Shown here: positions 1-64,000 of the stretch, piece by piece | How the letters are laid out: each line of letters begins with the position of its first letter | Position numbering within the stretch: the first letter of the stretch is position 1 | IMG/VR virus record: IMGVR_UViG_3300044629_000431 | Coordinates: 64,001-128,000 of that record | Source: a virus | Strand: one strand, 5' to 3' | Length of the DNA: 64,000 nt | Notes under the pieces: model-generated | Told to the model about the DNA's origin: nothing | The model's input: the letters and a program-made list of their open reading frames with translations, nothing else | Database searches by the model: none | Made by a program: the position numbers and the translations under genes

Positions 1-102
1 TACTCAAGGTTTCCCATCTGACGATACAGATTCAAACAAAGTAAAAGGTTACCTGTGATGCCAATGACGATTGACCATCCGATAAGTTGCTCAAGTCGTT
101 CT

Positions 103-267
103 TCACTCAGTTTCATATGACTCCTCTTTGACAAGTTCCAGATAATTATAACCAATCAATTGACGCCCTGCGTGGGTGCTGGTATTAACCTTCACACCTT
201 CACTCTCCAGTTTCTCAATGCGACGGTTAGTGGCATTATTCAGTTTGGGTGTCCAAAAGTTACTCAT
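103..267 (-). CDS. small hypothetical protein (54 aa)
   Basis: Manually read ORF MSNFWTPKLN...; AGGAGG ribosome-binding site upstream; overlaps neighbours in an operon. Confidence 0.6.
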   Translation of the reverse strand: MSNFWTPKLNNATNRRIEKLESEGVKVNTSTHAGRQLIGYNYLELVKEESYETE

Positions 268-416
268 AGTTTTCCTCCTGTTTTGTTATATTCTATCATA
301 TATCTGCGGGCAGCGTAAGCCTCAAACTCAGATGGAAATGATGCGATGGTCCTGTTGGTATCAGTCCAGACAAGATACCATCGCTTTGCAAACTGTTTGA
401 TGTAAATGGGTTTCAT
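264..416 (-). CDS. small hypothetical protein (50 aa)
   Basis: Manually read ORF MKPIYIKQF...; ATGA overlaps at both ends. Confidence 0.6.
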   Translation of the reverse strand: MKPIYIKQFAKRWYLVWTDTNRTIASFPSEFEAYAARRYMIEYNKTGGKL

Positions 417-574
417 ACAGAAGCAGTCACGGTGATTTCTTTAACGTTCAACCCACAAAGTTGAGAATAGACACGGTTGCAGATGATTGTAGATGCTTTC
501 TTTGCTCTGGATTTCTCATACCAGACGGTCACACAACCGTCGTAGGTTTCAACTTGAACGCGATACTTGCTCAT
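413..574 (-). CDS. small hypothetical protein (53 aa)
   Basis: Manually read ORF MSKYRVQVETYDGC...; tightly packed. Confidence 0.6.
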   Translation of the reverse strand: MSKYRVQVETYDGCVTVWYEKSRAKKASTIICNRVYSQLCGLNVKEITVTASV

Positions 575-577
575 TGT

Positions 578-739
578 TCAGTCCTCAGGGTAGAGTTTCC
601 AACCATCAGGGCGAATGCCCAGTTCTTCACAACGCACCTCATAAACAATGCGCTTCAGAAGTTGAAGAGGCATTTCATTCTCAATCGTTTTCTGAATGGT
701 GCGGCGGAGTTGGGCGTCTGTGGTGGTGTCGGTGACCAT
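578..739 (-). CDS. small hypothetical early protein (53 aa)
   Basis: Manually read ORF MVTDTTTDAQLRR..., directly downstream of TATAAT (765-770). Confidence 0.65.
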   Translation of the reverse strand: MVTDTTTDAQLRRTIQKTIENEMPLQLLKRIVYEVRCEELGIRPDGWKLYPED

Positions 740-764
740 TGTGGTTTCCCTTGACTACCTTAGT

Positions 765-823
765 ATTATAGGGCACCCAGAGCGGTCTCAAGAGGGTTCT
801 GTGCCACTTGTCCAGCTGGCACA
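765..823 (-). promoter_or_regulatory. early-type promoter with bipartite GTGCCA motif (copy 1)
   Basis: TGTGCCA-N10-TGGCACA at 800-823 and minus-strand TATAAT at 765-770. Confidence 0.7.
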
Positions 824-1638
824 AAGTTGGTCACCAGCACTTCCGCTACATCTAGCGTAGAAGTCCCTCTACCTGCGGTATACTTAGCGGTCATATCGTA
901 AATGTTACATCCAGGAAAATGTTTCTCATAGAAACCATCATGAATGTCTTTGTTGGAGTATGCGAAATGACCATTATGTGAGGTCAGTAGGTTACACAAT
1001 TGAATTTGATGGTCTTCGGTGAACCCACCCTGATACAGAACCACACTGTCCCGATACGGAGGGTCTGCATACACAAAATCTCCATCTTGTAACGGAACGT
1101 TCTCAAATGACTCATTTAGCATCTCACAACGCTGAAATAGTTTTGCCACTTCACGGATGTTAGTTTCATTGAAGAAACCCTCTTTCTGCAGACAAGTTCC
1201 AGGTGGAGTAGAATATCTGTGATTGCATTTGATGTATGCTTTCCACATTCCGTTGAAGTTTACCTGCAGCATAAACAGCAGCAGACCAGAATAGGTAATA
1301 TCATCCTGCTCAGTCATGCAATACTTCTCACGCAGTTCGTAATAGTATTCCTTACGCTCTTCTGGTGTTTTGGTCAACCATACCTGCACACATTCATTCC
1401 AGACGCTGATAACATCATTCGTATTGGTCTTGATGTTGCGATACATCAGAATGAGTTCACTGTTGAAATCATTGATGACCAGTTCTGCATTTGGATAACG
1501 TTCTGCGACCCACAGCAAGTTAGTGAGACCACCACAGAACAGGTCAACATAACGGGTGACTTTTTCGGGGTAAAACAAGTCAGCATATTGCTTTGCCATA
1601 CGCTGTTTGCTGCCTGTCCATTTGAAGAGTGGTTTCAT
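766..1638 (-). CDS. dam: Dam-family (D12 class) N6-adenine DNA methyltransferase
   Basis: KPLFKWTGSK, YVDLFCGG (motif I), INDFN, and catalytic FVYADPPY motif. Confidence 0.9.
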   Translation of the reverse strand: MKPLFKWTGSKQRMAKQYADLFYPEKVTRYVDLFCGGLTNLLWVAERYPNAELVINDFNSELILMYRNIKTNTNDVISVWNECVQVWLTKTPEERKEYYYELREKYCMTEQDDITYSGLLLFMLQVNFNGMWKAYIKCNHRYSTPPGTCLQKEGFFNETNIREVAKLFQRCEMLNESFENVPLQDGDFVYADPPYRDSVVLYQGGFTEDHQIQLCNLLTSHNGHFAYSNKDIHDGFYEKHFPGCNIYDMTAKYTAGRGTSTLDVAEVLVTNFVPAGQVAQNPLETALGAL

Positions 1639-1673
1639 AGTAATAGCAAGATAATTGATCTATTATAGCAGAA

Positions 1674-2534
1674 TTAAATCTTTACATCAACATATCCATC
1701 AGCGACTGCTTGAGTGCAGTTGAGTCGAACAAGTTTCGGATAAAACCTCAAACCAAGTCCATTCAAGTTATTTACGTCAACAATGTTAACGACTTTTTTA
1801 GTTTCTGGGTTAAAGTAAAAAATATTATACCAACCATCAATCTCTTTGTAACGCTTAAGTGCAAACTTACCGATAACATTATTAAATTCTTCTTTATTGG
1901 TATAGCACTCTGCCAGGTCTTCAGCAAGTTGAGTTACATCAACACCAGGATAAAGTTCAGTAAAATAATCAAGATATTGTTTTTGAGGATTTGATACTGA
2001 TGCAACATGTGCAAGAAAATCTTTTTTCAAATATGCACCAGGTTTATTACCATCAAAATATTTGCGATTCAGTTCATCAACCAAACCTTTGTCCGTTATG
2101 CCAGTTTTGATAACTTTAAGACTTGAATTACTTTTTTTAACTTCAGTTTTACCTTTTTTGTGAAGACCATCATTATCGCCATGACTAAAAGAATAATCCT
2201 TAAGAATAAAGGCAAGAGCATACTCACCAATACCAATAGATCTTGTAGTAATATTAACTATAACTTCAAACAAATGGGGAAAAATAGGATCATTTTTCAA
2301 ATTATCCGAAATGATATCGTTAATATCTTTACGGAAATTCTCATCAAAAATAGAAATATCAGTCAAATTTGAATCATCTTCCATCAGAGTAAGAGTGTTC
2401 TCTGGATCACCACCAAATTCTTCCTTGAAGAGCATCATAAATGCCAAAATAGTTTCTGGCAGTTCTTTACTATCAATACCCTTCTTCTTACAGAGAGCAC
2501 AAATTCTTGCACGAAGTTCTTGAACAGTAGTCAT
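1674..2534 (-). CDS. putative PD-(D/E)xK nuclease-like protein
   Basis: Start moved to MTTVQELR (2534), downstream of the promoter; GIGE ... DNDG-x5-TEVK resembles a PD-(D/E)xK core; AT-rich; directly upstream of dam. Confidence 0.4.
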   Translation of the reverse strand: MTTVQELRARICALCKKKGIDSKELPETILAFMMLFKEEFGGDPENTLTLMEDDSNLTDISIFDENFRKDINDIISDNLKNDPIFPHLFEVIVNITTRSIGIGEYALAFILKDYSFSHGDNDGLHKKGKTEVKKSNSSLKVIKTGITDKGLVDELNRKYFDGNKPGAYLKKDFLAHVASVSNPQKQYLDYFTELYPGVDVTQLAEDLAECYTNKEEFNNVIGKFALKRYKEIDGWYNIFYFNPETKKVVNIVDVNNLNGLGLRFYPKLVRLNCTQAVADGYVDVKI

Positions 2535-2556
2535 GGTAATTTTTGAGTATCTCAAT

Positions 2557-2615
2557 ATTATACACCAACCATCAGGCGGTTGGGGAAGAACTGTGCCACT
2601 TGATGATCCGTCCAC
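2557..2615 (-). promoter_or_regulatory. early-type promoter with GTGCCA motif (copy 2)
   Basis: GTGCCACTT at 2593; TATAAT at 2557-2562. Confidence 0.65.
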
Positions 2616-3034
2616 CCATTCTTCTCAAACAGGTACTCAAGATATAGGGTTTCTTCTTGCTCTCGTGCCTCAATTTCGTGTGGTTGATGCCAATAGTCGT
2701 AATTTTCGACGGGTTCTTTACCATAATACATTTTTCCACGCTTGGACCGCAGCGAACCCACTACCCACTGCCGCAGATGGACCAGTTCGTGCAAAAGAGT
2801 TTTTATATACAACTCCTCCTCCATATGGGTCTGAAGTTCAATAAGAAACTCACGGGGACGATAGGATTCACCCACATAGTCACAGTAACCATAAACTTCC
2901 TCACGTTTCAGACCACGATGAAGAATCTCTACCTCAATTTTATGACGGGGCAGAAACTTATTCAGAAACCAAGTGGTAACGTCCTCACAGAGGAGTTTAG
3001 AATAACCGTATCCAGAATACGTGATGTAAGACAT
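2558..3034 (-). CDS. HExxH zinc-metallopeptidase-like protein
   Basis: TLLHELVHLRQW motif plus downstream PHEIEA glutamate. Confidence 0.7.
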   Translation of the reverse strand: MSYITYSGYGYSKLLCEDVTTWFLNKFLPRHKIEVEILHRGLKREEVYGYCDYVGESYRPREFLIELQTHMEEELYIKTLLHELVHLRQWVVGSLRSKRGKMYYGKEPVENYDYWHQPHEIEAREQEETLYLEYLFEKNGWTDHQVAQFFPNRLMVGV

Positions 3035-3168
3035 TGACCCCAGTGCAAAAACCAAACGAAGGATGAAACAAAAAGAAGTTTTTCTTTAGCAGTCATCGGG
3101 TGTTTCAATTAATTTTCCAACGATTACTGCAACAGGAATAGAAAGTAAAATCCATAAAAGTATCCAAG

Positions 3169-3426
3169 TCATCGGGCAATAATATCCAGAGACTCCAGCA
3201 GCATCATAGCAAGTTCCACTTGGTTGTCCTCATCAACCACAGGAATGTTGGCATCCACAAATTCACTTGCCAGTTCGTGAAGCAACTCACACATTCTCTC
3301 ATCAGCGTGTGCAAAGGTAGCAAACTCACTCTTGAAACCGTTGCACAGAAGGCGCAGAGACTTGGTGACAGTCAGTTCGTTGATTTCTTTAGCAGCGTCA
3401 AACATTTGAGGAGTGGTGTTGAACAT
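3169..3426 (-). CDS. hypothetical protein
   Basis: Start moved to MFNTTPQ, just after TATAAT 3433-3438. Confidence 0.65.
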   Translation of the reverse strand: MFNTTPQMFDAAKEINELTVTKSLRLLCNGFKSEFATFAHADERMCELLHELASEFVDANIPVVDEDNQVELAMMLLESLDIIAR

Positions 3427-3432
3427 GATGTT

Positions 3433-3490
3433 ATTATAGGGCATCTGGGGTGCCGTGAAGCACCCACTGTGCCAGTTTTCCAAGTGGTCA
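3433..3490 (-). promoter_or_regulatory. early-type promoter with GTGCCA motif (copy 3)
   Basis: GTGCCAGTT at 3469; TATAAT at 3433-3438. Confidence 0.65.
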
Positions 3491-3928
3491 GCGAGCATAC
3501 AAATAAGAACCTGCCCAGTCAGCATGTTGAAGCAACCATTCACGCTGCTCGATGATACGAAGGTCGAATCGAACACCTTTGGCAGGTGCTTTCCAACTAG
3601 CAGACTTATACACTTGACCAGTCTTCTTATCTACAAAAGCGTGGACAGAACGCGAACCATTCGCATTCATAATGATCTTGTGATACTTACGACCAGTCTC
3701 AGGAAAAAAGTCATAATCACAAGTGCCCTGCTTCAGTTTATCAATTTGCTTCTGGTGATACTCATGAGTATCAGCGTCATCAATAAACTTTTGATGAGAC
3801 TTGATGCTGTAATCAATGTAGTTCTGCCGCAGTGCCTCACAGAGAGCATAGGTATGCCCCAGAACAGCAGCAGCAATGTCTTTCCGTGCCTCAGCAGCAG
3901 CGGCGTAGTCAGCGAAGGTGGTGGTCAT
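3488..3928 (-). CDS. conserved-looking phage hypothetical protein
   Basis: SVHAFVDKKTGQVYKSASWKAPAK motif typical of T4-like phage early proteins; start MTTTFAD. Confidence 0.7.
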   Translation of the reverse strand: MTTTFADYAAAAEARKDIAAAVLGHTYALCEALRQNYIDYSIKSHQKFIDDADTHEYHQKQIDKLKQGTCDYDFFPETGRKYHKIIMNANGSRSVHAFVDKKTGQVYKSASWKAPAKGVRFDLRIIEQREWLLQHADWAGSYLYAR

Positions 3929-3949
3929 TGCTTGGTTGCGTATGAACGT

Positions 3950-4008
3950 ATTATAGCGGCACCTAGGCACCGCTGAGGGGGTCAGTATGCCAGTTCAGGA
4001 TCTGGCAC
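3950..4008 (-). promoter_or_regulatory. early-type promoter with GTGCCA-like motif (copy 4)
   Basis: ATGCCAGTT at 3987 and CTGGCAC at 4002; TATAAT at 3950-3955. Confidence 0.6.
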
Positions 4009-4147
4009 CCAGTAGTCGTCTTCTCCTAAGTATCCCATCCAATCTTGGGGGTCAGAATCATACATTGCGATTTCACGCAGTTCATCCATCAGTTCAGACA
4101 GGTCCATAATGATCCTCAACTACTTGGGTATTATAGCAGAAAGCGGA

Positions 4148-4561
4148 CTAAACCGCCAGTGCTCCAGAAGGAATCTCTACAACTTCAGGCAGTTTGCTAT
4201 CATCAAACTGGTGCATATTGTAGCAGACCCATTCACCACTACGGAAGACATATGCAAACTCTTCGCTGTTGTCGGGCAGAAGATATTCACACAGGTCAGC
4301 ATCAAGGCGAGGAGGAGTATCTTCGCCACGATAAGAGTAGTAGTTAGCACCATATTGGGTTTTCTGATCGGACCCAAACACTTCATCAGTCCAGGCACAG
4401 GACATATCACCACCGTCAATCAGTTCGGCAGCAAGTTCTTTGCTATTGTAGTGCGTCTTCAGGATGCGACCCAACCAAGCTTCATAACCATCCCAGTGGT
4501 GATAGGCAGACAGGATAGAACCATCAGCAAGTTCAAGACCGATGCGAGCGCGAGTTGCCAT
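4148..4561 (-). CDS. conserved-looking phage hypothetical protein
   Basis: MATRARIG...YHHWDGY motif. Confidence 0.7.
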   Translation of the reverse strand: MATRARIGLELADGSILSAYHHWDGYEAWLGRILKTHYNSKELAAELIDGGDMSCAWTDEVFGSDQKTQYGANYYSYRGEDTPPRLDADLCEYLLPDNSEEFAYVFRSGEWVCYNMHQFDDSKLPEVVEIPSGALAV

Positions 4562-4587
4562 TGGGGGCGTTTGTTGATTACCCATAT

Positions 4588-4647
4588 ATTATAAGGGGTC
4601 TCCCAGCGAACCAGGAGACCCCTTGTGCCAGTTTTTCAACTGTCCTC
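4588..4647 (-). promoter_or_regulatory. early-type promoter with GTGCCA motif (copy 5), overlapping a hairpin
   Basis: GTGCCAGTT at 4625; TATAAT at 4588-4593; inverted repeat AAGGGGTCTCC/GGAGACCCCTT at 4593-4624. Confidence 0.65.
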
Positions 4648-4858
4648 AGTCATCATAAACTCTACACTCTAATGCATCAGGATTGGCATCACAATAAAGC
4701 TCCAATGGCGTAGGGTCATGGTCATCATCAGGATGTTTTGCTTTGTATGCTTCTAGTGCCTCAAGTTCCTCTTCAGTATGTCTCCGTGCCTGAGGTGATG
4801 TTTGTGGATCATTCAGAATACTAATATCTTTCTGAATATGTTGATCGATATTGTCCAT
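4646..4858 (-). CDS. cp12: CP12 Calvin-cycle inhibitor
   Basis: C-terminal PLELYCDANPDALECRVYDD CP12 signature; ATAAATA late promoter upstream (~4879). Confidence 0.9.
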   Translation of the reverse strand: MDNIDQHIQKDISILNDPQTSPQARRHTEEELEALEAYKAKHPDDDHDPTPLELYCDANPDALECRVYDD

Positions 4859-4888
4859 AGTTTTGTATCTTGTTGATATATTTATTTT

Positions 4889-5095
4889 TTATTCGCTTAA
4901 AGAAGAACCTCTCCAGTTCTTAGGAGGGGGAGGATCACACTTACCTTCAAGTGAGCGAACCATTAGTTCGGTGAACTTTTCCATTTTTTCCGCAGAAACT
5001 GTTTGTGGAGCATATGTAATTGCGTCTTTAAGTGCCACAAGTTCATCCCATTCTTCTTTTGTAAGAACTTCTGTGCCAGTTTTTGCGAGAGTCAT
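4889..5095 (-). CDS. hypothetical protein
   Basis: ORF track; fits operon packing. Confidence 0.65.
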   Translation of the reverse strand: MTLAKTGTEVLTKEEWDELVALKDAITYAPQTVSAEKMEKFTELMVRSLEGKCDPPPPKNWRGSSLSE

Positions 5096-5179
5096 AAGTT
5101 TCTTGCGGTGTTTCTCAATATTAGCATTTCAATACAATACTATCTAGAAACTTAATGTTTTCTTTGGGATCAAGTCATA

Positions 5180-5530
5180 TTACTTAATGAAATTGTCAAG
5201 TCTATCAAGATCGTTTAGTAGTTCTTTTTCTTTCTTTTTATCGTGATAATAAGACCACAAGGCATTATGAACATCCATAAGTTCAGTCACCCAGAAACCA
5301 GTAGGATAAACTCCTAGTGCATCTTGAAGACCACGATGACTCGTTCCTTCACTTTCCGCCTTACACATAATATAGCATATTGCTTGGAGCATATCAAGTT
5401 TATCAGACTCGGAAAGCATAAAATACTTTCCCACTGCCCTTTCTAGACTTTCTTGGTGAGACTTCTGCATTTCTTTGAATGAATCAGAGTTCCACCAGTC
5501 TTCAAATGCGTTTTTTCTTTCTTCAGTCAT
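5180..5530 (-). CDS. hypothetical protein
   Basis: ORF; likely start MTEERKN. Confidence 0.65.
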   Translation of the reverse strand: MTEERKNAFEDWWNSDSFKEMQKSHQESLERAVGKYFMLSESDKLDMLQAICYIMCKAESEGTSHRGLQDALGVYPTGFWVTELMDVHNALWSYYHDKKKEKELLNDLDRLDNFIK

Positions 5531-5753
5531 CTTTTCCAAAGATAGTTCCAAAAAAACCAGAGTCACCTGGTTTACGGTTTTCCAGTTTATCTAGCAAACT
5601 ATCAGTTGTTTGCAATGACTCAATTCGGGTAATAAGGTCTGCTATTACTGAACAAACCATCGGGCGTTCTTGACGTGCTGCATATGCTAGTGCATTACGC
5701 AGTGCTCCTTCTGCTTCTTTCAGCGATTCTTCAACAGATTGTGATAGTGCCAT
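5523..5753 (-). CDS. hypothetical protein
   Basis: ORF track; overlapping packing. Confidence 0.7.
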   Translation of the reverse strand: MALSQSVEESLKEAEGALRNALAYAARQERPMVCSVIADLITRIESLQTTDSLLDKLENRKPGDSGFFGTIFGKDD

Positions 5754-5947
5754 TAAAATTCACTCCGTCGTCTTGGTGTAAAAGGTTTATCATTCCATTT
5801 GCAATAATCTGGAAGTTCTGATTTTTGATCCTCAAAGTATTGGCAAAGTTGAGCAACATCTGGGGGATATTTTGGTCTCATATATTCACTTTTAATATTA
5901 TCAATATGGCAAAAAAGATTGTATCCACATATAAGAGCACCAATCAT
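5753..5947 (-). CDS. hypothetical protein
   Basis: ORF track; 1-nt overlaps with neighbours. Confidence 0.6.
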   Translation of the reverse strand: MIGALICGYNLFCHIDNIKSEYMRPKYPPDVAQLCQYFEDQKSELPDYCKWNDKPFTPRRRSEF

Positions 5948-6678
5948 TAGAATCTATACCTTTCAACGTGTTTTTTCAAAAGATAAGATCCATCACCCTG
6001 ATCTACCCATTCAATAACATCATTTTCCTTCAAATTTGCTGCTTCTAGCAGATCATCAGGGAATGTTATACAGTATTCATCTTTATCAGTGTCTTCATCT
6101 CTGACTTCTTCAACGGGCAGAACCCACGTCTTTTTCTTTTCTGGAGGAATCCAAAAACCATCATCAGTCATCGTCCAACCAGCGGCAATTGCCTCACTGT
6201 ATGATAGAGTTTTACCTTTTTCCTCATCAATAGGACCTGACTTTTTATTTTGTTTTGCTTCATATTCATCAACAATTTTTTGGTAGTATTGTTGAGTCCA
6301 ACCATCATTCCAAGCAGAGTTTGCTTCAATCTTTGCTTTTGTATACTCCAGACTACTTACTGTTGAACCAGTATGTTGTTCTGGAAGAGGACACTCAAAG
6401 TCATCATAACCCTCATAATACTTCTTTTCTGCAATTGCTGCTTCAAAAAGTTCTTTATCTTTTACAGGACGATGACCACTCAACAGTTCCAAAAGTCCAG
6501 AAGCACGACTCAAACGATCCTTATGATAATAATAATCTTCACGAACTACTTCACGAATCGCAGAATAGATTTCATGCGGTGAAGCATCCCCGTCTATTGC
6601 ATCATGAACCCATTCTTGCAACTTTTCGAGTGAATAGTCTTTATAATCAAAGTTAGCATTATTTGGATTGGAGGTCAT
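5947..6678 (-). CDS. hypothetical protein with C-terminal AbrB/MazE-like domain
   Basis: YCITFPDDLLEAANLKENDVIEWVDQGDGSYLLKK fits the swapped-hairpin pattern. Confidence 0.6.
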   Translation of the reverse strand: MTSNPNNANFDYKDYSLEKLQEWVHDAIDGDASPHEIYSAIREVVREDYYYHKDRLSRASGLLELLSGHRPVKDKELFEAAIAEKKYYEGYDDFECPLPEQHTGSTVSSLEYTKAKIEANSAWNDGWTQQYYQKIVDEYEAKQNKKSGPIDEEKGKTLSYSEAIAAGWTMTDDGFWIPPEKKKTWVLPVEEVRDEDTDKDEYCITFPDDLLEAANLKENDVIEWVDQGDGSYLLKKHVERYRF

Positions 6679-6829
6679 TGATGTAGTCTTTGATTGCTTG
6701 TTCCATAATAACCTGGATTTCTTTGCTTGTCAACCCATTTAACCATTTCCAATTTGGGTCTTGTGGGTCCCAATCCATTGAGAAAGACCCATCTTCATTT
6801 TGTGTTATCTTAAGACTATCAACATTCAT
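6659..6829 (-). CDS. small hypothetical protein (56 aa)
   Basis: Manually read ORF MNVDSLKITQNEDGSF... Confidence 0.6.
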   Translation of the reverse strand: MNVDSLKITQNEDGSFSMDWDPQDPNWKWLNGLTSKEIQVIMEQAIKDYINDLQSK

Positions 6830-7004
6830 CGCAGTCAGTGTCCTTGTGTTTCTTACGAATCTTTTTAAGTTGTTTCAGTTCTTCCTTGATCATTTTATAT
6901 GCTTCATCGCTACCAATTTTATCACCCATCTCAAGAGCAATAATAATATCTACTCGGGTTCCAAAATGTGCGAGTGCTTTTTCAAAGCAGTCTAAGTCAT
7001 ACAT
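6819..7004 (-). CDS. hypothetical protein
   Basis: ORF; likely start MYDLDCF. Confidence 0.65.
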   Translation of the reverse strand: MYDLDCFEKALAHFGTRVDIIIALEMGDKIGSDEAYKMIKEELKQLKKIRKKHKDTDCDEC

Positions 7005-7233
7005 CTTGTTCAGACCAAAAACGTTCGGCAAGAATATCTATGCGAGCGTCCAAAGAATTTTCCACACGATAGAGTTCATTTGTCGTTTCAACGTTCTCTT
7101 CTTCCAGACGCTTTACATCAAGAAGAAGAGCGTTATACTTTTCTTCAAGAGCAGAAAGTCTTTCATACAGTTCATCCATAGGAGTCTCTTGTTTCAGACC
7201 CCACTTTCTATGAAACCAATACTGTTCACTCAT
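6997..7233 (-). CDS. hypothetical coiled-coil protein
   Basis: ORF track; heptad pattern. Confidence 0.6.
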   Translation of the reverse strand: MSEQYWFHRKWGLKQETPMDELYERLSALEEKYNALLLDVKRLEEENVETTNELYRVENSLDARIDILAERFWSEQDV

Positions 7234-7380
7234 AATACACCAACCTCTTTCAAATAGTTTCTATACCTCATAAAACGATTCCAGTTTGGTTGTCCTGGAA
7301 CATTTAACTGATAACATATTTCACAATAACACAACCACTCATACCAAGGAGTGGTAGGATCTAATACGTGATATGGATAA

Positions 7381-7587
7381 TCAGAGTTTTCCACCTACTT
7401 CAGACTCATAAGTTTTGGATTCAGCGAAACCTTCCTGCCGTCCTTTAAGATAAAAATGTGTCGCTGAGATACACTGCTGTTCAGTGAGAGACGTGATAAG
7501 TCCGTTGCCATCCTTATCAGTGGAATACCAGAGTCCATACTTTTTTTGCTCAACGTAGAAAACATCATCAATTAGTTTCTTTTCCAT
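7381..7587 (-). CDS. hypothetical protein
   Basis: ORF track. Confidence 0.65.
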   Translation of the reverse strand: MEKKLIDDVFYVEQKKYGLWYSTDKDGNGLITSLTEQQCISATHFYLKGRQEGFAESKTYESEVGGKL

Positions 7588-8058
7588 GCTTTATCTCAGG
7601 ATGAGGAGCGTAAAGAGGACCATCATAGTCCTTATGAATTTCTTTGAGTGCTTTAATCACTTCAGGAGTTTCTTCCCAACTCCATTCGTTTCCATTTTTA
7701 TCAGTAAAGGTGCGTGCTGTCATTTCACTCCTCAAATTTGTAACTTAGTTTGATGTCTTTCTTTTTTAGTTTGTAGCGATCAATGTGCTTTTGGCGGTTG
7801 TGTTCACTATCGAAGTAACACTTACGAGTTTCATTTCCATCTTTGTAAACCAACTTCCAGGGAAACTGGTCAAAAGGAAATTCTTCGGTGTAGTCCATCA
7901 GGTAGGTTGTTCAACACGTTGAGTATACACGGAATCAAACAGTTCGTCAAGTATCTCACCACACTCGTGATACTCTTTGCTATCAAGGATGGTTTTCTCA
8001 AACTGATAGCGACGCACAGCAGTAAAGATGAGTTTATATTGTTCAGAGGTAAAGTTCA

Positions 8059-8535
8059 TCACATTTCTCCAAGTGTATGAATGACTGGTTTTTCGTGTGC
8101 TAGGATGCGGTAAAGGTCTTCATTCTGTGCTGCTGATATGGGAATGAACTCCGTCTTATCATCAAACTCATCATCACGAATTGCTTGGTTAATTACAATA
8201 GATCCTTCTTCTCCTGACCAAGAACGATGGTATGTTCTCTGAGGAATGACCAGAGCACCAGAGCTACGATTAAGATGAACGATGTGATAAGGATACCTCC
8301 ATTCAGGATTTACAAGTTCAAATGTACGAATGCCAGACAGAACACGATTGTGGTCAATCTGATGGTAATGAATGTAAAACTGCTTTGCTCCTACAATATC
8401 ATCAGGAGGAGAGATAGCAGGTCCTTCATGAACTACAAGGTCGGATGCGTTAGAACCTTCTACTGAAATATCGTAGAAGATGACTGACTGGGTTTCACGG
8501 AATACTCTATGCTTCTTAAAAGTTACTTCGCTCAT
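8059..8535 (-). CDS. RmlC-like cupin-fold protein
   Basis: FYIHYHQIDHNRV ... LVIPQRTYHRS cupin-like His motifs. Confidence 0.6.
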   Translation of the reverse strand: MSEVTFKKHRVFRETQSVIFYDISVEGSNASDLVVHEGPAISPPDDIVGAKQFYIHYHQIDHNRVLSGIRTFELVNPEWRYPYHIVHLNRSSGALVIPQRTYHRSWSGEEGSIVINQAIRDDEFDDKTEFIPISAAQNEDLYRILAHEKPVIHTLGEM

Positions 8536-8729
8536 TAGTCGTAGGTGTTTTGCTCCTGATTCAATCTATCTATGTGATGATAAATGGTTGCTTGTGAATA
8601 CTGAAATTCTTTAAACCTTTGAGGTTTATTCTTCTGCATCTTGGTCAGCATATTGATCCATTGATAGCGACTATCCACTACCCAACCATAACGACGCTCA
8701 TCATGCATCAAATCAAAAATTGAGATCAT
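8535..8729 (-). CDS. hypothetical protein
   Basis: ORF track. Confidence 0.6.
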   Translation of the reverse strand: MISIFDLMHDERRYGWVVDSRYQWINMLTKMQKNKPQRFKEFQYSQATIYHHIDRLNQEQNTYD

Positions 8730-8917
8730 TTGAACCCCTTGCTTTTCTTTTTGTCCAAAACCTCAATATGACTCAAAAAGTGTCCGCCATTTTGAAACCA
8801 AGTGAGTTGAACATCTTCATAGTTATCGAAGATAATCTCTTTACCATCTTCAAAAACAACCTTATAATCATGACGATCATAAGGTTTATCACAAGTTTGT
8901 TTAAACGTTTGAGTCAT
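8726..8917 (-). CDS. hypothetical protein
   Basis: ORF track; ATGA overlaps. Confidence 0.65.
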   Translation of the reverse strand: MTQTFKQTCDKPYDRHDYKVVFEDGKEIIFDNYEDVQLTWFQNGGHFLSHIEVLDKKKSKGFK

Positions 8918-9120
8918 TTTAGGTATTGTGGTTTTTCTGTGTCAAACTGTGTCCACCTTGCTATTTTAAGGCACATCAGCAAAGTTTGGTGTTCACGGTT
9001 ATACAGTTCCCAATCTTGTTTGAGTTTCGCAGCATATCTACGACGATAGGCACAAGACCAAACATTAAAAAAGATTTTATCCTTTTCACTCAAGGACATA
9101 TCTGTTCTCCGTATACCCAA
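8914..9120 (-). CDS. hypothetical protein
   Basis: ORF track; start uncertain. Confidence 0.55.
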   Translation of the reverse strand: MGIRRTDMSLSEKDKIFFNVWSCAYRRRYAAKLKQDWELYNREHQTLLMCLKIARWTQFDTEKPQYLK

Positions 9121-9377
9121 CCAGTATCAGTTTTAATAAGTTCCCAATAAGAATCCCCATCAAGTCTCCTGAAGAGATAACGTGTCCCATCCTCACGCTC
9201 ACACATAAAATCACACTTGTGGGGAGAATACAAGCGAACCTCAAGTACTTTGTCGTTTTTGTTGTGCATAGGTAATTACATACTTTTTGTGTTCGGTATG
9301 AAGGTCAGAACAAATATAGTGTTCCAACTTTCCACCAAGTTCTTCTGCGATTTTTTCTAATTGTTTTTCAATTTCAG

Positions 9378-9728
9378 TCATTGTTCATCATCCCAAGGTG
9401 CTTTACGATTCATAATCTCTTTAATTCGTTCTACCACAGCAGGGTCTTGTGGTTCATTGATTCGTCGCACAAGTTCATCATAATCCTCTACCGATAGAGT
9501 AATCTTTGGTAGTTCTTGTGCTAACCTCAACTTACGTTCTGGACTGATAGTTAGGTTGTATGGGTCATCATAAGGAAAGATATACTCTCGATACCAACCT
9601 ATACTCAAACTCTCCCAGAACTCACCATATCCCCATTCATCACCGTCATTATAACAGTCAAGAATATACAAGACATTACGAAATCCATCAAGGAAGAGTT
9701 CCCATTTTGTTGGGTTTTCAAATCTCAC
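9378..9728 (-). CDS. hypothetical protein
   Basis: ORF track. Confidence 0.6.
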   Translation of the reverse strand: MRFENPTKWELFLDGFRNVLYILDCYNDGDEWGYGEFWESLSIGWYREYIFPYDDPYNLTISPERKLRLAQELPKITLSVEDYDELVRRINEPQDPAVVERIKEIMNRKAPWDDEQ

Positions 9729-9928
9729 GGCGTTTCATCGCTCCAGTAGTATCTCAGTTTATCACCATCGGCGTGAATATTCAAGTGGTAAATCTTTTTG
9801 TCTTGTGTGTAAATGCCCACCCACAGACTCCGTTCGTTCATACTTTCCAAGTGAAACATTTCCACCTCTTCCAGCACAATTTCGTCAGGATTTTCTTCCC
9901 ATCTTACTAGTTTAGTCATCGTATTCAA
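9725..9928 (-). CDS. hypothetical protein
   Basis: ORF track. Confidence 0.6.
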   Translation of the reverse strand: MNTMTKLVRWEENPDEIVLEEVEMFHLESMNERSLWVGIYTQDKKIYHLNIHADGDKLRYYWSDETP

Positions 9929-10063
9929 GGTAAAAACTATCTTTTTCTAGGAAATGAATCTTATCGTGGATTGCTTGAAGTGCCGTCTGTTTGATTGCCC
10001 ATAAGTCATCATCATCGTCAACCAAAATATTCACTTTGGTTGTTACATTCACTCGGAGCGACT

Positions 10064-10279
10064 TCATTTTGCCTCCCAGAACCTACCATCAGGACCACAA
10101 GAATAATCAAGTTCTTTCCAACGACTTGACCTCAGCATATCACAAAATCTTTTATCATATCCAGTTACAGGATTTGTGGTAGTGTTTGGTGAGGCACAAG
10201 TATCGTGTCGGAATCCCATTCCAAATAAATGAGTCAACCAATCCTTACGATAATACTTACAATCTTTACACAGTTTCAT
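10064..10279 (-). CDS. Cys-rich small protein (possible zinc binder)
   Basis: CKDC ... C ... C ... CGPDGRFWE. Confidence 0.6.
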   Translation of the reverse strand: MKLCKDCKYYRKDWLTHLFGMGFRHDTCASPNTTTNPVTGYDKRFCDMLRSSRWKELDYSCGPDGRFWEAK

Positions 10280-10889
10280 TGTTCTTTCTCACTCGTTCAA
10301 GAAACTCATCACTCTGTTGATACAATCGTGCAATCAAATCTTTGATGTCATCAATCGCAATCACATTATACTCCACATTCATATTTTCGCAAATGAGAGC
10401 ATCAATCATACATTCCAGTGTGAGTGCTTGCATATGTTCTGGTGTAATTGGTGTCCCATGAGGAAGACCAGAACATTCTTCATTATAGAAGTGATTATAG
10501 CGTCGCAGAACAGTATCACTTCGTTCTTTGCGTTCCCATTCTTCCTTCTCAATCTCCGCAAGTTGTTTTAGATCATCACCATTCTCTTTGTAGAGTTTAT
10601 CAACAGCATCAAGTGCTTTACGCTCTGCTTCACGACGCTCTGCCTCCTCAAACATTGCATCAGGATATGGTTCCTGATTATTCATAAGTTCCACAATCTT
10701 ATTGTAATCGTGTGTGGATACTTTTGCATTGATGGGTTGCTTACTCATAAGTTTCCGGAGTTGTTCTCTACCGTATTCAGTCAATTCGTGCTTTTTGTTG
10801 CGGAGTTCTTCTATTTCTTCTTGGGTGAGATTGACCCACACCATATCATCAGGCACAGGGAGATTATGTTCAGTCATCACACTTCTCAT
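10266..10889 (-). CDS. hypothetical protein
   Basis: ORF track. Confidence 0.6.
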   Translation of the reverse strand: MRSVMTEHNLPVPDDMVWVNLTQEEIEELRNKKHELTEYGREQLRKLMSKQPINAKVSTHDYNKIVELMNNQEPYPDAMFEEAERREAERKALDAVDKLYKENGDDLKQLAEIEKEEWERKERSDTVLRRYNHFYNEECSGLPHGTPITPEHMQALTLECMIDALICENMNVEYNVIAIDDIKDLIARLYQQSDEFLERVRKNNETV

Positions 10890-11067
10890 AAGGTTGCAAT
10901 TTTACCCAGTATAGATGACCACCCATATCTTTGTAAAGGAACTTGGATGGATTATCACCACCTTGAGGAAGTTCTGCCAGTTCACCTCTTTGAATGGCAT
11001 CAAGTTCTTTTTGAGATGGTTCTACTGATTTACTCCATCTTCTCATAGGTTTGAACACAATACTCAT
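10870..11067 (-). CDS. hypothetical protein
   Basis: ORF track. Confidence 0.55.
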   Translation of the reverse strand: MSIVFKPMRRWSKSVEPSQKELDAIQRGELAELPQGGDNPSKFLYKDMGGHLYWVKLQPYEKCDD

Positions 11068-11678
11068 CGTAACATCTCCTTCATTTTACGCAAACAATCA
11101 TTAAATCCATCCACAAGTAATTCAGTATCTACATTTTGACTTCCTGCTGCTGATTGTTCTTTCGGCAACCATTCTGCAACTGCCTCTACAATATCACCAC
11201 AAGCATCTTCAGAAAACCCCCATTTGTCTTTTAAGATGTTCCAGAGTTTTTGAGATTGATATTTTTCCATCAACCTATTCACAACCTCATCGGTAATGTA
11301 TGAAGTAGGATTATCCTTCTCATCCCATTCTACTTCATCATACCAATCAGGTTCATCAACTACATCAAAGACACCATCTTTCTTTGCTTGTTTCATAACA
11401 TCACGAAGACCTTGTGCAACTTGTTCTGGTGTTTGTGGAGTTGGTTGATATTCAGTCATTGTCTTGGAGCATCTCCCAGTATTATAACCCGTCAAGAAGG
11501 CTGAATGCAACCACTTGGTCATCAAGTCCTTACGAGTATTCACATCCTCAACTTCACAATCACCAAAGAAGTGCTCACTACGAAGTGAAAAACCACCATA
11601 AAGGTCGTTAAACCATTCCTGAAATGCGACTTCGGCAGTGTCTTCCCACTCCCATTCTGATGTAGGATGTTTAGTCAT
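11064..11678 (-). CDS. hypothetical protein
   Basis: ORF track. Confidence 0.6.
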   Translation of the reverse strand: MTKHPTSEWEWEDTAEVAFQEWFNDLYGGFSLRSEHFFGDCEVEDVNTRKDLMTKWLHSAFLTGYNTGRCSKTMTEYQPTPQTPEQVAQGLRDVMKQAKKDGVFDVVDEPDWYDEVEWDEKDNPTSYITDEVVNRLMEKYQSQKLWNILKDKWGFSEDACGDIVEAVAEWLPKEQSAAGSQNVDTELLVDGFNDCLRKMKEMLR

Positions 11679-11834
11679 TTTCCAAATACTCCTGATAAAT
11701 TGGTTGTAGAAACATATCTTTGATTTCTTCTACTGTCTTATTATGTTTTTTTGCGTCTGCTTCAAGAACTTCATCAGGCACCCAAGTTGCCGTCATTTCG
11801 TTAGAGTTTTTCCAGTCTTCAAAAGATAGTTTAG

Positions 11835-12032
11835 TCATAGGTCTAATGGTTGTTGTGGGTCTTGATACCAGAACTCTTTATATGTGATCCACTTTTCTAC
11901 ATCAGTCTCCATCTGTGCCATCCAGTGAATACCATTTGCATCAATCGCATCAAGATAATGAATGCGTGTCTTCGGATCAATTGTACGGGTGATCGTTACG
12001 AATTTAACTCGTTCAGTCATTTGTCTTTCCAA
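11835..12032 (-). CDS. hypothetical protein
   Basis: ORF track. Confidence 0.6.
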   Translation of the reverse strand: MERQMTERVKFVTITRTIDPKTRIHYLDAIDANGIHWMAQMETDVEKWITYKEFWYQDPQQPLDL

Positions 12033-12583
12033 GTAAAGTCCAGAAGCAGTTTTGAAAAATATCTCACAATACGATTTGGTTTCTTTTCCAGATACACTTT
12101 GATGTTTGGTTTAATGTCCCAGTATCCTACCTCATTTGTACCAATTCTATACTCTGTGTTCCAAGATACAGTATTATTGGCAACAAGATAAGAACCGTCT
12201 GCTCCTACTGTAAGTGTGACTGGGAAACTACCATATTTTTTTGCGGATTCAAAGTTCTGAATAATACGATCAAACTTTTGATTATAACGATGCTCTTGAT
12301 AGTATTTGAGTTGTGCGAACTTGTACTCTACATCCTCAATCTGGTTATCAATCTTCTCTTCAAACTCTTGTGAGATTTCTTCTAATGACTTGCGTGGTAA
12401 TTGAAATGAACCTTTGATTTCAGGATGCTTATAAGGAATAGTGAAGTATTCCTTTGCGACTTCATATTGTTCATTATCTTCACCCATAGAAGCAATCAAA
12501 CCCATAGTATCAAAGACATTTTTTATATCTTTGATGGTTTTGAGTTTGCTTGTATCAAGTTTATGATTTAGTCGTTCATTCAT
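12017..12583 (-). CDS. hypothetical protein
   Basis: ORF track. Confidence 0.6.
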   Translation of the reverse strand: MNERLNHKLDTSKLKTIKDIKNVFDTMGLIASMGEDNEQYEVAKEYFTIPYKHPEIKGSFQLPRKSLEEISQEFEEKIDNQIEDVEYKFAQLKYYQEHRYNQKFDRIIQNFESAKKYGSFPVTLTVGADGSYLVANNTVSWNTEYRIGTNEVGYWDIKPNIKVYLEKKPNRIVRYFSKLLLDFTWKDK

Positions 12584-12795
12584 TTGACATTCTCATTAAT
12601 AGGGGGGTCAATCAATCCTGGTGGAATTACATACCAGATAATGTTGTTTGTTTTGCGAATATCTGTTAGAGCATACATAAACTCATCAATAGTATTGAAA
12701 GATAATACTTCAAAGTCCTCTTCTTGATGAAGAGAAATCTTTTTATTTTGAATATCTACCACATATCTTATTGGAGTTTTAAGAAGTTCAGTCAT
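12580..12795 (-). CDS. hypothetical protein
   Basis: ORF; likely start MTELLKT after GGAG. Confidence 0.55.
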   Translation of the reverse strand: MTELLKTPIRYVVDIQNKKISLHQEEDFEVLSFNTIDEFMYALTDIRKTNNIIWYVIPPGLIDPPINENVK

Positions 12796-12800
12796 TTCAG

Positions 12801-12989
12801 TTACTCTCCTTTTTCCAATTCTTGAAGGTGCCAGCAAGCATAATCGTGTGCTGCCATAAGTTTGGTTACATCATTCCCCGCAGAATTTGCAGCAGCATCT
12901 ACACTATCAGCAGCATTTTTCCATCCAGCATCAGTAAGTTGCTGCCAGATTTGATTGATTTCAAGAAGCAACTGGTCTTGGTAGTTCAT
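12801..12989 (-). CDS. hypothetical early protein
   Basis: Start MNYQDQ downstream of TATAAT 13011-13016. Confidence 0.6.
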   Translation of the reverse strand: MNYQDQLLLEINQIWQQLTDAGWKNAADSVDAAANSAGNDVTKLMAAHDYACWHLQELEKGE

Positions 12990-13010
12990 CGGTTTGTTGT
13001 GTATGAAGTC

Positions 13011-13070
13011 ATTATACAACGAAAAAGAGCACCTGTGGAGATGCCCTGTGCCAGTTTCTCAAGTGTCCTT
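13011..13070 (-). promoter_or_regulatory. early-type promoter with GTGCCA motif (copy 6)
   Basis: GTGCCAGTT at 13048; TATAAT at 13011-13016. Confidence 0.65.
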
Positions 13071-13244
13071 CAGTCCAATCAGTTTAGCAAAATCAGGAGT
13101 GATAGTAAGGTTTTGTTCTTTTACAAGATTACGAACTTCTTTACGAAGATGAAGATACTTGTCTCGGTATTCTGTGAGATACTTTTGTGCTTTGTTCTTT
13201 TCATCAAAGTCGCACTGGTGTTCATAGGTTCTATTATATCTCAT
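13059..13244 (-). CDS. hypothetical protein
   Basis: ORF track. Confidence 0.6.
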   Translation of the reverse strand: MRYNRTYEHQCDFDEKNKAQKYLTEYRDKYLHLRKEVRNLVKEQNLTITPDFAKLIGLKDT

Positions 13245-13429
13245 TTTTTTAAGTCATCCAAACAAGCAATAAGTTTTACGATGTGATAGTTTTCTTTGAA
13301 ATGCTCTGTGTTATTCAATTCCTCATAGGCATCTTCTATTGTAAGGTAAATGACTTGATTGGTCTTGTGTAAATCAGCATAGACCTTACCATCCTGCCTC
13401 TTCAACATAATCACATAGAATTCAGTCAT
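13241..13429 (-). CDS. hypothetical protein
   Basis: ORF track. Confidence 0.6.
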   Translation of the reverse strand: MTEFYVIMLKRQDGKVYADLHKTNQVIYLTIEDAYEELNNTEHFKENYHIVKLIACLDDLKK

Positions 13430-13686
13430 TTCAGTTCCTCTTCTACTTTTTCAATCTCAAAGATTTCATTTAGAAACTCCAGACCATACTTACCCACAAC
13501 CCAAGCATCTTTATCCTCAAAGAACCTATCACCTATGGTTCTCATATCATAAGACTCTTTGCCTTTATCAAAGAAAGCAATCACATAACAATACTCTTTC
13601 TTTTCTCTTGGACATTCATACCACCTGACGAGTTCATATTTGTTGTTGAATTTACACCAACGAAACTCTATGTTTCTGAACCTCAT
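13426..13686 (-). CDS. hypothetical protein
   Basis: ORF track. Confidence 0.65.
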   Translation of the reverse strand: MRFRNIEFRWCKFNNKYELVRWYECPREKKEYCYVIAFFDKGKESYDMRTIGDRFFEDKDAWVVGKYGLEFLNEIFEIEKVEEELK

Positions 13687-13855
13687 TCTTCTTCCTCTTC
13701 ATAGGGAAACATAGCATCATACTCTTCATCAGTCAGAGTCAGATACTGAACATCAGCATCTTTGTGCTCTTCAGCATACACCAACTGATAGTGAGCAAAG
13801 TCACTTTCAGAAGTGCTGGCATACTCTATAAGTCCATCAACAAGGCACAGGTAGT

Positions 13856-14068
13856 TCATTTGGTTTCCTCCAACTCATCAAGTTTCTCATTCACAAAATC
13901 AGTAATATCAATCTTATTCACATCCACGCCTTCATCCTGGCAGTCAAGAATAAACTCCATAAAAGCACCAAGAATCAGACAAGCACGTTTCTTATCGTGC
14001 TCTACAATTGTAGTATGAGGGTGAGCAACGTAATGAGTAATGTTCTCGTAGAGTTGGTCGTAGGTCAT
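13856..14068 (-). CDS. hypothetical protein
   Basis: ORF track. Confidence 0.6.
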   Translation of the reverse strand: MTYDQLYENITHYVAHPHTTIVEHDKKRACLILGAFMEFILDCQDEGVDVNKIDITDFVNEKLDELEETK

Positions 14069-14256
14069 TGTTGTTCCAAGATAGTCTTGATTTGTTTGAG
14101 GTCTTCTACTCTTTGTTTGGCAATGTCATACTCTTCACAATACCAGTCAAGATCATTTACTTCGTGATTGGTTTGCTCCCTAATGTCCCATTCAAGACAT
14201 TGTAGGTGCCCTTCTTGGTCTTTTATAAAGTATTCTAAAGTATCAATCATAGACAT
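14065..14256 (-). CDS. hypothetical protein
   Basis: ORF; likely start MSMIDT. Confidence 0.55.
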   Translation of the reverse strand: MSMIDTLEYFIKDQEGHLQCLEWDIREQTNHEVNDLDWYCEEYDIAKQRVEDLKQIKTILEQQ

Positions 14257-14450
14257 TAGAGCACCTCCCAATCACATTCCCAGAAATCGTTGATATTCAC
14301 CCAGAAGAAGTATTTCTGGTTCTCTGATGCGAGAAACAGCATACCATCACCCTTGTCCTGCTCAACAATACAGATAGGGTTGTTGTCCATCATATTCACA
14401 AGGCGGTTCTTAGCCTTCTTGCTTTTGGGTCTGACTGTTACTCTTCTCAT
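14256..14450 (-). CDS. hypothetical protein
   Basis: ORF track. Confidence 0.6.
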   Translation of the reverse strand: MRRVTVRPKSKKAKNRLVNMMDNNPICIVEQDKGDGMLFLASENQKYFFWVNINDFWECDWEVL

Positions 14451-14667
14451 TTTGAATCTCCAGTTTTAGTTTGCGAATACCAGTAATAAAGTAAGCAAAG
14501 TCACGGGATTCAGTCACCCGTTTCTCTTCACCACACACACCACACTTACCATTCCAGACAGATGAACAACCTACAGAATATACTCCATACTTTTGTCCAC
14601 AATCCATACAGGTTGTGCCTGTCTGTTCAAGTCGTTTGAGGAGTGCCTTCTTCTCTTTGAGAGTCAT
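14410..14667 (-). CDS. zinc-finger-like small protein
   Basis: CMDC ... CGVC; directly after promoter copy 7. Confidence 0.65.
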   Translation of the reverse strand: MTLKEKKALLKRLEQTGTTCMDCGQKYGVYSVGCSSVWNGKCGVCGEEKRVTESRDFAYFITGIRKLKLEIQNEKSNSQTQKQEG

Positions 14668-14688
14668 AGGGGCGTTTCAGATATGAAT

Positions 14689-14747
14689 ATTATAGGTCAT
14701 CAAGACTCTTCAGTGTCTTCTGGTGTGCCAGTTTCTAAAGTGTCTAC
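14689..14747 (-). promoter_or_regulatory. early-type promoter with GTGCCA motif (copy 7)
   Basis: GTGCCAGTT at 14725; TATAAT at 14689-14694. Confidence 0.65.
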
Positions 14748-15071
14748 ATCTTCTACCAGGTCTTCCAACCTTTTCTTAAAGTTTTCATCAAAAGGAATAA
14801 GTTTCTCTTCACCTCTATCAATTCTATCACACATTTCCATCAGATATTCTAGAAACTCTTTGGGATATGTTTCATCCATATTGATGCTGCACCAGAACCA
14901 CTGATAACATTCTTCATATGGATCGTCGTTTTTCAGCAGAGCATAATCAGCATAGTTTCCACTGATAAGGTCTCTCCACATTTTGAAGTTGTTCCACATT
15001 TCTCTCCAACCAGTCTGGAAACAATGTCCAAAATAATACTCAAACCAGTTTAATTTTGTCTTCATCAACAC
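14700..15071 (-). CDS. hypothetical protein
   Basis: ORF track. Confidence 0.65.
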   Translation of the reverse strand: MLMKTKLNWFEYYFGHCFQTGWREMWNNFKMWRDLISGNYADYALLKNDDPYEECYQWFWCSINMDETYPKEFLEYLMEMCDRIDRGEEKLIPFDENFKKRLEDLVEDVDTLETGTPEDTEES

Positions 15072-15352
15072 TCATCCATTCCAAGATAATCAGTCTCTTT
15101 TTCATCTACTTCCTCTAAATGGTCCCATCTCCAAGTGCGGGAAAGCAAATCAATATCAAACCCAAACTTATATGCCCAGAAGAGAACACTTAGTCCACAA
15201 CCATTACCAGAACTTATTTGAATATAGGGCCAAGAAGGATAGTCATTCCAACTTACAGACGCTTGAAGCAAACTTCTACGCTTAACATTTAAAATTTGAA
15301 CATACCATTCGTGCCCGAAGTCTTCACGATGTTTGAATTTAATTAGGTTCAT
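15065..15352 (-). CDS. hypothetical protein
   Basis: ORF track. Confidence 0.6.
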   Translation of the reverse strand: MNLIKFKHREDFGHEWYVQILNVKRRSLLQASVSWNDYPSWPYIQISSGNGCGLSVLFWAYKFGFDIDLLSRTWRWDHLEEVDEKETDYLGMDEC

Positions 15353-15522
15353 TGCTCTTTAATAACACAAGATGTAGTGCATTTAAGGTCACCAGAAGAT
15401 CCAGAGACCGTAGATGTATGGTGTGGTGTTTTTTCTGGTGTCAAATTATATGATACAATAGCGGATACAAAAAACGCAAGTGCAGGGATTGCGACATATT
15501 GTAGATAAGTTTTACTGCTCAT
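15349..15522 (-). CDS. small membrane protein
   Basis: Hydrophobic YVAIPALAFFVSAIV segment. Confidence 0.55.
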   Translation of the reverse strand: MSSKTYLQYVAIPALAFFVSAIVSYNLTPEKTPHHTSTVSGSSGDLKCTTSCVIKEQ

Positions 15523-15697
15523 TATTGTTTTCCTCAAAGTCAAACCATTCATACAGAGAGTTCATCGCACCATCAACCACACAATCAACCACAGCATCTT
15601 CGTGTGGGTTCTCTACGTGTTTATGGGCACGATTGTATCCATAACGAACACCTTCTTCCAGTGCCATCTCCAATACCTTACGAAAGTTGGGTTTCAT
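15512..15697 (-). CDS. hypothetical protein
   Basis: ORF after TTGACT-17-TATAGT promoter (15720-15748). Confidence 0.65.
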   Translation of the reverse strand: MKPNFRKVLEMALEEGVRYGYNRAHKHVENPHEDAVVDCVVDGAMNSLYEWFDFEENNNEQ

Positions 15698-15760
15698 CAG
15701 TCTGGTAGTAAGTAAACATACTATAAGACCCCTGACTCAAAAAGTCAAGGGTCATAAGGA

Positions 15761-15964
15761 TTATATTTGTGTTTCCTGTTCTCTTCGCATTCTATCTTGA
15801 TCTTCCCTTCTATTTTTTGCTTCTATTTCATGATAGGCGTGTCTTCTCTGCCAAGCAGCATTACGAATATTTTGCCTTGCTGCAGAAGTAAGAGTTGCTA
15901 TTTTAATTTCTTTCCTATCAGCAGCAGATAACATTTGCTCCTGAAATTCCTGAAAGGTTTTCAT
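15761..15964 (-). CDS. putative internal head protein
   Basis: N-terminus MKTFQEFQE resembles the T4 capsid-targeting sequence MKTYQEFIAE; ATAAATA late promoter at 15981-15987. Confidence 0.5.
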   Translation of the reverse strand: MKTFQEFQEQMLSAADRKEIKIATLTSAARQNIRNAAWQRRHAYHEIEAKNRREDQDRMRREQETQI

Positions 15965-15979
15965 TCTTAAACTTTTTAG

Positions 15980-16189
15980 TTATTTATGTAAAGACTTTAC
16001 ACCATTCAGAACTTCTTGAAAACGTTCGGCACGACTCTTGTGGTGCTCTACATTCTCCTCAAGCACACTCACAATATCGTCCAGGACAACATCCAGAGAC
16101 GCATCAGTATCAAAGTATTGTTGGATTGCTTCGGCAAGATACCGCCGCCGACTCCATTCCATACTATAGGGTTTGTAGTCCATAATCAT
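15980..16189 (-). CDS. hypothetical protein
   Basis: ORF after TTGACA-17-TATAAT (16205-16233). Confidence 0.65.
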   Translation of the reverse strand: MIMDYKPYSMEWSRRRYLAEAIQQYFDTDASLDVVLDDIVSVLEENVEHHKSRAERFQEVLNGVKSLHK

Positions 16190-16204
16190 AGTGTATATGC
16201 GGGT

Positions 16205-16233
16205 ATTATAAAGTATTTACTCTTGGTTGTCAA
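16205..16233 (-). promoter_or_regulatory. sigma70-type promoter
   Basis: Perfect TTGACA-N17-TATAAT. Confidence 0.75.
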
Positions 16234-16349
16234 GTTCTGCTAGGTAATCTGTCCACCATTGTGGATCTTTTTTCATTTTCCAGTTGGGAACTTCTTTACC
16301 GTGTTCAAAATACCATCTCCATATTGCTTCATCTATTACTTCAGCAATC

Positions 16350-16541
16350 TCAATCCTTCTCTGCCTCTTCATCAACGTCTCCATATGCATTTTCCACATA
16401 GGGTCCGTGTTCTCGTTTTGCATCTTCTCGGACATAATTGACTTCGGATACGCTAGAGGACAACCAGACAGATACTTTCATTATAAGATATATAACCGCC
16501 AGTGGAAGAAAACAAAGTGAAAGTATGACGGCGTGTTTCAT
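16350..16541 (-). CDS. small membrane protein
   Basis: N-terminal hydrophobic helix. Confidence 0.55.
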   Translation of the reverse strand: MKHAVILSLCFLPLAVIYLIMKVSVWLSSSVSEVNYVREDAKREHGPYVENAYGDVDEEAEKD

Positions 16542-16738
16542 CGATTTTTTCGATCATATTGATGCCATTTACACCAACCATCAGGTGAAATCTTGCCTTT
16601 CACAGCAGTACAGGCATTAGGTTCTCTCCACATATTGCAATTAGTACACTTTTGGTTACCTTTTGGTTCGTTCTGATACTTTGCAGTTGCTTTTGATGCC
16701 TTTTCTTCTTCCGATAGAAACTCTTGAAATGATTTCAT
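16538..16738 (-). CDS. HiPIP-like (high-potential iron-sulfur) small protein with capsid-targeting-like N-terminus
   Basis: YQNEP-x4-CTNC-x8-C-xxVKGKISPDGWC matches the HiPIP pattern; starts MKSFQEFLSE. Confidence 0.7.
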   Translation of the reverse strand: MKSFQEFLSEEEKASKATAKYQNEPKGNQKCTNCNMWREPNACTAVKGKISPDGWCKWHQYDRKNR

Positions 16739-16935
16739 TATTCTTTCTCCAAGCACTTTTCAAACTTATCTCTCAACTCATTCAGTTTAACTTGATGTTG
16801 AAACTCCATAATATGATCTTTTATTTCTTTCTCCTCTTCAGTAAAGTTCATGCGATATTTGAGTTTAGTATCAACAAGACGCACCATTTCCATATAGAAC
16901 TCAGTGCCTTTATGAATAAACTCTTCGTAGGTCAA
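16738..16935 (-). CDS. hypothetical protein
   Basis: ORF track. Confidence 0.65.
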   Translation of the reverse strand: MTYEEFIHKGTEFYMEMVRLVDTKLKYRMNFTEEEKEIKDHIMEFQHQVKLNELRDKFEKCLEKE

Positions 16936-17249
16936 TCCCTAGTCCTCCAATCGGTTTCGTCTTCATCACGTTTAAACCAATCAAGAAGTTCATCAGGACT
17001 GTCAAAACCTCTTCTACCAAATCTTTCGTGCCCTAAACCACCAATGTCCATTGAGTTTAGGAAGTCATCCATTTCATCCATATTGGGATTTTCTGCTTTA
17101 CGTCTTGCCTGACGGAGCATTGTTCCAGCAGAACGATTTGCTTTTGCAAGTTTCTCTGCCCAAATCATATCTTCTAAACTCACCTCTTCGTGAAGAACAA
17201 TCTTTTCACAGATTGCTTCAAGTCTCAACCGATACTGCGTAGAGAGCAT
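16932..17249 (-). CDS. conserved-looking cyanophage hypothetical protein
   Basis: MLSTQYRLRLE...; late promoter ATAAATA at ~17271. Confidence 0.7.
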   Translation of the reverse strand: MLSTQYRLRLEAICEKIVLHEEVSLEDMIWAEKLAKANRSAGTMLRQARRKAENPNMDEMDDFLNSMDIGGLGHERFGRRGFDSPDELLDWFKRDEDETDWRTRD

Positions 17250-17269
17250 AAGAATTACCAGATATAGGT

Positions 17270-17500
17270 CTATTTATTTTCATATTCGTCCATCAACTCT
17301 TTTGCAAGTTTCATAGAACGACGATGCATCATATATTTTACCACAGGATTTCTTGGATTGTGTAACAACCACCACTTTTGCTTCTCATAGTTAGCTTTTG
17401 CTAACTTAAGCACATAATAAAAAGCAGCAGCGACACTATCATCAGTTACGATGAAGTATGCCACTACTGTGAATACGATAAACCAAGCGTAATAAGTCAT
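17270..17500 (-). CDS. small membrane protein
   Basis: Hydrophobic N-terminus. Confidence 0.6.
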   Translation of the reverse strand: MTYYAWFIVFTVVAYFIVTDDSVAAAFYYVLKLAKANYEKQKWWLLHNPRNPVVKYMMHRRSMKLAKELMDEYENK

Positions 17501-17667
17501 CGTCTGATAGTTTTTAGATAGTCTAACACGTGCTCACGCACTGCCATCAATTCATGATAGCATTTCTGATTATGAGCACATTGACGAAGTTCGTGGTCTG
17601 GTTTATGAACACTTTCAATGAACAGATCAAGACCACGGTTCCATTTGACTTCAGGAGTTTCTTCCAT
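17497..17667 (-). CDS. small hypothetical protein (56 aa)
   Basis: Manually read ORF MEETPEVKWNRGLDLF... Confidence 0.6.
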   Translation of the reverse strand: MEETPEVKWNRGLDLFIESVHKPDHELRQCAHNQKCYHELMAVREHVLDYLKTIRR

Positions 17668-17690
17668 AATGTGCCTTATAGTTACACTAT

Positions 17691-17936
17691 TTAACCAAGA
17701 AATTGATCCAGACTGGAGACCGATGCGCCTTTTGCGGACTTTTGAATGTAGGTTTTTGCGGACTTGTAGTTGTTGGCAACGTGAACCTGTTGCCCATTGT
17801 GAATAATCATAAACTTTTTACCAAATGGAACTGCTGCCCACATACCATCTTTGGTCACATAACCTTGAGGATCTCCTGGTTTTGCATCAAGAATACCAGG
17901 ACGGTTGATGAAAGGTTTTTGAAAATGTTCCGTCAT
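17691..17936 (-). CDS. hypothetical protein
   Basis: ORF track. Confidence 0.65.
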   Translation of the reverse strand: MTEHFQKPFINRPGILDAKPGDPQGYVTKDGMWAAVPFGKKFMIIHNGQQVHVANNYKSAKTYIQKSAKGASVSSLDQFLG

Positions 17937-18076
17937 CCGAATACTGCAGTGACGCCAATGACTTTAGCACTTGGGTTACGAGCAAGTGCAGTTCGCTTTG
18001 CATCATTGTAGTCTTTTGCTTCAACGATCTCATCAAAGACCTTACCAGCAATGTAGAGTTGGACTTTGCAGCGCAT
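17933..18076 (-). CDS. small hypothetical protein (47 aa)
   Basis: Manually read ORF MRCKVQLYIAG...; AGGAG ribosome-binding site. Confidence 0.6.
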   Translation of the reverse strand: MRCKVQLYIAGKVFDEIVEAKDYNDAKRTALARNPSAKVIGVTAVFG

Positions 18077-18115
18077 TGGAGTTTCTCCTGATGTGTGGAT
18101 AGTATAGCAGAAAAA

Positions 18116-19351
18116 TCAGCGTTTGACAACGCTGATGGCAGGAAGACCCTGCTGAAACACGGTGTCCACCACCGCTTGGACCTTCTTAGCGGTGCTGATG
18201 CCCACAGAAGAGTAGACAGGGATACAGACCAACCCAAAGGACTTGGTGTAGTCCTGAAGGGCACCAGGGGCGATCCTGCCGCTGCTGAGACCCTCTGCAT
18301 CGTCCTTGTGCAGGCGGATCACCCGTCCGATGGTCTGGGAGATGCCGATGTAGTCCATGGACCGCATAAACAGCACTGCCTCCAGACCAGACACGTTGAT
18401 GCCCTCGCTCAGAATGCTGTGGTGCAGAACCACAAACTTCTTAGAGTCATCCTTGCCCCAGGCACTCAGAGTGTCGAAGAACACCTCACGGTTGACCTTC
18501 TGACCGTCGATGATAGCACCAGTCTTGGACGTGATATACATCCAAGAGAAACCACGCTCCTCCAGTTGAGTGCAGAAGTCAGTCTGAGAAACCAGAGAAA
18601 CGATCTGCTTGGTTGCTTTAGAGCAGATCAGAACCTTGCCAACCTCTTGAGCATCAATAGTCTGAATGAGGTTCTCACAGTCAACGTCAGCGACGATCTG
18701 ACCCTTGCTGAGCATCTCAAACTGCTGCACCACAACCTTAGGAGGAACGATGAAACCACCGTCCACCAGTTCAGGAGCAGGAACATTGCAGATCACGTTG
18801 CCATAAACGGCAGCGTCATTCATACCAGGTTTGGAAATAGTAGCAGAATGCTTAGGAGTAGCAGTGAAGAAATAGCAGCGGTCAGCATTAGCAGAGAAGT
18901 GCTCCGTAGCAGGGAAAAAGTGACGCTGAACGCTGTTGTGTGCCTCATCAAAGTAAATGGTATCAACGTGAATATCTGCCTGCTGAAGACGCTGCAGGGA
19001 GTTATAGGTGGTAAAAATGAGTTTGTGACCCTTCGCTTGCTCATACCAGGCACGAATCACATTGGGGCGAGTGCTGCTGAAGTGGTGCGTCTCACCAGAA
19101 TGGACGTGCAGAACCTGAGCATTTGTGATAAACTCAAGGAACTCGCTGGACAACTGCTCTGCCAGGAGGATGCGCGGAGCACAGACTACAATAGTCTGAG
19201 GAGTATTTTTCAGAAACTCACGAATAGCATCAAAGATAGCGATGTTGGTCTTGCCGCCGCCAGTCGGGATAATCACCTGACCCTTGCGGTGTTGCAGCAG
19301 GGCATCCAGAGCACGTTGCTGGTGGGGACGGAGTTGAATCACTGACCTCAT
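18116..19351 (-). CDS. superfamily 2 DEAH helicase (type III Res-like)
   Basis: LRPHQ, PTGGGKT (Walker A), DEAH, TATP, LSEGIN, QTIGRVIR. Confidence 0.9.
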   Translation of the reverse strand: MRSVIQLRPHQQRALDALLQHRKGQVIIPTGGGKTNIAIFDAIREFLKNTPQTIVVCAPRILLAEQLSSEFLEFITNAQVLHVHSGETHHFSSTRPNVIRAWYEQAKGHKLIFTTYNSLQRLQQADIHVDTIYFDEAHNSVQRHFFPATEHFSANADRCYFFTATPKHSATISKPGMNDAAVYGNVICNVPAPELVDGGFIVPPKVVVQQFEMLSKGQIVADVDCENLIQTIDAQEVGKVLICSKATKQIVSLVSQTDFCTQLEERGFSWMYITSKTGAIIDGQKVNREVFFDTLSAWGKDDSKKFVVLHHSILSEGINVSGLEAVLFMRSMDYIGISQTIGRVIRLHKDDAEGLSSGRIAPGALQDYTKSFGLVCIPVYSSVGISTAKKVQAVVDTVFQQGLPAISVVKR

Positions 19352-19364
19352 TGCGTATAGGACT

Positions 19365-19422
19365 ATTATAGCACTAAAAAAGGGGGTCGGAACCCCCTTG
19401 TGCCAGTTGTAAAACTGTCTAT
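19365..19422 (-). promoter_or_regulatory. early-type promoter with GTGCCA motif (copy 8)
   Basis: GTGCCAGTT at 19400; TATAAT at 19365-19370. Confidence 0.65.
19376..19399 (-). terminator. intrinsic terminator after tail-fibre gene
   Basis: AAGGGGG-TTCCGA-CCCCCTTTTTT on the minus strand. Confidence 0.7.
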
Positions 19423-21896
19423 TAGAACAATGTGAAACTTGTAGAACCTACACCAGGAACAGTGAACACTAACTGATTGCCCACCGTTGTAATTTGAACA
19501 GCAGTTCCAATACCACTTAAGAAACCATTGGTTGCTGTTACTATACCAGCACTTACCGTAACACCAGTTCCAACTCTAAGAGATGATGTTGTTGTAACAC
19601 CAGATACATTAAGTTGATCCAACTCAGTGTGTCCCAATACATCAAGTCCACCATTTGCATCAATAAATCCTTCAATTATGGTGTCACCGGTATTGGCGAC
19701 AACAAAGAATTTATCACCACCTGAGGGATTTCTAACAGCAAAGTCGTCATCAACATCGACCGTACCATTAAATTCAGAATTACCATTAATAGTAAGGTTT
19801 CCAAATGTAGAAACACCAGATACATTCAATTGTTTAGTAAAGAATGTAGGACCAGTAACTGTTGTAATGCCACTGAAAGTAGAAATACCTCCGCCTGCGC
19901 CAGGGAAAACATTCAATGAGGTGCAAGTTACAATACCACCAATTACATTGGAAGCATCAGTTGCGAAACCAGTAAAGTTAGCATAAGTTGCAATACCAGA
20001 TCTTTCAGCATAAGAAATTGTTCCGCTTGCCGCCATTTGAACCCAAGCGGAACCAGTATAATACTCAGGAACTGCAGTGGTGGTATTAAATACGACTGCT
20101 CCTCTGATATTATCAGTCGAAGTATCTAAGTTATTTCTCTGAGTTGTATTCAGACGAGGAAGTATCATAAAGCGATACGCATCGCTGAAATATCCAACTC
20201 CTGCTTCAGAGAAATCGACAGCAGCCTTTGGTCGTGTGGTTCCAACACCAACAGATCTTATAAGAACTCTCTTGCCAATAGCATTAATATCAATTTGTGG
20301 ATATGATGCTGTACTACCAACACCAATAAATGATGAAGAAGCAACTAAACCTAAACCACCAACTAGATCTTGATTAGTACCCAGTTGAAGAGAATAGTTG
20401 GTAGTATCAGTTCCGATAGCTACATTTGACAAACTTGCAAGATTAGTTACATCAATATCATAAAATGTTGATACCCCAATAGTATTATTGAGATTTGCAC
20501 TAATGCCACCAAGAACATTTAAATTATTTGTGGTAAAGTTTCCACTAACACCTAAGTCTCCATATAAAGTTGAGTCTCCAACAACAAATAAGTCATCACC
20601 AATGTAAAGATCTTGAGTAATTGTTGAAGTTCCAACAACGTGCAACTCATGGTCTGGATTTGTTTTTGCAATACCCAGTCTACCACCATAAGTCAGAGTC
20701 ATTTTTGCACTCTGATCTTGACCATAAACCCAGTTGAAGTTACCGGTTCCAAGACCAGCAGCACCACGATGAATATAATAGTTTACGCTTCCTCTATCGT
20801 AATTGACAAGATCTAACGATGTTTGCCCACTAAAGGTATCTGCTAAGTTACCAAAACGAATCTCACCACCCTGTTGACCTCTAGTTAAAGTTCTAGCAAC
20901 ACCAACATAAGATTCTTGAGTGCTGGTTAACTGAACTCCACCAACACCATTCTTTACAACATGTATTTCTGCAGTTGGAGAATGAGTATTCAGACCAATG
21001 TTATTTTCAACATAGAGTCTATTTGAAACAGAAGCAATTCCTGTTGTTGAGTTATTTGATACAGTTATGTTTGATGCTGTTACAAAACCCACAATAATAT
21101 CAGGGGTTCCTGTTAATGAACGAGCAGTAGATGCTATTCCAGTTACGTTTCCAGTTACATCACCAGTTACATTACCAATTAAGTTTCCTACAAAACCACC
21201 ACTAGATGTCGTGACTCCAGTTACAACAAGATTATTAGTTCTTACAAATGGGGAAGTTAAAATGCCACTAATATTAATATTTGATGCAAGGCGAGCATTG
21301 TCTAATGTTCCTGCAGAAATATTAGATGCATTTAATGCTGTAACTCCAGCTCCAGAACCAACATAACTTTGAGCAGTAACAATACCTGTCGAGTAGATAT
21401 TACCAGTCGAGTCAATTCCAACACCTGTTGCACCAACATTTGCAAAGATTCTGCTTTGGTCAGAACCACCAACTTGGAAAGGATAGAATGGAGATACTGT
21501 GCTGACTCCAACAAATCCTTGTGCATAAATGCTCGTAAAACCTAGACCAATATCTACATCTAACCATTGAGATGTTGGTAGGTTAAGAAGTCTTCCACCA
21601 TCACCATAATAAGTTACGATTCCAGCGACACCAGTAACAATTCCAGACTGACTAACTGAAACTATACCTGCTCTGATACCACCACTAAACGTAGAAACAC
21701 CCGATGCTCTAATATTTGCAGCAAAAACTTCCGTAGCAGTGACTAGCCCGACTACCTTTGCAGTTCCTCTTACATCAAGAAGTTCGGTTGGAACTGATGT
21801 ACCGATTCCAACCAAACCATTAGGGTTTACGATTAAATTGTCATCATCTACCTGTACACCATTACGAAAGTTAAAAGTTTTTCTAATATTAGCCAT
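19422..21896 (-). CDS. tail fibre / virion structural protein
   Basis: 824 aa; repeated VGIGT, GIVTA and LNVSGVSTF fibre motifs; ATAAATA late promoter at ~21916. Confidence 0.8.
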   Translation of the reverse strand: MANIRKTFNFRNGVQVDDDNLIVNPNGLVGIGTSVPTELLDVRGTAKVVGLVTATEVFAANIRASGVSTFSGGIRAGIVSVSQSGIVTGVAGIVTYYGDGGRLLNLPTSQWLDVDIGLGFTSIYAQGFVGVSTVSPFYPFQVGGSDQSRIFANVGATGVGIDSTGNIYSTGIVTAQSYVGSGAGVTALNASNISAGTLDNARLASNINISGILTSPFVRTNNLVVTGVTTSSGGFVGNLIGNVTGDVTGNVTGIASTARSLTGTPDIIVGFVTASNITVSNNSTTGIASVSNRLYVENNIGLNTHSPTAEIHVVKNGVGGVQLTSTQESYVGVARTLTRGQQGGEIRFGNLADTFSGQTSLDLVNYDRGSVNYYIHRGAAGLGTGNFNWVYGQDQSAKMTLTYGGRLGIAKTNPDHELHVVGTSTITQDLYIGDDLFVVGDSTLYGDLGVSGNFTTNNLNVLGGISANLNNTIGVSTFYDIDVTNLASLSNVAIGTDTTNYSLQLGTNQDLVGGLGLVASSSFIGVGSTASYPQIDINAIGKRVLIRSVGVGTTRPKAAVDFSEAGVGYFSDAYRFMILPRLNTTQRNNLDTSTDNIRGAVVFNTTTAVPEYYTGSAWVQMAASGTISYAERSGIATYANFTGFATDASNVIGGIVTCTSLNVFPGAGGGISTFSGITTVTGPTFFTKQLNVSGVSTFGNLTINGNSEFNGTVDVDDDFAVRNPSGGDKFFVVANTGDTIIEGFIDANGGLDVLGHTELDQLNVSGVTTTSSLRVGTGVTVSAGIVTATNGFLSGIGTAVQITTVGNQLVFTVPGVGSTSFTLF

Positions 21897-21923
21897 CGTG
21901 TATGGTATTTTTAGTTATTTATC

Positions 21924-23099
21924 CTATTTCTTAATTGCTTTAAAAATAATGCAGGGCGACGCTGCATCTTGTCTAGTAGATGCACCACTAACATATTCAT
22001 CGTTTACGTCTTCTTTCATTGGAAAAACATTGTAAAACAAGAAATCAATTAAATCACGATGTCTTCTACCAAGTGGTGTCAAAATATCATACATTTGCAC
22101 ATTATTTCCCATTTTTTCAATAACTTTTTCCCAGAAATTAATGGAGGTCCCATCTTTAAATCTCAAAGTCAGGTTTCCATTGTTACCCTTTTTATTGACA
22201 AAAAATTCATGCACTTCATTAATAAAAAATGTTTTTAAGTGAATTGTAGAATCCGTTTGTGGAATAATATGACCATCAGGAACTGAAAAATTATACTGTT
22301 CAAGTCTACGAATAAATGCTGGGACGTTCATTAACATTCCTAGACTTTGATCAGAGTATCCATATTCCCTGGATATTGGTGACATCACATTAAATGGGTT
22401 ACGTTGGTTTTTAAACCTATCCCAATGCCTTTGCTCCTCTTCAGTCCAATAGTTCACAGTATATTTTTTCTCACCAGTTCGTAAATCGTAAGTTTTTTCT
22501 GCTGTAGATTCAATCATATACTCGGTATATCTATCAACATCGGACATAATTTTACTTTCCTGAGATATGGTCATTACCTTTTCAAAATCAACTGTTAAAT
22601 CAAATTCAGATATTACGCCAGGCATTGCAGAACCTGGATGCTTGCTAAACAAAGTTCCACCTGGTTTTAATACCCTATAGCATTCTTTTATCATTTGCTC
22701 AACATCTTCAGCATAACCTATTGTTTCTAAAAACAATAACGTGTCAAAATAGTTGTCTTCAAATGGAAGTTTGTCCCAACTTGCTATTTTAAATCTTGAT
22801 TCATATCCTGGATTTCTTTCTTTAGCACATTTTATTTGCTCTTCAGAAATGTCAATACCATAATATTTGACAGATTTTTTCTTTTTAATAAGTCTTTTAA
22901 AAAAATATCCTCCACCACATCCACACTCCAGTACATATTGTCCCATTTTGGACATTTTAATAATATTATCTACATCTTGATCAATAAATGTACTAGGATC
23001 AGAGTCTAGATCAACTAAAAGTGCTCCATTGTAATAGTTACCTTCATCATTACTCAATAAAGGTGCAATAGCATTATAGTATTCAAGAGTATTGTCCAT
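21924..23099 (-). CDS. class I SAM-dependent methyltransferase
   Basis: VLECGCGGG, YYGIDIS, LPFEDNYFD, FLETIGY, RVLKPGG. Confidence 0.85.
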   Translation of the reverse strand: MDNTLEYYNAIAPLLSNDEGNYYNGALLVDLDSDPSTFIDQDVDNIIKMSKMGQYVLECGCGGGYFFKRLIKKKKSVKYYGIDISEEQIKCAKERNPGYESRFKIASWDKLPFEDNYFDTLLFLETIGYAEDVEQMIKECYRVLKPGGTLFSKHPGSAMPGVISEFDLTVDFEKVMTISQESKIMSDVDRYTEYMIESTAEKTYDLRTGEKKYTVNYWTEEEQRHWDRFKNQRNPFNVMSPISREYGYSDQSLGMLMNVPAFIRRLEQYNFSVPDGHIIPQTDSTIHLKTFFINEVHEFFVNKKGNNGNLTLRFKDGTSINFWEKVIEKMGNNVQMYDILTPLGRRHRDLIDFLFYNVFPMKEDVNDEYVSGASTRQDAASPCIIFKAIKK

Positions 23100-23113
23100 T
23101 TTTTTATTTTTAT

Positions 23114-23854
23114 TTATTGAATATATGGATTGGTGGAGTTATATGTTCTATAGAATTTGATAGTTGGTTTTTGATCTTTATAGAGCTTTACTTTGAAATG
23201 AAAATGGAACTTATTTGGAGTGTATCCATCAAAAATACGTTCATACTTATTAAAAATAGTTTTATTGATATTTGGAAAACACTCAAGCAATATATTTTTT
23301 GTATTTAAAAAAGTATCAACTGAATAGTTTGGTAGTAGTTCTACATTGATATTATCATGAATTACATTTCCATTTTTATCAAAGTCAAAAGCATATAAAA
23401 CATTATATGTGCCACCACCAAGAACTCTTGCTAGGTCTACAGCATCACTTTTCATCTTATGATCTATATTATTAAACTCACCAAGCAAAAACCCACATTT
23501 AAAATCTGTGTCTTTACCAATATTATCAATTAATTTGGTAAAATAACTGTATCTATATTTTGTATTAAGTCCAAATGACTTATTAATTAAATCATATTCT
23601 TTTTCGGTGACACCATTTACAGATAAATGAAAATATGGAGACTCAATAAACTTATTCTGTGGTGTTATTGCTTTGTGAAATGTTCTCAGACCTTGAACTT
23701 CATTTAGTTCATTTGTCAGAATATTGTAGATATAGTTGTAGTCATTTTTTATTTTCGACTTTTCTTTAAAAGAAACTTCACTATAGTCTAAAAAACAATA
23801 ATGATATGAAACATGGTCAGAGGTCAAGTCCCTCTCAAAAAGATAATAAGTCAT
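23114..23854 (-). CDS. hypothetical protein, paralog of 26772-27491 (possible ABBA prenyltransferase-like)
   Basis: Shared AFD/GFD ... ELxP ... HxKxK ... IKxYR motifs. Confidence 0.5.
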   Translation of the reverse strand: MTYYLFERDLTSDHVSYHYCFLDYSEVSFKEKSKIKNDYNYIYNILTNELNEVQGLRTFHKAITPQNKFIESPYFHLSVNGVTEKEYDLINKSFGLNTKYRYSYFTKLIDNIGKDTDFKCGFLLGEFNNIDHKMKSDAVDLARVLGGGTYNVLYAFDFDKNGNVIHDNINVELLPNYSVDTFLNTKNILLECFPNINKTIFNKYERIFDGYTPNKFHFHFKVKLYKDQKPTIKFYRTYNSTNPYIQ

Positions 23855-24540
23855 AATTGATTGTTATGAATACCAAGCCAGAATACAATTGTATATCTAT
23901 TTCCAGAAGTAATAGGAGTTACTCCATGATAGTACATCCAGTTACTGGGGAAAACAATAACATCACCAGTTTTAAAACCAAATGTTTTTCCTATTGATGG
24001 AAAATCTAAATATCCCCCCTCATAGTTCTCATTTAAGTAAACACATACTGTCAGTAACCTAGAGAAGTTTAGTGACTCTGCATAATGATCATGATGTATT
24101 CTAAAAAAGTCATCTTTAGAATAGTCTAAAATGTGGGAATCGCTGATATTTAATCTATCACCATAGGCATAATAAAATGGTCTAACATCTCTTACATATC
24201 TTCTACCAACTTCTGCAGATATGTCACGAATAATTTTATTTGAAAATGTTTTGAACTCATCATCAACAGCAAAAAGATTGACATATTCACCTGTCCTTAA
24301 CAGGTCTGTCATTGGACTATCAAACTCATTCTTGTGCTTCTCATTATGAATTTTTTGAGAAAATTCCTCACAAATTTCTTTTTTTACCAAATTTGTATAA
24401 ACTTTCACATAATCATCCATGTTTAAATTAAATTTGTTATCTTTAACTTCGGATAACATTTCAAGGTATTCCTTATTAAATCCATTCCTATACTCTTGAT
24501 TATTAAATCTAGAATATAAATTTGTAAAAGTATTATGCAT
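23851..24540 (-). CDS. prolyl-4-hydroxylase-like 2OG-Fe(II) oxygenase
   Basis: HHD ... YLNENYEGG ... HGVTPITSGNRY. Confidence 0.9.
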   Translation of the reverse strand: MHNTFTNLYSRFNNQEYRNGFNKEYLEMLSEVKDNKFNLNMDDYVKVYTNLVKKEICEEFSQKIHNEKHKNEFDSPMTDLLRTGEYVNLFAVDDEFKTFSNKIIRDISAEVGRRYVRDVRPFYYAYGDRLNISDSHILDYSKDDFFRIHHDHYAESLNFSRLLTVCVYLNENYEGGYLDFPSIGKTFGFKTGDVIVFPSNWMYYHGVTPITSGNRYTIVFWLGIHNNQL

Positions 24541-25039
24541 CTTCTACACAAATATCAATACTAATAAATTCGAAATCTTTATCTGAGTTATTTTTTGCAG
24601 AATGTTTTATATGTCTTACATCAAAGAAGTATAGTTCTCCTTTTTTCCAATTAATTTCTTCATCGCCATAGTAAAACATTGCCTCAGTATCCATTAAAGG
24701 AATGTGTGCTCTAAAGAATTCTTTATGCCAATAGCAAGTATCAACATGCTCTCCAACATGCTGACCTGATGGAACTGTTATTTTTGAGAATGCCAGGATA
24801 CGATCATCATTAGCAAACTTTTCAATTGTTTCTGTAGAATACTTATCTTTTGGAATGGTTGCTTCTTCTCTTGGAATCTTCTTGAATGCATAAAGAACGC
24901 ATCCACTGTCATCATCAATATTCCAAGAAATTTTCATATTTGTTTTTGGACTAAAGTATTCATCCAAAATCAACGGTTTTAACTCATTAATTTTATTATA
25001 AAAGTCAACATAATAAGGTCTAGAAAAATCAATAGTCAT
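24533..25039 (-). CDS. aspartyl/asparaginyl beta-hydroxylase-like 2OG-Fe(II) oxygenase
   Basis: EHVD ... RAHIPL ... WKKGELYFFD ... HSAKN. Confidence 0.8.
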   Translation of the reverse strand: MTIDFSRPYYVDFYNKINELKPLILDEYFSPKTNMKISWNIDDDSGCVLYAFKKIPREEATIPKDKYSTETIEKFANDDRILAFSKITVPSGQHVGEHVDTCYWHKEFFRAHIPLMDTEAMFYYGDEEINWKKGELYFFDVRHIKHSAKNNSDKDFEFISIDICVEDA

Positions 25040-25647
25040 AATTTCTCATAAGCTCCCATATCAATATTTAGAACCTTCAAGTAAAGGGGGTCATTTGTAA
25101 AGTGTGAACCTAGATATTCTCTATCATTCTCATAAAGAATGTCAAAACAAAGGAAACAAAGATCTACGTCTTTTGACTTGTTCGTTCCACTATGAGAGTC
25201 GTAAACAAAATCAAGTATAAAGGGTTTTCCTACTTCAACTTTAATAGTTCCAAAACTTTCAGCAGTAATATAACTTTCATCAGCGGTAATAGGAACTAAA
25301 ATTCTCCAAAGGTTTTTGCCATAATAAGGAGGGTCTACATGCTCCTTAATGTCAGAACTTGCTGCAAAAGTATTCAAACTCACAGTTGGAATATTCTCAT
25401 CTAGAATAATATCCTTAAGTTTATCACTATAAAAGTTTTTAAGTTGAAGTCCATCCGTTGGAGACTTGATAACTCTAAATCTCCAGTCTCCATATTCATA
25501 TTTTGATGGAACTTTATATTCAGGAACTTCTGTGAAGTCTTGTTTTAAAACATCTGGAGTTACATCAAGAATTTTTTGAAAGTAACTCTTTACATACTTA
25601 GACTCTAGATCTAAAAAGGGCTTATTCTGGGGAGTCGTCGATTTCAT
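25036..25647 (-). CDS. aspartyl/asparaginyl beta-hydroxylase-like 2OG-Fe(II) oxygenase
   Basis: EHVDPP ... WRILVPI ... HSGTN. Confidence 0.7.
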   Translation of the reverse strand: MKSTTPQNKPFLDLESKYVKSYFQKILDVTPDVLKQDFTEVPEYKVPSKYEYGDWRFRVIKSPTDGLQLKNFYSDKLKDIILDENIPTVSLNTFAASSDIKEHVDPPYYGKNLWRILVPITADESYITAESFGTIKVEVGKPFILDFVYDSHSGTNKSKDVDLCFLCFDILYENDREYLGSHFTNDPLYLKVLNIDMGAYEKL

Positions 25648-26779
25648 AACTTACATCTAGATTAACAACACGTGATTCTGAAGTATCTTCTGCTACAGCA
25701 TCACTTGAGAATGATGTTGAGTATGAAAGTGTAGTAGAAGAATCTGTAGTTGATGTCACACCAACACCATCATAAGATATTTTTTCTTCACAAGGAACTT
25801 GAACAAATTCAGCTTGTTCTGGGTGTTGTGAAATATAGTTTTCTCTATACTCAGAATATCTCTGCATGTATGGAGCATTTGGATGCGTAGGATCAATTTG
25901 AGACTTTTCAATACCTTCGTTATATGTCTTATTGATATGAGGAAGTTCGGAAATATGATTGATAGCATCGGCAACTTTTTTGAACACAAATATCATACAC
26001 TCATGATATCTGTTTGGGGCATAATTTTGAGTCTCATTCTTTCTAATATGTTCAATATAAGATGGATGTGCTTCACAAAATTCATCAGATGAACAGAAAG
26101 TTTCATTATAAGTCATTACATCATATTCTGGGACTTCAATTTTTTCAACTTCAAAACCATTCTCAAGAAAACTTTCTTCTATGAGACTTTTGTTTGGAAG
26201 CATACCAAGAGATGCCTCACTATATCCATATTCTTTTTCTATGTCAGCAAACTTTTCTTGATATTTTGAATCAAGTTCTTCATCATGAACTACTTTAATT
26301 GGGTTTTTAATAATTACTCTACCACCAATTTTAAGTCCTGTTGATATAGTCTTAATAAGAGTATCAAGATTTGTTGTGTAACCAATACTTTCAATAAAGT
26401 AAACCGCATCAAAATACGGTTCAGCCATTACAAGTTCATTCATATCTTTACAGAAAAAAGATGATGCATAACTTTCTGCAGATTTTGATGCGTTATCAAT
26501 TTGCTTTTCACAGCAATCTACACCAAGATATCTACAATTTTTGTAGTTTGGATGAGTTTTTAAGAACTTATGAAACTGACCATTACCGCAACCAACATCG
26601 GCAATGAATGAATCGTGATTAAGTTCCCCCAAGTCTGCTAAGTACTGATAGTTTTGTTCCCTAAGACCTAAAGATCCATACTTTTCACTTTTAATCAAAG
26701 CAACTTGATATCCCTGAGGATACTTTTCGTTGATTACATCAGCAAGAGAATCATAATAAGATACGGTTGTTTCATCCAT
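25622..26779 (-). CDS. class I SAM-dependent methyltransferase
   Basis: IADVGCGNG, YLGVD, YFDAVYFIESIGY; paralog of 21924-23099 (EYGYS-x2-SLGML in both). Confidence 0.85.
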   Translation of the reverse strand: MDETTVSYYDSLADVINEKYPQGYQVALIKSEKYGSLGLREQNYQYLADLGELNHDSFIADVGCGNGQFHKFLKTHPNYKNCRYLGVDCCEKQIDNASKSAESYASSFFCKDMNELVMAEPYFDAVYFIESIGYTTNLDTLIKTISTGLKIGGRVIIKNPIKVVHDEELDSKYQEKFADIEKEYGYSEASLGMLPNKSLIEESFLENGFEVEKIEVPEYDVMTYNETFCSSDEFCEAHPSYIEHIRKNETQNYAPNRYHECMIFVFKKVADAINHISELPHINKTYNEGIEKSQIDPTHPNAPYMQRYSEYRENYISQHPEQAEFVQVPCEEKISYDGVGVTSTTDSSTTLSYSTSFSSDAVAEDTSESRVVNLDVSYEIDDSPE

Positions 26780-27491
26780 AGTAAAATTCTGGAATGTTTA
26801 CGTTGATTGATCTGTAATACTTTATGTTTTTAATTTCCCCGTTTTCAATTTTAAACTTAACGTGGGAAAACTTTTTGAAGTTTAAAAAATATCTTTCAAA
26901 TGGATCTGTATTGATACCATAAATCTTCAAAATATTTATAAAGCCCTTTGAACCATCAATAGTATTTTGTGGATATAACTCTAAATGAACTGTGTCGTAA
27001 TTGAGTTTTCCTCCACATCCATCAAAACCCAAACAATAAAAAATTGGATTGAACTTAGATATAATTTCTCTGGTCATATCTAGAGTATTAGTTCCCATAT
27101 CAAATTCATCTAAATTTGCTTTGGGAAATATTTCTCGATGAGGAATATCATCTCCAATATCATCTAGATTAAAAGTAAAAGAGTTTTGATTTCTAATAGG
27201 GATAATTCCTAGTTTATTCACCTCATCGTATTTACTCTGGTCCTTCAGAGTAAAGTTTACAAAAGTTCCCCTGCGAGAAATATTCAAAAATAGAATATGA
27301 AAATTTATATTCTCAAACTTTTCTTTGATAGTTGCCTCTATTTTAAATAATTTTGAACTATTTTCACGTTCTGGTATTTGAGATAAACTCTTATAACCAT
27401 AATGATATGAAAAATATGGTTGAGAGTAAATCTCCCGTTCTATTCCAATACCAAAATCAGAATGTAACTGTACTACCTGCTGTTGTTCCAC
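26772..27491 (-). CDS. hypothetical protein, paralog of 23114-23854 (possible ABBA prenyltransferase-like)
   Basis: LGFD ... HLELYP ... FSHVKFK ... IKYYR. Confidence 0.5.
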   Translation of the reverse strand: MEQQQVVQLHSDFGIGIEREIYSQPYFSYHYGYKSLSQIPERENSSKLFKIEATIKEKFENINFHILFLNISRRGTFVNFTLKDQSKYDEVNKLGIIPIRNQNSFTFNLDDIGDDIPHREIFPKANLDEFDMGTNTLDMTREIISKFNPIFYCLGFDGCGGKLNYDTVHLELYPQNTIDGSKGFINILKIYGINTDPFERYFLNFKKFSHVKFKIENGEIKNIKYYRSINVNIPEFYYG

Positions 27492-28461
27492 TTGTCAATA
27501 CCACATAATAAGCACTACTTCTACGACGAATTGCATCTCCACCAGAACCTCCACTACCTCCACCACTCGCGCCCCATCCTCCACCTGGTGATCCAGAATT
27601 AGAGCAAATAGTTCCTTGAGGATATCCTCCACAACGTCCACCACCGCCGCCGCCAGAACCAGGAACGGTGCTTGTGTCCTCATCACCATCTCCACCAGAT
27701 CCACCACCACCTGCCGGGAAGTTTGATGGTGGTGCGCCGCTGCCCCCGCCGCCTGCACCACCACCTTTTCCACCACCTCCACCAGATCCACCAATAGAAG
27801 TATTACTTACGTTACAGCAATAACATTCATTAAATGATTGTGTTTTGCCGCCACTACCGCCTCCACCACCTCCACCACCAAGAATACGGTTATTATTTTT
27901 AAGATAGATATTTGAAGCAACAGAAAAAGCCGTTCCACCTGGAGATCCAGATCCTCCACCATCTCCACCCTTTCCACCTTTTCCATAAATTGCATAGTCA
28001 TTAGTCAAATAGCAAGTTGTATTTGATCTAGAACCTTGTGGAATTGTCAAACCATAGTTTGATGTTAGAGTTGCTCTACAATTACCAGTTGTTTCTGCAT
28101 CAAAAAATACCGTATTGTTGCTATTAGATTTTAATGCTTCATTTTCAATCGTATTAACATCAATTGAAGCATTATTTCCACTTAACTGGACTACCGCTTG
28201 TCTAGCATAATAGTATACTTTATTGTAAAAATTAGTAAGAGCAATAGTTGTCCCAGCTCCAGCAACAGGAACATTATCAAAATGAGATGCTTTTGTTGGA
28301 TGACTTGAATCAGTTCTTGCTTGATCAGTGCATTTATTTTTCTTCAAATATGTAGAACCATAATAAAACTCATTCATTGCAACCTGACCCTGTGGACCTA
28401 AGTTTGTATACTCTGTTCTTAGATCCGATAAAGCAATTTGTCCGCTTGATTGTAAGGTCAT
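27457..28461 (-). CDS. gp38-like glycine-rich tail-fibre tip adhesin
   Basis: IYGKGGKGG and NNNRILGGGGGGGG motifs as in T2-type gp38; glycine-rich blocks alternate with short variable loops; lies downstream of the S74-bearing long fibre. Confidence 0.75.
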   Translation of the reverse strand: MTLQSSGQIALSDLRTEYTNLGPQGQVAMNEFYYGSTYLKKNKCTDQARTDSSHPTKASHFDNVPVAGAGTTIALTNFYNKVYYYARQAVVQLSGNNASIDVNTIENEALKSNSNNTVFFDAETTGNCRATLTSNYGLTIPQGSRSNTTCYLTNDYAIYGKGGKGGDGGGSGSPGGTAFSVASNIYLKNNNRILGGGGGGGGSGGKTQSFNECYCCNVSNTSIGGSGGGGGKGGGAGGGGSGAPPSNFPAGGGGSGGDGDEDTSTVPGSGGGGGGRCGGYPQGTICSNSGSPGGGWGASGGGSGGSGGDAIRRRSSAYYVVLTSGTTAGSTVTF

Positions 28462-29111
28462 TTTTGTATTGAAAATGTATATGGTCCTGATTTGAATTTT
28501 GATGGAACAAAATTCATAGAGATAGAGACTCTTCCATTACCGATATTTATATCATACCCATGATCTAAATGAGATGACCAAAGAACCAAATCACCTTCTT
28601 CAATAAAGTCACAAACTATTTCTTTTTGATTGAATGCTGTTGTTTCCGCGATGTTCAAATCAAAAAATGGTTCTACGTGAAGATTAAGAAATGGATTCAA
28701 GAATATAAGTGTAGAATGAATAGATGGAATATAGTTTACATAATAAGTTGCAGATACAAATGAGTTTCCGTGACTATGAAATCTTTGAAACCCATTTTTA
28801 TAGCAAGTGTTTATCCAGCAGTCAGTAATAATCAAATCATCCTCAAGGTCATATCCCATCACCCCCCTCACAAATCCATATGAAGACTCAAGCAAAAACT
28901 CTTTAAAGTCTTCATCATTGATATAATCAAAGAAACCTTTTTCTAGTTCGGAAGAATTAAAGAAATGTTTAAGTTCTGGAGAAGTAATACCATCAACTTC
29001 TAGTTCTTTATTTTCTTTAATAAAGTCTAGAATTTTATCTTTAAACTCATTACGCTTTGGATATTGTACCTTTGCAATAGGAACTGGAAATAAAGGATAT
29101 ACGCCTAGCAT
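28458..29111 (-). CDS. putative 2OG-Fe(II) oxygenase (TIGR02466-like)
   Basis: LFPVPI ... WIN ... HSHGNSFVSATYY ... LDH ... RVSISMN. Confidence 0.85.
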   Translation of the reverse strand: MLGVYPLFPVPIAKVQYPKRNEFKDKILDFIKENKELEVDGITSPELKHFFNSSELEKGFFDYINDEDFKEFLLESSYGFVRGVMGYDLEDDLIITDCWINTCYKNGFQRFHSHGNSFVSATYYVNYIPSIHSTLIFLNPFLNLHVEPFFDLNIAETTAFNQKEIVCDFIEEGDLVLWSSHLDHGYDINIGNGRVSISMNFVPSKFKSGPYTFSIQK

Positions 29112-29116
29112 ACTTT

Positions 29117-29162
29117 AAAAAGATAATACCAGTACTATAAACTAGCACTGGTATTTTGTCAA
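29117..29162 (-). promoter_or_regulatory. sigma70-type promoter overlapping a terminator-like hairpin
   Basis: TTGACA (29157-29162)-N17-TATAGT (29134-29139); inverted repeat AATACCAGT/ACTGGTATT followed by a T-run. Confidence 0.6.
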
Positions 29163-32100
29163 CCTATTTTCTTTTCCAGAGCATCTACCTTAGCAGAGAG
29201 TTCCTTGATAGCTTCGATAAGCAGAGGAACAATCTTCTCATACTGAACAGTGATGTAGTCTCCACTTACAGGTGCTGGTTTGACTGCCTCAGGAAGAACT
29301 GCCTGAACTTGTTGTGCAGAAACACCAACGTGAGTTTCTTCAGTATTAAAACCAAGTGAACCAGCGGTTTCATTGAATGTATAAGTGAAACCACTTAACT
29401 GAAGAACTTTATCGAGTGCATTCTCAAGAGGTTGAATGTTTGTCTTGAGTCTTTCGTCAGAAACGAAAGCAATGACATCACCAGTTGCACTGAACTCACC
29501 AGTGACTCTAGCACCATCAGAACGGGTATTGATTCTAACTGTGTTGTCATGATAGAGGTTGATTGCACCATCAGCGACGGCATCAATCATGCTTTCGCCA
29601 GTATACTTCTGAATGTATACTCCACCATTTCCACGAATGAATAGTGAACCAGTTCCTCTATCATCAATATAACTGTTCGAACCATCATGGAATAGATCAA
29701 GGTCATCACTATCACCAAGATACAGGTGATCGTTATCACCAAATCTTATGGTTCCATTAGCAGTAATATTTCCAGTAATCGTTGCAACTCCAGCAACGTT
29801 GAGGTTTCCACAGATATTCAGATTCTTAGCAATACCTGCACCACCAGCAACAACTAAGGCACCAGTCGTGCAACTGGTAGACTCGGTGGTTCCAGCAATA
29901 GTTTGAACGCCACCAATGTTCAGGTTCTTCTCAACACCTAGACCACCTTCAAGAACCAGAGAACCAGTATCCTTGCTTGTTGATTGTGTTGTTCCATTTA
30001 CTGTGACATCACCACCAACATTCAGGTTCTTTTCAATACCAACACCACCATCAACAATCAGAGCTCCAGTGTCTTTGTTTGTTGATTGAGTTGTATTTGT
30101 AATTTCTACAGTATTGTTAACTTTCAGAGCACCATTGATTTGAACATCATCATTCATCTTCAACTCTTGGTTGAAGGTGACAGGACCATCAAACTGTGAA
30201 AGAATCTGACCAGAGTTTCCACCTTCAACAAGAATTCTTTCCTTGACAATAACTTCATCAAATACAACAGAAAGACGTGAAGGATCTTGTCCAGTTATGG
30301 TTGGAACTGGAATATCAAAAGTAATTTGCTCACCAGACTGTGCAGAATACTTGGTATTTCCAATAAAGAAGTCGCCATCGCTGTTCATACCAGTGTAAAT
30401 AACAGAACCGCAAGAACTTTCTTGAGACTGAGCAAGGAAGTCTTCTCTTTCAGTCAGAGTTCTGTTCTGAACCTGTGGTAGACCAGTTGAGTAGTTACCT
30501 GGTCCATATCCCATATATTCAAAAGTATGACCAGATGCACGAACAATCGATGGTCTACGAAGTTCAATAGGTACGGGTTTGATCTTGCGAATCATAGACC
30601 CTGAAGTATGGTTCTCTTTCAGAGTACCCATCGCTCCACGAATGACCTGGATTTCATCGTTTCCAGAACCAGACAGCGTGCTGCTGGTGATTCTCATAAT
30701 CTCATTATTGATTTGAATATAAGAACCAAGTGGGAATCTTCTTGTGGTTCCAATACCAGCATTTGGTACGCTTACCTTGAACTGAGTATCATTTGTAATA
30801 GTTTGTCCAAGAGTCAGAACTTCATTCTGATAGAGAGAAACACCTCTAGTTCCAAGATTTTCACCAAGTGAATCTGATGTTGCTTCGTTTGCAGAAAGTG
30901 CGTGCTTTAAGAGTTTTACTGAAGCAGGAATACTCTTTCTCGTTTTGGATGTGAATGATGTTGGTGAAATAAGTTCATTAACAACAAAGTCTCCAAGATT
31001 ATTATGAGAAGAGTCAAGAACTCTAAACTTATTACCTGCTACAAGACCGTGAGGAGTTCCACAAACAAAAGTCGAAATACCCGTTGCTGAATCGTAAGAT
31101 GGAGCAGAGCTAACATTGATTGAAGGGGCAATGTTAACGAAGTACTGACCTACAACAATACTTGGATCTCCAGAAGTTTGACCAACGGCAATTTGATTCT
31201 TAGCAGGAATATCAAGAACTCTATAGTATCCATCTGTGACTGTACCAAGTCCAGTAAACTGAACTGAGTTTCCAATAGATGTTGAAATACCAGAAGTTGC
31301 AATGGTAATAGCAGCACTTGGAGAACCACCAATTTGGTTGCTATCAAGATATAGTGTTTCACCAGTGGTGTATCCGGAACCACCAGTAATAATATCTAAG
31401 GAAGTAACTGAACCACCAGCAGATACAACTACCTTTGCAGTTGCACCATCCCAGTTTGTAAGAGTATTTTCATTATAAAGTTTGACGTTATAGTAGGTTC
31501 CTGGATTATGACCAGTTCCAGCAGTCAATGCATTGTAAGTTACAACACCATTCAGTTGATGCTCTCTGTTAAAGGTAACAGTGGTAATACCAGAAGAGGA
31601 GGTTGTGATGCCAGTTACAATTGGACTTAAACCAAAGTAATGGAAGAACTTATCAACTGTTTCTCTAGTGATACTCTTTCTCAGATCGTTAGTTACGGTC
31701 TTACCAAGAGGATCTCTGTAGGCAAAAGTGACCGATGCCGCAGGGTTCTCATTTACATTATCCTTATCCAACTGAGGATAAAGATCGACAACACTCTGAG
31801 AATACTTAAGGTTGGTAAACTCAGTTTGAATTGCATTAGAAGAGTTTAACAGATAAACGTGATATACACCATCTTGTGTATTGTAGATGTATGGTGTGAT
31901 AACCTCACTTCTGTAAACAAAGAAGTTTCCTTTCAGGTCGTTTCTTTCAAAGCGAGGAAGTGAAACCGTTCTGTTATTTGTATTATTAGTAAATGCACCT
32001 GGAGTATGAACGGTTCCGAAGATGTCTGTTGCACTGTATCTGAATGACTTATCATTAACAATTTCAGTAATTAGGAATGTACCATTGTATCCAATGTTAA

Positions 32101-34774
32101 TGGTTCCAGAAGTATTCGTAGTGCTGGTAACATTCTTAATGATAACTTGATCACCCGCTTTAAGATTGTGTGGGAGATCAGAAGTAACAGTTACAATACT
32201 TGTTACAGCATTGAACGTACAAGTGCTAATGAATCTTGGATTACGCTCAAACAGATAGTCAGCTGCGGTAATACTTGAGAGTGAGAAGTCTGCATCACTT
32301 CTTGCACCTGTTGTGCTTGATTCTTGAATGATGAATCCTTCATTAGGATCTCTACCATTTACAAGTTCTTTTGGAACAACAATACGAACTTTGTAAAGTT
32401 TTTCATCCAGACTTCTATTATCTTCAAAGCGTTTGAAGTAAGAAACTGCTGTTCTTTCTGTCAGTCCCGCTATGCCAAGTGTATTGATAGTAGTGTAAAT
32501 ATCATTATTCGTATTTGCATGAACATACCAACCAGAGTTTACCGAGTCCCATTGAATTGGTGAACCAATTTCACTAGCAGACTTATCAGATACTCTACTT
32601 ACAACTTTGAGTTGCACACCACCATAAATGGTAATTGGTTGTGGAGTTGCTGCTTCTGCATTTGTTTTGGAAGAAGCAATTTTAATTTGAGTTGACGAAT
32701 GACGAATTGCATAATAGATAACGTTTTCTTCCAAGTTTTCTGGAAGATCACCAGCATCACTAATGACTCTAATTTTTTCACCAGTTTGAATAGTATGACT
32801 TCCTAGAGTTAGAATATTAGAACCAGATGATGTTGCACTGTATACTTTTTCAGATGACCAAGTTCCAAGAGCAATAGTTGTTCCCGAACCAATGATATTA
32901 TCAAGCATTAAAATGCTTGCACTCTTTGTTCCTGATGGAGTTTCTAAGTAGAGAGTATCATTAACTCTTGCACCAACACGATATCCTTGTGTGATAACTG
33001 GTGGTTCAATGTCTGGGTTATTGAAACCATACAGATAAAGATGACTTGAGATACCAACTTGCTTAACTTTGTTTACGTCAAAAGAAATCCAGTCAATATT
33101 TTGTTCTTCATTAACAACTGCTCTTGGCGTAACAATCGATGTAATGAATGCTTTATTGTCTTTATCAAAGGCTTCTTTTTTGAAACCGTCTGCAGATAGT
33201 GAGAACTGACCAAAGTTAGAGTTTGAGTTGGTGATAGAGGCATCACCACCAGACTCTACAGCAAAGTGCTTGTTGAAACCGATTGCGAATACAGAAACAA
33301 CCTGAATAAATGAATCATTTGTTGTTTTGATGTGAACTGGTTGCCAACCGTGTCTGTAAATTGCACCAGAATCAAGGTGATAAACTGTTGCAATATTTGT
33401 TGAAGATGAACCAGCAGAAAGTGCTGCTCCAGTTACTTTAGTATAAGAAATTGAGTCATATACTCTATTTGACTCATTATATTTTACGAATGCACGGTCG
33501 TCTTTTTGCAGAGACACAGCGGTGAACTGTGCAACAACCATCGAACGGAAACCTGATGCTTTGCTACCATCAGCGTGCATACCTTGCATACCCCACACGG
33601 AGCGTAGCGAGATATTGAAGATATATGGAGATGCACCTGAAACCGTATCTGTTTCAATGGTTACTGTTGCTGAAGAACCACTCAGTCCAGCAGCAGGACC
33701 TGCAGGTAGATTATCTCTTACGAAAGGAAGAACATAAGTAAACTGAGTTGCACTTGTAACTACCTGAACTTTTGTAGAGATATTATAGTCATCTACGTTG
33801 ACTCCACGAATTTTAATTGGAGTTCCAGCAGTCAGTCCATGAGCGACTGTTGTTGTGACTGTTACAATTGAACCAGGAGTTGCACCATCACCAGAAATGA
33901 TGGAGCTCATATTAATTGGGTCTGATGCAAAAGCACCAACGATTTCCCACTCAGGACGTTGCTTGGCGAAACCTAAAGTTTGATCTGGATATTTTTGATC
34001 AATATCTCTACCAGATGCCAGATTAAAGGCATTCGATAGTTTACTATAATACATATCAAGATCGGTCAATCCATATCCAGTAGGAAGATTGACACCATCA
34101 CAATATTCAAAACAGGTTAGTTTATGGTGAGAGAATGTTGGTTTTGCCTGATTATTTGAAGAAAAATCGGCAGCATCAGTATAGACTAGTGTGTTTTCAT
34201 CACCATCAAAGATAGAAAACTGCCAGAAATAGCAAGCGCCAGTAATTCTAAAGATGGCAGAGTTTGCTAGAAGATCGTCTGTTGGGTTAGGAACATATCT
34301 TGGACGAATCTTGGTCTTTCTTAAGTCTAGACCAACGATCGAAGTTCCACGAGGTACAACAACACCACCGTAGACACTATTAAACTTATAAAGAATATTT
34401 TCCGACTGAGTTAAATCAAAATTACTGGTTAAGGTTAAACTTAACTCATTTTGAGCGACTGATTCTGCACCAGAAGGAGATACTGCAGTTGCAACTCCAC
34501 CAACACTCTTAATTGCATAACCAGGTCTGTTATCAATAAGGTGCTCACCTGGAAAGAGCAAAATTGTGGTTTTCTCAACAATATCGTTATTATCCCCTCT
34601 TAAATACGAAAATCTAGCAGATTCAAGCAGTGCTCTCTGAATCGTTTTAAAAGGTTTTGTTAAAGAGTTACCCTGATTTTCAATACTATCCGTTGCATCA
34701 AGGTCATTAGGGTTTACATAAAGAATGCGACCTTCAGTATTCCTAATAAAATTTTCTAGCTTATTCAGTGGCAT
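29159..34774 (-). CDS. long tail fibre protein with C-terminal peptidase S74 intramolecular chaperone
   Basis: 1871 aa; TGALVVAGGxGIxKNL repeats; SDERLKTNI ... GVSAQQV ... YEKIVPLLIEAIKEL. Confidence 0.9.
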   Translation of the reverse strand: MPLNKLENFIRNTEGRILYVNPNDLDATDSIENQGNSLTKPFKTIQRALLESARFSYLRGDNNDIVEKTTILLFPGEHLIDNRPGYAIKSVGGVATAVSPSGAESVAQNELSLTLTSNFDLTQSENILYKFNSVYGGVVVPRGTSIVGLDLRKTKIRPRYVPNPTDDLLANSAIFRITGACYFWQFSIFDGDENTLVYTDAADFSSNNQAKPTFSHHKLTCFEYCDGVNLPTGYGLTDLDMYYSKLSNAFNLASGRDIDQKYPDQTLGFAKQRPEWEIVGAFASDPINMSSIISGDGATPGSIVTVTTTVAHGLTAGTPIKIRGVNVDDYNISTKVQVVTSATQFTYVLPFVRDNLPAGPAAGLSGSSATVTIETDTVSGASPYIFNISLRSVWGMQGMHADGSKASGFRSMVVAQFTAVSLQKDDRAFVKYNESNRVYDSISYTKVTGAALSAGSSSTNIATVYHLDSGAIYRHGWQPVHIKTTNDSFIQVVSVFAIGFNKHFAVESGGDASITNSNSNFGQFSLSADGFKKEAFDKDNKAFITSIVTPRAVVNEEQNIDWISFDVNKVKQVGISSHLYLYGFNNPDIEPPVITQGYRVGARVNDTLYLETPSGTKSASILMLDNIIGSGTTIALGTWSSEKVYSATSSGSNILTLGSHTIQTGEKIRVISDAGDLPENLEENVIYYAIRHSSTQIKIASSKTNAEAATPQPITIYGGVQLKVVSRVSDKSASEIGSPIQWDSVNSGWYVHANTNNDIYTTINTLGIAGLTERTAVSYFKRFEDNRSLDEKLYKVRIVVPKELVNGRDPNEGFIIQESSTTGARSDADFSLSSITAADYLFERNPRFISTCTFNAVTSIVTVTSDLPHNLKAGDQVIIKNVTSTTNTSGTINIGYNGTFLITEIVNDKSFRYSATDIFGTVHTPGAFTNNTNNRTVSLPRFERNDLKGNFFVYRSEVITPYIYNTQDGVYHVYLLNSSNAIQTEFTNLKYSQSVVDLYPQLDKDNVNENPAASVTFAYRDPLGKTVTNDLRKSITRETVDKFFHYFGLSPIVTGITTSSSGITTVTFNREHQLNGVVTYNALTAGTGHNPGTYYNVKLYNENTLTNWDGATAKVVVSAGGSVTSLDIITGGSGYTTGETLYLDSNQIGGSPSAAITIATSGISTSIGNSVQFTGLGTVTDGYYRVLDIPAKNQIAVGQTSGDPSIVVGQYFVNIAPSINVSSAPSYDSATGISTFVCGTPHGLVAGNKFRVLDSSHNNLGDFVVNELISPTSFTSKTRKSIPASVKLLKHALSANEATSDSLGENLGTRGVSLYQNEVLTLGQTITNDTQFKVSVPNAGIGTTRRFPLGSYIQINNEIMRITSSTLSGSGNDEIQVIRGAMGTLKENHTSGSMIRKIKPVPIELRRPSIVRASGHTFEYMGYGPGNYSTGLPQVQNRTLTEREDFLAQSQESSCGSVIYTGMNSDGDFFIGNTKYSAQSGEQITFDIPVPTITGQDPSRLSVVFDEVIVKERILVEGGNSGQILSQFDGPVTFNQELKMNDDVQINGALKVNNTVEITNTTQSTNKDTGALIVDGGVGIEKNLNVGGDVTVNGTTQSTSKDTGSLVLEGGLGVEKNLNIGGVQTIAGTTESTSCTTGALVVAGGAGIAKNLNICGNLNVAGVATITGNITANGTIRFGDNDHLYLGDSDDLDLFHDGSNSYIDDRGTGSLFIRGNGGVYIQKYTGESMIDAVADGAINLYHDNTVRINTRSDGARVTGEFSATGDVIAFVSDERLKTNIQPLENALDKVLQLSGFTYTFNETAGSLGFNTEETHVGVSAQQVQAVLPEAVKPAPVSGDYITVQYEKIVPLLIEAIKELSAKVDALEKKIG

Positions 34775-34810
34775 TTTATGATATTTCTTTTGAGGTTTAT
34801 ATGCCTTTAT

Positions 34811-35113
34811 TTATCCCATTAAATCCTCCTCATCATATTCAATAACATCATCTGGCATATCTTCAGGGTTCTCTAACTCAACTGGAAAGAAGCAAGGATG
34901 CACCTCTTCATCTATTAGGTAGAATGAATTTCTGTATAGGTCTTCTGGTTCAAAAGATCTTTCTTTGTCTGCTGCTCTACAAAGATCTTGGTCGTATAAA
35001 TGACCGTCAGGAAGTTCGTCAAATGTAAATGGAATGTGATTGATAAAGTACATCTTCACGATCATACTGCCATTATTGTACCAGCAGTATGCGTGATCGA
35101 TACGATAAGACAT
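34811..35113 (-). CDS. conserved-looking cyanophage hypothetical protein
   Basis: ORF track; late promoter ATAAATA at ~35134. Confidence 0.7.
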   Translation of the reverse strand: MSYRIDHAYCWYNNGSMIVKMYFINHIPFTFDELPDGHLYDQDLCRAADKERSFEPEDLYRNSFYLIDEEVHPCFFPVELENPEDMPDDVIEYDEEDLMG

Positions 35114-35145
35114 AGGAAACTTCCCATATCTTATATTTATTTTTA

Positions 35146-35229
35146 TAGGGCGAGCGGGAATCGAACCCGCACGGGAATACTCCCAGCAGATTTTAAGTCT
35201 GATACGGCTACCAGTTACGTCACCGCCCC
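35146..35229 (-). tRNA. tRNA-Leu (UAA)
   Basis: Cloverleaf GGGGCGG...TCGCCCTA; anticodon loop CT-TAA-AA; long variable arm; GGTTCGATTCC T-loop. Confidence 0.9.
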
Positions 35230-35241
35230 ATTTATGAGACC

Positions 35242-35270
35242 ATTATAACTCAGAAAGTCTTTATGGTCAA
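35242..35270 (-). promoter_or_regulatory. sigma70-type promoter for tRNA-Leu
   Basis: TTGACC-N17-TATAAT. Confidence 0.65.
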
Positions 35271-35273
35271 GAA

Positions 35274-35353
35274 TGCCGTGTGTTTGTGAGACTAAATCAA
35301 AACCGTTTGATAGATGCCCCACTGGATTCTATCATAAGTTTTGAACCACGGCA
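35274..35353 (-). ncRNA. candidate structured RNA following tRNA(CAU)
   Basis: Nested 7-bp stems TGCCGTG/CACGGCA, TCAAAAC/GTTTTGA, TGATAGA/TCTATCA. Confidence 0.5.
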
Positions 35354-35355
35354 AG

Positions 35356-35428
35356 TGCTGGTTGTCGGGATCGAACCGACCTGTCTTGCCTTATGAGGGC
35401 AGTGCTTTCTCCAGAGAGCTAAACCAGC
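35356..35428 (-). tRNA. tRNA with CAU anticodon (Met or Ile2)
   Basis: GCTGGTT...AACCAGCA; anticodon loop CT-CAT-AA; GGTTCGATCCC. Confidence 0.85.
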
Positions 35429-35839
35429 GTTTGCAGAAATTCTTTCCAACTATCACCATAGTGTATCATATGATGGCAGTTGTGGCAAAGAAGATCGCAT
35501 TTATCAACTTCTTCTTTGATAAGTTCCCATTTTCTATTTGCGAAACTTCTCCCGTCAAGTTTTAGTTTTTTTTTGGGAAGGATCTCTATGGTGAAAACAT
35601 AAAGTTGCTGGATTATCTTCACCACATTTTTGACACTTACCACCTTTATATTGAAGTGCCTCCCATTTATTGGAATATGCACGTTCTTTTTGTTCAGTAT
35701 AAGTGTTTCTGTTCATAACAAAAGGATCATTTTTATAACGCCACTTTTGACGGCAGGTTTCATTACAATAAAGTTTTGCTCTTCCACCTTTTCTTGTGTG
35801 TTGTAGAACTTCTTTCCCACACGCTTTACAATTAATCAT
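35419..35839 (-). pseudogene. HNH homing endonuclease split by a frameshift
   Basis: CQKCG...LCFHH in one frame and CDLLCHNCHHMIH in another; the break lies at an A9 run (35566-35574); A8 would restore SQKKLKLD. Confidence 0.8.
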
Positions 35840-35887
35840 TTATGTTATGAACTTATACATACACCTATTTAGATAAAGGCGTATTTT

Positions 35888-35967
35888 GGGCGAGGGTGTC
35901 TGACCACGATAATCTACGATTCAGCAGAGGGGACCCTTCGTTTAATACAACGTTCCTTGTTGTACCC
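35888..35967 (-). ncRNA. candidate structured RNA following tRNA-Ile
   Basis: Stems TACAAC/GTTGTA, AGGGT/ACCCT, CTGA/TCAG; no ORF. Confidence 0.4.
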
Positions 35968-35969
35968 GA

Positions 35970-36041
35970 TAGGAACACTGGGAGTTGAACCCAGACTAAC
36001 CCGTTATAAGCAGGCCGCTCTAACCATTAAGCTATGCTCCC
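35970..36041 (-). tRNA. tRNA-Ile (UAU)
   Basis: GGGAGCA...TGTTCCTA; anticodon loop CT-TAT-AA; GGTTCAACTCC. Confidence 0.9.
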
Positions 36042-36048
36042 TTACGGT

Positions 36049-36222
36049 TTATGATGCCTCGTTGTTTAACTCGGTGTGTATTCGTATGAGGTCATCATCC
36101 GCAGGTATCATAACTGCTACTCTACCGTCTTCGCCCACTATTCCTAAATGCTCTCCGTTTTCTACCCTTTCAATCAGTTCGTCAAAACGTTCTTGAAACT
36201 CTGCCACAGTGAAAACTTCCAT
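36049..36222 (-). CDS. Phd/YefM antitoxin-like small protein (57 aa)
   Basis: Manually read MEVFTVAEFQERFDELIERVENGEHLGIVGEDGRVAVMIP, which fits the Phd/YefM N-terminal pattern. Confidence 0.6.
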   Translation of the reverse strand: MEVFTVAEFQERFDELIERVENGEHLGIVGEDGRVAVMIPADDDLIRIHTELNNEAS

Positions 36223-36236
36223 TTTTGTGTTTTTAT

Positions 36237-36446
36237 TTAGTTGTTCTCCTGACCTTTGATAGCGAGGTCAGCATACTCAATCTGATCTGGGTCAAGTTGG
36301 TCGGTGACAACTTCCAGCACGTTCATAAACTCTTCTACAGTCTCACACTCAACCAGACGCTCGCTTCCCTGATCACTAATCAGAAGGAAGGTGCGAGTGC
36401 AAACGTCGATGACAATACCGAGAACAGTTTCTTGTGCGGTGCTCAT
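36237..36446 (-). CDS. hypothetical protein
   Basis: ORF after a perfect sigma70 promoter. Confidence 0.7.
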   Translation of the reverse strand: MSTAQETVLGIVIDVCTRTFLLISDQGSERLVECETVEEFMNVLEVVTDQLDPDQIEYADLAIKGQENN

Positions 36447-36471
36447 GGGTGGTTTTGTTGATTACCTGAGT

Positions 36472-36500
36472 ATTATAGGGCAGATGGGGGCGGGTGTCAA
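36472..36500 (-). promoter_or_regulatory. sigma70-type promoter for the tRNA region
   Basis: TTGACA-N17-TATAAT. Confidence 0.75.
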
Positions 36501-37183
36501 GCGGTTGGTGAAGTATCTTTAATAGCCTGTATTGCTATGCTGATTTGAGTATTCTTATCGGTCAAAAGTCTAGTGGTTTTATTTTGTCCGTATCTTGCAA
36601 TTTCATATTCAGATCGTTCACCTTTTACAGCATTTGTTTTTGTAACTAGATTTGTTACTTGAGATTGCAATGCTGATATTTGACTTTGTAATGTTGTTAT
36701 AGAAGAAGCGTGTGAAACACAGACAGAAGATGTACAAGGTGTTCTAAAACAACTTCCTATAGTACCAAATAGGCTTCCAATGCCAGTTTGAGATGTATCA
36801 GACTGTGTATAAACGACAAAAGAACCTATACCAACATTTGATGCTGTTAAAGTATTGTTTGTATTTCCATAAGGATCATTGCCATCATAGGTTGAAGTGG
36901 AATAGTTTGGAGTTTTTGCAACGATACTATCTGGGAAAATATTTGTTACTCCTACCGTAGTTCCACATCCAACTGCAAATGCATTTGTTGATAAGACAAC
37001 AATTTGTGACTTTAGACTATTAATTTGTGAAACCAAAGACACAATATCACTATCCAACTTTACACAAGTGGGACTGAACATCTCAATATCTGCCTGAGTC
37101 TTCGGCGTTTCTTGTGCCACATAACCAAGAGCATTTTCATTATTTTTAATTTTATTTTGAAGGTTATCAATTAACTGACTCAT
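36497..37183 (-). CDS. coiled-coil virion-associated protein
   Basis: Heptad repeats; last gene of the baseplate operon. Confidence 0.6.
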   Translation of the reverse strand: MSQLIDNLQNKIKNNENALGYVAQETPKTQADIEMFSPTCVKLDSDIVSLVSQINSLKSQIVVLSTNAFAVGCGTTVGVTNIFPDSIVAKTPNYSTSTYDGNDPYGNTNNTLTASNVGIGSFVVYTQSDTSQTGIGSLFGTIGSCFRTPCTSSVCVSHASSITTLQSQISALQSQVTNLVTKTNAVKGERSEYEIARYGQNKTTRLLTDKNTQISIAIQAIKDTSPTA

Positions 37184-37875
37184 TACCCTACTCCATTTTT
37201 AAGTTCTTCAACGGTTGCTTTTAATTGATTTATCTGCTCTTGTTGCTCCTTAATTGCTTCGATGAGAAGACCAACTAGATTTCCATATTGAACACCTTTA
37301 TACCCATCTGGTCTATTCACAACAACTTCTGGAATAATTTCTTCAACTTCTTGGGCAATAACTCCTATTTGTTTTTGCTTATTTTCTTTAAAGTCAAACG
37401 TGACTCCACGAAGCGCAGATACTTTTTTCAGAGGTTCTTGAATAGTCTCAATATTTTCTTTTAGGTTTTCATCCGAAGGTAATGACTTACCTAAAGCAAG
37501 TTCTGCTTCAAGATCTTTTCCATTAATTTTAACACTTCCAAATAAATTAACATCACCGATATAAGTCATTGACCCTACAGACATAGAAAGTCCTGTATGC
37601 AATAATGTTGAAAATCCAGCAAGAATACCACCACTTGCAAACAGACTTGGAATGACTGGAATAATGTCAAATGGATTTTTAATTAGAAAAACACTTCCAG
37701 TTTTAATAGTTTGACCTAGAGTAACACTATTACCACCAGTTAAATGATTCTCATTTGCAATTACATTATCCTGAAAGATTGACTCCTCAGAATAAGTCTT
37801 CTGTTTTCCAGGAATGTTACCACCCTTTAGAATGTCAAAAATTTTAAACAGACTTGTTAAAGCAGAAAAAGACAT
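37183..37875 (-). CDS. tail spike-associated protein with peptidase S74 chaperone domain
   Basis: SDENLKENI ... GVIAQEVE ... YGNLVGLLIEAIKE. Confidence 0.8.
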   Translation of the reverse strand: MSFSALTSLFKIFDILKGGNIPGKQKTYSEESIFQDNVIANENHLTGGNSVTLGQTIKTGSVFLIKNPFDIIPVIPSLFASGGILAGFSTLLHTGLSMSVGSMTYIGDVNLFGSVKINGKDLEAELALGKSLPSDENLKENIETIQEPLKKVSALRGVTFDFKENKQKQIGVIAQEVEEIIPEVVVNRPDGYKGVQYGNLVGLLIEAIKEQQEQINQLKATVEELKNGVG

Positions 37876-37876
37876 A

Positions 37877-38428
37877 TTATCCTCCTAAAAATTGTTCCGT
37901 AATACTACAGTTGCGACTGCGAGCTGCACTTGAACCTACATGAGACTCTTCGAAACATTTCTCTTTAAATGATTCACCTTCTGGAAGCATATTACCAGTC
38001 TGTGCTTGAAGATTTGCAACGTTTGCGCTAATACCTAGACCGCCGCCTACTTTTATGTTCAAATCTTTTCCTACATTCATATCTAATGTTCCGTCGCAAT
38101 CAATTTTAATACGACTACCACGTATTCTAACTTGTCCTGTTTTATCTGCTGTTAAGCAAATATCACCACCAGCAGTCATAATCTCAATATCTATGCCTCC
38201 ACCACTTTTCTTTCCAGCATGTATTTCAATTTTACCATCATTATAAATGCTCATTAAACCACCTTCAGACAAACTTACAGAACTCTGCAGTTTATCTGCT
38301 GTTACCGCATAAAACTGATATACACCAGTTCCAGTTCCACCCATTATTGGGCTATGCAATGTTAGTTTAACATCGGTTGAGAAATTAACAAAATCTCTTT
38401 TATCCCAGTTCTTTTTTCTTTCTGCCAT
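37877..38428 (-). CDS. gp5 C-terminal-like beta-rich spike protein
   Basis: Follows gp5; alternating hydrophobic beta repeats (DLNIKVGG). Confidence 0.55.
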   Translation of the reverse strand: MAERKKNWDKRDFVNFSTDVKLTLHSPIMGGTGTGVYQFYAVTADKLQSSVSLSEGGLMSIYNDGKIEIHAGKKSGGGIDIEIMTAGGDICLTADKTGQVRIRGSRIKIDCDGTLDMNVGKDLNIKVGGGLGISANVANLQAQTGNMLPEGESFKEKCFEESHVGSSAARSRNCSITEQFLGG

Positions 38429-38429
38429 T

Positions 38430-40454
38430 TTATGTTGTTACACAATCTACAACTTGTTTAACTTCACCTTGTAAATCTGGTACATCTAGTTTTGGTTTTA
38501 AAATAGCACCAACACCAGTTTCTGTGACAACGCTTAAAACTGGTAAAGAAGTAACATTAACCCTATTTATTGGTGTGACCTTAACGATGTATCCACTTGC
38601 AATTTGAGTTTCATATTCATTTCCTAGATCATCAATGACTTTATCTCCTGGTGAGTATCCACTTCCGGTATTAATTACAGATACATCGGACACGATATAT
38701 GGTTGTTCTACAGCAGGGTAGTTCTCACCCTCTGAAACAATGTAGATAGAGTTTACTTGACCATCCTTAATTGTCGCTCTAGCAACAGCACCATATCCTT
38801 GGTTGCAACTGTCGGTAATTTCTACGAATGGGGGATAAACATAACCAGAACCAGGATTGGTCATTTTAACTCCTATGATTCCTCCTGTTACACCACCATT
38901 TGCGGCATCAACAATATTACCAAGTAAAGGAATTCCAGAAGCACCGCTTCCACCGCCACCAAAGATATTGATTGTTGGAGGACCACAGAACTGAGGAATA
39001 CCAGCAAAACAATCGCTGATACCACTAAAGTCTGGTGATGAAATACCTGCATTGAAAATATCAAATGCACCGACGATTTGCGATACACCTTCGATTGGAT
39101 TACCTGCTCCAGTCTGTGCATCTGCAATTGAAAATGCAGTATTTGCAAGTTCAAGAATTGAATTGATATCAGTTACTTTTGGCATCTTTGTTCCATATCC
39201 AACAATCCATTCTTTCGTATCATTATCATCTTCATCTTCTTCACATTTAGGAATACCAAGCATTCCCAAGAATGACTCTCCAGTGTTGCGTAAAAAGTCT
39301 TCCGTATTAAATCCACCAACATATTTAAGAATAGATTGTAATCCACCAATAGCAGACTGAAGACCAGTTGCAATCTGACCAATAATGCTGTTCATTATTG
39401 ATCCCATAAATTGCTCCGCAACACAAGACACAAAGTTAGCAATATTATCAACGATTGCATACAACATTTGTCTAATGATATTACCAATAGACTTAATGAT
39501 ACTTTCTATCAAACAAGGAATTCTTTTTTCAAGTTCACATATTACAGGAATCATTGCTTTCTCTGCAAGTTCACCTGCTTTGTTTGCAGTTGTTGGGTTT
39601 AGTGTTGCAGCAAATACTAGACCATAAACTGTAGAATAAAGAATTTTAAGACCTGCTTTAATGAGGGGGATAAGTGCTTTGAATACTGCATTAACTGCAC
39701 CACCAACTTGCTGACTAACAATATCCTCTAACTGCTTTACACGAAAATCAATTTCTTGTTTTAACCATTCTCTTGCTTCCTCAATACCATTAGCAATCTT
39801 ATCTTCAAACTCTGCATAGTCTTTTAAAAAATTGCCAAGAGCATTTTCAATCTTATCAAGAGTAGAAGGTTTTTTAGTTGCATTTAATACTTTATCACCA
39901 ATTGCATCAGAAAGACCAACGGCACCCTTTCCACCAGCAGATTCTACTTGACTTTTCTGTAGAGCAACTGGTGATGGTTGAGATGTTGAAGACTGTTCGT
40001 TTGTGTTTCCACCTAGTATCTGAGATGTTGCTCCATCAGGTGGTTTGATATCATTTGTAAACCCAGTAAATGGAATAAAAGGTCCCGAATATGCTTTTTC
40101 TGGTTTATATGCAGTATGACCAAATGCACCGACAATTACAGGAACTTGAGCATTGTCCCCATCCATAAAAAATCCAAATACCACATCTCCAGGTGCGACA
40201 CGAACTTTTTGTGCCGAACCTTGACCACCAGTTCCTGCGGTCATTGGTAATACTATTTGTGCCCAAGGAAGATCTTCATCTTTTAGTTCAACCGTATTTG
40301 CGGGATGATATCCCATAATACGGACCTTAGCCCTATTTCCCCACCCTTTACCATCTTTTTGGTCAGCCCATACCTCTTTAAGTGCTACTTGACCAATCCA
40401 CCAACGGAATCCATCTCTACCAATAAAATTAGATTTTAATAAGGACTCTTCCAT
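38430..40454 (-). CDS. gp5: baseplate hub / central spike gp5 (OB-fold N-terminus)
   Basis: GRDGFRWWIG ... KVRIMGYH ... LPWA ... VFGFFMDGDNAQVPVIVG. Confidence 0.85.
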   Translation of the reverse strand: MEESLLKSNFIGRDGFRWWIGQVALKEVWADQKDGKGWGNRAKVRIMGYHPANTVELKDEDLPWAQIVLPMTAGTGGQGSAQKVRVAPGDVVFGFFMDGDNAQVPVIVGAFGHTAYKPEKAYSGPFIPFTGFTNDIKPPDGATSQILGGNTNEQSSTSQPSPVALQKSQVESAGGKGAVGLSDAIGDKVLNATKKPSTLDKIENALGNFLKDYAEFEDKIANGIEEAREWLKQEIDFRVKQLEDIVSQQVGGAVNAVFKALIPLIKAGLKILYSTVYGLVFAATLNPTTANKAGELAEKAMIPVICELEKRIPCLIESIIKSIGNIIRQMLYAIVDNIANFVSCVAEQFMGSIMNSIIGQIATGLQSAIGGLQSILKYVGGFNTEDFLRNTGESFLGMLGIPKCEEDEDDNDTKEWIVGYGTKMPKVTDINSILELANTAFSIADAQTGAGNPIEGVSQIVGAFDIFNAGISSPDFSGISDCFAGIPQFCGPPTINIFGGGGSGASGIPLLGNIVDAANGGVTGGIIGVKMTNPGSGYVYPPFVEITDSCNQGYGAVARATIKDGQVNSIYIVSEGENYPAVEQPYIVSDVSVINTGSGYSPGDKVIDDLGNEYETQIASGYIVKVTPINRVNVTSLPVLSVVTETGVGAILKPKLDVPDLQGEVKQVVDCVTT

Positions 40455-41752
40455 TAGTTGTTATTTTTTCCGTATTTTCCAAATGTATCTCTAATCAGTT
40501 TCATAGATGTGAATGATCCATCTAGGTCAAAGTGATGACAGAGTTCTTTTATCATATATAGACCGCTTTGCTCTTCGTCAAAAACATTTTTATCAGAGTC
40601 TGTAATTTTTGGAATCTGACAGTTAATTAAATCTCCCGCTCTTAAGTTTGTATTTAACGGAACAGTCATACTTACAGTTTGAGTAAACATAATATTATAT
40701 CTCATAATTGCTTGAGACTGATATTCAAATGGATTTGCATTTGGTTCCGTAGATATACCCTGATCCATTGTCCCAATATCAAGAACTTGAGTAATAATTC
40801 GAGTAGGAAGATTTCCTAAGTTTCCTGGTAGATTGAGGTTTGCTTGACCAAGATTTTTAGTTTTACCAACATAATTTTCTAGTTTAAATATTGCCTGACT
40901 TTGAGGAGTAAATGTTCCATCTAGAGGATTGAAAAACATTCTATAACTTGAATATGTTCCCAGTCTAAGTTTTTCTATTAGGTTTTGGTTTCTTTCAGTT
41001 GTATAATCAATAATTGCAAAGTCATTATTTCTAAAGAAGTCAGACTCATTTGGTCCATAGTAAGTATAAGTTGCTTTTGACTCTGCCTGAATTAAATTAT
41101 CAATGGCACGAAACTGAAATCCATCTTGTGTTTGGTAAAAGAAAAAACCAGCAGTTGCACTACCCGATGAATCTGGAACTGCCTTAGACGCTAACCAAAC
41201 CAATACAGTAAATGGTTTTCTTAAATTTCCAATAAAGGCATATTTGTTTGAGGTTTTATCAATTGTTCCTACTTTTGTTGCCTTAAGTTTATCATTTAAT
41301 ATTTGAGTTACTGCACTATCAATAGAAGTTCCTGGAGAAAACTTTCCACCGACTCTTGAAGTTTCATTTGTAATTGCTTCTCTTGAAACTAAGTGTAGTT
41401 GGAATACTTCTCGTTGACTTTGACTGATAACGTTTGAAATACTAGAAACATGAAGTAGATCGTCTGGTTTAGAAAAATCTAGATCTGGATTTGTTGGCGA
41501 GTTTCCACCTATTTTTAACGCAAGTCTTTCGCCACCACGCAAGGGAAGACCATTATAAATTGACTGAAGTTCCCCACTTTTACCTCTGATACTTCCACCG
41601 GTGTCCATTACAACTATTTTTGCAGTCACAGTTGGTGAGAATACATCTTCATAATAGTCAATAGAATATGTTCCAAGTCTAATGTCAACCGTCTTTGACT
41701 GATCCGTAGATTCTAGTATGAGTTTTTCGTATAGAGATCTTTTAGTTGACAT
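40454..41752 (-). CDS. baseplate hub protein (gp27-like)
   Basis: Position upstream of gp5; FFFYQTQDGFQF; LRAGDLI ... SGLYMIKELCH. Confidence 0.6.
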   Translation of the reverse strand: MSTKRSLYEKLILESTDQSKTVDIRLGTYSIDYYEDVFSPTVTAKIVVMDTGGSIRGKSGELQSIYNGLPLRGGERLALKIGGNSPTNPDLDFSKPDDLLHVSSISNVISQSQREVFQLHLVSREAITNETSRVGGKFSPGTSIDSAVTQILNDKLKATKVGTIDKTSNKYAFIGNLRKPFTVLVWLASKAVPDSSGSATAGFFFYQTQDGFQFRAIDNLIQAESKATYTYYGPNESDFFRNNDFAIIDYTTERNQNLIEKLRLGTYSSYRMFFNPLDGTFTPQSQAIFKLENYVGKTKNLGQANLNLPGNLGNLPTRIITQVLDIGTMDQGISTEPNANPFEYQSQAIMRYNIMFTQTVSMTVPLNTNLRAGDLINCQIPKITDSDKNVFDEEQSGLYMIKELCHHFDLDGSFTSMKLIRDTFGKYGKNNN

Positions 41753-43677
41753 TAGGTATAAGCAAGCTCCAACAACATTCTTTGTTTGATAAGACTATTT
41801 AAGCTTGGTCCAGCAATAATAATTGGAGACCCCTCACCAGAACCGGTCATCATTGCTGGATTCTGATATAACTGTGGTGGAGCGGCAACAACCAATGTTT
41901 TTCCACTAGACTCCGGAGTAATACCATCAGATACTGTTGCTCCTTGTCTTCTTCCAGTTATTTGTGCTGGAACTGCTGTTGTGTTTCCAGGAGCATTAAA
42001 AGCAGCCTTGTTTGGTTGATTTGTGAGTAATAAAAGTGGAACATAAGGTGATGGATCAGCATCACTTCCATAACCCATTTTTCCTTTTTGTCTTGTGTAT
42101 TCAAGATGAATGTGAGGACCACTTGAACGACCACTGCTTCCAACTTGAGCAAATGACCTGCCTGCTTTCATTGTGGTAAACGCTCTCGGTTTTGCAAGCA
42201 AATGACCTAAACGAAGTTGGACTCCATATGAAGGAACCCATACATCTACAACGTGTCCATATCCACCATCATCCCAACGATATCCAACCCACTCACAATC
42301 AACTCTCAATGCAATCCAAGTTCCAGAAGGACACGCAATATCAAGACCCAAGTGTCCAGGTCTATCTGGGTCCTTAAATGAATCTGTGATTTGAATGAAA
42401 GGAACTCCTCTTCCAATGGATTGAGTCAATACATCTCCACTCACTAATGGTCTAGAACCAAGTCCACCAGGAGTTGCAGGTGGTGCTGGAGTTGTTTGTG
42501 CTGGTGGTGCAGTTGGTGTTCTACCTTTTAAATTTTTATAGGCATCAAGAATCTTATCCCCATGCGCCTTTCCACTAGTTCCATTTACATCTCTACTATT
42601 TGGATAATCACCACCAGTTAAATGATAAACTCCGAACTTTTGAACTAAAAAGAACTCATCAGCATTTGGGTATTTTCTTTTTATTTGAGTTAAAGTATTT
42701 TGTGCGTGAGTTGCAAATAAAGCATCTTGATCTTTTGGTGGAAAATATTTTATTAACTGTTGAGCAGCAGAACGATCTCCACTTAAAGATCTGTTTATTA
42801 AAGACTGTACTTGTGCTTTATTATTACCCGCATTTTTCAATAAAATTTGTTGGGTATCATTTCTTCCAGTCATAAACTGGTATCTTCCCAATCCGTGACC
42901 AAGATACGTCGTTGGACCTACAGATCCATAGTTTCCTTCTGCTTTAGAAGTTGCATCAGCAAGAGCTTTTAGATTGACTCCATAAGAAGTTCCAGTTGGA
43001 CCACCTGGTGCTGATGGGGGAGTTGGTTGTCCTGTAGTTGGTGCTGGTTGCTGCTCTTCTTCACCAAAATCAAATGGTTGAACTAGAATATTAATTGCAT
43101 TAAAAAAATCAACTTCCATTCTACTGAAAGTTGTTCTGACCCTCGACAACGAAGCATCGATTTGCTTACCCATATCAGAAAAATCAAAAGCAATTAAGTT
43201 ACGAATAAATGCTGATGAAAGTGTTCCTATTTCTCGAAATATTGAAAGGGTATTCCCCATGAAATTAGACATCGTTCCAGATATCTTTACGATTCTTTCC
43301 CCTAGTTGTTTAGATAATGAAATAATAGTTGGTAAGTTTATAACTGCCCAACCAACCATTGTAATTGCAATGGCATCAAGTATTCTACCCAAAAATCCTT
43401 TGGTTGAGTTTGTGACTGCTCTACCTACACTTCTTATAGAACCAGTTGATCTTGATGCTTCAAATAGGTCTCTTTGTTGTTTTCTGCGAATACCGTCTTT
43501 TCTTTTTTGATAAATGCTTTGTCTTTTCGCAATAGACTGTCTTTTAAAAACAGACTGTTGTTGTAAAGTTCTTCCAACACTTTTTGCAATACTATTACTC
43601 TGCTTTGATCTCTTTTCAAGATTATCTGTTGACTTGAACAGTTTATTCGAAGTAACTTTAATGAATGAAACGCTCAT
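41752..43677 (-). CDS. tail-associated peptidoglycan hydrolase (lysozyme-like plus M23 peptidase)
   Basis: AEGNY...GRYQF; HLGLDIA and SSGPHIHLE (M23 HxxxD and HxH). Confidence 0.8.
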   Translation of the reverse strand: MSVSFIKVTSNKLFKSTDNLEKRSKQSNSIAKSVGRTLQQQSVFKRQSIAKRQSIYQKRKDGIRRKQQRDLFEASRSTGSIRSVGRAVTNSTKGFLGRILDAIAITMVGWAVINLPTIISLSKQLGERIVKISGTMSNFMGNTLSIFREIGTLSSAFIRNLIAFDFSDMGKQIDASLSRVRTTFSRMEVDFFNAINILVQPFDFGEEEQQPAPTTGQPTPPSAPGGPTGTSYGVNLKALADATSKAEGNYGSVGPTTYLGHGLGRYQFMTGRNDTQQILLKNAGNNKAQVQSLINRSLSGDRSAAQQLIKYFPPKDQDALFATHAQNTLTQIKRKYPNADEFFLVQKFGVYHLTGGDYPNSRDVNGTSGKAHGDKILDAYKNLKGRTPTAPPAQTTPAPPATPGGLGSRPLVSGDVLTQSIGRGVPFIQITDSFKDPDRPGHLGLDIACPSGTWIALRVDCEWVGYRWDDGGYGHVVDVWVPSYGVQLRLGHLLAKPRAFTTMKAGRSFAQVGSSGRSSGPHIHLEYTRQKGKMGYGSDADPSPYVPLLLLTNQPNKAAFNAPGNTTAVPAQITGRRQGATVSDGITPESSGKTLVVAAPPQLYQNPAMMTGSGEGSPIIIAGPSLNSLIKQRMLLELAYT

Positions 43678-43678
43678 C

Positions 43679-45034
43679 TTATGCTACCACGTTATAGTTT
43701 GCCATCGAATAATACACGTAGAAATTATCAGGATTTGACGAAGAAATAGATGGAATATTATTTGCGACTGGGTTCATGTTTGCAGGCACATCTCTTGGTT
43801 GCTGTTGCTGTCCTGCAGTCACAACGACGGTTGTTTCTGGTTCAGGAGCTGGACCAAGATTTTGTGCTCTAACTAATGCAGGAGATGCAGTTGTTTGAAC
43901 ATTTGCTTGAACGGTCGCTGCAGCGTCAGACATTCCTGCCATAGTATATCTGGATGCATCTAATGCACCTTCTGGAAGATTAAATCCAGCCATTGTGCCA
44001 GAAGCTTTAGTAAAGAGATCTTGTCCTAAGTTATTAAGAGGAGAATATAAAGCAAATCCACCCAGTAGTTTAAGTGGTAATGGTAAGAATGGTATTTTTG
44101 AAAGTGCGGTTAGACCTGCTACTGCTGTTCCAGCACCCATAACTGCTTGTCCTGCAGGAACTCCAGAAGCAATATTAGCAGCAGTTCCAGCAGTTCCTTG
44201 CACAAATGGATTTTGAAACAGATTTCCAACTGACCTAAGCATCTGTCCCATTTGAGAAGATGGAGTTGCTGCTATTCCACTTGTTGGTGCTGCAGCAGGT
44301 GGTGGTGGATTTGTTGTGCCAGGACGAACAATGTTTCTAATATTATCTATTGTCCCCTGTGCAGCATTTTTTACAACTTGAAAAGGATATTTGAATAGTC
44401 CGTTTGCAATTGCTTGCGAGATTCTAGATGTGGTTCTAGTGATTGATCCAACAATTCCTGCAAGACCCGTGTAGATATTTCTGAATACATTTCCGGCAAG
44501 ATTAAAACCTTTACCTACTTGGTTTTTAACTCCATTTAAAGCATCAGTCGTAAACTTAACTGCAGATGCAATACCACCAATAACTTTTGGTGCTAACCAT
44601 CCAGTCAATAATAAGGTAAAGAATCCCATCAAACGGGAAAGAGAAGACTGCGCTTTGACTGCAGCTTTTTGTGCTGGCGCAACAGTTGCATTCTCAATCT
44701 TTCTTTCGACTAATGCTTCTTGACCTTCCCTGAGTTGTTGCTCTGCGACTCTTCTTTCTCTTTCTTGCTCTATCGCTTCTTTCTGTCTTTCTAGAAAGGA
44801 ATTTTGTGTAACCGATGCAGAAACAGTTTGCAATGACTGACTTAGACCAACCATTTGTCCGGTGATACGGTCAAGTCTAATATTCAAACCACCAACTAAA
44901 TTTGAAACAGAAGACATTAACTGCTGTCTTTCTTGCTGTCTTTCTATTTCAATAGCACCACTCATCTGTCTAGGAGAAACCATTCCCCTAGCACTATTGA
45001 TTCCACCTAAGATGGGTGATGCCAGTTCAGCCAT
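43679..45034 (-). CDS. tape-measure / baseplate hub-like protein
   Basis: Helical, Ala/Gly-rich; lies between gp51 and the M23 protein. Confidence 0.5.
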   Translation of the reverse strand: MAELASPILGGINSARGMVSPRQMSGAIEIERQQERQQLMSSVSNLVGGLNIRLDRITGQMVGLSQSLQTVSASVTQNSFLERQKEAIEQERERRVAEQQLREGQEALVERKIENATVAPAQKAAVKAQSSLSRLMGFFTLLLTGWLAPKVIGGIASAVKFTTDALNGVKNQVGKGFNLAGNVFRNIYTGLAGIVGSITRTTSRISQAIANGLFKYPFQVVKNAAQGTIDNIRNIVRPGTTNPPPPAAAPTSGIAATPSSQMGQMLRSVGNLFQNPFVQGTAGTAANIASGVPAGQAVMGAGTAVAGLTALSKIPFLPLPLKLLGGFALYSPLNNLGQDLFTKASGTMAGFNLPEGALDASRYTMAGMSDAAATVQANVQTTASPALVRAQNLGPAPEPETTVVVTAGQQQQPRDVPANMNPVANNIPSISSSNPDNFYVYYSMANYNVVA

Positions 45035-45200
45035 TTACTTTGTTTTTAAGATTTTCTTCTTCTATGAAATTATGGAGAAGAGAAACATAAACTTCTCTTT
45101 CCCAAGGTATCATATTTTCAAGTTCTGTCAATGAGTATTTATGATGCTGAATCAAGGCAAAGTTGGTTTTGAAGTATGACTCAAGACTTTCATGAGCCAT
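45027..45200 (-). CDS. gp51: baseplate hub assembly catalyst gp51-like (57 aa)
   Basis: Manually read YFKTNFALIQHHKYSLTELENMIPWEREVY. Confidence 0.8.
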   Translation of the reverse strand: MAHESLESYFKTNFALIQHHKYSLTELENMIPWEREVYVSLLHNFIEEENLKNKVNG

Positions 45201-45202
45201 AC

Positions 45203-45925
45203 TTACCCGAAAAAAGCCGTTAAACCCTCCAAGACAACATCACTCTCTACACCAGTGTTTGGATTCTTAACCGTAAGTGTGTGAGAAAGTTTTGGCATTG
45301 TTTCAAAGAACTTTTCAATTTCTTTGAATTGCTTTGAACTCAGTCCTTCTAAAAATTCTAGAAGTTCTTTTTTAGAGTAGTCGGAGGCACTCCAAGATTC
45401 TTCTTCATTATAAATCTGCTCTACGCAAGTTGAAATAAGATCAAATGTTTCATCTACAGTTACAGAACTACCATCTACGCTAAAGTTACTCTTAATGAAC
45501 TCAGTCATTGAAGGATACTTCATTCTCAAACTTAGATTATCATCTAGTTTAATATCTTTGGTGTGTTCTGAACTGATTTGAACTTTGATTTCATCCAGAG
45601 TAATCAAAGTTGGAACTTGAGTCATTCCGTCATCAGGACAAGTAATTAAGACTTCAATATCTTCTCCAACAGACTTTCCGCGAATGTTCAAGAAAAGATA
45701 TTCAATATCAAAAGTAGAAAGTTCATCTACTTTGATACCTTTGGTTAAAATACAGTTCGTAATTACGTCCTTAACCGCTCTTGCAATTTGCTTTGGATCC
45801 TCACTCTCCATTGCAATAATGAGAATCTTTTCTTCTTTGACTAGAAAAGGACGATACTTAACTTTCTTTTTATTTGAAGGCAACTCAAGTTCATAAGTTG
45901 GAGTCGCAATTGTTGGTAAAGGCAT
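45203..45925 (-). CDS. gp26: baseplate hub subunit gp26-like
   Basis: MPLPTIATPTYELELPS...YRPFLVKEEKIL; FDIEYLFLNIRGKSVGE. Confidence 0.85.
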   Translation of the reverse strand: MPLPTIATPTYELELPSNKKKVKYRPFLVKEEKILIIAMESEDPKQIARAVKDVITNCILTKGIKVDELSTFDIEYLFLNIRGKSVGEDIEVLITCPDDGMTQVPTLITLDEIKVQISSEHTKDIKLDDNLSLRMKYPSMTEFIKSNFSVDGSSVTVDETFDLISTCVEQIYNEEESWSASDYSKKELLEFLEGLSSKQFKEIEKFFETMPKLSHTLTVKNPNTGVESDVVLEGLTAFFG

Positions 45926-45961
45926 AATATCCTATAAAGTTCAGTTATTTTTATTTAGAGG

Positions 45962-46801
45962 TTATTGCTGAGGTCCAGACATACCAACAGAGTTCCACTG
46001 GTTTACCGGAACAATACCACTTGCATTATTTGCTTCGGTGACAGTATTATATTGATTTGCATCATAAGCACCAACTCCACCACCATAAAAACCAGGTGAT
46101 ACTGGGCGGAAAGATGGTCTGGTTACATTTCCAGTATCATTAGAATTTAAGAAGCTTGTCTTCTGACCAGAAACTTTGTTATTATCCGATCCAACATAAA
46201 CACTATAACTGGTTGTCTTACCACAAACATACCTATCAAAGTTAAAAGATGCGGTAACTTTTAAAATATCCGAGTTTGCATATGAAACTGGAACGGAGTT
46301 CATTGCAATGGGAAACATACCATAAAAAGTGTATTCAATTTGTTGATTATAATTTCTATCAAATTTAATAATACGAGTTGCATCAGTTTTGTATTCTTGA
46401 GGATATCTCATTCTGAAAAAATATCCATCTCTTGCTGGAGATACACCAGAACCAAAAGAAATAAACTCAATCCAATGCTCTACAAACTTCAGTGCTTTAT
46501 AAGATGCATCAACATAAAACTCAAGATCAATTTGAGTAAACAAACGAGTATGAGCAAACTTCTCAACCACACCCATGTAGTTTCCTGCAATATCTGCTGT
46601 TCCAAAAGAACTTCCTGGTAGAACTGCAGAACTACAGAGCAATCCCATACTTTCCCCAATGAAGTTGGCATCTAGACCTCTATATGCTAGGTGACCTCTT
46701 AATGGAGCAGATAAACCAGCAAAGACTACTTCATAATGAGAAGTTTGTGCTAGGTTAGTTATCAGAGGTTTGATATCTGATATCCTTCTGGGAGTAGGCA
46801 C
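45962..46801 (-). CDS. tail-tube-like baseplate protein (gp54/gp19-like)
   Basis: LLCSSAVLPG ... LEFYVD ... FPIAMNSVPVSY; synteny next to gp4. Confidence 0.6.
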   Translation of the reverse strand: MPTPRRISDIKPLITNLAQTSHYEVVFAGLSAPLRGHLAYRGLDANFIGESMGLLCSSAVLPGSSFGTADIAGNYMGVVEKFAHTRLFTQIDLEFYVDASYKALKFVEHWIEFISFGSGVSPARDGYFFRMRYPQEYKTDATRIIKFDRNYNQQIEYTFYGMFPIAMNSVPVSYANSDILKVTASFNFDRYVCGKTTSYSVYVGSDNNKVSGQKTSFLNSNDTGNVTRPSFRPVSPGFYGGGVGAYDANQYNTVTEANNASGIVPVNQWNSVGMSGPQQ

Positions 46802-46838
46802 TCTAAATATCTTATATGGAATTGTTATAGTTATTTAG

Positions 46839-47276
46839 ATGTCGTATAGGGGAAAATATAAACCGTCTTATCCGAACAAATATAAGGGAGATCCCACAAA
46901 CATTGTCTATCGCTCTTTGTGGGAAAGAAAATTTATGGTTTATTGTGACACTAATACAAACATTTTAGAATGGGGTTCTGAAGAAATGTTTATTTGGTAT
47001 CGTTCCCCTATCGACTCAAAACCTCATAGATATTTCCCAGACTTCTATATCAAAGTTAAAGAAAGCACCGGTCATATTAAAAAGTATCTGATTGAAATTA
47101 AACCACATAAACAGACTGCGCCTCCACCAAAACCTCAAAGGCAAACTAAAAAATATCTTTATGAGGCATATGAGTATGCTAAAAATCAGGCAAAGTGGGA
47201 AGCAGCAAAAGAATGGTGCGCTGATCGTGGATATGAGTTCAAAGTTCTCACAGAAAACGAACTTGGTATCAAGTAA
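46839..47276 (+). CDS. gp4: head completion nuclease gp4
   Basis: KYKGDPTNIVYRSLWERKFM ... HRYFPDF ... IEIKP ... NQAKWEAA. Confidence 0.9.
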   Translation: MSYRGKYKPSYPNKYKGDPTNIVYRSLWERKFMVYCDTNTNILEWGSEEMFIWYRSPIDSKPHRYFPDFYIKVKESTGHIKKYLIEIKPHKQTAPPPKPQRQTKKYLYEAYEYAKNQAKWEAAKEWCADRGYEFKVLTENELGIK

Positions 47277-47683
47277 TGCCTAGAAAAAGTCTCAAAGAAA
47301 GACAGCAAAAAAAAGTTACAGATACTGATCGTAACCGTAACCGAGTTCGTCCTGTTCTTGATGGCATTATTGGAAATGAAGATCCAGACGACTTGATGCT
47401 TGAGTTACTTGAAGTCATTCAAGAGTCTCCTAAAGTTCCAACTCCTGGTAAGTTTTATATTTTTGTTTATCGCCCTAAAACTCCAAATATTCAATACGAT
47501 CAAAATCCCTTTGTTGCCGTGACAGATGTTTTTCAATGGGGATTTCGTGGCATTAACTTTCACTGGGGAGAAACAAGACAATATACGTGGGATGAGATAC
47601 CTGGAAAAATATACGAAGTCTTCCCATCCGAAGTCAAAGACTTGCAAGAGATACCATTTCAAAATATTAGACTAAATAGTTAA
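47276..47683 (+). CDS. gp2: DNA end protector gp2-like
   Basis: PGKFYIFVYRPKT ... YDQNP ... GFRGINFH. Confidence 0.6.
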   Translation: MPRKSLKERQQKKVTDTDRNRNRVRPVLDGIIGNEDPDDLMLELLEVIQESPKVPTPGKFYIFVYRPKTPNIQYDQNPFVAVTDVFQWGFRGINFHWGETRQYTWDEIPGKIYEVFPSEVKDLQEIPFQNIRLNS

Positions 47684-47692
47684 AAAAGGATA

Positions 47693-48709
47693 ATGCTGGA
47701 TCCATCCATAGGGTTTAACTCTGCAGTTAATGGTTTTGTTTCAAACACTCAAAACTCTAGCAATGATGGCACACCCAAAGCTAAGAGTTATAGGTATCCG
47801 CTGCGTAGAATTGAAAGCAAGAGCGACTATCTGGAAATAAGAATTGTAAAGTATGAAGCACCAAAATTTGTACCTGGAAATTTAGAAACTAAAACAGTAA
47901 ATAATCAAACTACCATAAATGAAGAGACTGTTTCTTTGGCATCAATCCCAACAGGAACGGAAGCAAATAGAAATACAAAACCTTTAAAATACATTTACTT
48001 ACCAATTCCACAAAACTTATCAGATGCAAACTCAATAACTTGGGGAGATGATACATTAAATCCTTTAGAAGCTTTTGGTTTAAAAGCAGGAACGAGTCTT
48101 GTTGGAAACCCTCTTGGTGCAGCAGCAGCTGCTGGAACTTTTTTCAAAAAATTTGGATCAGAGGTGCAAGGATTAACAGAAGCAAATAAAGATTTGATTG
48201 CATCAGCAGTCGGTGGAGCATTAGTTAATGCTGTTGGTGGAAGTGTTAGTTACCAAAGCATTCTCGCAAGAGCCTCTGGACAAATTTTAAATCCAAACCT
48301 AGAACTTCTCTTTCAAGGTGTAAATCTTAGAAGTTTTCCATTTGTATTTGATTTTGCCCCGAGAGATGAAAGAGAAGCAAGAGAAGTTAAAGAAATAATT
48401 AGAGCATTTAAAATTCATATGACTCCCAAATCAACATCAACTGGCAGTCTTGGAAAAGTTTTTATCAAATCTCCAGATGTATTTTTAGTTGCCTATAAAA
48501 GTGGTAATAAAACGCATCCATTCTTGAATAAGTTTAAACCAATGGCTTTGACTGATATGCAACTTTCTTACACTGGTTCTGGAACTTATTCAACTTATCA
48601 AGATGGGACACCAGTTCATATGCAAATGACCTTGACATTCAAAGAACTCAATCCAATTTACTCCGAAGATTATGAAACCGAAGAAGGAAAAACAGGAGTA
48701 GGTTACTAA
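47693..48709 (+). CDS. gp48: baseplate tail-tube cap gp48
   Basis: IYLPIP ... ILNPNLELLFQG ... LTFKELNPIY. Confidence 0.85.
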   Translation: MLDPSIGFNSAVNGFVSNTQNSSNDGTPKAKSYRYPLRRIESKSDYLEIRIVKYEAPKFVPGNLETKTVNNQTTINEETVSLASIPTGTEANRNTKPLKYIYLPIPQNLSDANSITWGDDTLNPLEAFGLKAGTSLVGNPLGAAAAAGTFFKKFGSEVQGLTEANKDLIASAVGGALVNAVGGSVSYQSILARASGQILNPNLELLFQGVNLRSFPFVFDFAPRDEREAREVKEIIRAFKIHMTPKSTSTGSLGKVFIKSPDVFLVAYKSGNKTHPFLNKFKPMALTDMQLSYTGSGTYSTYQDGTPVHMQMTLTFKELNPIYSEDYETEEGKTGVGY

Positions 48710-48710
48710 A

Positions 48711-49358
48711 ATGTCTTATTTCAGAGAACTTCCAGAAATTCAATACCAGTCACCCATTGAAGATAGAAATTCTTCTCTTGACTATGTGACTGCAAAAAAC
48801 TTATTCAGAAGAGTCAAACTTCGTGATGACTTACAGAACGTTTTTACTCTCTTCAATAAGTATGAAATCAGAGAAGGAGAAAGACCAGACACAGTTGCAG
48901 AAAAAATTTATGGTGCTCCAGACTATGATTGGGTCGTTCTTTTATCTGCAAATATTACCAGCGTAAGAGATCAGTGGCCATTATCAGATAAAGACTTATA
49001 TCTTTATGCTGAAAATAAGTATGGAACTATTTTAAATGATGTTAAGTTCTACGAAACAACTGAAGTCAGAGACTCAAAAAACAGACTTATTCTTCCTGCT
49101 GGTAAAGTGGTGGATAAAACATTTACAATACCAAATCCAAATAATCCATACACAACGTTAAATCCAGTTGTTGGAATTTCTAACTTTCAATATGAAGTTA
49201 GAAAGAATGAGAAAAAACGTTCAATATATGTTCTAAAACCAGGATACCTACAACAATATGTAAATGACTTTAAGGATATTATGTATTATCCAAAGTCTTC
49301 TCAGTATGTCAACAACCGACTTATAAAAACAGAAAATACAAGAAATACTTCACCATAA
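48711..49358 (+). CDS. gp53: baseplate wedge gp53
   Basis: MSYFRELP ... GERPDTVAEKIYG ... WVVLLSANI ... QWP. Confidence 0.85.
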   Translation: MSYFRELPEIQYQSPIEDRNSSLDYVTAKNLFRRVKLRDDLQNVFTLFNKYEIREGERPDTVAEKIYGAPDYDWVVLLSANITSVRDQWPLSDKDLYLYAENKYGTILNDVKFYETTEVRDSKNRLILPAGKVVDKTFTIPNPNNPYTTLNPVVGISNFQYEVRKNEKKRSIYVLKPGYLQQYVNDFKDIMYYPKSSQYVNNRLIKTENTRNTSP

Positions 49359-49937
49359 GAGTTCCAAACTCTTATCAAACATCATCACATAACGGTGCTT
49401 ACGGGAGCGGTCTTTCCATTCTCCTTCAGCACCTTTTATTTTACCTCTTGAATGTTTGGTGCCGTCTGAATAGTAGAAGTCTTTCTTAGGGTCTGTAAGA
49501 CCGCAATATTTAAAGTTGCAAGCACGATAAATTGTACCATCGTGAAAATCAGAATCCGCGTAAGATATGATTGCTGATACCTTTGTGTCTTTGCGAAACT
49601 GTCTAATCGCTTTTGCAACGAACCAAGAAGTAATGTTGTACTCCTGTGACTGTGTATCGGGGTGGATGCAAAGTCTTGAGAGTTCGAAGAGTCCTTGTTG
49701 TTCATTTCTTCCAAGTCCAAATGCTCCTTGCGCGACTTCTGGAACTGGGAGTCCAGTAAAGATAATAATTCCCTGTATTCCACCTATATTTAACGGACAA
49801 AAATCATTTTTCTTGAAAAGACCATAATTGTATCCTGACTTGAACCCTTTTGAAAAGTCCTTAAGATAATGAAACCGCAGAAGTAACTCTGCGGCTTCGG
49901 ACTTACTTACACGTTCAATGTAGTAATCAGACTTCAC
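49350..49937 (-). CDS. Mom-like DNA-modification GNAT protein
   Basis: HYL, ELSRLCI, SWFVAKAI, IISYAD...HDGTIYRACNF. Confidence 0.8.
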   Translation of the reverse strand: MKSDYYIERVSKSEAAELLLRFHYLKDFSKGFKSGYNYGLFKKNDFCPLNIGGIQGIIIFTGLPVPEVAQGAFGLGRNEQQGLFELSRLCIHPDTQSQEYNITSWFVAKAIRQFRKDTKVSAIISYADSDFHDGTIYRACNFKYCGLTDPKKDFYYSDGTKHSRGKIKGAEGEWKDRSRKHRYVMMFDKSLELLW

Positions 49938-50857
49938 TCTTCGGCAAGACGGGCAAAGTAGGACAGGGCATCATCATCCTCATCTTCCTCAACCGCAGCA
50001 GCACGACGAGTGGGTTGAAGATTGCTAAGTTCGGAACGAAGGTCTTCGGTCAGTTCACGGGTCGAACCACGGGTGTTGTCCTCATCAAGGTCTTCAGGAT
50101 CCTGATAACGAGGAGTGCCTTTGGAACCCAGCACATACTCAAGACGCTTCTTCAGTTCATCATAGGTCTTGAACTGGTCAGCAGCAACGAGTTCGGCAAG
50201 GGAATACTGCTTCTTCCACACTGCTTCCATTGCGTCATCATCGTCCAGCAGAGGGGCAGCAGCGGCAAACTCACTAGAGTCATAGTTACGATAACCAGCA
50301 ACATTCTTTGCCTTCAGTTTGAAATTGGCACCTTGCCAGAAGTCAAACGGATCAATCGCCTCTTCATCCTCAAACTCAGGTTGCATCGCTGCAGTCAGTT
50401 TGTCAAAGATCTTCTTACCATACTTAAACAGGAAGACTTTACCTTCGTTAGCAGGGTTGGCAGGATCCTTCACAACATAGATGTTGCTCACATAAGTCAG
50501 TTTACGCTTCTGCTTACGTGCCAGTTCCTTACCAGCATCGGTGCCGTTGTTCCAGAGTTCGGAGTTCAGTTCCGATACAGGATCCTTCTGACCCAGAGTA
50601 GTCAGAGAGTTCTCAATATACCAACCACCAGGACCTTGGAATGCGTGACTGTAGAGTTTCACGAACGGAAGGTCCTCACCGTTCGGAGCAGGAAGGAAAC
50701 GGATCACGGCATAACCATTGCCGCTCTTATCTACATCCAGTTTCCATACGCGGTCGTCACTAGAACCGCTACCAGTATTCATTTTTTCAACTTCTTTGAC
50801 CAGTTTGGCGGTCAAAGAACCAAGTTTAGACTGCTTTTTAAGGTCAGCAAAAGACAT
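49934..50857 (-). CDS. gp32: single-stranded DNA-binding protein gp32
   Basis: DKSGNGYAVIRFLPAP ... WYIENS ... GANFKLK ... NYDSSEF; acidic tail. Confidence 0.95.
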   Translation of the reverse strand: MSFADLKKQSKLGSLTAKLVKEVEKMNTGSGSSDDRVWKLDVDKSGNGYAVIRFLPAPNGEDLPFVKLYSHAFQGPGGWYIENSLTTLGQKDPVSELNSELWNNGTDAGKELARKQKRKLTYVSNIYVVKDPANPANEGKVFLFKYGKKIFDKLTAAMQPEFEDEEAIDPFDFWQGANFKLKAKNVAGYRNYDSSEFAAAAPLLDDDDAMEAVWKKQYSLAELVAADQFKTYDELKKRLEYVLGSKGTPRYQDPEDLDEDNTRGSTRELTEDLRSELSNLQPTRRAAAVEEDEDDDALSYFARLAEE

Positions 50858-50900
50858 TTGGATACCTCGGATAGTTTGGATTCGGGGGATTTACTTAGAT

Positions 50901-50929
50901 ATTATAGCAAAGATGCTCTCAACGGTCAA
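50901..50929 (-). promoter_or_regulatory. sigma70-type promoter for gp32
   Basis: TTGACC-N17-TATAAT. Confidence 0.65.
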
Positions 50930-51251
50930 CGTATTTCTTGAGAGATTCGATTGTCTTGTCCATACTGCTGAACAGGATGCTCATATCAGTCTCTGGTGGG
51001 AAACCCATCAGTGCCACTGACTTACGAAGGTTCTCTTTCATCTCAACCGCTTCTGGGTCATCTGAAAGAGATAGACGTGTATACATTACACGCTGTTTTT
51101 CAAGGAGCAACTGTAGTTTTTCAATGTGTTCCAGTTTTGTTTCACGGGACATTCCACCAAAAGTGAGAATACTTCCGTATATCTCCTCTTGCAACTTATT
51201 GATTTCTTTCAGTTCGTCTTGAATAATATCGGAGTCAAAAAAGTTACTCAT
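50919..51251 (-). CDS. conserved cyanophage/cyanobacterial protein (DUF1825-like)
   Basis: FFDSDIIQDEL ... RLSLSDDPEA. Confidence 0.65.
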   Translation of the reverse strand: MSNFFDSDIIQDELKEINKLQEEIYGSILTFGGMSRETKLEHIEKLQLLLEKQRVMYTRLSLSDDPEAVEMKENLRKSVALMGFPPETDMSILFSSMDKTIESLKKYVDR

Positions 51252-51834
51252 CTATGATTTCCCTTAAAATCTTCTTATACTGGAATACATCAATATTTAG
51301 AAATGGATTATATTTTTTGATTTTCAAACTGACGGTTTCCCACACTGGGTCCAAAAGTTTTTTATCAAAATCTTTTACGATTGAAAATATTTTGTCGTAG
51401 ATGACGAATGTTTCTGGCGATAATTTCCCGCTTAGAAATTTTTTGAGGACTATGGGGTGTCCTTTGGAACAGTTGAACACAGTTTCTAATTCGTTCTCTG
51501 AGAACAATTCCGTTGATTGTTCTTTGAACAAGTAGGTCAAACTCTGTTGCCTCCGCATCCAATCTGCGTAGGTCCTTTCTCCAGAATTGATAATTTCTCC
51601 AATCCATAAGTTCTGTGGGTTGTCTGCGGATACAAAGTTTGAGAGTAAAAAATCTACTATTTCTTTATCTGAATATTTTCTTGAACTTTTTTCGAACCAG
51701 TATTTGTCTTTGCGTTTATTGAACGAAGTGACTGTTGCTCTGGATTTGCCTCCATACTTAAAAAAGTCATATTTACTGTTCGTAAAATGACTTTTCATCG
51801 AAAGATAAGTTTGATATGTCTCAAAAGGACTCAT
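51244..51834 (-). CDS. gp59: helicase loader gp59
   Basis: YLSMKSHFTNSKYDFFKYGGK ... RKDKYWFEK. Confidence 0.9.
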   Translation of the reverse strand: MSPFETYQTYLSMKSHFTNSKYDFFKYGGKSRATVTSFNKRKDKYWFEKSSRKYSDKEIVDFLLSNFVSADNPQNLWIGEIINSGERTYADWMRRQQSLTYLFKEQSTELFSENELETVFNCSKGHPIVLKKFLSGKLSPETFVIYDKIFSIVKDFDKKLLDPVWETVSLKIKKYNPFLNIDVFQYKKILREIIDE

Positions 51835-52091
51835 AACGGAAGTTTTGCTCTTGATGTTCGTTTCATAAAGTTAAGACGAGTTGCGTCCCACTTTAGTTTC
51901 TCTTTCAAAGGTTTTGAAATGAGTTTCGTAACTGATTCTACCTCAAGACAATTGATTTCGCAATAGTGACAAATTGCATCAATATAGTTAAAGTTTTCTT
52001 CTGCTACGATCTTTTCAATCTCAAGAGCAAACTTGGAAGGCGTTAGAAACTTATTCTCGATGGCTTGTTCTAGTTCTTTATTTGGTTCCAT
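51831..52091 (-). CDS. gp33: late transcription coactivator gp33
   Basis: FALEIEKIV ... YIDAI ... LKEKL; start MEPNKEL. Confidence 0.85.
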   Translation of the reverse strand: MEPNKELEQAIENKFLTPSKFALEIEKIVAEENFNYIDAICHYCEINCLEVESVTKLISKPLKEKLKWDATRLNFMKRTSRAKLPL

Positions 52092-52758
52092 AGAGCTCCA
52101 GTTTATCTCTAACAAACTTTCTAATGTATTTGCTGAGCAGTTTGATGTATTTTGATTTGTCATATTCTTCATAAACGACGCATTCTCCATTTTCACAAGC
52201 CATGATAATTACAAGTTTTTTAACAGTCAGTCCTGTTAGTTCGTATAGCATACATCCATATGCCATACATTGAACAAAATAGTGTTCAATCCACTCACGT
52301 GGTTTTGGTTTTTTAGAAGTCTTAAAGTCGATTATTGATAACTCGCCATTATATTCGGCAATACAATCAACAGTCCCAGCAATACCCAGTTGCTTACTAT
52401 ATAGGGACCCTTCAAGGGCGTAAATATTATTTATACGATTGAGTTCTGATTTTGAGATCTTAAACAGAAAATCTGAAAGAGGTTGCACTTCTGGCAGTTC
52501 TTCATTTTTAAGGTAATGCTCAGTAAGAGAGTGCATATCAGTTCCACGACTTGTTGCCGCTTTAGTGACACGCTCTGCCTCTTCTTCACCCACCTTCTTA
52601 CGCCAGTTAACAAAGATTTCCTTGTTAAAATGACTGGTCACCGAAGTGATGGAAACCAGTCGAATAAGTTCTTCTTCGTCTGGAACTTTGTAGTACCTTA
52701 CACCATCAATGGTTTCACGCTCCAACTGAGGGAGTTCAATATCAACATGATTAAACAT
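52078..52758 (-). CDS. PD-(D/E)xK exonuclease
   Basis: RGTDMH, AGTVDCIAEY, IIDFKTS, YFVQ. Confidence 0.85.
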   Translation of the reverse strand: MFNHVDIELPQLERETIDGVRYYKVPDEEELIRLVSITSVTSHFNKEIFVNWRKKVGEEEAERVTKAATSRGTDMHSLTEHYLKNEELPEVQPLSDFLFKISKSELNRINNIYALEGSLYSKQLGIAGTVDCIAEYNGELSIIDFKTSKKPKPREWIEHYFVQCMAYGCMLYELTGLTVKKLVIIMACENGECVVYEEYDKSKYIKLLSKYIRKFVRDKLELYGTK

Positions 52759-53516
52759 TAAAAACCTGCTTCCATTTTCGCAATGATGTATTCTTTAACA
52801 AGTCCAGAACGAACAATATCGTCTACACCAAACTCAATTATATCAAATGATGGCATTTTACGCAATACCGTCATAAAGTCCACAATACCATTACGCTCAT
52901 TTGTTTTCTGCAAGTCTGACTGAGAAGCATCACCACAGAAACAAATCTTGGTATTTTCACCGACACGAGTAATAATAGAATCTAGTTCGTGGAAGTTTAG
53001 ATTCTGAAACTCGTCCACAATAATGATTGCATTATCAAGCGTAGTTCCACGAAGAAAAGAAGTTGACCAGAACTTGATGGTTTCCTGTGCTTTCAGATTG
53101 CCATAAAGCATTTCAAACTCAGAGTCACTTGGCATCTGGAACATGTACTTCACCATATTCTTATATGGAATCTGGTAAATATCTGCTTTGTCATCATGTG
53201 TTCCAGGAAGGAAACCAATTTCACGAGTGGCAACTAGTGAACGAACCAGATAGATTTTCTCATAAGGAGACTGTTCATCTAGAACATCCTGAAGAGCATT
53301 ATAAAGAGTAATGAAGGTCTTACCAGTTCCAGCACAACCATAGGCAACAATGTGTTTACCATCATTATAAGACTCAAAAAGTCTTTTTTGATTGTCTGTA
53401 AGAGGATCAATATCAATTAAGTATTCAGCACTTAGAGGTTTTCTCCTCTTCATTTGTTTTGCAGTCAGACCAACTCCGATTGGTTGATCGGTGTTTCCTC
53501 TTTTTCTTCTTGCCAT
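52758..53516 (-). CDS. phoH: PhoH-like ATPase
   Basis: GCAGTGKT, GFLPG, LRGTTL, DEFQN, GDASQSD. Confidence 0.95.
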   Translation of the reverse strand: MARRKRGNTDQPIGVGLTAKQMKRRKPLSAEYLIDIDPLTDNQKRLFESYNDGKHIVAYGCAGTGKTFITLYNALQDVLDEQSPYEKIYLVRSLVATREIGFLPGTHDDKADIYQIPYKNMVKYMFQMPSDSEFEMLYGNLKAQETIKFWSTSFLRGTTLDNAIIIVDEFQNLNFHELDSIITRVGENTKICFCGDASQSDLQKTNERNGIVDFMTVLRKMPSFDIIEFGVDDIVRSGLVKEYIIAKMEAGF

Positions 53517-53517
53517 A

Positions 53518-53769
53518 TTAGAGTTTTTTTACTTGTGATTTTGGTGCCTTACTTGCCTTAGAAAGAACTTCGTTCCATCCAGGATGCTTATTAACGAGTT
53601 TATCCCTCCACTCACCAACTTCTCCAGGAGAAGGGCAAGTAGATGGATCAGACCAGTCACGAGTCCAGTCTGGATTATCATTTTTCCACTGGTCCCAGAC
53701 GTGGATACTCATTTCCACTTCTTTCTGTTCACCAGTTTTAGTATTAATTACAGGATATACGGGACACAT
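53518..53769 (-). CDS. conserved-looking hypothetical protein
   Basis: ORF between thyX and phoH. Confidence 0.7.
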   Translation of the reverse strand: MCPVYPVINTKTGEQKEVEMSIHVWDQWKNDNPDWTRDWSDPSTCPSPGEVGEWRDKLVNKHPGWNEVLSKASKAPKSQVKKL

Positions 53770-53794
53770 AAGTTACGAATTCAAGATAAAATAT

Positions 53795-54430
53795 TTAGAC
53801 CCATTCAAGGGCTTCGGCAACCGTTGGAAATTGTTCGGAAAACACCTTCTTACATTCCAGAGCAATGTCCATATGCTCCTTCTGAGTGCCATTAGCAGAA
53901 CGAAGATTGATATAGTGAATCCAACTACGGCAAGAACCCGTCATATAGATGCGTGTAGGCGTCGCTAAGGGCAGTACAAACCTTGCACACTCTTTTGCCA
54001 CACCGTGTGCAAGAAGTTCCTTGTAGAGTTGCATAGAGTGTGCAAAATGGTCTTGAATTTTACTCTGAAGACTTAGTTTCTCATAGTCACCAATATCATC
54101 AATTGAGTTCTGACGGTTCTTAGTGTCCTGGCGGCGAAGGTCAGGAACAGGGATATAATCACTCAATAAAGAACTATCAGCATATCGCTGCGAAAATTCT
54201 TGAAAAGTGAAACTACGGTGGCGCAATATCTGAGCTGCGATACCACGGTTTGTTTCAATCTCCAAACTCATAGACGACTGCTCAAAAACAGACCAATGAT
54301 TGTGCTTAATACAATAACGTAGCAAACCCGCATAGTTTTCAGAATCTTGATTCGCTGGATTAGAAACCCTAGCAATATATGCCATTGTTTGTTCTGCATC
54401 GGGAGTCACACTGATAAGTTTTACGGTCAT
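53795..54430 (-). CDS. thyX: flavin-dependent thymidylate synthase
   Basis: HWSVFE, QILRHRSFTFQEFSQRY, ECARFVLP. Confidence 0.95.
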   Translation of the reverse strand: MTVKLISVTPDAEQTMAYIARVSNPANQDSENYAGLLRYCIKHNHWSVFEQSSMSLEIETNRGIAAQILRHRSFTFQEFSQRYADSSLLSDYIPVPDLRRQDTKNRQNSIDDIGDYEKLSLQSKIQDHFAHSMQLYKELLAHGVAKECARFVLPLATPTRIYMTGSCRSWIHYINLRSANGTQKEHMDIALECKKVFSEQFPTVAEALEWV

Positions 54431-54594
54431 TTCTTTCCAAATCCTTTTGATGTTTGTGCTTCAAGGTTTGCAAGTTCTTGTTTCACTACTCGCAGTTGTT
54501 TTTTCATTTCTATAAGTTGCTCAGCAGAATATAAGTGTTCTTTTTTGGTTAATTTCTCAAGCAACTTTACTAGTTCTCGTGCTCTACTAGTCAT
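54427..54594 (-). CDS. small hypothetical protein (55 aa)
   Basis: Manually read MTSRARELVKLLE...KGFGKK. Confidence 0.65.
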   Translation of the reverse strand: MTSRARELVKLLEKLTKKEHLYSAEQLIEMKKQLRVVKQELANLEAQTSKGFGKK

Positions 54595-54760
54595 CTAAAT
54601 CAGAATCCTCAAAAATTTCGTCGTAATCTAAAATCGGTCTTCTTCTGACCTCTGCTTCGGTGTAGGAATAGGCAGACGTATCAGAATAAACTTCTGCTTT
54701 CAAAGAATCAACAAGAAGTTCTAGATTACGGACAATAAGTTTTAGTTTGTCTTTGTCCAT
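54587..54760 (-). CDS. small hypothetical protein (57 aa)
   Basis: Manually read MDKDKLKLIVRNLELLVDSLKAEVYSD... Confidence 0.65.
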   Translation of the reverse strand: MDKDKLKLIVRNLELLVDSLKAEVYSDTSAYSYTEAEVRRRPILDYDEIFEDSDLDD

Positions 54761-54791
54761 AAGATACTATTCTCTTGAGGCATTTTAACAT

Positions 54792-54818
54792 AAAAAAAGG
54801 AGGGGATCAACCCCTCCT
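54792..54818 (-). terminator. intrinsic terminator of the riboswitch operon
   Basis: AGGAGGGG-TTGAT-CCCCTCCTTTTTTT. Confidence 0.8.
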
Positions 54819-54974
54819 GTTAAATATTGGTTCCATATCTAAAACTTGTTCAAACCACTCTTTAAGATGTATGCGGTAACAAGACCAATACTTACACCCA
54901 CGATATGTAAGTTGATAACAGGCAGGTTCTCTGCTGTCCTTATCCATATCGTCCCAGTGGTAATGGTAATCCAC
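54807..54974 (-). CDS. DUF4278-like small protein (55 aa)
   Basis: GTG start; LTYRGCKY motif. Confidence 0.5.
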   Translation of the reverse strand: MDYHYHWDDMDKDSREPACYQLTYRGCKYWSCYRIHLKEWFEQVLDMEPIFNRRG

Positions 54975-55057
54975 TATTTAAAAAGAAATTGAATATAAAG
55001 CGACAATAAAGTAATTACAACCGCACAACCTGCGGTAATTTGTAATACTGCGAACAT
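54974..55057 (-). CDS. small hydrophobic peptide (27 aa)
   Basis: MFAVLQITAGCAVVITLLSLYIQFLFK; 1-nt overlaps with neighbours. Confidence 0.45.
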   Translation of the reverse strand: MFAVLQITAGCAVVITLLSLYIQFLFK

Positions 55058-55155
55058 CACTTTGCTCCAACGAGTTGTGCTAGTTGTGCTTGGTGACGGC
55101 GCTCTTCTTTTTGTTTTTGTTCTTTGATAAGTTGTAGGAAGTTTAGCTTTTGCAT
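55057..55155 (-). CDS. small basic helical peptide (32 aa)
   Basis: MQKLNFLQLIKEQKQKEERRHQAQLAQLVGAK; AGGAGG ribosome-binding site; TGATG coupling. Confidence 0.55.
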   Translation of the reverse strand: MQKLNFLQLIKEQKQKEERRHQAQLAQLVGAK

Positions 55156-55292
55156 CACTTATGCCCCTCCTTTACGAACTTAACACCACGATAGGTTTCG
55201 TTGTATTGTTGGGCTTGTTGTTGCATTTGCTGTTGGTATTCGATACGCTTTTGGGTATCGTATTCAACACCTCTGTAAACGACTTTAGACAT
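55155..55292 (-). CDS. DUF4278-like protein (45 aa)
   Basis: Two YRGV motifs (VVYRGVEY, ETYRGVKF); AAGGAG ribosome-binding site; directly after the glutamine aptamers. Confidence 0.8.
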   Translation of the reverse strand: MSKVVYRGVEYDTQKRIEYQQQMQQQAQQYNETYRGVKFVKEGHK

Positions 55293-55324
55293 TAGGTTTT
55301 CTCCTTAGTTTTTTAGGTTAAAGA

Positions 55325-55496
55325 GCGTTCCTTCAGTCGGCTTTTGCGTCTATTTTACACTCCTTTGGAGCAATCTGTTTGATTTCCCAAATCAAGTCAT
55401 TTTTTGCTTGTTTTGGAATATCAACTTTATAAACTCTTCCAATCATTAACTGTGCTTGTAAACAAGTTAATAAGAGTGTTTCCATAGATGAACGAT
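55325..55496 (-). promoter_or_regulatory. glnA-type glutamine riboswitch aptamer 2 (expanded P2 loop)
   Basis: ATCGTTCATCTAT ... ATAGACGCAAAAGCCGACTGAAGGAACGC; P1 CGTTC/GAACG, P2 TCTAT/ATAGA. Confidence 0.75.
55333..55485 (-). CDS. small protein (50 aa) nested in aptamer 2
   Basis: METLLLTCLQAQLMIGRVYKVDIPKQAKNDLIWEIKQIAPKECKIDAKAD. Confidence 0.65.
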   Translation of the reverse strand: METLLLTCLQAQLMIGRVYKVDIPKQAKNDLIWEIKQIAPKECKIDAKAD

Positions 55497-55497
55497 C

Positions 55498-55750
55498 CGT
55501 TCCGAGTCGGCTTACTTCCGTCCTATTCAGTTTAGCACTTAAGTCTCACAACATCCTTTCGGAGTTCTGATAGCAATCGGTCTTCTTTTCTTTGGTCTAC
55601 TACATCGTCGTTTTTAACGATGTCCATTAGTTCCCACGCTGCGTCACAACTTATTGTCACTTGATTTGATTTGGCAAGTTGAGGCGTAGAGATAGAAAGA
55701 AGTGGAACCCATGCTAAAAGCAAAAGTGCCTTAGACATAGGATGAACGTT
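55498..55750 (-). promoter_or_regulatory. glnA-type glutamine riboswitch aptamer 1 (expanded P2 loop)
   Basis: AACGTTCATCCTAT ... ATAGGACGGAAGTAAGCCGACTCGGAACG; P1 CGTTC/GAACG, P2 TCCTAT/ATAGGA, E-loop GGAAGTA. Confidence 0.75.
55532..55738 (-). CDS. small protein (68 aa, signal-peptide-like N-terminus) nested in aptamer 1
   Basis: ORF track; the ATG overlaps the 5' P2 strand. Confidence 0.65.
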   Translation of the reverse strand: MSKALLLLAWVPLLSISTPQLAKSNQVTISCDAAWELMDIVKNDDVVDQRKEDRLLSELRKDVVRLKC

Positions 55751-55758
55751 AGAGGGAT

Positions 55759-55838
55759 ATTATACCTCTATTCTTCTTATATATACAAGTTTTATGTTGA
55801 AACAGTAACAATAGATACAAAAATGTATCCATATTATA
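55759..55838 (-). promoter_or_regulatory. promoter region with NtcA-like box
   Basis: TATAAT at 55759-55764 and 55833-55838; GTA-N8-TAC at 55805-55818. Confidence 0.55.
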
Positions 55839-55913
55839 CTAAAAAGAATGAAGATTTATGAAAACCCTCACGCAAAGAAATTTTGCCGGGAAATTTTCCC
55901 CCGATATGGGAAA

Positions 55914-56267
55914 CTACTTCCGCTTTTTGGTTTTGGGTGCTTGATAACCCCAGGTCTTTGGATTGTATCGACCATATCCAAAGTCAATACTCTTTAAGTT
56001 TTCACGAAACTTATCCCAATACATATCAAACAAACGAGTTCTTGTTCCTCTAGTTAGGTCATAACAAACTTCTTCGTCTACAAGATATTTTACAATGTAA
56101 GCATCATTCGGTGCTTCTTTGGTGCAGACATCAGCATATGAACCATTTTCAATCATAATTTCACAACTGTAGCGTGACTTGCAAGTTTCTTTTTCTGCTG
56201 ATGTCCAATGATCCATATGCTTTTCCTGTGTTTTTTCAACAACTTGACTCACGAACGCCCTCCCCAA
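55914..56267 (-). CDS. conserved-looking cyanophage hypothetical protein
   Basis: ORF track; start uncertain. Confidence 0.65.
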   Translation of the reverse strand: MGRAFVSQVVEKTQEKHMDHWTSAEKETCKSRYSCEIMIENGSYADVCTKEAPNDAYIVKYLVDEEVCYDLTRGTRTRLFDMYWDKFRENLKSIDFGYGRYNPKTWGYQAPKTKKRK

Positions 56268-56881
56268 ATAATATCAGGGAATGCTTGCGAAACAACATCT
56301 TTACCAATTTTGTACTTGGTTTCAAGTTTCTTATCTTTAACAAGGCAAACAATTTCTGCCTCAAGAGGATGAAGACCTTGAAGAAGATTGATAAACATTG
56401 TTTCTCTGCGAAGAGAACTCAGACTATCATTGCCACCTTTGACAAAGTTATAAAACTTTTGATACTCTTTGCGAATCGAAGAGCGTCCTTGATCCTGAGA
56501 ACCAAGAGAGTTAGTTCCAAGTTCTTCCATCTTATCAACTGCATCAGCAATCTTCTCACTCAGAGTTCCCTTGAATGAGTCCATCTCATTTACCGCAGAG
56601 TATGGAACATCGCCAGGAGGAAGTGCTGATTGAATGGTCTCATCAAAGTTCCAAATGAACAGTGTTTTCAGACAAGGATGAGCATACTTTTGAAGTGCTT
56701 CTACTTTCTTAACAGTGCTCTTTTGTTTTGCAGCAACATTCAGAATTTCAAAAACAAAAGGATTTGCTGGAAGGTCTGGAATCGGTGCTTCTGCAACTTT
56801 TGCTTTTGGTGCTGCTGGTTTTTTTGTTGCGGTAGTTTTTGCTCTACTCGTTGTCGCTGTCGTCTTCTTCGTCGTAGTCAT
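56249..56881 (-). CDS. conserved T4-like hypothetical protein
   Basis: RRETMFINLLQGLHPLEAE motif. Confidence 0.75.
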   Translation of the reverse strand: MTTTKKTTATTSRAKTTATKKPAAPKAKVAEAPIPDLPANPFVFEILNVAAKQKSTVKKVEALQKYAHPCLKTLFIWNFDETIQSALPPGDVPYSAVNEMDSFKGTLSEKIADAVDKMEELGTNSLGSQDQGRSSIRKEYQKFYNFVKGGNDSLSSLRRETMFINLLQGLHPLEAEIVCLVKDKKLETKYKIGKDVVSQAFPDIIWGGRS

Positions 56882-57074
56882 GATAGTTTTCAAAATTAAA
56901 TGCGATTACTTCGTCAGGTATAAGATTACCTTGCTGGTCAAACATCTCAGGATGTGGTCTTGGAATCTCCCGATAGTTCATCATGTATTCTCTTGCCACC
57001 CAACCTGCCATTACTCCCACTATAAGAAACAATACGGTTAGAAAGGAACCGAATACTAGACTAACTGCTAACAT
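56844..57074 (-). CDS. small membrane protein
   Basis: Transmembrane helix plus HPEMFDQQGN motif. Confidence 0.7.
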   Translation of the reverse strand: MLAVSLVFGSFLTVLFLIVGVMAGWVAREYMMNYREIPRPHPEMFDQQGNLIPDEVIAFNFENYHDYDEEDDSDNE

Positions 57075-57339
57075 TTCTTTTTCTCCGGGAAACTACTTTT
57101 TTCTTCCTTGACTTTAAGGAAAATTCAAAATAGATAGTGACTTCCCGATTGAGAAAGCAAACTATCTTTTCAAAGATAATATGAAATGGTTGAGTCTGCT
57201 TTCTTTTACCTCCATTAAGAATGAGTTCAATGCCACGATTAAAGTGGTCTTCAGGTTTATTTATGTTCGTATCAGACGATTTGGTTTTCTTTGAGGAATT
57301 TGATTGTGTCAACGGATCCTCCAATCTTTTTATCATCAC
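57061..57339 (-). CDS. hypothetical protein
   Basis: ORF track; start uncertain. Confidence 0.5.
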   Translation of the reverse strand: MMIKRLEDPLTQSNSSKKTKSSDTNINKPEDHFNRGIELILNGGKRKQTQPFHIIFEKIVCFLNREVTIYFEFSLKSRKKKVVSRRKRNVSS

Positions 57340-57508
57340 AAATTACCTGTGGAAAAGTAGAACCTTCTCCAAACTCAGAATAAAATTGTTCTCTTGTAAA
57401 ATCTTCACCTAAAGTATAGACCACAAATGACTGTTTTGTCAACTCCAATACTTCTTTAACCTTAGTGCAATAGGGGCAATCGTTTTTACTATAAACAGTG
57501 AACTTCAT
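57272..57508 (-). CDS. nrdC: glutaredoxin
   Basis: CPYC, TFPQV, IGG. Confidence 0.9.
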   Translation of the reverse strand: MKFTVYSKNDCPYCTKVKEVLELTKQSFVVYTLGEDFTREQFYSEFGEGSTFPQVICDDKKIGGSVDTIKFLKENQIV

Positions 57509-57539
57509 ATTTCTTTAGATACGCTTAATAATTTATAAG

Positions 57540-57640
57540 AAAAAAGGAGGGCATAAACACCCTCCTCATTATACCACCAACTCACCTCTCCCACCACAGA
57601 GAGGGTCTTCATTCCCAAAGTTACAAGGATGTTGAAGACT
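57540..57640 (-). ncRNA. candidate stand-alone sRNA (~100 nt)
   Basis: Own TTGACA-17-TATAAT promoter (57646-57674); hairpins GTCTTCA/TGAAGAC and CCTCTC/GAGAGG; terminator AGGAGGG/CCCTCCT plus T-run. Confidence 0.55.
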
Positions 57641-57677
57641 TGAATATTATAAGGGATTCTGAGTCAGGTGTCAAGGG

Positions 57678-57706
57678 TTGACAAAGTATAATTTTGGGTC
57701 TAGACT
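57678..57706 (+). promoter_or_regulatory. divergent sigma70-type promoter, antisense to tail-fibre genes
   Basis: TTGACA-N17-TAGACT. Confidence 0.55.
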
Positions 57707-57733
57707 CTGCTTTGTGGCGGTTGAAGATAAGTA

Positions 57734-58012
57734 CTATGATAAATTTAAAGACGTTGCTTGTACTTCTTCGTTTCTTTGTGCTGCTGTTTTGACTAGACCT
57801 TCTTCATAAGCCGCTAGAACCATATCATCTTTGTTGATAACAGTAATGGGTTGATTGCTTTCTAGTTTAGTCTTGACATACAAGTCACATATTTCGTCAA
57901 TCGCAATGCGAGCACGGTTAGTTGCTACGTTTGTAATCCAAAAATCTACATCAGCAGCAATGTATTCCATTGCCTTCTGTTCTGCTTCTGTTAAAGTAAC
58001 TGTGTAGTCCAT
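57734..58012 (-). CDS. tail-fibre-associated small protein (copy A)
   Basis: Near-identical to 58943-59215; own late promoter. Confidence 0.75.
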   Translation of the reverse strand: MDYTVTLTEAEQKAMEYIAADVDFWITNVATNRARIAIDEICDLYVKTKLESNQPITVINKDDMVLAAYEEGLVKTAAQRNEEVQATSLNLS

Positions 58013-58034
58013 ATTGAGTCTTTTTGAGTATTTA

Positions 58035-58922
58035 TTATCCTAAAAGGTATCCGCAAAACCAAGCATAATAAACCGCATAACCACTAGCTCTACGTCTTGC
58101 TGATACAGTATCACCAGCAGTCAAATTCATTATTTGTGTGTTAGTTCCGGGTTGATATACAACACCATAATTCAACATATTATTTGGGTATACGCTACCA
58201 TTTTTTACTAAATTTACAAAATGAGAATTAGTATCTTCTGTTGAGAATGAAAATGAGAAAAAATATTTTCCAGAAATTGGAGCAGTAAAAAGTCCAGTAG
58301 TTGTACTAAAATGATTTCCTACATTATGATCCACATTACTACCAAGATATATCTCTGGGGTTGTTGAATTAAAAGTAGCTCCATGAACCATAAATGATGG
58401 TTGAGAAGGTAGAGTTAATCTACCAGAACCATCAATAGTTGCTCTGACTGACGCATTACTTACATCAACAAAACGAAGAGATGGTGTTGATGTATTGCCA
58501 TAAACATCAATATACCAACCAGTTGCATTATCAGTTGCTCTACCAAAACTTACTTGTCCACCCTCTTGAGATGCATCAACTCTACCTGCTTTGATTTCTC
58601 CACCAACAACTTCAAGTTTTTGTGATGGGACTGCGGTTCCTATACCAATATTAGCACTACTATCAATTCTTAATGCTTCTACACCACCTTCAGCAAAGGC
58701 TATAGTATCAGCACTCGGAAAGAATATTCCGGTGTTTGAATCGCCTGTTGGTGTTATGGACGGAGCACTAGCACTACCGGCAGCAACGGTTGTAACACCA
58801 CTATTTGTAATGCTTGTGCCAGATACTGAACCTACTAACGTTACACTTCCAGTCGCAGTTCCAATCGCAACATTGGTGCTGGTTGATGGTAATATCTGGT
58901 CTACACGAAGATTACTCGCCAT
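58035..58922 (-). CDS. tail fibre protein with C1q-like C-terminal domain
   Basis: GDSNTGIFFPSADTIAF; HNVGNHFSTTTGLFTAPISGKYFF. Confidence 0.8.
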   Translation of the reverse strand: MASNLRVDQILPSTSTNVAIGTATGSVTLVGSVSGTSITNSGVTTVAAGSASAPSITPTGDSNTGIFFPSADTIAFAEGGVEALRIDSSANIGIGTAVPSQKLEVVGGEIKAGRVDASQEGGQVSFGRATDNATGWYIDVYGNTSTPSLRFVDVSNASVRATIDGSGRLTLPSQPSFMVHGATFNSTTPEIYLGSNVDHNVGNHFSTTTGLFTAPISGKYFFSFSFSTEDTNSHFVNLVKNGSVYPNNMLNYGVVYQPGTNTQIMNLTAGDTVSARRRASGYAVYYAWFCGYLLG

Positions 58923-58942
58923 AGTGTGAGTTTTTTAGGTAT

Positions 58943-59215
58943 TTATTCGGGAAGTTGTGCTGCTGCTTCTTCGTTTCTTTGTGCCACTGTTTTGACTAGA
59001 CCTTCTTCGTATGCCGCTAGAACCATATCAGGTTTGTTAGTTGCGGTGATGGGTTGATTACTTTCTAGTTTAGTCTTAACATATAAGTCACAGATTTCGT
59101 CAATAGCAATTCTTGCCCTATTAGTCGCAGCGTTAGTGATCCATTCGTCCACATCAGCAGCAATGTATTCTATTGCCTTCTGTTCTGCTTCGGTTAAGGT
59201 AATTGTATAATCCAT
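58943..59215 (-). CDS. tail-fibre-associated small protein (copy B)
   Basis: Paralog of 57734-58012. Confidence 0.75.
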   Translation of the reverse strand: MDYTITLTEAEQKAIEYIAADVDEWITNAATNRARIAIDEICDLYVKTKLESNQPITATNKPDMVLAAYEEGLVKTVAQRNEEAAAQLPE

Positions 59216-59245
59216 ATAAAGTCTTTTTGAGTATTTATTACACTA

Positions 59246-60172
59246 TTATCCTAATAAAACCCCACTAAATCCACTATATGATGGTCCATAAATACGCAAA
59301 TTATTATCTCTAGCAAATAAACTAACATAATCATTTACTGCTAATTGCAATAGAATACTATTAGATCTGCCCCTCTCTGCACTCATATACATTCTTGCTT
59401 GGGCAGTTGCGTCAGTACCATTAATAGCAAATGTGAGAGATCCTGACTGATCTGTTTCAGTTAGAACTGTAGTTGTAAATAAATACACTCCTGCTACAGG
59501 TGCTGTAAATCTACAAGTTGTAGTATTATAATGTGACCCAATATTATATGTTGTAAAAGTAAATTTTGTTATTTCTGCATTCGCCGAATAAGTAGTATAG
59601 CTGCCATCACCATATGCTTGAAAGGCTGGTTGAGAAGGTTTTGTTACTCTACCACTTGAATCTATACGAACTCTTTCTGATCCATTTGTATCAAAACGAA
59701 TAAAACTATTCTCACGATTGCGAATAATAAAACTACCATCATCATTTAATGTTATTTCAGATCCATCGGAAGCAGAGCTTCCAGTATTGTTGTTCGTTAA
59801 ATGAACAACTGGATATGATGGTGCTGATACGTGTATAGTAGTTTCATTTCCGTTTCCAGTTGGGTTATTCGTTCCTATACCCAAACGACCACTACTATCA
59901 AACCTACCTACTTCAACACCACCTTCTGCAAACGCAATGGTATCAGCACTCGGGAAGAGGATACCGGTATTTGAGTCGCCACTTGGACTTATAGGGGGAG
60001 CACTAGTGCTACCGGCAGAAACTACAAGACCACTAGAAAACGTAGCAATACCAGAAGAATTAACAGTTCCAGTAACATTACCAATCAAGTTACCCTGAAT
60101 GTTACTACCAAAAGTAACCGTAGAAACTCCAGCGTCTGCTTGTATGTTATTAACAACTATCTTGCTAGTCAT
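59246..60172 (-). CDS. tail fibre protein with C1q-like C-terminal domain
   Basis: Same architecture as 58035-58922; RFTAPVAGVYLF. Confidence 0.8.
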   Translation of the reverse strand: MTSKIVVNNIQADAGVSTVTFGSNIQGNLIGNVTGTVNSSGIATFSSGLVVSAGSTSAPPISPSGDSNTGILFPSADTIAFAEGGVEVGRFDSSGRLGIGTNNPTGNGNETTIHVSAPSYPVVHLTNNNTGSSASDGSEITLNDDGSFIIRNRENSFIRFDTNGSERVRIDSSGRVTKPSQPAFQAYGDGSYTTYSANAEITKFTFTTYNIGSHYNTTTCRFTAPVAGVYLFTTTVLTETDQSGSLTFAINGTDATAQARMYMSAERGRSNSILLQLAVNDYVSLFARDNNLRIYGPSYSGFSGVLLG

Positions 60173-60411
60173 ACGATTCTCCACTCTCCTTGTACTGTGA
60201 CGGTGTAACCACTACTGACTGTTACCGTTCCGGCAGTGACTCCATTGGTTCCTGCTGGTATCGTCACATTCTCATCAATCGTGTTCTTGTTTGCTTTAAT
60301 CACACCATAAGTATCTAGCCACTGTGAGGCACCATTCGCACTGATGATGTCTTTAAAGTCAACGGTGCTTCCAGTTTGTGAGCGAACGGTATTAACAATT
60401 AAAGTTGTCAT
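60169..60411 (-). CDS. small virion structural protein (paralog B)
   Basis: QWLDTYGVIKAN...GYTVTVQGEWRIV. Confidence 0.7.
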   Translation of the reverse strand: MTTLIVNTVRSQTGSTVDFKDIISANGASQWLDTYGVIKANKNTIDENVTIPAGTNGVTAGTVTVSSGYTVTVQGEWRIV

Positions 60412-60647
60412 ACAATCACCCACTCACCAAGTTGTGTGACGGTATAACCATCGGCAATCGTGATGGGACCAGCAGAAAGTCCATTGGTGTCTGCTGGAAT
60501 TGTGATGTTCTCAGCGATGGTATTACGATTGGTCTTGATGACTCCATAAGAATCCACCCATTGCTTATCACCATTTGCGGTGATTTGGTCCTTGAACTCT
60601 GTTGTAGAGGTCGTGGAGTCAATGATGTTAGCTTTGAGTGTGCTCAT
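60408..60647 (-). CDS. small virion structural protein (paralog A)
   Basis: QWVDSYGVIKTN...GYTVTQLGEWVIV. Confidence 0.7.
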   Translation of the reverse strand: MSTLKANIIDSTTSTTEFKDQITANGDKQWVDSYGVIKTNRNTIAENITIPADTNGLSAGPITIADGYTVTQLGEWVIV

Positions 60648-60664
60648 TGGAGGTTTTTAGGTAT

Positions 60665-61858
60665 TTATAGACCAGCGGCATCTAAACGTGCTTGAAGTTC
60701 TGAAATGATAGTTTGCTGCTCTTGAATAGCTTTAAAAGCAACCGCAACTAAACTTCCATAGTCTAGACCCTTATATCCTGTTGCCCCATCACCAGTTGAT
60801 ACAACTTCAGGAATAATTTCCTCAACTTCTTGAGCAATAAATCCAATGTGAGTCTTATTATCACTATTCATTTCATAATGTCTTGGTACTAAACTTAAAG
60901 CAGTTGTTAACCCATATCCTATTGGTCTAATATTTTGCTTGAGTCTTTCATCAGAAGCATTAGTCCATGCTCCAGCAGAACTTAAATATCCTTCATTTGT
61001 ACCATTGTAAAAATAAAGATTACCAGAGGAGTTCGTATATATTGAACGATACACACCAGATGTACTATCTCTAACTCCTATTCCAGCTTGAGAACCTACA
61101 ACTTGAAGGACGGCATAAGGACTATAACTACTAAAAGAACTATATGTTCCCCCAGTGTTGGATATAACAACCATACCAGCATTGTTACTGTCTGATATAC
61201 GAAGTTTTTCTGTGCCTCCTGCCCCAAAGTTTAAAATATCAGTAGCGTGTTGATAATTTACCCATCCTCGGTACTGTGATGCAGATGCTGAATTATCACC
61301 AAACTGAACCCAGGAATTGCCATTTGTTGGATTTGCCCATAGTTGTAAACCTCCAGAAGAACCAGAAGCAGTTGATCCAACAGAAATTGTTTGAGTTCCA
61401 GCATTACTATCAACAGTATCACCAATATGAACATCATAAGATCCAGCAGGCATTTGTAAATGACCACTTGAAGATATCCGAACTCTTTCAATATTATCAG
61501 TTCCTAAAATTAATGGTCTAGAGGATCTACCATTTATAGCAAAATGATCACTATCTCCTCTTGTTGGAGATCCAAAAAGTTGATATGCAGAACCTATCTC
61601 ACCAATTGTTGTTCCATTTGTTTGCCACTGTAACCATCCACCCGTTGTTCCACCAATATTAACCAAAATAGATGGACCATAAGATAAAGATTCTGGTTGA
61701 AAAATTTTTAATTTTGCAGTACTACTAGAAAATGTTGTGGATCCTATACCAACAGAATCATTAATATTGAACGTCCCAGCACTAATATTCGCAGCGTTTA
61801 TCGTGACTGTCTGACCGCTTCCGACTGGTTGTATACGATTAACATTCAGAATACTCAT
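60665..61858 (-). CDS. tail fibre protein with peptidase S74 chaperone
   Basis: ASDERLKQNI ... GFIAQEVE ... KAIQEQQ. Confidence 0.85.
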   Translation of the reverse strand: MSILNVNRIQPVGSGQTVTINAANISAGTFNINDSVGIGSTTFSSSTAKLKIFQPESLSYGPSILVNIGGTTGGWLQWQTNGTTIGEIGSAYQLFGSPTRGDSDHFAINGRSSRPLILGTDNIERVRISSSGHLQMPAGSYDVHIGDTVDSNAGTQTISVGSTASGSSGGLQLWANPTNGNSWVQFGDNSASASQYRGWVNYQHATDILNFGAGGTEKLRISDSNNAGMVVISNTGGTYSSFSSYSPYAVLQVVGSQAGIGVRDSTSGVYRSIYTNSSGNLYFYNGTNEGYLSSAGAWTNASDERLKQNIRPIGYGLTTALSLVPRHYEMNSDNKTHIGFIAQEVEEIIPEVVSTGDGATGYKGLDYGSLVAVAFKAIQEQQTIISELQARLDAAGL

Positions 61859-61875
61859 TTGAGTTTTTTAGGTAT

Positions 61876-64000
61876 TTATGATGGGTAAGCGATGATAACG
61901 ATACCAGAACCACCGGAACCAGAAAGATATCCACCATTCCAAACTCCTCCTCCGCCGCCGCCAGTTCCCATTGTTCCAGAAGTAGCATTAGTATTAGTAC
62001 CAGCTCCTGGAGCGCCTCCACCCAATCCACCACCAGCAGCTCCTGGACCAGTGCCACCGCCGCCGCCACCTGCATAATAAGTAGCAGTTCCAGAAATCGT
62101 TGATATTAAACCATTTCCACCAAGACCAACTGGACCAGCAGTACCTGCGGCACCTGCTCCTCCTCCTCCTCCACCGCCACTAGCACCGGCGCCGCCAGCA
62201 CCATTATTACCTTGTGGTGGTGATACTGGTGGGGTATTTCCAGAACCTCCAGTAGTTCCTGGACGACTTGATCCTCCACCACCAGAACCACCAGGTCTTC
62301 CATTATAGTTTGGGGTTGATGGATTATTGTAATCTCCCCCCCCTCCACCACCAGTGGAAGTTATTGTGGAAAATATTGAAGGAGATCCATCATTACTTAA
62401 AGATGGTCCAGTTATTCTAGCACCACCACCGCCAACAGTAACTGACATACTTCCAGAAACAGATAATCCACTACCAGTTCTAAAACCACCAGCGCCTCCA
62501 CCCCCCTCATAACCACCGGCGCCACCACCAGCGACCACAAGGTAGTCAACGGACGTTAACGCTGGGTTAGTGACCGTAAAGGTTCCTGATGAATAAAAGG
62601 TATGAACGGTCGTGGTTGGAGTATAAGAAATGGCACCACCAGTTGCTTTAGCGGTTCCTCCGACCTGTCCGATCTCATAACGGACGACTACGATACCAGA
62701 ACCACCAGCACCTCCCTCAGCTCCACCACTATGAGTATCTCCTCCCCCTCCACCGCCGCCTCTAGAAACAGTTCCATTTGTATTTGTTGTTCTATTTCCA
62801 ACTGGAGAAGAAGCTATTACCCCATCTCCGGCACCAAAAACAGCAGGTCCAGTTGGTCCACCACCATAACCACCATTTACGGTAAACCCATATCCACCAG
62901 CACCGCCACCTCCAGCATATCCAGTAGACGTTCCAGTAATACTATAGTTTAGTCCAGCACCACCATTTCTAGCCGATGGAGTTGGTGTACTAGGTCCTGT
63001 ACCACCAGTTCCACCCGCGCCGCCGCCTCCGCCGCCGCCAGTTCCAGGTGTATTACTTGGGTCATAAGTTCCTACTCCACCGGTATTTCCCCAACCAGAT
63101 GGTGGAGAAGAACTATTATCTGTTCCAGAAGAAGAACCAGTAGCAGGTCCAGCTGGTGTAATCGCACCATTTCCACCAGATCCACCACCACTAGATCCCC
63201 CCGGACCTCCGGGATTACCATAACCACCACCATAACCGCCACCAGGAGAAGTTATAGTAGATGGAAAAGCAATTGAAGATGAAGAACCAGCAACACCATT
63301 TGGTGATGGTGTAGTTCCACCATTTCCACCAGCACCAACAGTTATGGTATAAGAACCAGTAGAAACTGGTTGCCCCGTTGCGTATTTTAAAGTTCCAGCA
63401 CCGCCACCTCCACCATAGTATTGCCCGCCTCCACCACCACCTCCAGCAACGACAAGATAGTCAACGGTTTCGGTAGGAGACGCAGACTGAACCGTAAAGA
63501 AACCTGATGAAGTAAAGATATGAGCCCTATAAACCCTACCACCTTCAATGTACTCATTAACAATACCACCAGTGGCACTCATTGCCTCTTTGCCAACATC
63601 ACGCCAGGCATTACCATTGTATACTTGGACACTTCCAGTATCTGAATTAAAAATTAAAGTTCCTTGTGCTGTTGATACACCAGCATTTCTACCAGTCGTT
63701 GAAGTTGTTCCAATACCAATAGCACCTCTTCTTATAAAAGTATCACCAATAGTAATACTTGAAGAAGATCCAACTTGAATACCACTAGAAAACGTGGCAA
63801 TACCAGAAGCATTGACTGTACCAGTTACGTTTCCAGTTACATTTCCTGTTACGTTACCAGTTAAAGGTCCAGTGAAACTTGTCGCACTTACAACACCTAC
63901 AACACTCAAAGCACTGGTCGGTACTGAACTTCCGATACCAACACGTCCAGAAGAGTCCTGATAGACTCCTCCAGACCCTGTTCGATGTAACCAAGTGTTG
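61876..64000 (-). CDS. glycine-rich tail fibre / adhesin (5'-truncated by the window)
   Basis: Two VDYLVVAGGG...GGSGIV glycine-rich domains; the frame stays open to the window edge. Confidence 0.85.
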   Translation of the reverse strand, partial: NTWLHRTGSGGVYQDSSGRVGIGSSVPTSALSVVGVVSATSFTGPLTGNVTGNVTGNVTGTVNASGIATFSSGIQVGSSSSITIGDTFIRRGAIGIGTTSTTGRNAGVSTAQGTLIFNSDTGSVQVYNGNAWRDVGKEAMSATGGIVNEYIEGGRVYRAHIFTSSGFFTVQSASPTETVDYLVVAGGGGGGGQYYGGGGGAGTLKYATGQPVSTGSYTITVGAGGNGGTTPSPNGVAGSSSSIAFPSTITSPGGGYGGGYGNPGGPGGSSGGGSGGNGAITPAGPATGSSSGTDNSSSPPSGWGNTGGVGTYDPSNTPGTGGGGGGGAGGTGGTGPSTPTPSARNGGAGLNYSITGTSTGYAGGGGAGGYGFTVNGGYGGGPTGPAVFGAGDGVIASSPVGNRTTNTNGTVSRGGGGGGGDTHSGGAEGGAGGSGIVVVRYEIGQVGGTAKATGGAISYTPTTTVHTFYSSGTFTVTNPALTSVDYLVVAGGGAGGYEGGGGAGGFRTGSGLSVSGSMSVTVGGGGARITGPSLSNDGSPSIFSTITSTGGGGGGDYNNPSTPNYNGRPGGSGGGGSSRPGTTGGSGNTPPVSPPQGNNGAGGAGASGGGGGGGAGAAGTAGPVGLGGNGLISTISGTATYYAGGGGGGTGPGAAGGGLGGGAPGAGTNTNATSGTMGTGGGGGGVWNGGYLSGSGGSGIVIIAYPS

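Follow-up and report, generated by a model that had tools for sequence, protein, structure and literature searches.

A gp38-type adhesin set among eight conserved enzyme genes suggests a phage that modifies its own host-binding protein

The window analyzed here, a 64,000-nt stretch of viral DNA, carries on its minus strand a series of tightly packed genes, g1 to g9, between two structural genes. Upstream lies the gene of a long tail fibre of 1871 aa (29159..34774, minus strand), with a Peptidase_S74 domain at residues 1772-1832 (Pfam E 3.4e-19). The module is closed by the gene of an 824-aa tail protein (19422..21896, minus strand; phrog_3269, E 5.6e-91) with 36% identity to the tail fibre-like protein of P-SSM2. 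The S74 fibre gene is the upstream neighbour of the cassette in every locus examined, and the tail protein gene follows downstream wherever a locus extends that far. Successive neighbours from g1 through g8 overlap by 4, 35, 8, 26, 4, 8, and 4 nt, and the only gaps are those between fibre and g1 (47 nt), g8 and g9 (14 nt), and g9 and the tail protein (27 nt). These overlaps leave the cassette no space for an additional precursor ORF. The sole non-enzyme gene of the block, g2, encodes an adhesin termed gp38L, around which two prenyltransferase-fold proteins, two methyltransferases and four iron oxygenases add up to eight enzymes. All ORFs of the initial annotation were recovered on the minus strand at their coordinates, and its description of a gp38-like adhesin within an eight-enzyme cassette downstream of an S74 fibre was borne out by ORFs, domains and a match to the gp38 fold.

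The block lies within one transcription unit, flanked by structural genes and with one terminator, a GC-rich, terminator-like hairpin with T-run after the tail protein gene (19380..19399, minus strand). Upstream of g1, a conserved intergenic element (29112..29165, minus strand) combines TTGACA-17-TATAGT boxes with an overlapping 13-bp hairpin and a subsequent T-run (fold energy -18.1 kcal/mol, z -4.45). In lineage L020, a hairpin of other sequence occupies the equivalent place (z -6.68). Judged by its boxes, this conserved sigma-70-like promoter could allow expression separate from the late fibre genes. Parts of the cassette and the junctions fibre-g1 and g1-gp38L are represented in contigs from two metatranscriptome runs; given possible DNA carry-over, this evidence is weak.

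The adhesin gp38L (g2; 27457..28461, minus strand; 334 aa) consists of an N-terminal attachment domain and a polyglycine sandwich with four loops; residues 156-334 contain 37% Gly. With its AF2 model (pLDDT 83.5), Foldseek matched the gp38 adhesins of PP01 and S16 alone (E 2.4e-8 and 1.2e-6), with no other match at E <= 0.001, and a VIA alignment to 6f45_D spans both domains (Z 18.9, rmsd 3.8, 226/248 residues). The Pfam gp38 model PF05268 did not match the window protein and gave a relative 21.4 bits, below the 25-bit cutoff. On the evidence of its predicted model, gp38L is genuinely homologous in structure to the gp38 adhesins of S16 and PP01. It shares with T2/S16/PP01 gp38 (PDB 6f45, 9v85; PF05268) the two-domain plan of N-terminal attachment domain and polyglycine-II sandwich, the loops between glycine-rich motifs, and the gene placement just 3' of the long fibre gene. 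Accordingly placed copies were found downstream of the S74 fibre in every locus with an upstream fibre on the contig, in L016 and L021 directly after it with a 4-nt overlap. In contrast to these adhesins, the partner fibre of gp38L has an S74 intramolecular chaperone, its gene is set among eight enzyme genes, and two of its four loops are conserved and Cys-rich instead of hypervariable. The four loops quoted in the initial annotation are present in g2 exactly as written. Its picture of hypervariable loops applies to two of them only, since conservation is seen in loop 1, with its clade-specific residues N-E-C-Y-C-C-N-x-S/T-N, and in the N-F pair of loop 2.

Two of the eight are barrel proteins. 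X1 (g3; 26772..27491, minus strand; 239 aa, GTG start) was assigned to no family by sequence and matched no Pfam prenyltransferase model, and its AF2 model (pLDDT 90.1) reveals a five-fold beta-beta-alpha pattern, the ABBA/PT-barrel fold, marking it as a candidate prenyltransferase. Foldseek returned 90 matches at E<1e-3, and all of the approximately 40 listed are ABBA prenyltransferases; VIA aligned X1 to such enzymes with Z 10-11.7 over 180-228 residues. The best structural matches are free-tryptophan indole prenyltransferases (IptA, 6-/5-DMATS enzymes, CymD), with peptide prenyltransferases within 1-2 Z units of them. Among the 50 best VIA-aligned solved entries, PatF is the only one that is not an active prenyltransferase. 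X2 (g8; 23114..23854, minus strand; 246 aa) has 26% identity to X1 (E 2e-8). Thus the two genes taken for an "unknown paralog" pair are indeed paralogues, to which a fold can now be assigned. Both share 11 invariant residues, eight of them charged or polar (E18, H30, E171, H210, K212, K224, Y226, R227) and located on barrel strands, which in the model looks like an active or ligand site. X1 is rare, with 8 representatives among 1.8 billion proteins. For X2, 19 homologues were found; of these, P0052 was looked up and occurs in this cassette in 4/4 contigs shown, and every X1 and X2 copy with an examined locus is inside this cassette. A tblastn search of 50,697 phage records found no homologue of X1 or gp38L.

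Each barrel gene adjoins a SAM methyltransferase gene. MT1 (g4; 25622..26779, minus strand; 385 aa; Methyltransf_11, E 1.1e-12) is directly 3' of X1 in all loci, and its paralogue MT2 (g9; 21924..23099, minus strand; 391 aa; Methyltransf_11, E 1e-22; E 3e-17 to g4) always adjoins X2, in either order. The adjacency is kept despite the change in gene order between cassette types A and B. Both are class I enzymes resembling generic small-molecule methyltransferases (UbiE, BioC, CMAS types); the best solved match of MT2 is the lanthipeptide methyltransferase LahSB (E 2.3e-12), with generic methyltransferases barely behind.

All four Fe(II)/2OG oxygenases retain intact iron-binding residues (HxD/H...H plus Arg). 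The first, g1 (28458..29111, minus strand; 217 aa), is of the 2OG-FeII_Oxy_5/TIGR02466-like type (PF13759, E 4.3e-13; phrog_81, E 2.6e-33), scoring 41.5 bits against TIGR02466, below the 62.5 cutoff. H112, H114, N116, H184, and R194 are invariant, its nearest solved structures, 3bvc and 2rg4, are both uncharacterised, and the last 4 nt of the gene are shared with the start of the adhesin gene. Two AspH-like cupins follow further downstream. g6 (cupin B; 24533..25039, minus strand; 168 aa) belongs to the Asp/Asn beta-hydroxylase family (PF05118 Asp_Arg_Hydrox, 30.2 bits vs a cutoff of 22.6), and its paralogue g5 (cupin A; 25036..25647, minus strand; 203 aa; E 1e-8, phrog_25655) has no Pfam match of its own; H103-x-D105...H152 (HxD...H) is invariant across both groups. 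The prolyl-4-hydroxylase-like g7 (23851..24540, minus strand; 229 aa; PF13640 2OG-FeII_Oxy_3, E 5.2e-14) is invariant at H149-x-D151, H205, and R215, and among solved structures it is closest to the P4H of Bacillus anthracis (3itq/5hv0, E 5.6e-7).

At least 10 metagenomic lineages retain the orthologous enzyme set, with gp38L identity ranging from 43 to 95%; beside the S74 fibre, the cassette thus recurs as a conserved unit in many lineages. All 10 X1-bearing lineages retain the loop-1 core ECYCC, even L022 at 43% identity, and it is altered in both X1-less lineages, L016 (44%) and L019 (38%), a sample of two cassette-less lineages that are both divergent. In L016, fibre, adhesin and tail protein follow each other without enzymes between them. 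Divergence of the proximal genes is paralleled at the C-terminus of the fibre and the N-terminus of the tail protein. The distal block g5-g9, with a GC content of 0.30-0.32 vs about 0.38, is swapped as a unit and independently of gp38L alleles (r 0.05-0.35). The suggested co-variation of enzymes and adhesin is therefore found for ECYCC and X1 presence but not for g5-g9. Likewise, the idea that substrate and enzymes are exchanged together holds for g1, g3, and g4, while the distal block has a history of its own.

The observed gene content, folds, intact metal sites, conserved synteny, and co-occurrence of loop 1 and X1 find their best single explanation in self-modification of the adhesin by the eight enzymes, to which we assign a probability of roughly 0.4. 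The module is a conserved structural-operon unit of a freshwater/estuarine T4-like phage clade, distantly related to cyanomyoviruses. The long fibre matures via its own S74 chaperone and most likely receives gp38L as its cap, the role of gp38 on gp37 in phage S16. The enzymes would then most likely act on gp38L before or during assembly: each PT-barrel protein, together with its neighbouring SAM methyltransferase, may alkylate (prenylate) and methylate it, and the four oxygenases may hydroxylate it. The strongest candidates for modified sites would be the residues of loop 1 conserved specifically in this clade, together with N-F in loop 2. The variable loops 3 and 4 would confer receptor specificity and are less likely to be modified. 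The nearness of g7 to a peptidyl prolyl hydroxylase and the score of g6 above the AspH-family cutoff count for self-modification, and the ABBA fold of X1/X2 fits the mass shifts of +68/+82 anticipated in the initial annotation. Its further proposal of Pro-containing loops as P4H targets is not supported: the loop prolines of gp38L are not conserved, whereas the P4H-like gene is.

The comparison with RiPP clusters made there is supported insofar as the enzyme families of the cassette contain peptide-tailoring members. The ABBA fold class also holds the cyanobactin peptide prenyltransferases PagF, PirF, LimF, KgpF, PatF, and DciF, to which X1 aligns with Z 10.0-10.9. The cyanobactin F-family and AgeMTPT act on ribosomal peptides without needing a leader sequence, and AgeMTPT fuses the prenyl- and methyltransferase activities that are paired here as neighbouring genes (PMC10496146). 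However, X1 shares just 9-13% identity with the F-family, has no Pfam match and is shorter (239 aa vs 280-300 aa). The cassette, phage-encoded and within a structural operon, has no precursor peptide, protease or heterocyclase, and its presumed substrate is a folded 334-aa virion protein.

The main rival, which we consider somewhat less likely, regards the block as an auxiliary island, serving secondary metabolism or directed at the host, that happens to occupy an insertion hot spot in the fibre region, with gp38L as just a neighbour. The barrels would prenylate some small molecule, such as a free aromatic amino acid, which methyltransferases and oxygenases then tailor, or the enzymes would alter a component of the host envelope. 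Such chemistry agrees with the free-Trp enzymes closest to X1 and the generic methyltransferases, both of which count against self-modification, and the AspH family includes lipid A hydroxylases. The same holds for the sigma-70-like promoter, the L016 adhesin without adjoining enzymes and the exchange of the mobile, low-GC distal block apart from gp38L alleles, all counted against the adhesin as substrate. In marine cyanophage isolates, S74 fibre genes are directly followed by genes of P4H-like or other 2OG oxygenases, with gp38L and X1 both absent, so this position may be a mere insertion hot spot. The tandem dioxygenase neighbourhoods of cyanophages (Syn9 gp38-gp54 type), including halogenases, have been read as secondary-metabolite genes (Iyer et al. 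2010, PMC2938197). Like these arrays (Syn9; S-ShM2 and Sf-FS3 after S74 fibres), the cassette places several unrelated Fe(II)/2OG oxygenases near fibre genes, and g1 shares 33-34% identity with oxygenases of those cyanophages; unlike the Syn9 type, it has no halogenases and adds two barrel proteins, two methyltransferases and a gp38-type adhesin. Against an island stand the lack of a scaffold-forming enzyme (NRPS, PKS, terpene synthase) or transporter in the block, the wedging of g1 between fibre and adhesin, the rarity of X1 and confinement of X1/X2 to this cassette at examined loci, the tracking of X1 by ECYCC, and the single transcription unit bounded by structural genes.

It is improbable that the targets are other virion proteins, such as the distal part of the 1871-aa fibre or the 824-aa tail protein, with gp38L as an unmodified cap. 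The marine oxygenases would then point to the fibre as common partner, in line with the co-divergence of fibre and tail protein termini and the non-conserved gp38L prolines; yet the cassette-specific conserved motif known to date comes from gp38L, the protein screened for such motifs, and the X1 and adhesin genes overlap by 35 nt. Least probable of all, X1/X2 would not be transferases but ligand- or peptide-binding barrels recruiting substrate for the adjoining methyltransferases, or chaperones of the polyglycine adhesin, as might be read from similar barrels fused in the ESM Atlas to Cupin_8/JmjC (giant viruses), Trp halogenase and ThcOx/nitroreductase, from X-MT adjacency in both gene orders, from the missing sequence match of X1 to prenyltransferase families and from the greater length of its listed structural matches (280-444 aa), against which stand the polar invariants on the barrel strands and the activity of nearly all best-aligned entries.

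The logic of adhesin self-modification has a bacterial counterpart: operons that encode beta-hydroxylase or PhyH dioxygenases together with tail-collar/glycine-rich proteins as their predicted substrates (Iyer et al. 2010, PMC2938197), thus placing hydroxylases beside a glycine-rich, phage-tail-like presumed substrate. Those operons, themselves predictions only, differ from the cassette in being bacterial, in including sulfotransferases and in having no prenyltransferase-fold proteins. None of the papers searched describes a barrel-protein/methyltransferase pair beside a gp38-type adhesin. The position of such an adhesin inside a conserved enzyme block suggests a phage that modifies its own host-binding protein.

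All ten open reading frames placed by the initial annotation were recovered at their positions, every one on the minus strand. An 1871-aa fibre protein with a Peptidase_S74 domain at residues 1772-1832 is followed by the cassette proper (21924-29111, minus strand), a stretch of 7.2 kb that is present in many lake metagenomes. Its nine genes encode, in this order, a 2OG-FeII_Oxy_5 oxygenase (g1), a glycine-rich protein (g2, gp38L), a protein without family by sequence (g3, X1), a methyltransferase (g4, MT1), two cupins (g5 and g6, the latter above the Asp_Arg_Hydrox cutoff), a P4H-like 2OG-FeII_Oxy_3 oxygenase (g7), a second protein without family by sequence (g8, X2), and a second methyltransferase (g9, MT2). 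An 824-aa tail protein closes the block. Adjacent genes overlap by 4-35 nt, with the exception of gaps of 47, 14, and 27 nt, and g3/g8, g4/g9, and g5/g6 constitute paralogous pairs. Peptide-modifying enzyme classes are co-clustered, namely two prenyltransferase (PT)-barrel proteins, two methyltransferases, one P4H-like enzyme, two AspH-like cupins, and one Oxy_5 enzyme, while the 334-aa adhesin gp38L is the sole non-enzyme gene inside the block. The co-clustering of tailoring enzymes is the part of the proposed RiPP-like organization that holds. A short precursor-peptide gene with leader and core is not present, and the gene overlaps and the 14-47 nt spacing leave no space for one; no RiPP recognition element, leader protease, or exporter turned up when all ten genes were scanned with Pfam, NCBIfam, and PHROG.

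The window (bases 64001-128000) derives from a viral contig of 146 kb with a completeness estimate of 69%. The tail protein shares 36-39% identity with proteins of P-SSM2, P-SSM5, and S-SRM01 and is matched by 120 cyanophage records; therefore, the phage is distantly related to the T4-like cyanomyoviruses. Lake-water and freshwater metagenomes of at least 15 studies contain near-identical DNA. Megablast and tblastn searches against 50,697 phage records left the cassette DNA, gp38L, and X1 unmatched; glycine-rich sequence may escape such searches owing to low-complexity masking. Two further features of the window may be mentioned. Upstream of the long fibre by a few genes (37183-37875, minus strand), a second Peptidase_S74 chaperone domain occurs in a short protein of 230 aa, and a 411-aa ResIII/DEAD helicase gene (18116-19351), with an open reading frame of nearly equal length on the opposite strand, lies in an 18-20 kb bin whose GC content of 0.47 is well above that of its surroundings.

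The 47-nt gap between the fibre gene and g1 (element 29112-29165, minus strand) contains sigma-70-like TTGACA-17-TATAGT boxes overlapping a stable 13-bp hairpin with a T-run. The boxes are conserved in eight loci; the hairpin has a different sequence at the equal position in locus L020 and is missing from L002. A terminator-like hairpin is located 3' of the tail protein gene. The T4 late promoter TATAAATA was uninformative, with 4 matches in the window vs 3.8 expected. In two metatranscriptome runs, contigs extend across the fibre-g1 and g1-gp38L junctions and represent portions of the cassette, where DNA carry-over is possible; their depth is unfit for ranking gene expression, and uncovered parts carry no meaning. 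Breaks and odd joins are frequent in metagenome contigs within the glycine-rich stretch of the adhesin gene (27636-27877), and in one DNA run the depth spikes there. This repeat-like region is probably not assembled reliably.

The residues that bind metal and 2OG are kept in the orthologues of every oxygenase: H112, H114, N116, H184, and R194 are invariant in g1, H103-x-D105, H152, and R115 in the cupins, and H149-x-D151, H205, and R215 in g7. By family score, g1 belongs to PF13759 (49.9 bits, cutoff 27) and stays under the cutoff of TIGR02466 (41.5 vs 62.5), g6 belongs to PF05118 (30.2 bits, cutoff 22.6), and g7 to PF13640 (53.4 bits, cutoff 27), whereas g5 is assigned by its paralogy to g6 alone. 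Among solved structures, g1 is closest to uncharacterised proteins and g7 to the prolyl 4-hydroxylase of Bacillus anthracis.

Oxygenases beside fibre genes also occur in marine isolates. In S-ShM2 and Sf-FS3, 2OG oxygenase genes come right behind the fibre genes, and neither gp38L nor X1 is encoded. These loci (8328-11004 of the S-ShM2 contig and 2486-4854 of the Sf-FS3 contig) contain two or three such genes, interspersed with genes for small proteins without an assigned role; one of these proteins is annotated as 'minor coat protein' and has a weak DUF6445 match. Both isolates could serve as a culturable system for fibre-linked oxygenases. Iyer et al. 2010 (PMC2938197) preferred to read the dioxygenase arrays of Syn9 as serving secondary-metabolite synthesis; where bacterial operons combine hydroxylases with tail-collar or glycine-rich proteins, the same authors proposed the latter as substrates. 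A reading of our cassette as a metabolite or host-directed island, along the line of the Syn9 arrays, is somewhat less likely than self-modification of the adhesin and is the strongest of the alternatives. Within the block, no gene product other than the adhesin is a plausible substrate.

The gp38-like nature of this adhesin, as claimed by the initial annotation, is supported by its predicted fold. The AlphaFold model, built with 18 homologues, has a pLDDT of 83.5. Foldseek against the PDB returned gp38 of PP01 and S16 as the sole matches at E ≤ 0.001 (E 2.4e-8 to 1.2e-6), and VIA aligned the model with S16 gp38 (6f45_D) at Z 18.9 and an rmsd of 3.8 over 226 of 248 residues. The alignment spans model residues 7-332 and thus both the attachment domain and the polyglycine-II sandwich that make up gp38 of T2 and S16. 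On the evidence of this model, gp38L is gp38-like by fold. At the sequence level, Pfam PF05268 does not match the gp38L of the window even at E ≤ 10, and its relatives P0026 and P0030 reach 21.4 and 20.0 bits vs a cutoff of 25. The gene lies directly 3' of the fibre gene in L016 and L021, and one oxygenase gene intervenes in the window and most other loci.

The four loop sequences quoted in the initial annotation are exact. T2-type adhesins display hypervariable loops, whereas in gp38L loops 3 and 4 alone are variable (mean column identity 0.33 and 0.34 vs 0.60 for the whole protein); column identity reaches 0.89-1.0 in the loop-1 core E-C-Y-C-C and 1.0 at N247-F248 of loop 2. The loop prolines, put forward as hydroxylation targets, did not withstand the comparison: none is conserved, and because this includes those of the X-Pro-Gly motifs, these motifs were ruled out as conserved targets of the P4H-like enzyme. 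W296 was likewise rejected as a clade-specific prenylation site, since GGGW is also found in distant gp38-like proteins of a siphovirus without enzymes. A distant gp38-like protein lies in a siphovirus tail module devoid of them. A complex prediction of gp38L with X1 scored 0.01 and is uninformative either way.

For a comparison across lineages, we collected contigs encoding gp38L or X2 homologues, examined their contexts contig by contig, and clustered the proteins; a locus search of viral and metagenome contigs with the gp38L alignment yielded no confirmed relative. The orthologous gene set occurs in at least 10 lineages and two arrangements. Type A (the window, L006, and L022) runs Oxy_5, gp38L, X1, MT1, cupin A, cupin B, P4H, X2, MT2, and type B (L002-5, L007, L010, and L012) runs Oxy_5, gp38L, X1, MT1, cupin A, P4H, a second Oxy_5, MT2, X2, cupin B. 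The adjacency of X and MT genes is preserved in both. The block is a real, conserved module, and its enzyme classes include peptide tailoring.

Its two halves have different histories. Pairwise identities of the fibre C-terminus, Oxy_5, X1, MT1, and the tail N-terminus co-diverge with gp38L (r 0.75-0.95), while the five distal genes diverge independently of it (r 0.05-0.35). The proximal part of the window (25622-29111) is 69-95% identical to both L006 and the type-B loci; the distal part (21924-25647) shares 90-97% identity with L006 and 28-51% with type-B loci, and has a GC content of 0.30-0.32 vs approximately 0.38. These patterns suggest that recombination joined the two parts close to the g4/g5 boundary, and from its independent divergence and low GC the distal block is a swappable sub-cassette. 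The proposal that substrate and enzymes are exchanged together consequently applies to the proximal genes only, and their co-divergence could be explained by simple linkage. That the enzymes target other virion proteins, such as the fibre and the tail protein at the margins of the block, is improbable. In favour of this reading, the fibre C-terminus and the tail N-terminus share the co-divergence of the proximal genes.

Gene content varies further. L016 encodes S74 fibre, gp38L, and tail protein in order and no enzymes, and in L021 gp38L and X1 come directly after the fibre, with Oxy_5 missing. In L019, Oxy_5 precedes a 476-aa gp38-like variant (1200-2630) and X1 does not follow; this variant has no loop-1 cysteines and carries a Cys/Tyr/Gly-rich C-terminal extension of about 140 aa. 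Every one of the 10 X1-bearing lineages retains the motif ECYCC, L022 (43% identity) among them, and its position is occupied by RQCWFC and NEGYGA in the two lineages without X1. Of the suggested co-variation between enzyme set and adhesin loop residues, this single association, which rests on two divergent X1-less lineages, was found, and no other.

The X1 model (pLDDT 90.1) consists of five beta-beta-alpha repeats, in keeping with the ABBA fold, a ten-stranded antiparallel barrel made of five alpha-beta-beta-alpha units. Among 90 Foldseek matches at E < 1e-3, all of the approximately 40 listed are ABBA prenyltransferases, as are the best 50 VIA entries (Z 10-11.7, 180-228 residues aligned), which include the peptide prenyltransferases KgpF, DciF, PatF, LimF, and PagF. 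Identity to solved prenyltransferases amounts to 4-13%, and no Pfam prenyltransferase family (e.g., PTase_Orf2, Trp_DMAT) was detected in 17 X1/X2 members at E ≤ 10. E18, S28, H30, F105, E171, L188, H210, K212, K224, Y226, and R227 are invariant in X1 and X2 orthologues; E18, H30, E171, H210, K212, K224, Y226, and R227 sit on predicted barrel strands of the model. In ABBA prenyltransferases, basic and Tyr residues line the barrel for the diphosphate, together with a catalytic acid; the eight residues of X1 and X2 are candidates for such a site. It is very improbable that the barrels are non-catalytic partners.

The family is small: X1 has 8 representatives among 1.8 billion proteins and X2 has 19 homologues, one of which, when looked up, lay within the cassette in all four contigs shown. 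A protein-atlas feature search with X1 returned unnamed clusters only. The Sf-FS3 protein P0032 (345 aa, after two oxygenases behind the S74 fibre) was rejected as an X homologue at an hhalign probability of 0.2. Matches of the X1 model in BFVD and the ESM Atlas include PT-barrel-like models of uncharacterised proteins of the marine cyanophages ACG-2014e, S-RIM44, S-CAM3, and S-CAM1, and in the ESM Atlas X1-like folds are fused to Cupin_8/JmjC hydroxylase domains (giant viruses), Trp halogenase, and ThcOx. AgeMTPT of the cyanobactin pathway, which combines prenyl with methyl transfer on peptides, is a precedent (PMC10496146).

Taken as a mechanism, the conserved Cys/Tyr/Asn loops of gp38L would receive prenyl, methyl, and hydroxyl groups from the two PT-barrel enzymes, the methyltransferases paired with them, and the four oxygenases, and the fibre tip would gain a non-proteinogenic, partly hydrophobic chemistry with a role in host recognition. 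Self-modification of the adhesin, the central claim of the initial annotation, draws on the conserved module and its peptide-tailoring enzyme classes; against it stand the loops originally proposed, which mostly are not the conserved ones, the independent movement of half of the enzymes, and one enzyme-free lineage. We assign a probability of about 0.4 to modification of gp38L by the cassette enzymes. The further-reaching view, in which a RiPP-like pathway of the phage acts on a folded virion protein and equips its receptor-binding protein with lipid and other decorations, is doubtful.

The cassette is compact and directly testable by co-expression and mass spectrometry. Even if the main alternative is right, a tiny new phage family of PT-barrel proteins paired with methyltransferases is of enzymological interest. 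Phage receptor-binding proteins are usually assumed to be limited to the twenty standard amino acids, and host range is read off their sequence. Were enzymes of the phage to modify its adhesin, binding chemistry could no longer be predicted from sequence alone. It would also become possible to test what the oxygenase arrays beside cyanophage fibre genes, long without explanation, do, and a folded structural protein would be a novel type of substrate for enzymes with the prenyltransferase fold.

Follow-up and report, generated by a model that had tools for sequence, protein, structure and literature searches.

A conserved cyanophage cassette pairs predicted minimal PT-barrel proteins with methyltransferases beside a gp38-type adhesin

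An uncultured T4-like cyanophage encodes two paralogous proteins that are best explained as members of a new family of minimal PT-barrel proteins, each accompanied by a class I SAM methyltransferase. The window that we analyzed covers 64,000 nucleotides (positions 64,001 to 128,000) of IMG/VR record IMGVR_UViG_3300044629_000431, from a 146-kb fragment that is 69% complete. Soluble PT-barrel prenyltransferases belong to bacterial and fungal secondary metabolism and to cyanobactin RiPP pathways, and we found no report of a virus-encoded one in the literature. With somewhat less than even confidence, we propose that the phage PT-barrel proteins are prenyltransferases which work with the methyltransferases and with oxygenases, the probable target being an adhesin or the fibre tip.

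Organization of the cassette

The initial annotation described a duplicated two-gene module, in which a PT-barrel gene is followed by a methyltransferase gene. Both pairs are real, with the open reading frames at exactly the positions it had given, but they are part of a larger conserved cassette of nine genes encoding eight enzymes and an adhesin, and the order within a pair varies between loci. The cassette genes lie on one strand (minus), are tightly packed or overlapping, and are flanked by a gp37-like fibre gene and a tail protein gene, both also on the minus strand. The upstream border is a long tail fibre protein (gp37-like distal subunit, 1871 aa; 29159..34774; phrog_529 tail fibre, E=0) whose C-terminus matches long-tail-fibre distal PHROGs and which is syntenic in related loci. 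It is followed in operon order by a 2OG-Fe(II) oxygenase of the PF13759/TIGR02466 type (217 aa; 28458..29111; Pfam 2OG-FeII_Oxy_5, E 4e-13; phrog_81), a gp38-like tail-fibre adhesin with Gly-rich blocks (334 aa; 27457..28461), PT-barrel protein A, with a predicted minimal ABBA-prenyltransferase-like fold (239 aa; 26772..27491), and class I SAM methyltransferase A (385 aa; 25622..26779; Methyltransf_11, E 1e-12, above cut-off), whose C-terminal tail is acidic and Ser/Thr-rich. Two cupins that are paralogs by tblastn cross-match come next, one a cupin-like protein of 203 aa (25036..25647; phrog_25655, E 1e-9) and the other an Asp/Arg beta-hydroxylase-like protein of 168 aa (24533..25039; Pfam Asp_Arg_Hydrox, E 5e-7, above cut-off). 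Beyond a prolyl-4-hydroxylase-like 2OG-Fe(II) oxygenase (229 aa; 23851..24540; Pfam 2OG-FeII_Oxy_3, E 5e-14; phrog_61) lie PT-barrel protein B (246 aa; 23114..23854), whose fold is assigned by homology to its paralog A, and class I SAM methyltransferase B (391 aa; 21924..23099; Methyltransf_11, E 1e-22). The downstream border is an 824-aa tail protein (19422..21896; phrog_3269 tail protein, E 6e-91). PT-barrel A overlaps the start of methyltransferase A by 8 nt, and 14 nt separate PT-barrel B from methyltransferase B. The T4 late-promoter motif TATAAATA was not enriched, with 4 occurrences found versus 3.8 expected.

Across about 45 loci from IMG/VR and metagenomes, the same enzyme set occurs in three cassette architectures, all of which have homologous PT-barrel, methyltransferase, prolyl-4-hydroxylase-like, Asp/Arg-hydroxylase-like and gp38-like genes. 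In 24 of 24 loci PT-barrel A is immediately preceded by a gp38-like gene, and in all 25 metagenome loci with downstream sequence it is immediately followed by methyltransferase A. The PT-barrel gene may precede the methyltransferase gene, follow it, or follow it after an intervening oxygenase gene; in every cassette-type locus the two are neighbours or are separated by one gene. At L008/L009, a PT-barrel-like family member lies outside such a cassette. An apparent loss of PT-barrel B at another locus (L004) was ruled out, as its contig ends early and longer loci show the methyltransferase gene first.

The PT-barrel family

The two PT-barrel proteins had been proposed to be paralogs, and they do align significantly (BLASTP E 2e-8, 26% identity over 161 residues) and, in an alignment of 44 family sequences, from end to end. 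The 12 invariant columns of that alignment include the SYH motif, E171 within the HLELYP/NVELLP block, HxK and KxYR, and every motif quoted in the initial annotation is present in the sequences. Between orthologs, dN/dS is 0.09-0.26 for both PT-barrel proteins and 0.08-0.14 for methyltransferase A; these are therefore real genes under constraint.

The family is tiny, with 23 representatives among 1.84 billion, and its members are 230-250 aa long and known only from viral or metagenomic contigs. No fused PT-barrel-methyltransferase form was present among all matches of an exhaustive profile search, the longest match being 253 aa. Searches of 50,697 deposited phage records by tblastn returned no match to PT-barrel A, a type II family member or the adhesin, and megablast of the cassette likewise gave none. 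Scanning 185,579 cellular species genomes for the family-alignment pattern yielded no relative, and a genome scan using the PF13759 oxygenase found nothing.

A PT-barrel fold with a reduced helix layer

The fold predicted by the initial annotation is borne out by a confident AlphaFold2 model, for which Foldseek and VIA-align matched solely ABBA, DMATS and cyanobactin prenyltransferases. The model contains the ten-stranded antiparallel beta-barrel, and the proteins it most resembles in structure are indole prenyltransferases acting on small molecules (MpnD, TleC, IptA and FgaPT2, among others). TM-scores are only 0.45-0.58, with rmsd of 4-6 A. Five beta-beta-alpha units make up the model, in which 6 helices are 4 or more residues long, about half the usual number; it lacks the alpha-beta-beta-alpha repeats with about 10 helices, the number described for PagF being 10 (PMC7973389). 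As modelled, the phage proteins are thus a reduced variant, with one helix per hairpin versus two in canonical ABBA enzymes.

At the level of sequence, no link to any prenyltransferase family was found in Pfam, NCBIfam, PHROGs, phmmer against the PDB or a PDB profile search. Neither PT-barrel A nor B has any Pfam or NCBIfam match, PF11468, PF11991 and PF19156 are unmatched by all 44 family members at E <= 10, and a PF11468 search of the phage genome, relaxed to E 10, was also empty. A shared fold is not proof of function, and PatF is an inactive ABBA protein. The scaffold could have been reused with no prenyl transfer, to accommodate a different anionic or phosphorylated ligand, to catalyse a cyclase or lyase reaction, or to carry substrate over to the methyltransferase. 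The missing sequence homology, the thin helix layer and the moderate TM-scores are consistent with such reuse, which we nevertheless consider unlikely: all solved proteins of this fold that were recovered are prenyltransferases or their direct relatives, and the conserved residues also argue against it.

In 27 sequences with identities down to 16%, S28, H30, K212, K224, Y226 and R227 are invariant and E18, N70, F105, E171 and H210 nearly so. Positions 19 and 119 are always basic, position 214 is K or R in 25 of the 27, and aromatic residues occupy many strand positions. The conserved basic and tyrosine residues map mainly to strands 2, 9 and 10 and are not spread round the whole barrel. To our knowledge, the conserved acidic residues (E18, E/D20 and E171) and the S-x-H element are not standard ABBA motifs, which again would suit reuse of the scaffold. 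The cluster of Lys, Arg, His and Tyr together with aromatic strand residues, however, is of the kind required by a diphosphate and carbocation site; in known ABBA enzymes the diphosphate is neutralized by basic residues and hydrogen-bonded by tyrosines (PMC7973389). Judged from the alignment, the conservation pattern appears active-site-like.

The methyltransferases are generic class I enzymes

Paralogy also holds for methyltransferases A and B, which align over the Rossmann core (E 3e-17) and in a second segment that holds the EYGYSxxSLGML motif. Both exceed the Methyltransf_11 cut-off of 21.2 bits (48.8 bits for A and 81 bits for B), and G63, G65 and G67 of the GxGxG SAM motif are invariant across three lineages. 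A proposed affinity to sterol, tocopherol and GPP C-methyltransferases was not upheld, since Pfam and NCBIfam gave only generic Methyltransf_11/25-type matches. All named NCBIfam equivalogs scored far under cut-off (GPP 2-C-methyltransferase, 18.9 bits versus 400), as did the UbiE, UbiG, BioC and CFA synthase models, and no sterol-methyltransferase C-terminal domain is listed in the Pfam results. The best PDB matches are a mixed set that covers the Rossmann core alone (residues about 45-165). These are generic class I SAM enzymes.

The neighbouring gene encodes a gp38-type adhesin

The initial annotation pointed to an adhesin as a possible substrate. The gene immediately before PT-barrel A, which a single oxygenase gene separates from the gp37-like fibre gene, encodes a 334-aa protein whose AlphaFold2 model (pLDDT 86.4) has gp38 of phages PP01 and S16 as its sole significant Foldseek PDB matches (E 1e-8 to 1e-6). 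A precomputed PF05268 match is present on all 25 close homologs; in our own Pfam scan PF05268 stayed below threshold, at best 21.4 bits versus 25, for a homolog. The predicted fold thus confirms the protein as a gp38-type adhesin.

Because the PT-barrel genes sit between fibre and tail genes, and T4-type phages need dedicated fibre chaperones, their products could be non-catalytic assembly chaperones of the fibre or adhesin, or minor virion components, with a barrel fold by chance. We regard this as very unlikely. In the predicted structure the invariant polar and charged residues point into the barrel lumen, the genes show tight linkage to methyltransferases and oxygenases and not just to fibre genes, two ancient paralogs have both been kept, and no PHROG structural family matches.

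Discussion

In the scheme that we infer for catalysis, donor, acceptor and order of reactions, the PT-barrel proteins would most likely be soluble prenyltransferases. Neither psbA nor a polyprenyl synthase is present in the 146-kb fragment; the donor would be an allylic diphosphate (DMAPP or GPP) from the cyanobacterial host. It would be bound via the invariant His/Lys/Tyr/Arg cluster predicted on strands 2, 9 and 10, and the prenyl group would be passed to an electron-rich acceptor. Each PT-barrel would be served by its dedicated class I SAM methyltransferase, with partner oxygenases that appear to be of protein-modifying type (prolyl-4-hydroxylase-like, Asp/Arg-hydroxylase-like cupins and PF13759). 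The most likely substrate would be the gp38-like adhesin of the cassette, or the fibre tip, and the outcome a receptor-binding surface that is hydroxylated, methylated and prenylated; two PT-barrel/methyltransferase pairs may mean two sites or two donors. The boldest form of this proposal is that such phages lipidate their own receptor-binding protein, a virus-specific minimal prenyltransferase, a methyltransferase and hydroxylases placing a prenyl, possibly methyl-prenyl, group on the gp38-like adhesin. We hold this as a speculative possibility, more doubtful than probable.

The same enzymes could instead form a small-molecule pathway, in which a free aromatic or indole-type metabolite receives a prenyl group through the PT-barrels and is tailored by the methyltransferases and oxygenases, as an auxiliary metabolic or secondary-metabolite route. 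Proximity to fibre genes would then merely reflect a hypervariable island that collects cyanophage accessory genes. Several observations fit: the closest structures are indole prenyltransferases; a prenyltransferase, a methyltransferase and a 2OG oxygenase are a classic natural-product tailoring set; cultured cyanophages carry 2OG oxygenases in the same tail-fibre-to-helicase island with no obvious virion link; and cassette GC (0.30-0.32) is below that of the surroundings (~0.38). We judge this route improbable.

If the boldest form of the proposal is correct, the cassette would provide the first ABBA-fold prenyltransferase from a virus and the first case of prenylation of a virion protein, and adhesin prenylation would tune adsorption to the cyanobacterial envelope. 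Eight tailoring enzymes interleaved with a gp38-type adhesin would suggest that a layer of phage host-range determination has been overlooked, in which the receptor-binding protein is modified chemically and not by sequence change alone. At 240 aa and with half the helices, the barrel would also be the smallest version of the fold, attractive as a late-stage prenylation catalyst for peptides and proteins. Additionally, the cassette offers a testable role for some unexplained 2OG oxygenases of marine cyanophages; elsewhere, other functions have been assigned to 2OG oxygenases of cyanophages, among them 2OG/N-stress handling and DNA repair (PMC3037559).

Several known systems share the predicted barrel. 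The cyanobactin F-type peptide prenyltransferases (PagF, PirF, KgpF, LimF, DciF and the inactive PatF) range from 280 to 300 aa, have about 10 helices and fall within recognised sequence families, whereas the phage proteins have 239-246 aa, about 6 helices and no sequence match. In PagF-type enzymes the pocket is open to solvent and thereby suited to large substrates (PMC7973389). Unlike the cyanobactin genes, those described here are viral and adjoin a 334-aa folded adhesin; no Pfam match to cyanobactin RiPP features (precursor peptide, PatA/PatG proteases) occurs in ten cassette genes, and the type II cassette is likewise without a protease or precursor-type match. The DMATS/indole prenyltransferases (MpnD, TleC, IptA, FgaPT2, CymD) are 340-430 aa, belong to bacterial and fungal secondary metabolism and match Pfam Trp_DMAT; the phage proteins have no Pfam match and no indole-scaffold genes nearby. 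They also differ in size and helix complement from the Orf2/NphB/CloQ ABBA prenyltransferases, whose model PF11468 they do not match.

Uncharacterised PT-barrel-like proteins of the cultured cyanophages S-RIM44, ACG-2014e, S-CAM1 and S-CAM3 resemble the phage PT-barrel in Foldseek comparisons with BFVD models (E 7e-5 to 6e-4, TM about 0.5), yet have 284-329 aa and no sequence similarity to this family. The probable S-RIM44 gene (product AMO43291.1), picked by elimination on length only, follows two 2OG oxygenases within the same fibre-to-helicase island, with no methyltransferase or Asp/Arg-hydroxylase adjoining. Searches with an HMM from the broad family alignment, PF19156 and hhalign did not find this structural analogue by sequence.

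We know of no tailoring enzymes beside gp38 in enterobacterial phages. The T-even gp37-gp38 tip of S16 and PP01 shares with this locus the gp38 fold and the order of fibre gene then adhesin; in this cyanophage, in contrast, eight enzymes are interleaved with the gp38-like adhesin.

Duplicated gene pairs encode a small metagenomic protein family

Every gene from 34774 down to 19422 lies on the minus strand in close packing. Within this stretch, two putative prenyltransferase-barrel proteins, PT-barrel A (26772–27491, minus strand, 239 aa) and PT-barrel B (23114–23854, minus strand, 246 aa), are followed by MTase A (25622–26779, minus strand, 385 aa) and MTase B (21924–23099, minus strand, 391 aa), respectively. 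The PT-barrel A gene overlaps the start of MTase A by 8 nt, while 14 nt separate the end of PT-barrel B from MTase B. The initial annotation had proposed a two-gene duplication from shared motifs. Each cited motif was found, and the duplication was confirmed: the PT-barrels align with 26% identity (BLASTP, E 2e-8) and the MTases with E 3e-17, the second aligned block of the MTases carrying the EYGYSxxSLGML motif. Among orthologs, dN/dS was 0.09–0.26.

Neither PT-barrel matched any entry in Pfam, PHROGs or NCBIfam, and searches of the PDB by phmmer and by profile returned no significant match. Homologs, which form two subfamilies, are metagenome-derived proteins only; scans of 185,579 species genomes and of 50,697 phage records turned up no relatives. 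Exhaustively searching 1.84 billion cluster representatives with an HMM gave just 23 matches, the longest ≤253 aa, indicating a very small family whose members stand alone rather than being fused to other domains.

The predicted fold is a compact prenyltransferase barrel

Using a 44-sequence alignment as input, AlphaFold2 modeled PT-barrel A confidently, with a pLDDT of 91.8 and a pTM of 0.87 (all five models ≥90.7). The model consists of five beta-hairpin-plus-helix units that together supply ten strands. Among the Foldseek matches listed from the PDB (top 50 ranks), each was a prenyltransferase of the ABBA, DMATS or cyanobactin type, with E from 2e-6, a probability of 1.0 and TM 0.45–0.58. 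Thus, the PT-barrel assignment, first guessed from a few motifs, was correct at the level of fold. By homology, PT-barrel B is predicted to share this fold. Protein-language-model neighbors include the Trp_DMAT, PTase_Orf2 and DUF5838 clusters (scores 0.82–0.86), which we treat as a lead only. Canonical ABBA enzymes have approximately 10 helices around 10 strands and span 290–430 aa (PMC7973389), whereas the phage model fits 6 helices into 239 aa. Reuse of the barrel for some other chemistry seems unlikely to us.

Conservation was counted over 27 family sequences with identity down to 16%. S28, H30, K212, K224, Y226 and R227 are invariant, and E18, N70, F105, E171, P174 and H210 nearly so. Additionally, positions 19 and 119 are basic in all 27 sequences, and 25 of them have Lys or Arg at position 214. 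Because aliphatic and polar residues alternate along strands 8–10, H/N169, E171, H210, K212, K/R214, K224 and Y226 are predicted, from residue pattern rather than coordinates, to point into the barrel lumen. To accommodate a diphosphate and a carbocation, a barrel lumen needs Lys, Arg, His and Tyr side chains along with acidic residues and numerous aromatics (PMC7973389), and the predicted lumen composition may match these needs. That the proteins are instead non-catalytic, acting as a chaperone or structural protein, we consider quite improbable.

As the likeliest of these readings, we tentatively propose that the PT-barrels are soluble prenyltransferases. Since no polyprenyl synthase was found in the 146-kb phage fragment, the prenyl donor would be host DMAPP or GPP. 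The PT-barrels would act jointly with the MTases and protein-type hydroxylases to modify the adhesin or fiber tip, and the two PT/MT pairs would serve two sites or two donors.

The methyltransferases form a dedicated lineage

Both MTases belong to the class I SAM enzymes and score above the Methyltransf_11/25 cut-off. Their earlier labeling as isoprenoid/sterol-type is unsupported: they fall far below every cut-off for the NCBIfam equivalogs UbiE, UbiG, BioC, CFA synthase and GPP C-MT, and the PDB structures they match are heterogeneous (LahSB, an archaeal "sterol" MT, phosphoethanolamine MTs and MitM) and align over the Rossmann core alone. Outside the SAM motif, Y9, Y24, Q93, D124, F128, E130, Y186, P217 and H238 are invariant among both MTases and the 243-aa MTase encoded by a divergent cassette, which indicates one dedicated lineage.

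The C-terminal ~90 aa of MTase A (25622–25900) form an acidic, Ser/Thr-rich, low-complexity tail, which is kept in close relatives (locus L005) and missing in L006, L007 and type II MTases. In place of such a tail, MTase B has a ~60-aa insertion after the Rossmann core.

The genes belong to a conserved cassette with an adhesin

The source phage is an uncultured T4-like myovirus (record ~69% complete) whose tail proteins are nearest to those of Synechococcus and Prochlorococcus phages (52–62% identity). The gene order is gp37-like fiber, PF13759 oxygenase, 334-aa Gly-rich protein, PT-barrel A, MTase A, cupin-like, Asp/Arg-hydroxylase-like cupin, P4H-like oxygenase, PT-barrel B, MTase B and tail protein. 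For the Gly-rich protein (AF2 pLDDT 86.4), the sole significant PDB matches were gp38 of PP01 and S16, which supports its assignment as a gp38-like adhesin.

Related loci (18 plus 29 from IMG/VR and metagenomes, some duplicated) fall into three architectures. Type I has the order described here, and in type Ib the second module runs MT to PT. Type II runs gp38-like, oxygenases, three unknowns, AspH, MT, P4H-like, PT, AspH and PF13759 oxygenase. All three retain homologous PT, MT, P4H-like, AspH-like and gp38-like genes, with just ~30% identity among PT proteins. Upstream of PT-barrel A there is a gp38-like gene in 24 of 24 loci; downstream, MTase A follows in 25 of 25. The real conserved unit is thus a cassette comprising eight enzymes and the adhesin, rather than the two-gene module first proposed. 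One pair of loci (L008/L009) carries a family member in a different context. There is perhaps one chance in five or so, in our judgment a minor prospect, that the cassette is a small-molecule pathway rather than acting on the adhesin or fiber tip.Several further features of the cassettes were recorded. L012, a 188-kb IMG/VR contig, has tandem PT-barrel genes (7218–7988 and 7992–8729) in a type II cassette with a single MTase, so that barrel-gene copy number varies independently of the MTase. The 203-aa (25036–25647) and 168-aa (24533–25039) proteins of the window are paralogs, both phrog_25655; only the latter scores to Asp_Arg_Hydrox, and a single divergent copy replaces the pair in type Ib. 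A type II cassette (L011:4450–5908 and 9842–10369) encodes four further conserved uncharacterized proteins of 116, 163, 209 and 175 aa. By eye, the last three look like cupin or 2OG oxygenases; the 163- and 209-aa proteins have no Pfam match. GC content is 0.30–0.32 at 22001–26000, the second half of the cassette, versus ~0.38–0.40 in adjoining fiber and tail genes, which could reflect foreign origin or different constraints. A 416-aa open frame at 18095–19345 (plus strand) occupies a GC-richer stretch and runs precisely opposite the 411-aa helicase gene; in all likelihood it is a spurious shadow ORF.

Similar proteins in cultured cyanophages

A full-text literature search found no paper connecting phages with ABBA or aromatic prenyltransferases, and the classic cyanophage genomics paper treats 2OG oxygenases solely in connection with 2OG/N-stress and DNA repair (PMC3037559). 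In BFVD, uncharacterized proteins with a similar predicted fold occur in the cultured cyanophages S-RIM44, ACG-2014e, S-CAM1 and S-CAM3. The hypothetical protein AMO43291.1 (290 aa; KU594607.1, Cyanophage S-RIM44, 50291–51163, equal to L024:13291–14163) is the sole 290-aa ORF of S-RIM44 apart from gp32 and so, by length, is probably the BFVD match A0A1D7SG87. Its gene follows two 2OG oxygenases, between the short-tail-fiber gene and the helicase. Together, the BFVD matches and this position suggest that PT-barrel-like proteins may be more widespread in the host-recognition regions of cyanophages than has been noticed. These cultured cyanophages thus offer a test system for PT-barrel-like proteins. 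AMO43291.1 has no sequence similarity to the PT-barrel family of the window; it occupies the same genomic island as the window cassette.

Follow-up and report, generated by a model that had tools for sequence, protein, structure and literature searches.

A probable interlocked glutamine sensor in a cyanophage 5' leader, with P2 hairpins that enclose complete genes

We analysed a stretch of 64,000 nucleotides from an IMG/VR virus record (hereafter the window) and read on its minus strand, at 55748-55325, a double glnA-type aptamer in which all the conserved pieces are present and whose two P2 hairpins each enclose an intact open reading frame, one of 68 aa (ORF1, 55738-55532) and one of 50 aa (ORF2, 55485-55333). 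The phage is a freshwater-type cyanophage, and the nested-gene layout is common to hundreds of cyanophages. We regard it as probable that this 5' leader carries an interlocked glutamine sensor, the P2 hairpins of which are stretched around complete, paralogous genes, and that the folding of the sensor competes with their translation. The split arrangement is far beyond chance, because it recurs in hundreds of loci in which the aptamer strands are invariant beside near-saturated synonymous sites.

Layout of the leader and family assignment

The elements of both units that an earlier note on this DNA had pointed out are all found at the claimed positions on the minus strand (Table 1). In unit A, the first CGUUC strand and UCCUAU lead into ORF1, and AUAGGA, which follows the gene, runs directly into CGGAAGUA; in unit B, the second CGUUC, UCUAU, AUAGA and the last GAACG follow one another in the same manner. 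The AU that begins the ORF1 start codon belongs to UCCUAU, and the ORF2 start codon overlaps UCUAU, so that both nested genes do start in a P2 5' strand, as the note had it. Each AUG lies 3-6 nt past CGUUCA, with no Shine-Dalgarno-like run ahead of it, because the preceding bases are invariant aptamer strands; CGUUCA is unchanged in every locus recovered by means of the nested proteins alone (48/48 and 47/47, the latter being the ORF1 set, in all of which strand a5 is also invariant). At its other end ORF2 stops within the conserved 3' core: strand y and the inner J2/3 provide its last codons, and its UGA straddles y8 and J3/1 just ahead of GAACG.

Table 1. Features of the leader and the downstream gene (window coordinates)
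Feature	Position	Strand	Description
Promoter-like site	55759..55788	(-)	TTGTAT, 18 nt, TATAAT (55764-55759)
a5, 5' strand of outer P1	55744..55748	(-)	CGUUC; predicted partner b3, 55330-55326
P2A	55521..55742	(-)	UCCUAU (55742-55737) with AUAGGA (55526-55521); encloses ORF1
ORF1, 68 aa	55532..55738	(-)	Start codon 55738-55736, UAA 55534-55532
P2a of unit A, possible extension		(-)	GGCACUU (55730-55724) with AAGUGCU (55540-55534); MFE fold
J2/3 of outer core	55513..55520	(-)	CGGAAGUA, canonical glnA joining strand; aligned to RF01739 positions
x, 5' strand of shared P3	55505..55512	(-)	AGCCGACU; predicted partner y, 55342-55335
Inner P1 hairpin	55490..55504	(-)	a3 GAACG (55502-55498) with b5 CGUUC (55494-55490), loop GAU
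Inner J3/1	55504-55503	(-)	CG; part of inner P1 hairpin segment
P2B	55349..55488	(-)	UCUAU (55488-55484) with AUAGA (55353-55349); encloses most of ORF2
ORF2, 50 aa, two-Cys helical hairpin (predicted)	55333..55485	(-)	Start codon 55485-55483, stop UGA 55335-55333
P2a of unit B		(-)	ACACUC (55479-55474) with GAGUGU (55362-55357); extension of P2B
3' core	55325..55348	(-)	Inner J2/3 CGCAAA 55348-55343; y AGCCGACU 55342-55335; outer J3/1 GAAG 55334-55331; b3 GAACG 55330-55326; C55325
Likely expression platform	55290..55325	(-)	CUCUUUA (55325-55319) can pair with UAAGGAG (55307-55301)
Downstream gene, 45 aa	55155..55292	(-)	DUF4278 / IF17-like by profile matches; Gln-rich centre

Judging from the promoter-like site, the transcript would start near 55752. 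The -10 box is contained in an inverted repeat, AGAGG / CCTCT, and relatives present TTGAC at the same spacing together with the same repeat; the promoter scan of the window does not list this promoter because the -35 box TTGTAT matches only 3/6. At the other end of the leader, UAAGGAG precedes the AUG at 55292 of the 45-aa gene, and its helix with CUCUUUA is present in the local fold, with some relatives differing in sequence here. By analogy with the gifB leader (PMC6212724), this segment is likely to act as the expression platform. The 45-aa protein matches PF14105 with E 0.0011 and 19.7 bits, under the cut-off of 25.3, and phrog_5049 with E 1.7e-10, and downstream of its gene lie three further small ORFs and a terminator (54818-54798).

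The earlier note had also assigned the RNA to the glnA type and held that standard covariance searches would probably miss it, and both statements stand. RF01739 gives no match in the window at the gathering score (35 bits), none at E<=10 when 55200-55850 is searched, and none anywhere in the 146-kb record, a miss that is due to the loops of 140-220 nt. The cores, in turn, are identical to those of relatives with short P2 that score 35.6, 34.2, 33.5 and 28.9 bits on RF01739 (cut-off 35), and when the 3' halves of the window are searched alone this is the best-scoring family, at 11.3 and 12.7 bits, the higher value being a 5'-truncated match of the 3' core. Of the family features, the 5-bp P1 is represented by two copies each of CGUUC and GAACG, invariant in relatives, with partners outer-with-outer and middle-with-middle; a variable P2 lies between CGUUCA and J2/3, and its short-loop versions covary at 4/4 P2A pairs and 3/4 P2B pairs counted; and the RNA leads a gene of the nitrogen-related, typically DUF4278/IF17-like kind. 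The joining strands J2/3 CGGAAGUA and J3/1 GAAG are both present, on different units (55520-55513 and 55334-55331), and they meet at one junction only in an interlocked fold. The P3 of the family, a short local hairpin, is replaced by an inter-unit helix. Selective L-glutamine binding is established for cellular glutamine-I representatives only (PMC6212724).

No singlet with the canonical J2/3-P3-J3/1 of this phage type was found in IMG/VR, and RF01704 has no Rfam match at the locus. The Weinberg 2010 alignment enters the ORF2-bearing unit as plain 3' flank. The only Rfam match obtained, a weak PreQ1-like one at 55299-55337 (17.5 bits, E 0.64), was taken as chance, since it consists of an A-run plus the Shine-Dalgarno sequence.

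Nested genes as proteins and as cassettes

Comparison of relatives indicates that both nested ORFs evolve as proteins. Third codon positions are the most variable and synonymous sites are near saturation, with a dN/dS of 0.43 for ORF1 (0.73-1.04 off frame) and 0.22 for ORF2 (0.92-1.96 off frame). IMG/VR holds 253 relatives of ORF1 and 227 of ORF2. Long inserts at the ORF1 site contain an intact ORF in 71/72 distinct cases and those at the ORF2 site are filled by one in 116/117, always with the AUG within the P2 5' strand, and at the second site the ORF ends at the core UGA in 112/116. The claims that the P2 loops hold real coding genes and that ORF2 ends inside the aptamer core are thus borne out.

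The paralogy suggested in the earlier note receives moderate support from hhalign (probability 78%, E 1.9e-5 between the two families), and the two proteins are probably paralogous. The AF2 models of both are helical hairpins that start at the first Cys, with pLDDT 83 for ORF2 and 66.5 for ORF1, where the predicted helices span residues 31-43 and 49-66 and would follow an N-terminus that, judged by eye, is hydrophobic and signal-peptide-like; the hairpin of ORF1 likewise carries two Cys in the model. Neither protein has a Pfam family or a PDB fold match at E<=0.001, ORF1 has no match in PHROG either, and the Atlas feature matches all lie below the 0.9 level and serve as leads only. The window ORF2 matches phrog_504 weakly (E 0.017), marine members of the family match it at 1e-8 to 1e-21, and the proteins at the ORF2 position of P-SSM4, S-SSM7 and P-SSM5 match it with E-values of 5.6e-16, 2e-21 and 4e-8; all four align as one family with two invariant Cys. 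This family comprises at least 947 protein clusters in a large database, none of them with a Pfam family.

The nested genes behave as cassettes that are carried or missing independently in close relatives. All four combinations of ORF or short hairpin at the two sites are found in IMG/VR, and the isolates with these combinations include P-SSM4, P-SSM5, S-SSM7 and S-PM2; the form with two short hairpins, as in S-PM2 and S-CREM1, is about 100 nt long. Among cyanophage double glutamine sensors sampled irrespective of ORFs, a gene is present at the second site in 56% and at the first in 28% of fully parsed units. In one relative (L104), whose flanks share 96.5% and 93.6% identity with the window, P2B is only 12 nt long, and mosaic breakpoints coincide with the cores. 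A search of 185,579 species genomes returned 9 matches, 8 of them on MAG contigs of non-cyanobacterial lineages and the ninth on a Prochlorococcus single-cell contig as long as a phage genome.

Some of these properties would suit genes that are passengers, the P2 loops being permissive sites in a sensor that regulates DUF4278 only, with any interference between translation and folding incidental rather than part of a selected switch. Within the family it is the P2 loop that varies, with free covariation in its short versions, presence or absence is independent for each site and differs between near-identical phages, and at least three PHROG families occupy the nested-gene site. In locus L025, moreover, the loop of the middle hairpin contains a homing-endonuclease-like gene (E 1.6e-6 against PHROGs, no match in Pfam), and locus L047 retains ORF2 despite the decay of its last P1 strand, which means that a gene can persist without an intact sensor. 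Against this, the ORF never has a ribosome-binding site or spacer of its own, its AUG being always placed within P2 at the short distance from CGUUCA given above. With few exceptions its reading frame is locked onto a stop codon that lies in the core or next to it, an additional helix with covariation joins the two ends of ORF2, and the occupants are mutually related proteins, not random genes. We consider incidental passengers an unlikely, if conceivable, explanation.

Pairing across the genes and topology of the cores

The earlier note had proposed long-range covariation in P2 across the ORFs as a check, and this is seen for the ORF2-bearing hairpin. P2B covaries with a paired sum of 5.71 against 4.68 +/- 0.19 when shuffled (0/2000 shuffles reach the observed value), and the signal in ORF-bearing loci holds over 140-195 nt. 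RNAalifold predicts P2 and P2a of unit B de novo, and this P2a is 91% paired, with 3/6 pairs changed on both sides (0/500 shuffles). For the other hairpin the same test is uninformative: in the ORF1 family of the window the P2A and P2a strands are invariant, which leaves no room for covariation (209/2000 and 94/1000 shuffles), and across families P2A shows a few compensatory changes. An MFE fold computed without constraints for the 484-nt leader includes both P2A and its P2a. The ORF1 AUG is also buried in a local 5' hairpin, conserved and of -15 kcal/mol, which competes with P2A.

The relationship between the two cores is revealed by P3. In 32 short-loop units the inter-unit pair x8-y1 is G-C in 17, U-A in 12 and A-U in 3, and is never unpaired, whereas the closing pair of each unit's own P3 is unpaired in 20/32. 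Over all loci, ORF-bearing ones included, x8-y1 is U-A in 226, G-C in 42 and A-U in 6. A scan for variant P1 strands used a loose pattern, most matches of which were unrelated, and only those with riboswitch context were considered. Compensatory CAACG/CGUUG changes in the middle strands a3 and b5 are seen in locus L299 and 8 further loci, where the outer strands a5 and b3 are mostly unchanged. Because x8-y1 is kept in all 32 units and the middle P1 strands change together, we place the cores one within the other: by these sequence comparisons, they share a single P3 helix, with an outer P1 that would span some 420 nt. The a5:b3 pairing of the outer P1 would follow from this interlocked topology rather than from covariation of its own, since P1 strands almost never vary. 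In the window, the shared P3 has two C-A mismatches and forms 6/8 pairs.

Folding energies are compatible with this arrangement. The nested fold, at -116.7, is no worse than the tandem fold, at -113.8, in the nearest-neighbour model, and in both units P2 and P2a are part of the MFE fold of the leader, as is the middle hairpin, which is that of the inner P1. When either P1 arrangement is imposed on the 484-nt leader, the fold is 8-11 kcal/mol less favourable than its MFE. That the nearest-neighbour model disfavours P1 closure, together with the length of the loops, the fact that the tail of ORF2 is encoded by the core and the mosaic breakpoints at the cores, might be taken to mean that the long-loop aptamer no longer folds and that its pieces persist as initiation regions, C-terminal codons or recombination anchors. 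Such a dead sensor is highly improbable in our view. The long-range covariation of P2B reflects selection for pairing across the ORF, the covariation of x8-y1 extends to ORF-bearing loci, and the non-coding 5' strands do not vary even though synonymous sites are almost saturated. In S-SRM01, a compensated change of x1-y8 abolishes the ORF2 stop codon, and thus RNA pairing overrides the end of the ORF.

The tandem topology that the earlier note had described is not supported, and two independent aptamers with their own P1 and P3, acting additively on one expression platform, are very unlikely even though Rfam aligns each short-loop unit alone at 33.5-35.6 bits and glutamine riboswitches are catalogued as frequent doublets (PMC9481103), because, beyond the failing P3 closing pair of the single units and the three pair types seen between units, the CAACG/CGUUG clade would acquire a C-C and a G-G mismatch in both P1s of the tandem fold where the nested fold is perfectly paired, strand x of that clade is too short for a hairpin, and each unit is without one canonical joining strand, which the other supplies. 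RNAalifold applied to unit B cut out alone does close b5 with b3; we rejected this helix, as it never varies and the cut had removed the true partners.

Proposed competition with translation and relation to known systems

In the interlocked reading that we prefer, this would be the 5' leader of an early cyanophage micro-operon, with two glnA-type cores folded one in the other. The outer core would be canonical, its P1 formed by the first CGUUC (55748) and the last GAACG (55330), with J2/3 CGGAAGUA and J3/1 GAAG, and the inner one would be closed by the GAACG-GAU-CGUUC hairpin and have shortened joining strands, P3 being shared through the two AGCCGACU copies. With each AUG in a P2 5' strand and each gene end beside or within the 3' strands, the glutamine-bound fold would bury both nested start codons and, by analogy with the gifB riboswitch, free the ribosome-binding site of DUF4278. 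A ribosome finishing ORF1 or ORF2 would have to unwind P2, and for ORF2 also the shared P3 and the outer P1, so that sensor folding and nested translation would be mutually exclusive on any one mRNA. That the long form binds the ligand, that regulation runs in this direction and that the relation is reciprocal are inferences; as a reading of the modelled structure, a reciprocal switch between translation and ligand is reasonable. A ribosome terminating on ORF2 would also melt the anti-Shine-Dalgarno helix and could turn DUF4278 on without ligand, which blurs simple reciprocity.

A more ambitious reading, which we offer tentatively, is that of a three-output switch, in which high glutamine would lock the fold, silence the two nested proteins and turn on the IF17-like gene, and low glutamine would do the reverse. 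Ribosomes already on the nested genes would also keep the fold open, and the core strands would act as recombination anchors that let cyanophages swap nested cassettes. If true, this would be the first riboswitch whose aptamer holds its own regulated genes.

The closest known system is the glutamine-I riboswitch (RF01739), for example the leader of Synechocystis gifB (IF17) (PMC6212724), with which the phage form shares the P1 strands, J1/2 A, a variable P2, J2/3 CGGAAGUA, J3/1 GAAG and a DUF4278/IF17-like gene downstream; in both, the ribosome-binding site has a possible pairing partner immediately 3' of P1. The phage form differs in having two cores in one fold, an inter-unit P3 in place of the P3 hairpin, an outer P1 of about 420 nt and P2 loops that are whole genes, and in being found in phages, not in cells, and missed by the Rfam model. 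By eye only, the joining strands of the inner core (CGCA... / ...CGGAACG) look like those of glutamine-II (the Downstream-peptide motif, RF01704), which also precedes DUF4278-type peptides; relative to that motif, the strands of the inner core come in a circularly permuted order, and its P3 is borrowed from the other unit. Tandem glycine and other doublet riboswitches (PMC9481103) likewise combine two cores for the same ligand on one platform, with contacts between cores, whereas the phage cores are nested rather than side by side, share a helix and each carry a gene in a hairpin loop.

Genes within RNA loops are familiar from group I introns with homing-endonuclease ORFs (PMC3984707), where distant RNA halves must also pair and where presence/absence polymorphism between relatives is also seen. 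In the phage leader, by contrast, the host RNA is a ligand sensor instead of a ribozyme, the closing helix includes the start codon, and the nested proteins are not endonucleases, save the separate insert of L025. Riboswitches coupled to the translation of a small ORF before the main gene are described in Mycobacterium tuberculosis (B12, PMC11260477; Mbox, PMC12810186), and there the small ORF is part of the expression platform, downstream of the aptamer, whereas the phage ORFs lie inside the aptamer itself. A full-text literature search turned up no account of genes located within a glutamine aptamer.

Riboswitch aptamers are usually treated as compact non-coding domains, and covariance models are built on that assumption. 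Here a validated class of ligand sensor tolerates, and apparently exploits, whole genes in a helix with the start codon built in, and its nested cores with a shared helix would be a new doublet architecture. Since gene-bearing units are frequent, standard scans miss a large share of them, and surveys that call phage riboswitches rare undercount. The system offers a natural case for studying competition between translation and long-range RNA folding, and it draws attention to small two-Cys phage proteins that form an uncharacterised family, with the at least 947 clusters noted above, and that would be linked to the nitrogen status of the host. P-SSM4, P-SSM5, S-SSM7 and S-PM2 are available as cultured phage-host pairs.

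Layout of the leader and identity of the aptamer

The record from which the window comes is 146 kb long and represents a T4-like cyanophage; among isolates, it is closest to Synechococcus phages of the Kyanoviridae from fresh and estuarine water. Re-reading of the minus-strand sequence showed that the earlier note, which had described two glutamine (glnA-motif) aptamers with genes in their P2 loops, was accurate letter by letter; the layout is summarised in the table.

Features of the leader and of the adjoining small genes
Feature	Position	Strand	Remarks
TATAAT, -10 box	55764-55759	-	sequence read
CGUUC-A, first copy	55748-55743	-	sequence read
UCCUAU	directly 3' of first CGUUC-A	-	overlaps ORF1 start codon
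ORF1 (first-site hairpin, P2A), 68 codons	ends 55532	-	sequence read
AUAGGA, then directly CGGAAGUA, AGCCGACU, CG, GAACG	3' of ORF1	-	
GAU spacer, then second CGUUC-A	between units	-	
UCUAU	3' of second CGUUC-A	-	overlaps ORF2 start codon
ORF2 (second-site hairpin, P2B), 50 codons	reads through AUAGA, CGCAAA, AGCCGACU	-	UGA stop straddles AGCCGACU end/GAAG strand
Last GAACG	55330-55326	-	just 3' of ORF2 stop UGA
Outer junction of nested fold, canonical	P1 55748-55744 with 55330-55326	-	P2A, CGGAAGUA, shared P3, GAAG
Inner junction of nested fold		-	closed by GAACG-GAU-CGUUC hairpin
Four small ORFs (45, 33, 28, 55 aa)	54807-55292	-	linked via overlapping stop/start signals
Terminator, strong	54818-54798	-	ends small-ORF series

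The Rfam glnA family (RF01739, cut-off 35 bits) does not match the window at its gathering score; relaxing the limit to E ≤ 10 over the 650-nt region brings up no match either, nor does a search of the entire phage record. By contrast, the short-loop units of four isolates with the same leader, each with at least one short P2, score 35.6, 34.2, 33.5, and 28.9 bits, and the S-CREM1 element carries a glnA riboswitch annotation. Outside the P2 loops the cores of the window are identical to those of the short-loop isolates, and when the 3' halves of the window are searched alone, RF01739 is the top scorer among 4227 families (5'-truncated, 11.3 and 12.7 bits). Because both the short-loop isolates and these isolated halves match the family, we attribute the full-length miss to loop size, as had been predicted. 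A PreQ1-I-like match at 55299-55337 (minus strand; 17.5 bits, E 0.64), which spans the DUF4278 gene's Shine-Dalgarno sequence together with the A-rich spacer, is probably due to chance.

Glutamine riboswitches in cyanophages, their occurrence as doublets and the link to DUF4278 are already known (PMC2864571, PMC6212724, PMC9481103, PMC9964418), and a literature search found no description of genes inside a glutamine aptamer or of the interlocked fold described below. The original alignment of the glnA motif includes P-SSM2 and several ocean scaffolds, with the ORF2-bearing unit of each placed in the unaligned 3' flank.

The TATAAT box is enclosed between the arms of an inverted repeat, AGAGG...CCTCT (55751-55769, minus strand), which relatives retain with compensating changes (AGGGG...CCCCT), and which may be a protein-binding site or a promoter hairpin.

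Topology of the two units

The deviations of the two units from the glnA consensus are complementary, the first having a canonical J2/3 but just CG ahead of GAACG, and the second the canonical GAAG and a shortened J2/3. In 32 distinct units with short loops at both sites, the first AGCCGACU copy ends in a base that pairs with the opening base of the second copy as G-C (17), U-A (12) or A-U (3), with no mismatch, whereas a P3 hairpin local to each unit would lack its closing pair in 20 of the 32. Over all loci the inter-unit pair is U-A in 226, G-C in 42, A-U in six and U-G in two, with three mismatches, and compensation is also seen at other positions of the shared helix; at its opposite end S-SRM01 has C-G in place of A-U, a change that removes the ORF2 stop and extends the ORF by five codons. 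In a diverse clade (relative locus L299 and eight others), the middle P1 strands are CAACG and CGUUG and the outermost remain GAACG/CGUUC, with the exception of L394, whose 5' strand is CGUUU. These P1 strands pair perfectly if the units are nested, but give a C-C and a G-G mismatch if they are in tandem, and the shared helix of the clade is a perfect AGUCG/CGACU. These comparisons argue against the tandem arrangement previously proposed and indicate that the two units are interlocked, one nested within the other.

The nested fold gives two proper three-way junctions. The nearest-neighbour model assigns it an energy of -116.7 and the tandem fold one of -113.8. Neither reaches the minimum free energy (MFE) of -125.0, a gap that is as expected for a fold needing tertiary contacts and ligand. 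At L010:1464-1491 and similar loci, the middle P1 strands are separated by a linker of 20-21 nt that forms a small hairpin, so that the inner P1 loop is another variable site.

Genes within the P2 hairpins

Protein-based searches of IMG/VR retrieved 227 loci with ORF2 relatives and 253 with ORF1 relatives. A separate sample, fetched by the inter-unit junction only and hence unselected for ORFs, contained 68 fully parsed units (first/second site: 28 short/ORF, 21 short/short, 10 ORF/ORF, and 9 ORF/short). Of the distinct long inserts, 71 of 72 first-site and 116 of 117 second-site ones are filled by one ORF; the sole second-site exception is S-SRM01, whose ORF extends beyond the extracted stretch. 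The nested AUG lies 3-6 nt downstream of CGUUCA, and the second-site ORFs share one core UGA as stop in 112 of 116 cases. Inside the ORFs, dN/dS is 0.43 (ORF1) and 0.22 (ORF2), whereas the two wrong frames give 0.73-1.96, and the third codon position is the most variable. Judged by occupancy and codon-level selection, the P2 inserts are protein-coding genes, as first claimed. Among isolates, both sites are occupied by nested genes in P-SSM4, the second in P-SSM5 and S-SSM7, and neither in S-PM2. At marine loci (L173, L215, L243, and others) the first-site ORF runs through P2A and stops at a UAA made of the J2/3 end and the first shared-P3 base, in parallel with the core UGA of ORF2; both stops are conserved aptamer nucleotides.

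Pairing across these genes is also retained. In ORF-bearing second-site hairpins, P2 positions 3-5 alternate between C-G, U-A, A-U, and U-G, and the summed P2 pairing is 5.71, compared with 4.68 ± 0.19 for shuffled partners (0 of 2000 shuffles reach the observed value), bearing out long-range covariation across the ORF at this site. With 58 ORF2-bearing units, RNAalifold recovers P2 and a second helix, P2a, formed from the first and last ORF2 codons and 91% paired, with three of six pairs changed on both sides; no shuffle matches its observed pairing or covariation score. The ORF interior has almost no conserved structure. The non-coding CGUUCA is invariant at 48/48 and 47/47 loci found via the proteins only, next to ORFs with dS of about 0.3-1.2. 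The unconstrained MFE fold of the 484-nt leader of the window contains P2 and P2a of both units, and the P2A strands are invariant in the ORF1 family of the window, so covariation there is uninformative. From the alignments we infer that the RNA still pairs across the nested genes.

The paralogy suggested earlier for the two nested proteins has moderate support from a comparison of family profiles (78% probability, E 1.9e-5). AlphaFold2 predicts a helix-turn-helix from the first Cys onward in ORF2 (pLDDT 83) and, less confidently, the same in ORF1 (66.5). At least 947 clusters of a large protein database belong to the ORF2 family, none with a Pfam family; its marine members are catalogued as phrog_504 and the marine first-site protein as phrog_6471. 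A third type, phrog_13397, occupies the same hairpin at all four loci found via the protein alone. Pfam, structure and feature comparisons gave no functional assignment for the nested proteins.

The nested genes behave as cassettes. L104 matches the window at 96.5% and 93.6% identity in its two flanks, but a 12-nt hairpin replaces ORF2; other relatives share the upstream part and have a different downstream gene. L025 (909-1487; also L028) carries a 193-aa ORF in the inner P1 hairpin loop, which the two middle P1 strands enclose; this ORF matches phrog_314 'homing endonuclease' (E 1.6e-6; no Pfam match), so that a third loop of the same RNA is occupied by a mobile-element-type gene. Around 1491-1720 of L047, ORF2 is kept, the last P1 strand has decayed to GAAACA and other sequence replaces the DUF4278 gene, so a nested gene can outlive the sensor. 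The architecture looks phage-specific, since the junction motif is found in just 9 of the 185,579 species genomes: eight of the hits come from MAGs of non-cyanobacterial lineages, on contigs that are most likely mis-binned phage DNA, and the ninth from a Prochlorococcus single cell, on a contig as long as a phage genome.

Proposed regulation and downstream genes

Glutamine binding to the gifB leader exposes the ribosome-binding site (PMC6212724). By this analogy, and because in predicted folds of the window the nucleotides immediately 3' of the outer P1 can pair with the DUF4278 gene's Shine-Dalgarno sequence, the sensor most likely acts on that gene as an ON switch. Each nested AUG lies within P2 and a P1 strand occupies the Shine-Dalgarno position, so the folded sensor should block initiation at both. 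A ribosome finishing ORF1 would cover the P2A 3' strand, and one finishing ORF2 would unwind P2B, the inner J2/3, the shared P3, and the outer P1. Since terminating ribosomes would displace aptamer strands and the folded sensor would block the nested AUGs, folding and nested-gene translation would, on structural grounds, be mutually exclusive on any one molecule.

The neat reciprocal switch of the earlier note is complicated by two features. One is a stable local hairpin of -15.1 kcal/mol at the start of the inferred transcript (~54 nt; 55700-55753, minus strand), which buries the ORF1 AUG by pairing CCUAUG with CAUGGG, has an upper stem, and competes with P2A, which uses these bases too; 57 relatives conserve it, with one pair varying among A-U, G-U and G-C. 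The other is that the anti-Shine-Dalgarno helix would be melted as well by a ribosome that terminates ORF2, which could activate the downstream gene by coupling.

That gene, of 45 aa, has a strong Shine-Dalgarno sequence and lies directly downstream of the sensor; in profile comparison its product matches DUF4278 weakly and phrog_5049 well. The protein has eight Gln in a 10-residue run flanked by two YRG motifs, and a Gln-rich protein is thus placed under a glutamine sensor. Just downstream of the micro-operon, an ORF at 53795-54430 (minus strand) resembles the flavin-dependent thymidylate synthase ThyX, as judged by eye from its translation, and a thymidylate synthase is found at the equivalent position in isolates. 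Three tRNA genes lie at 35146-36041 (minus strand).
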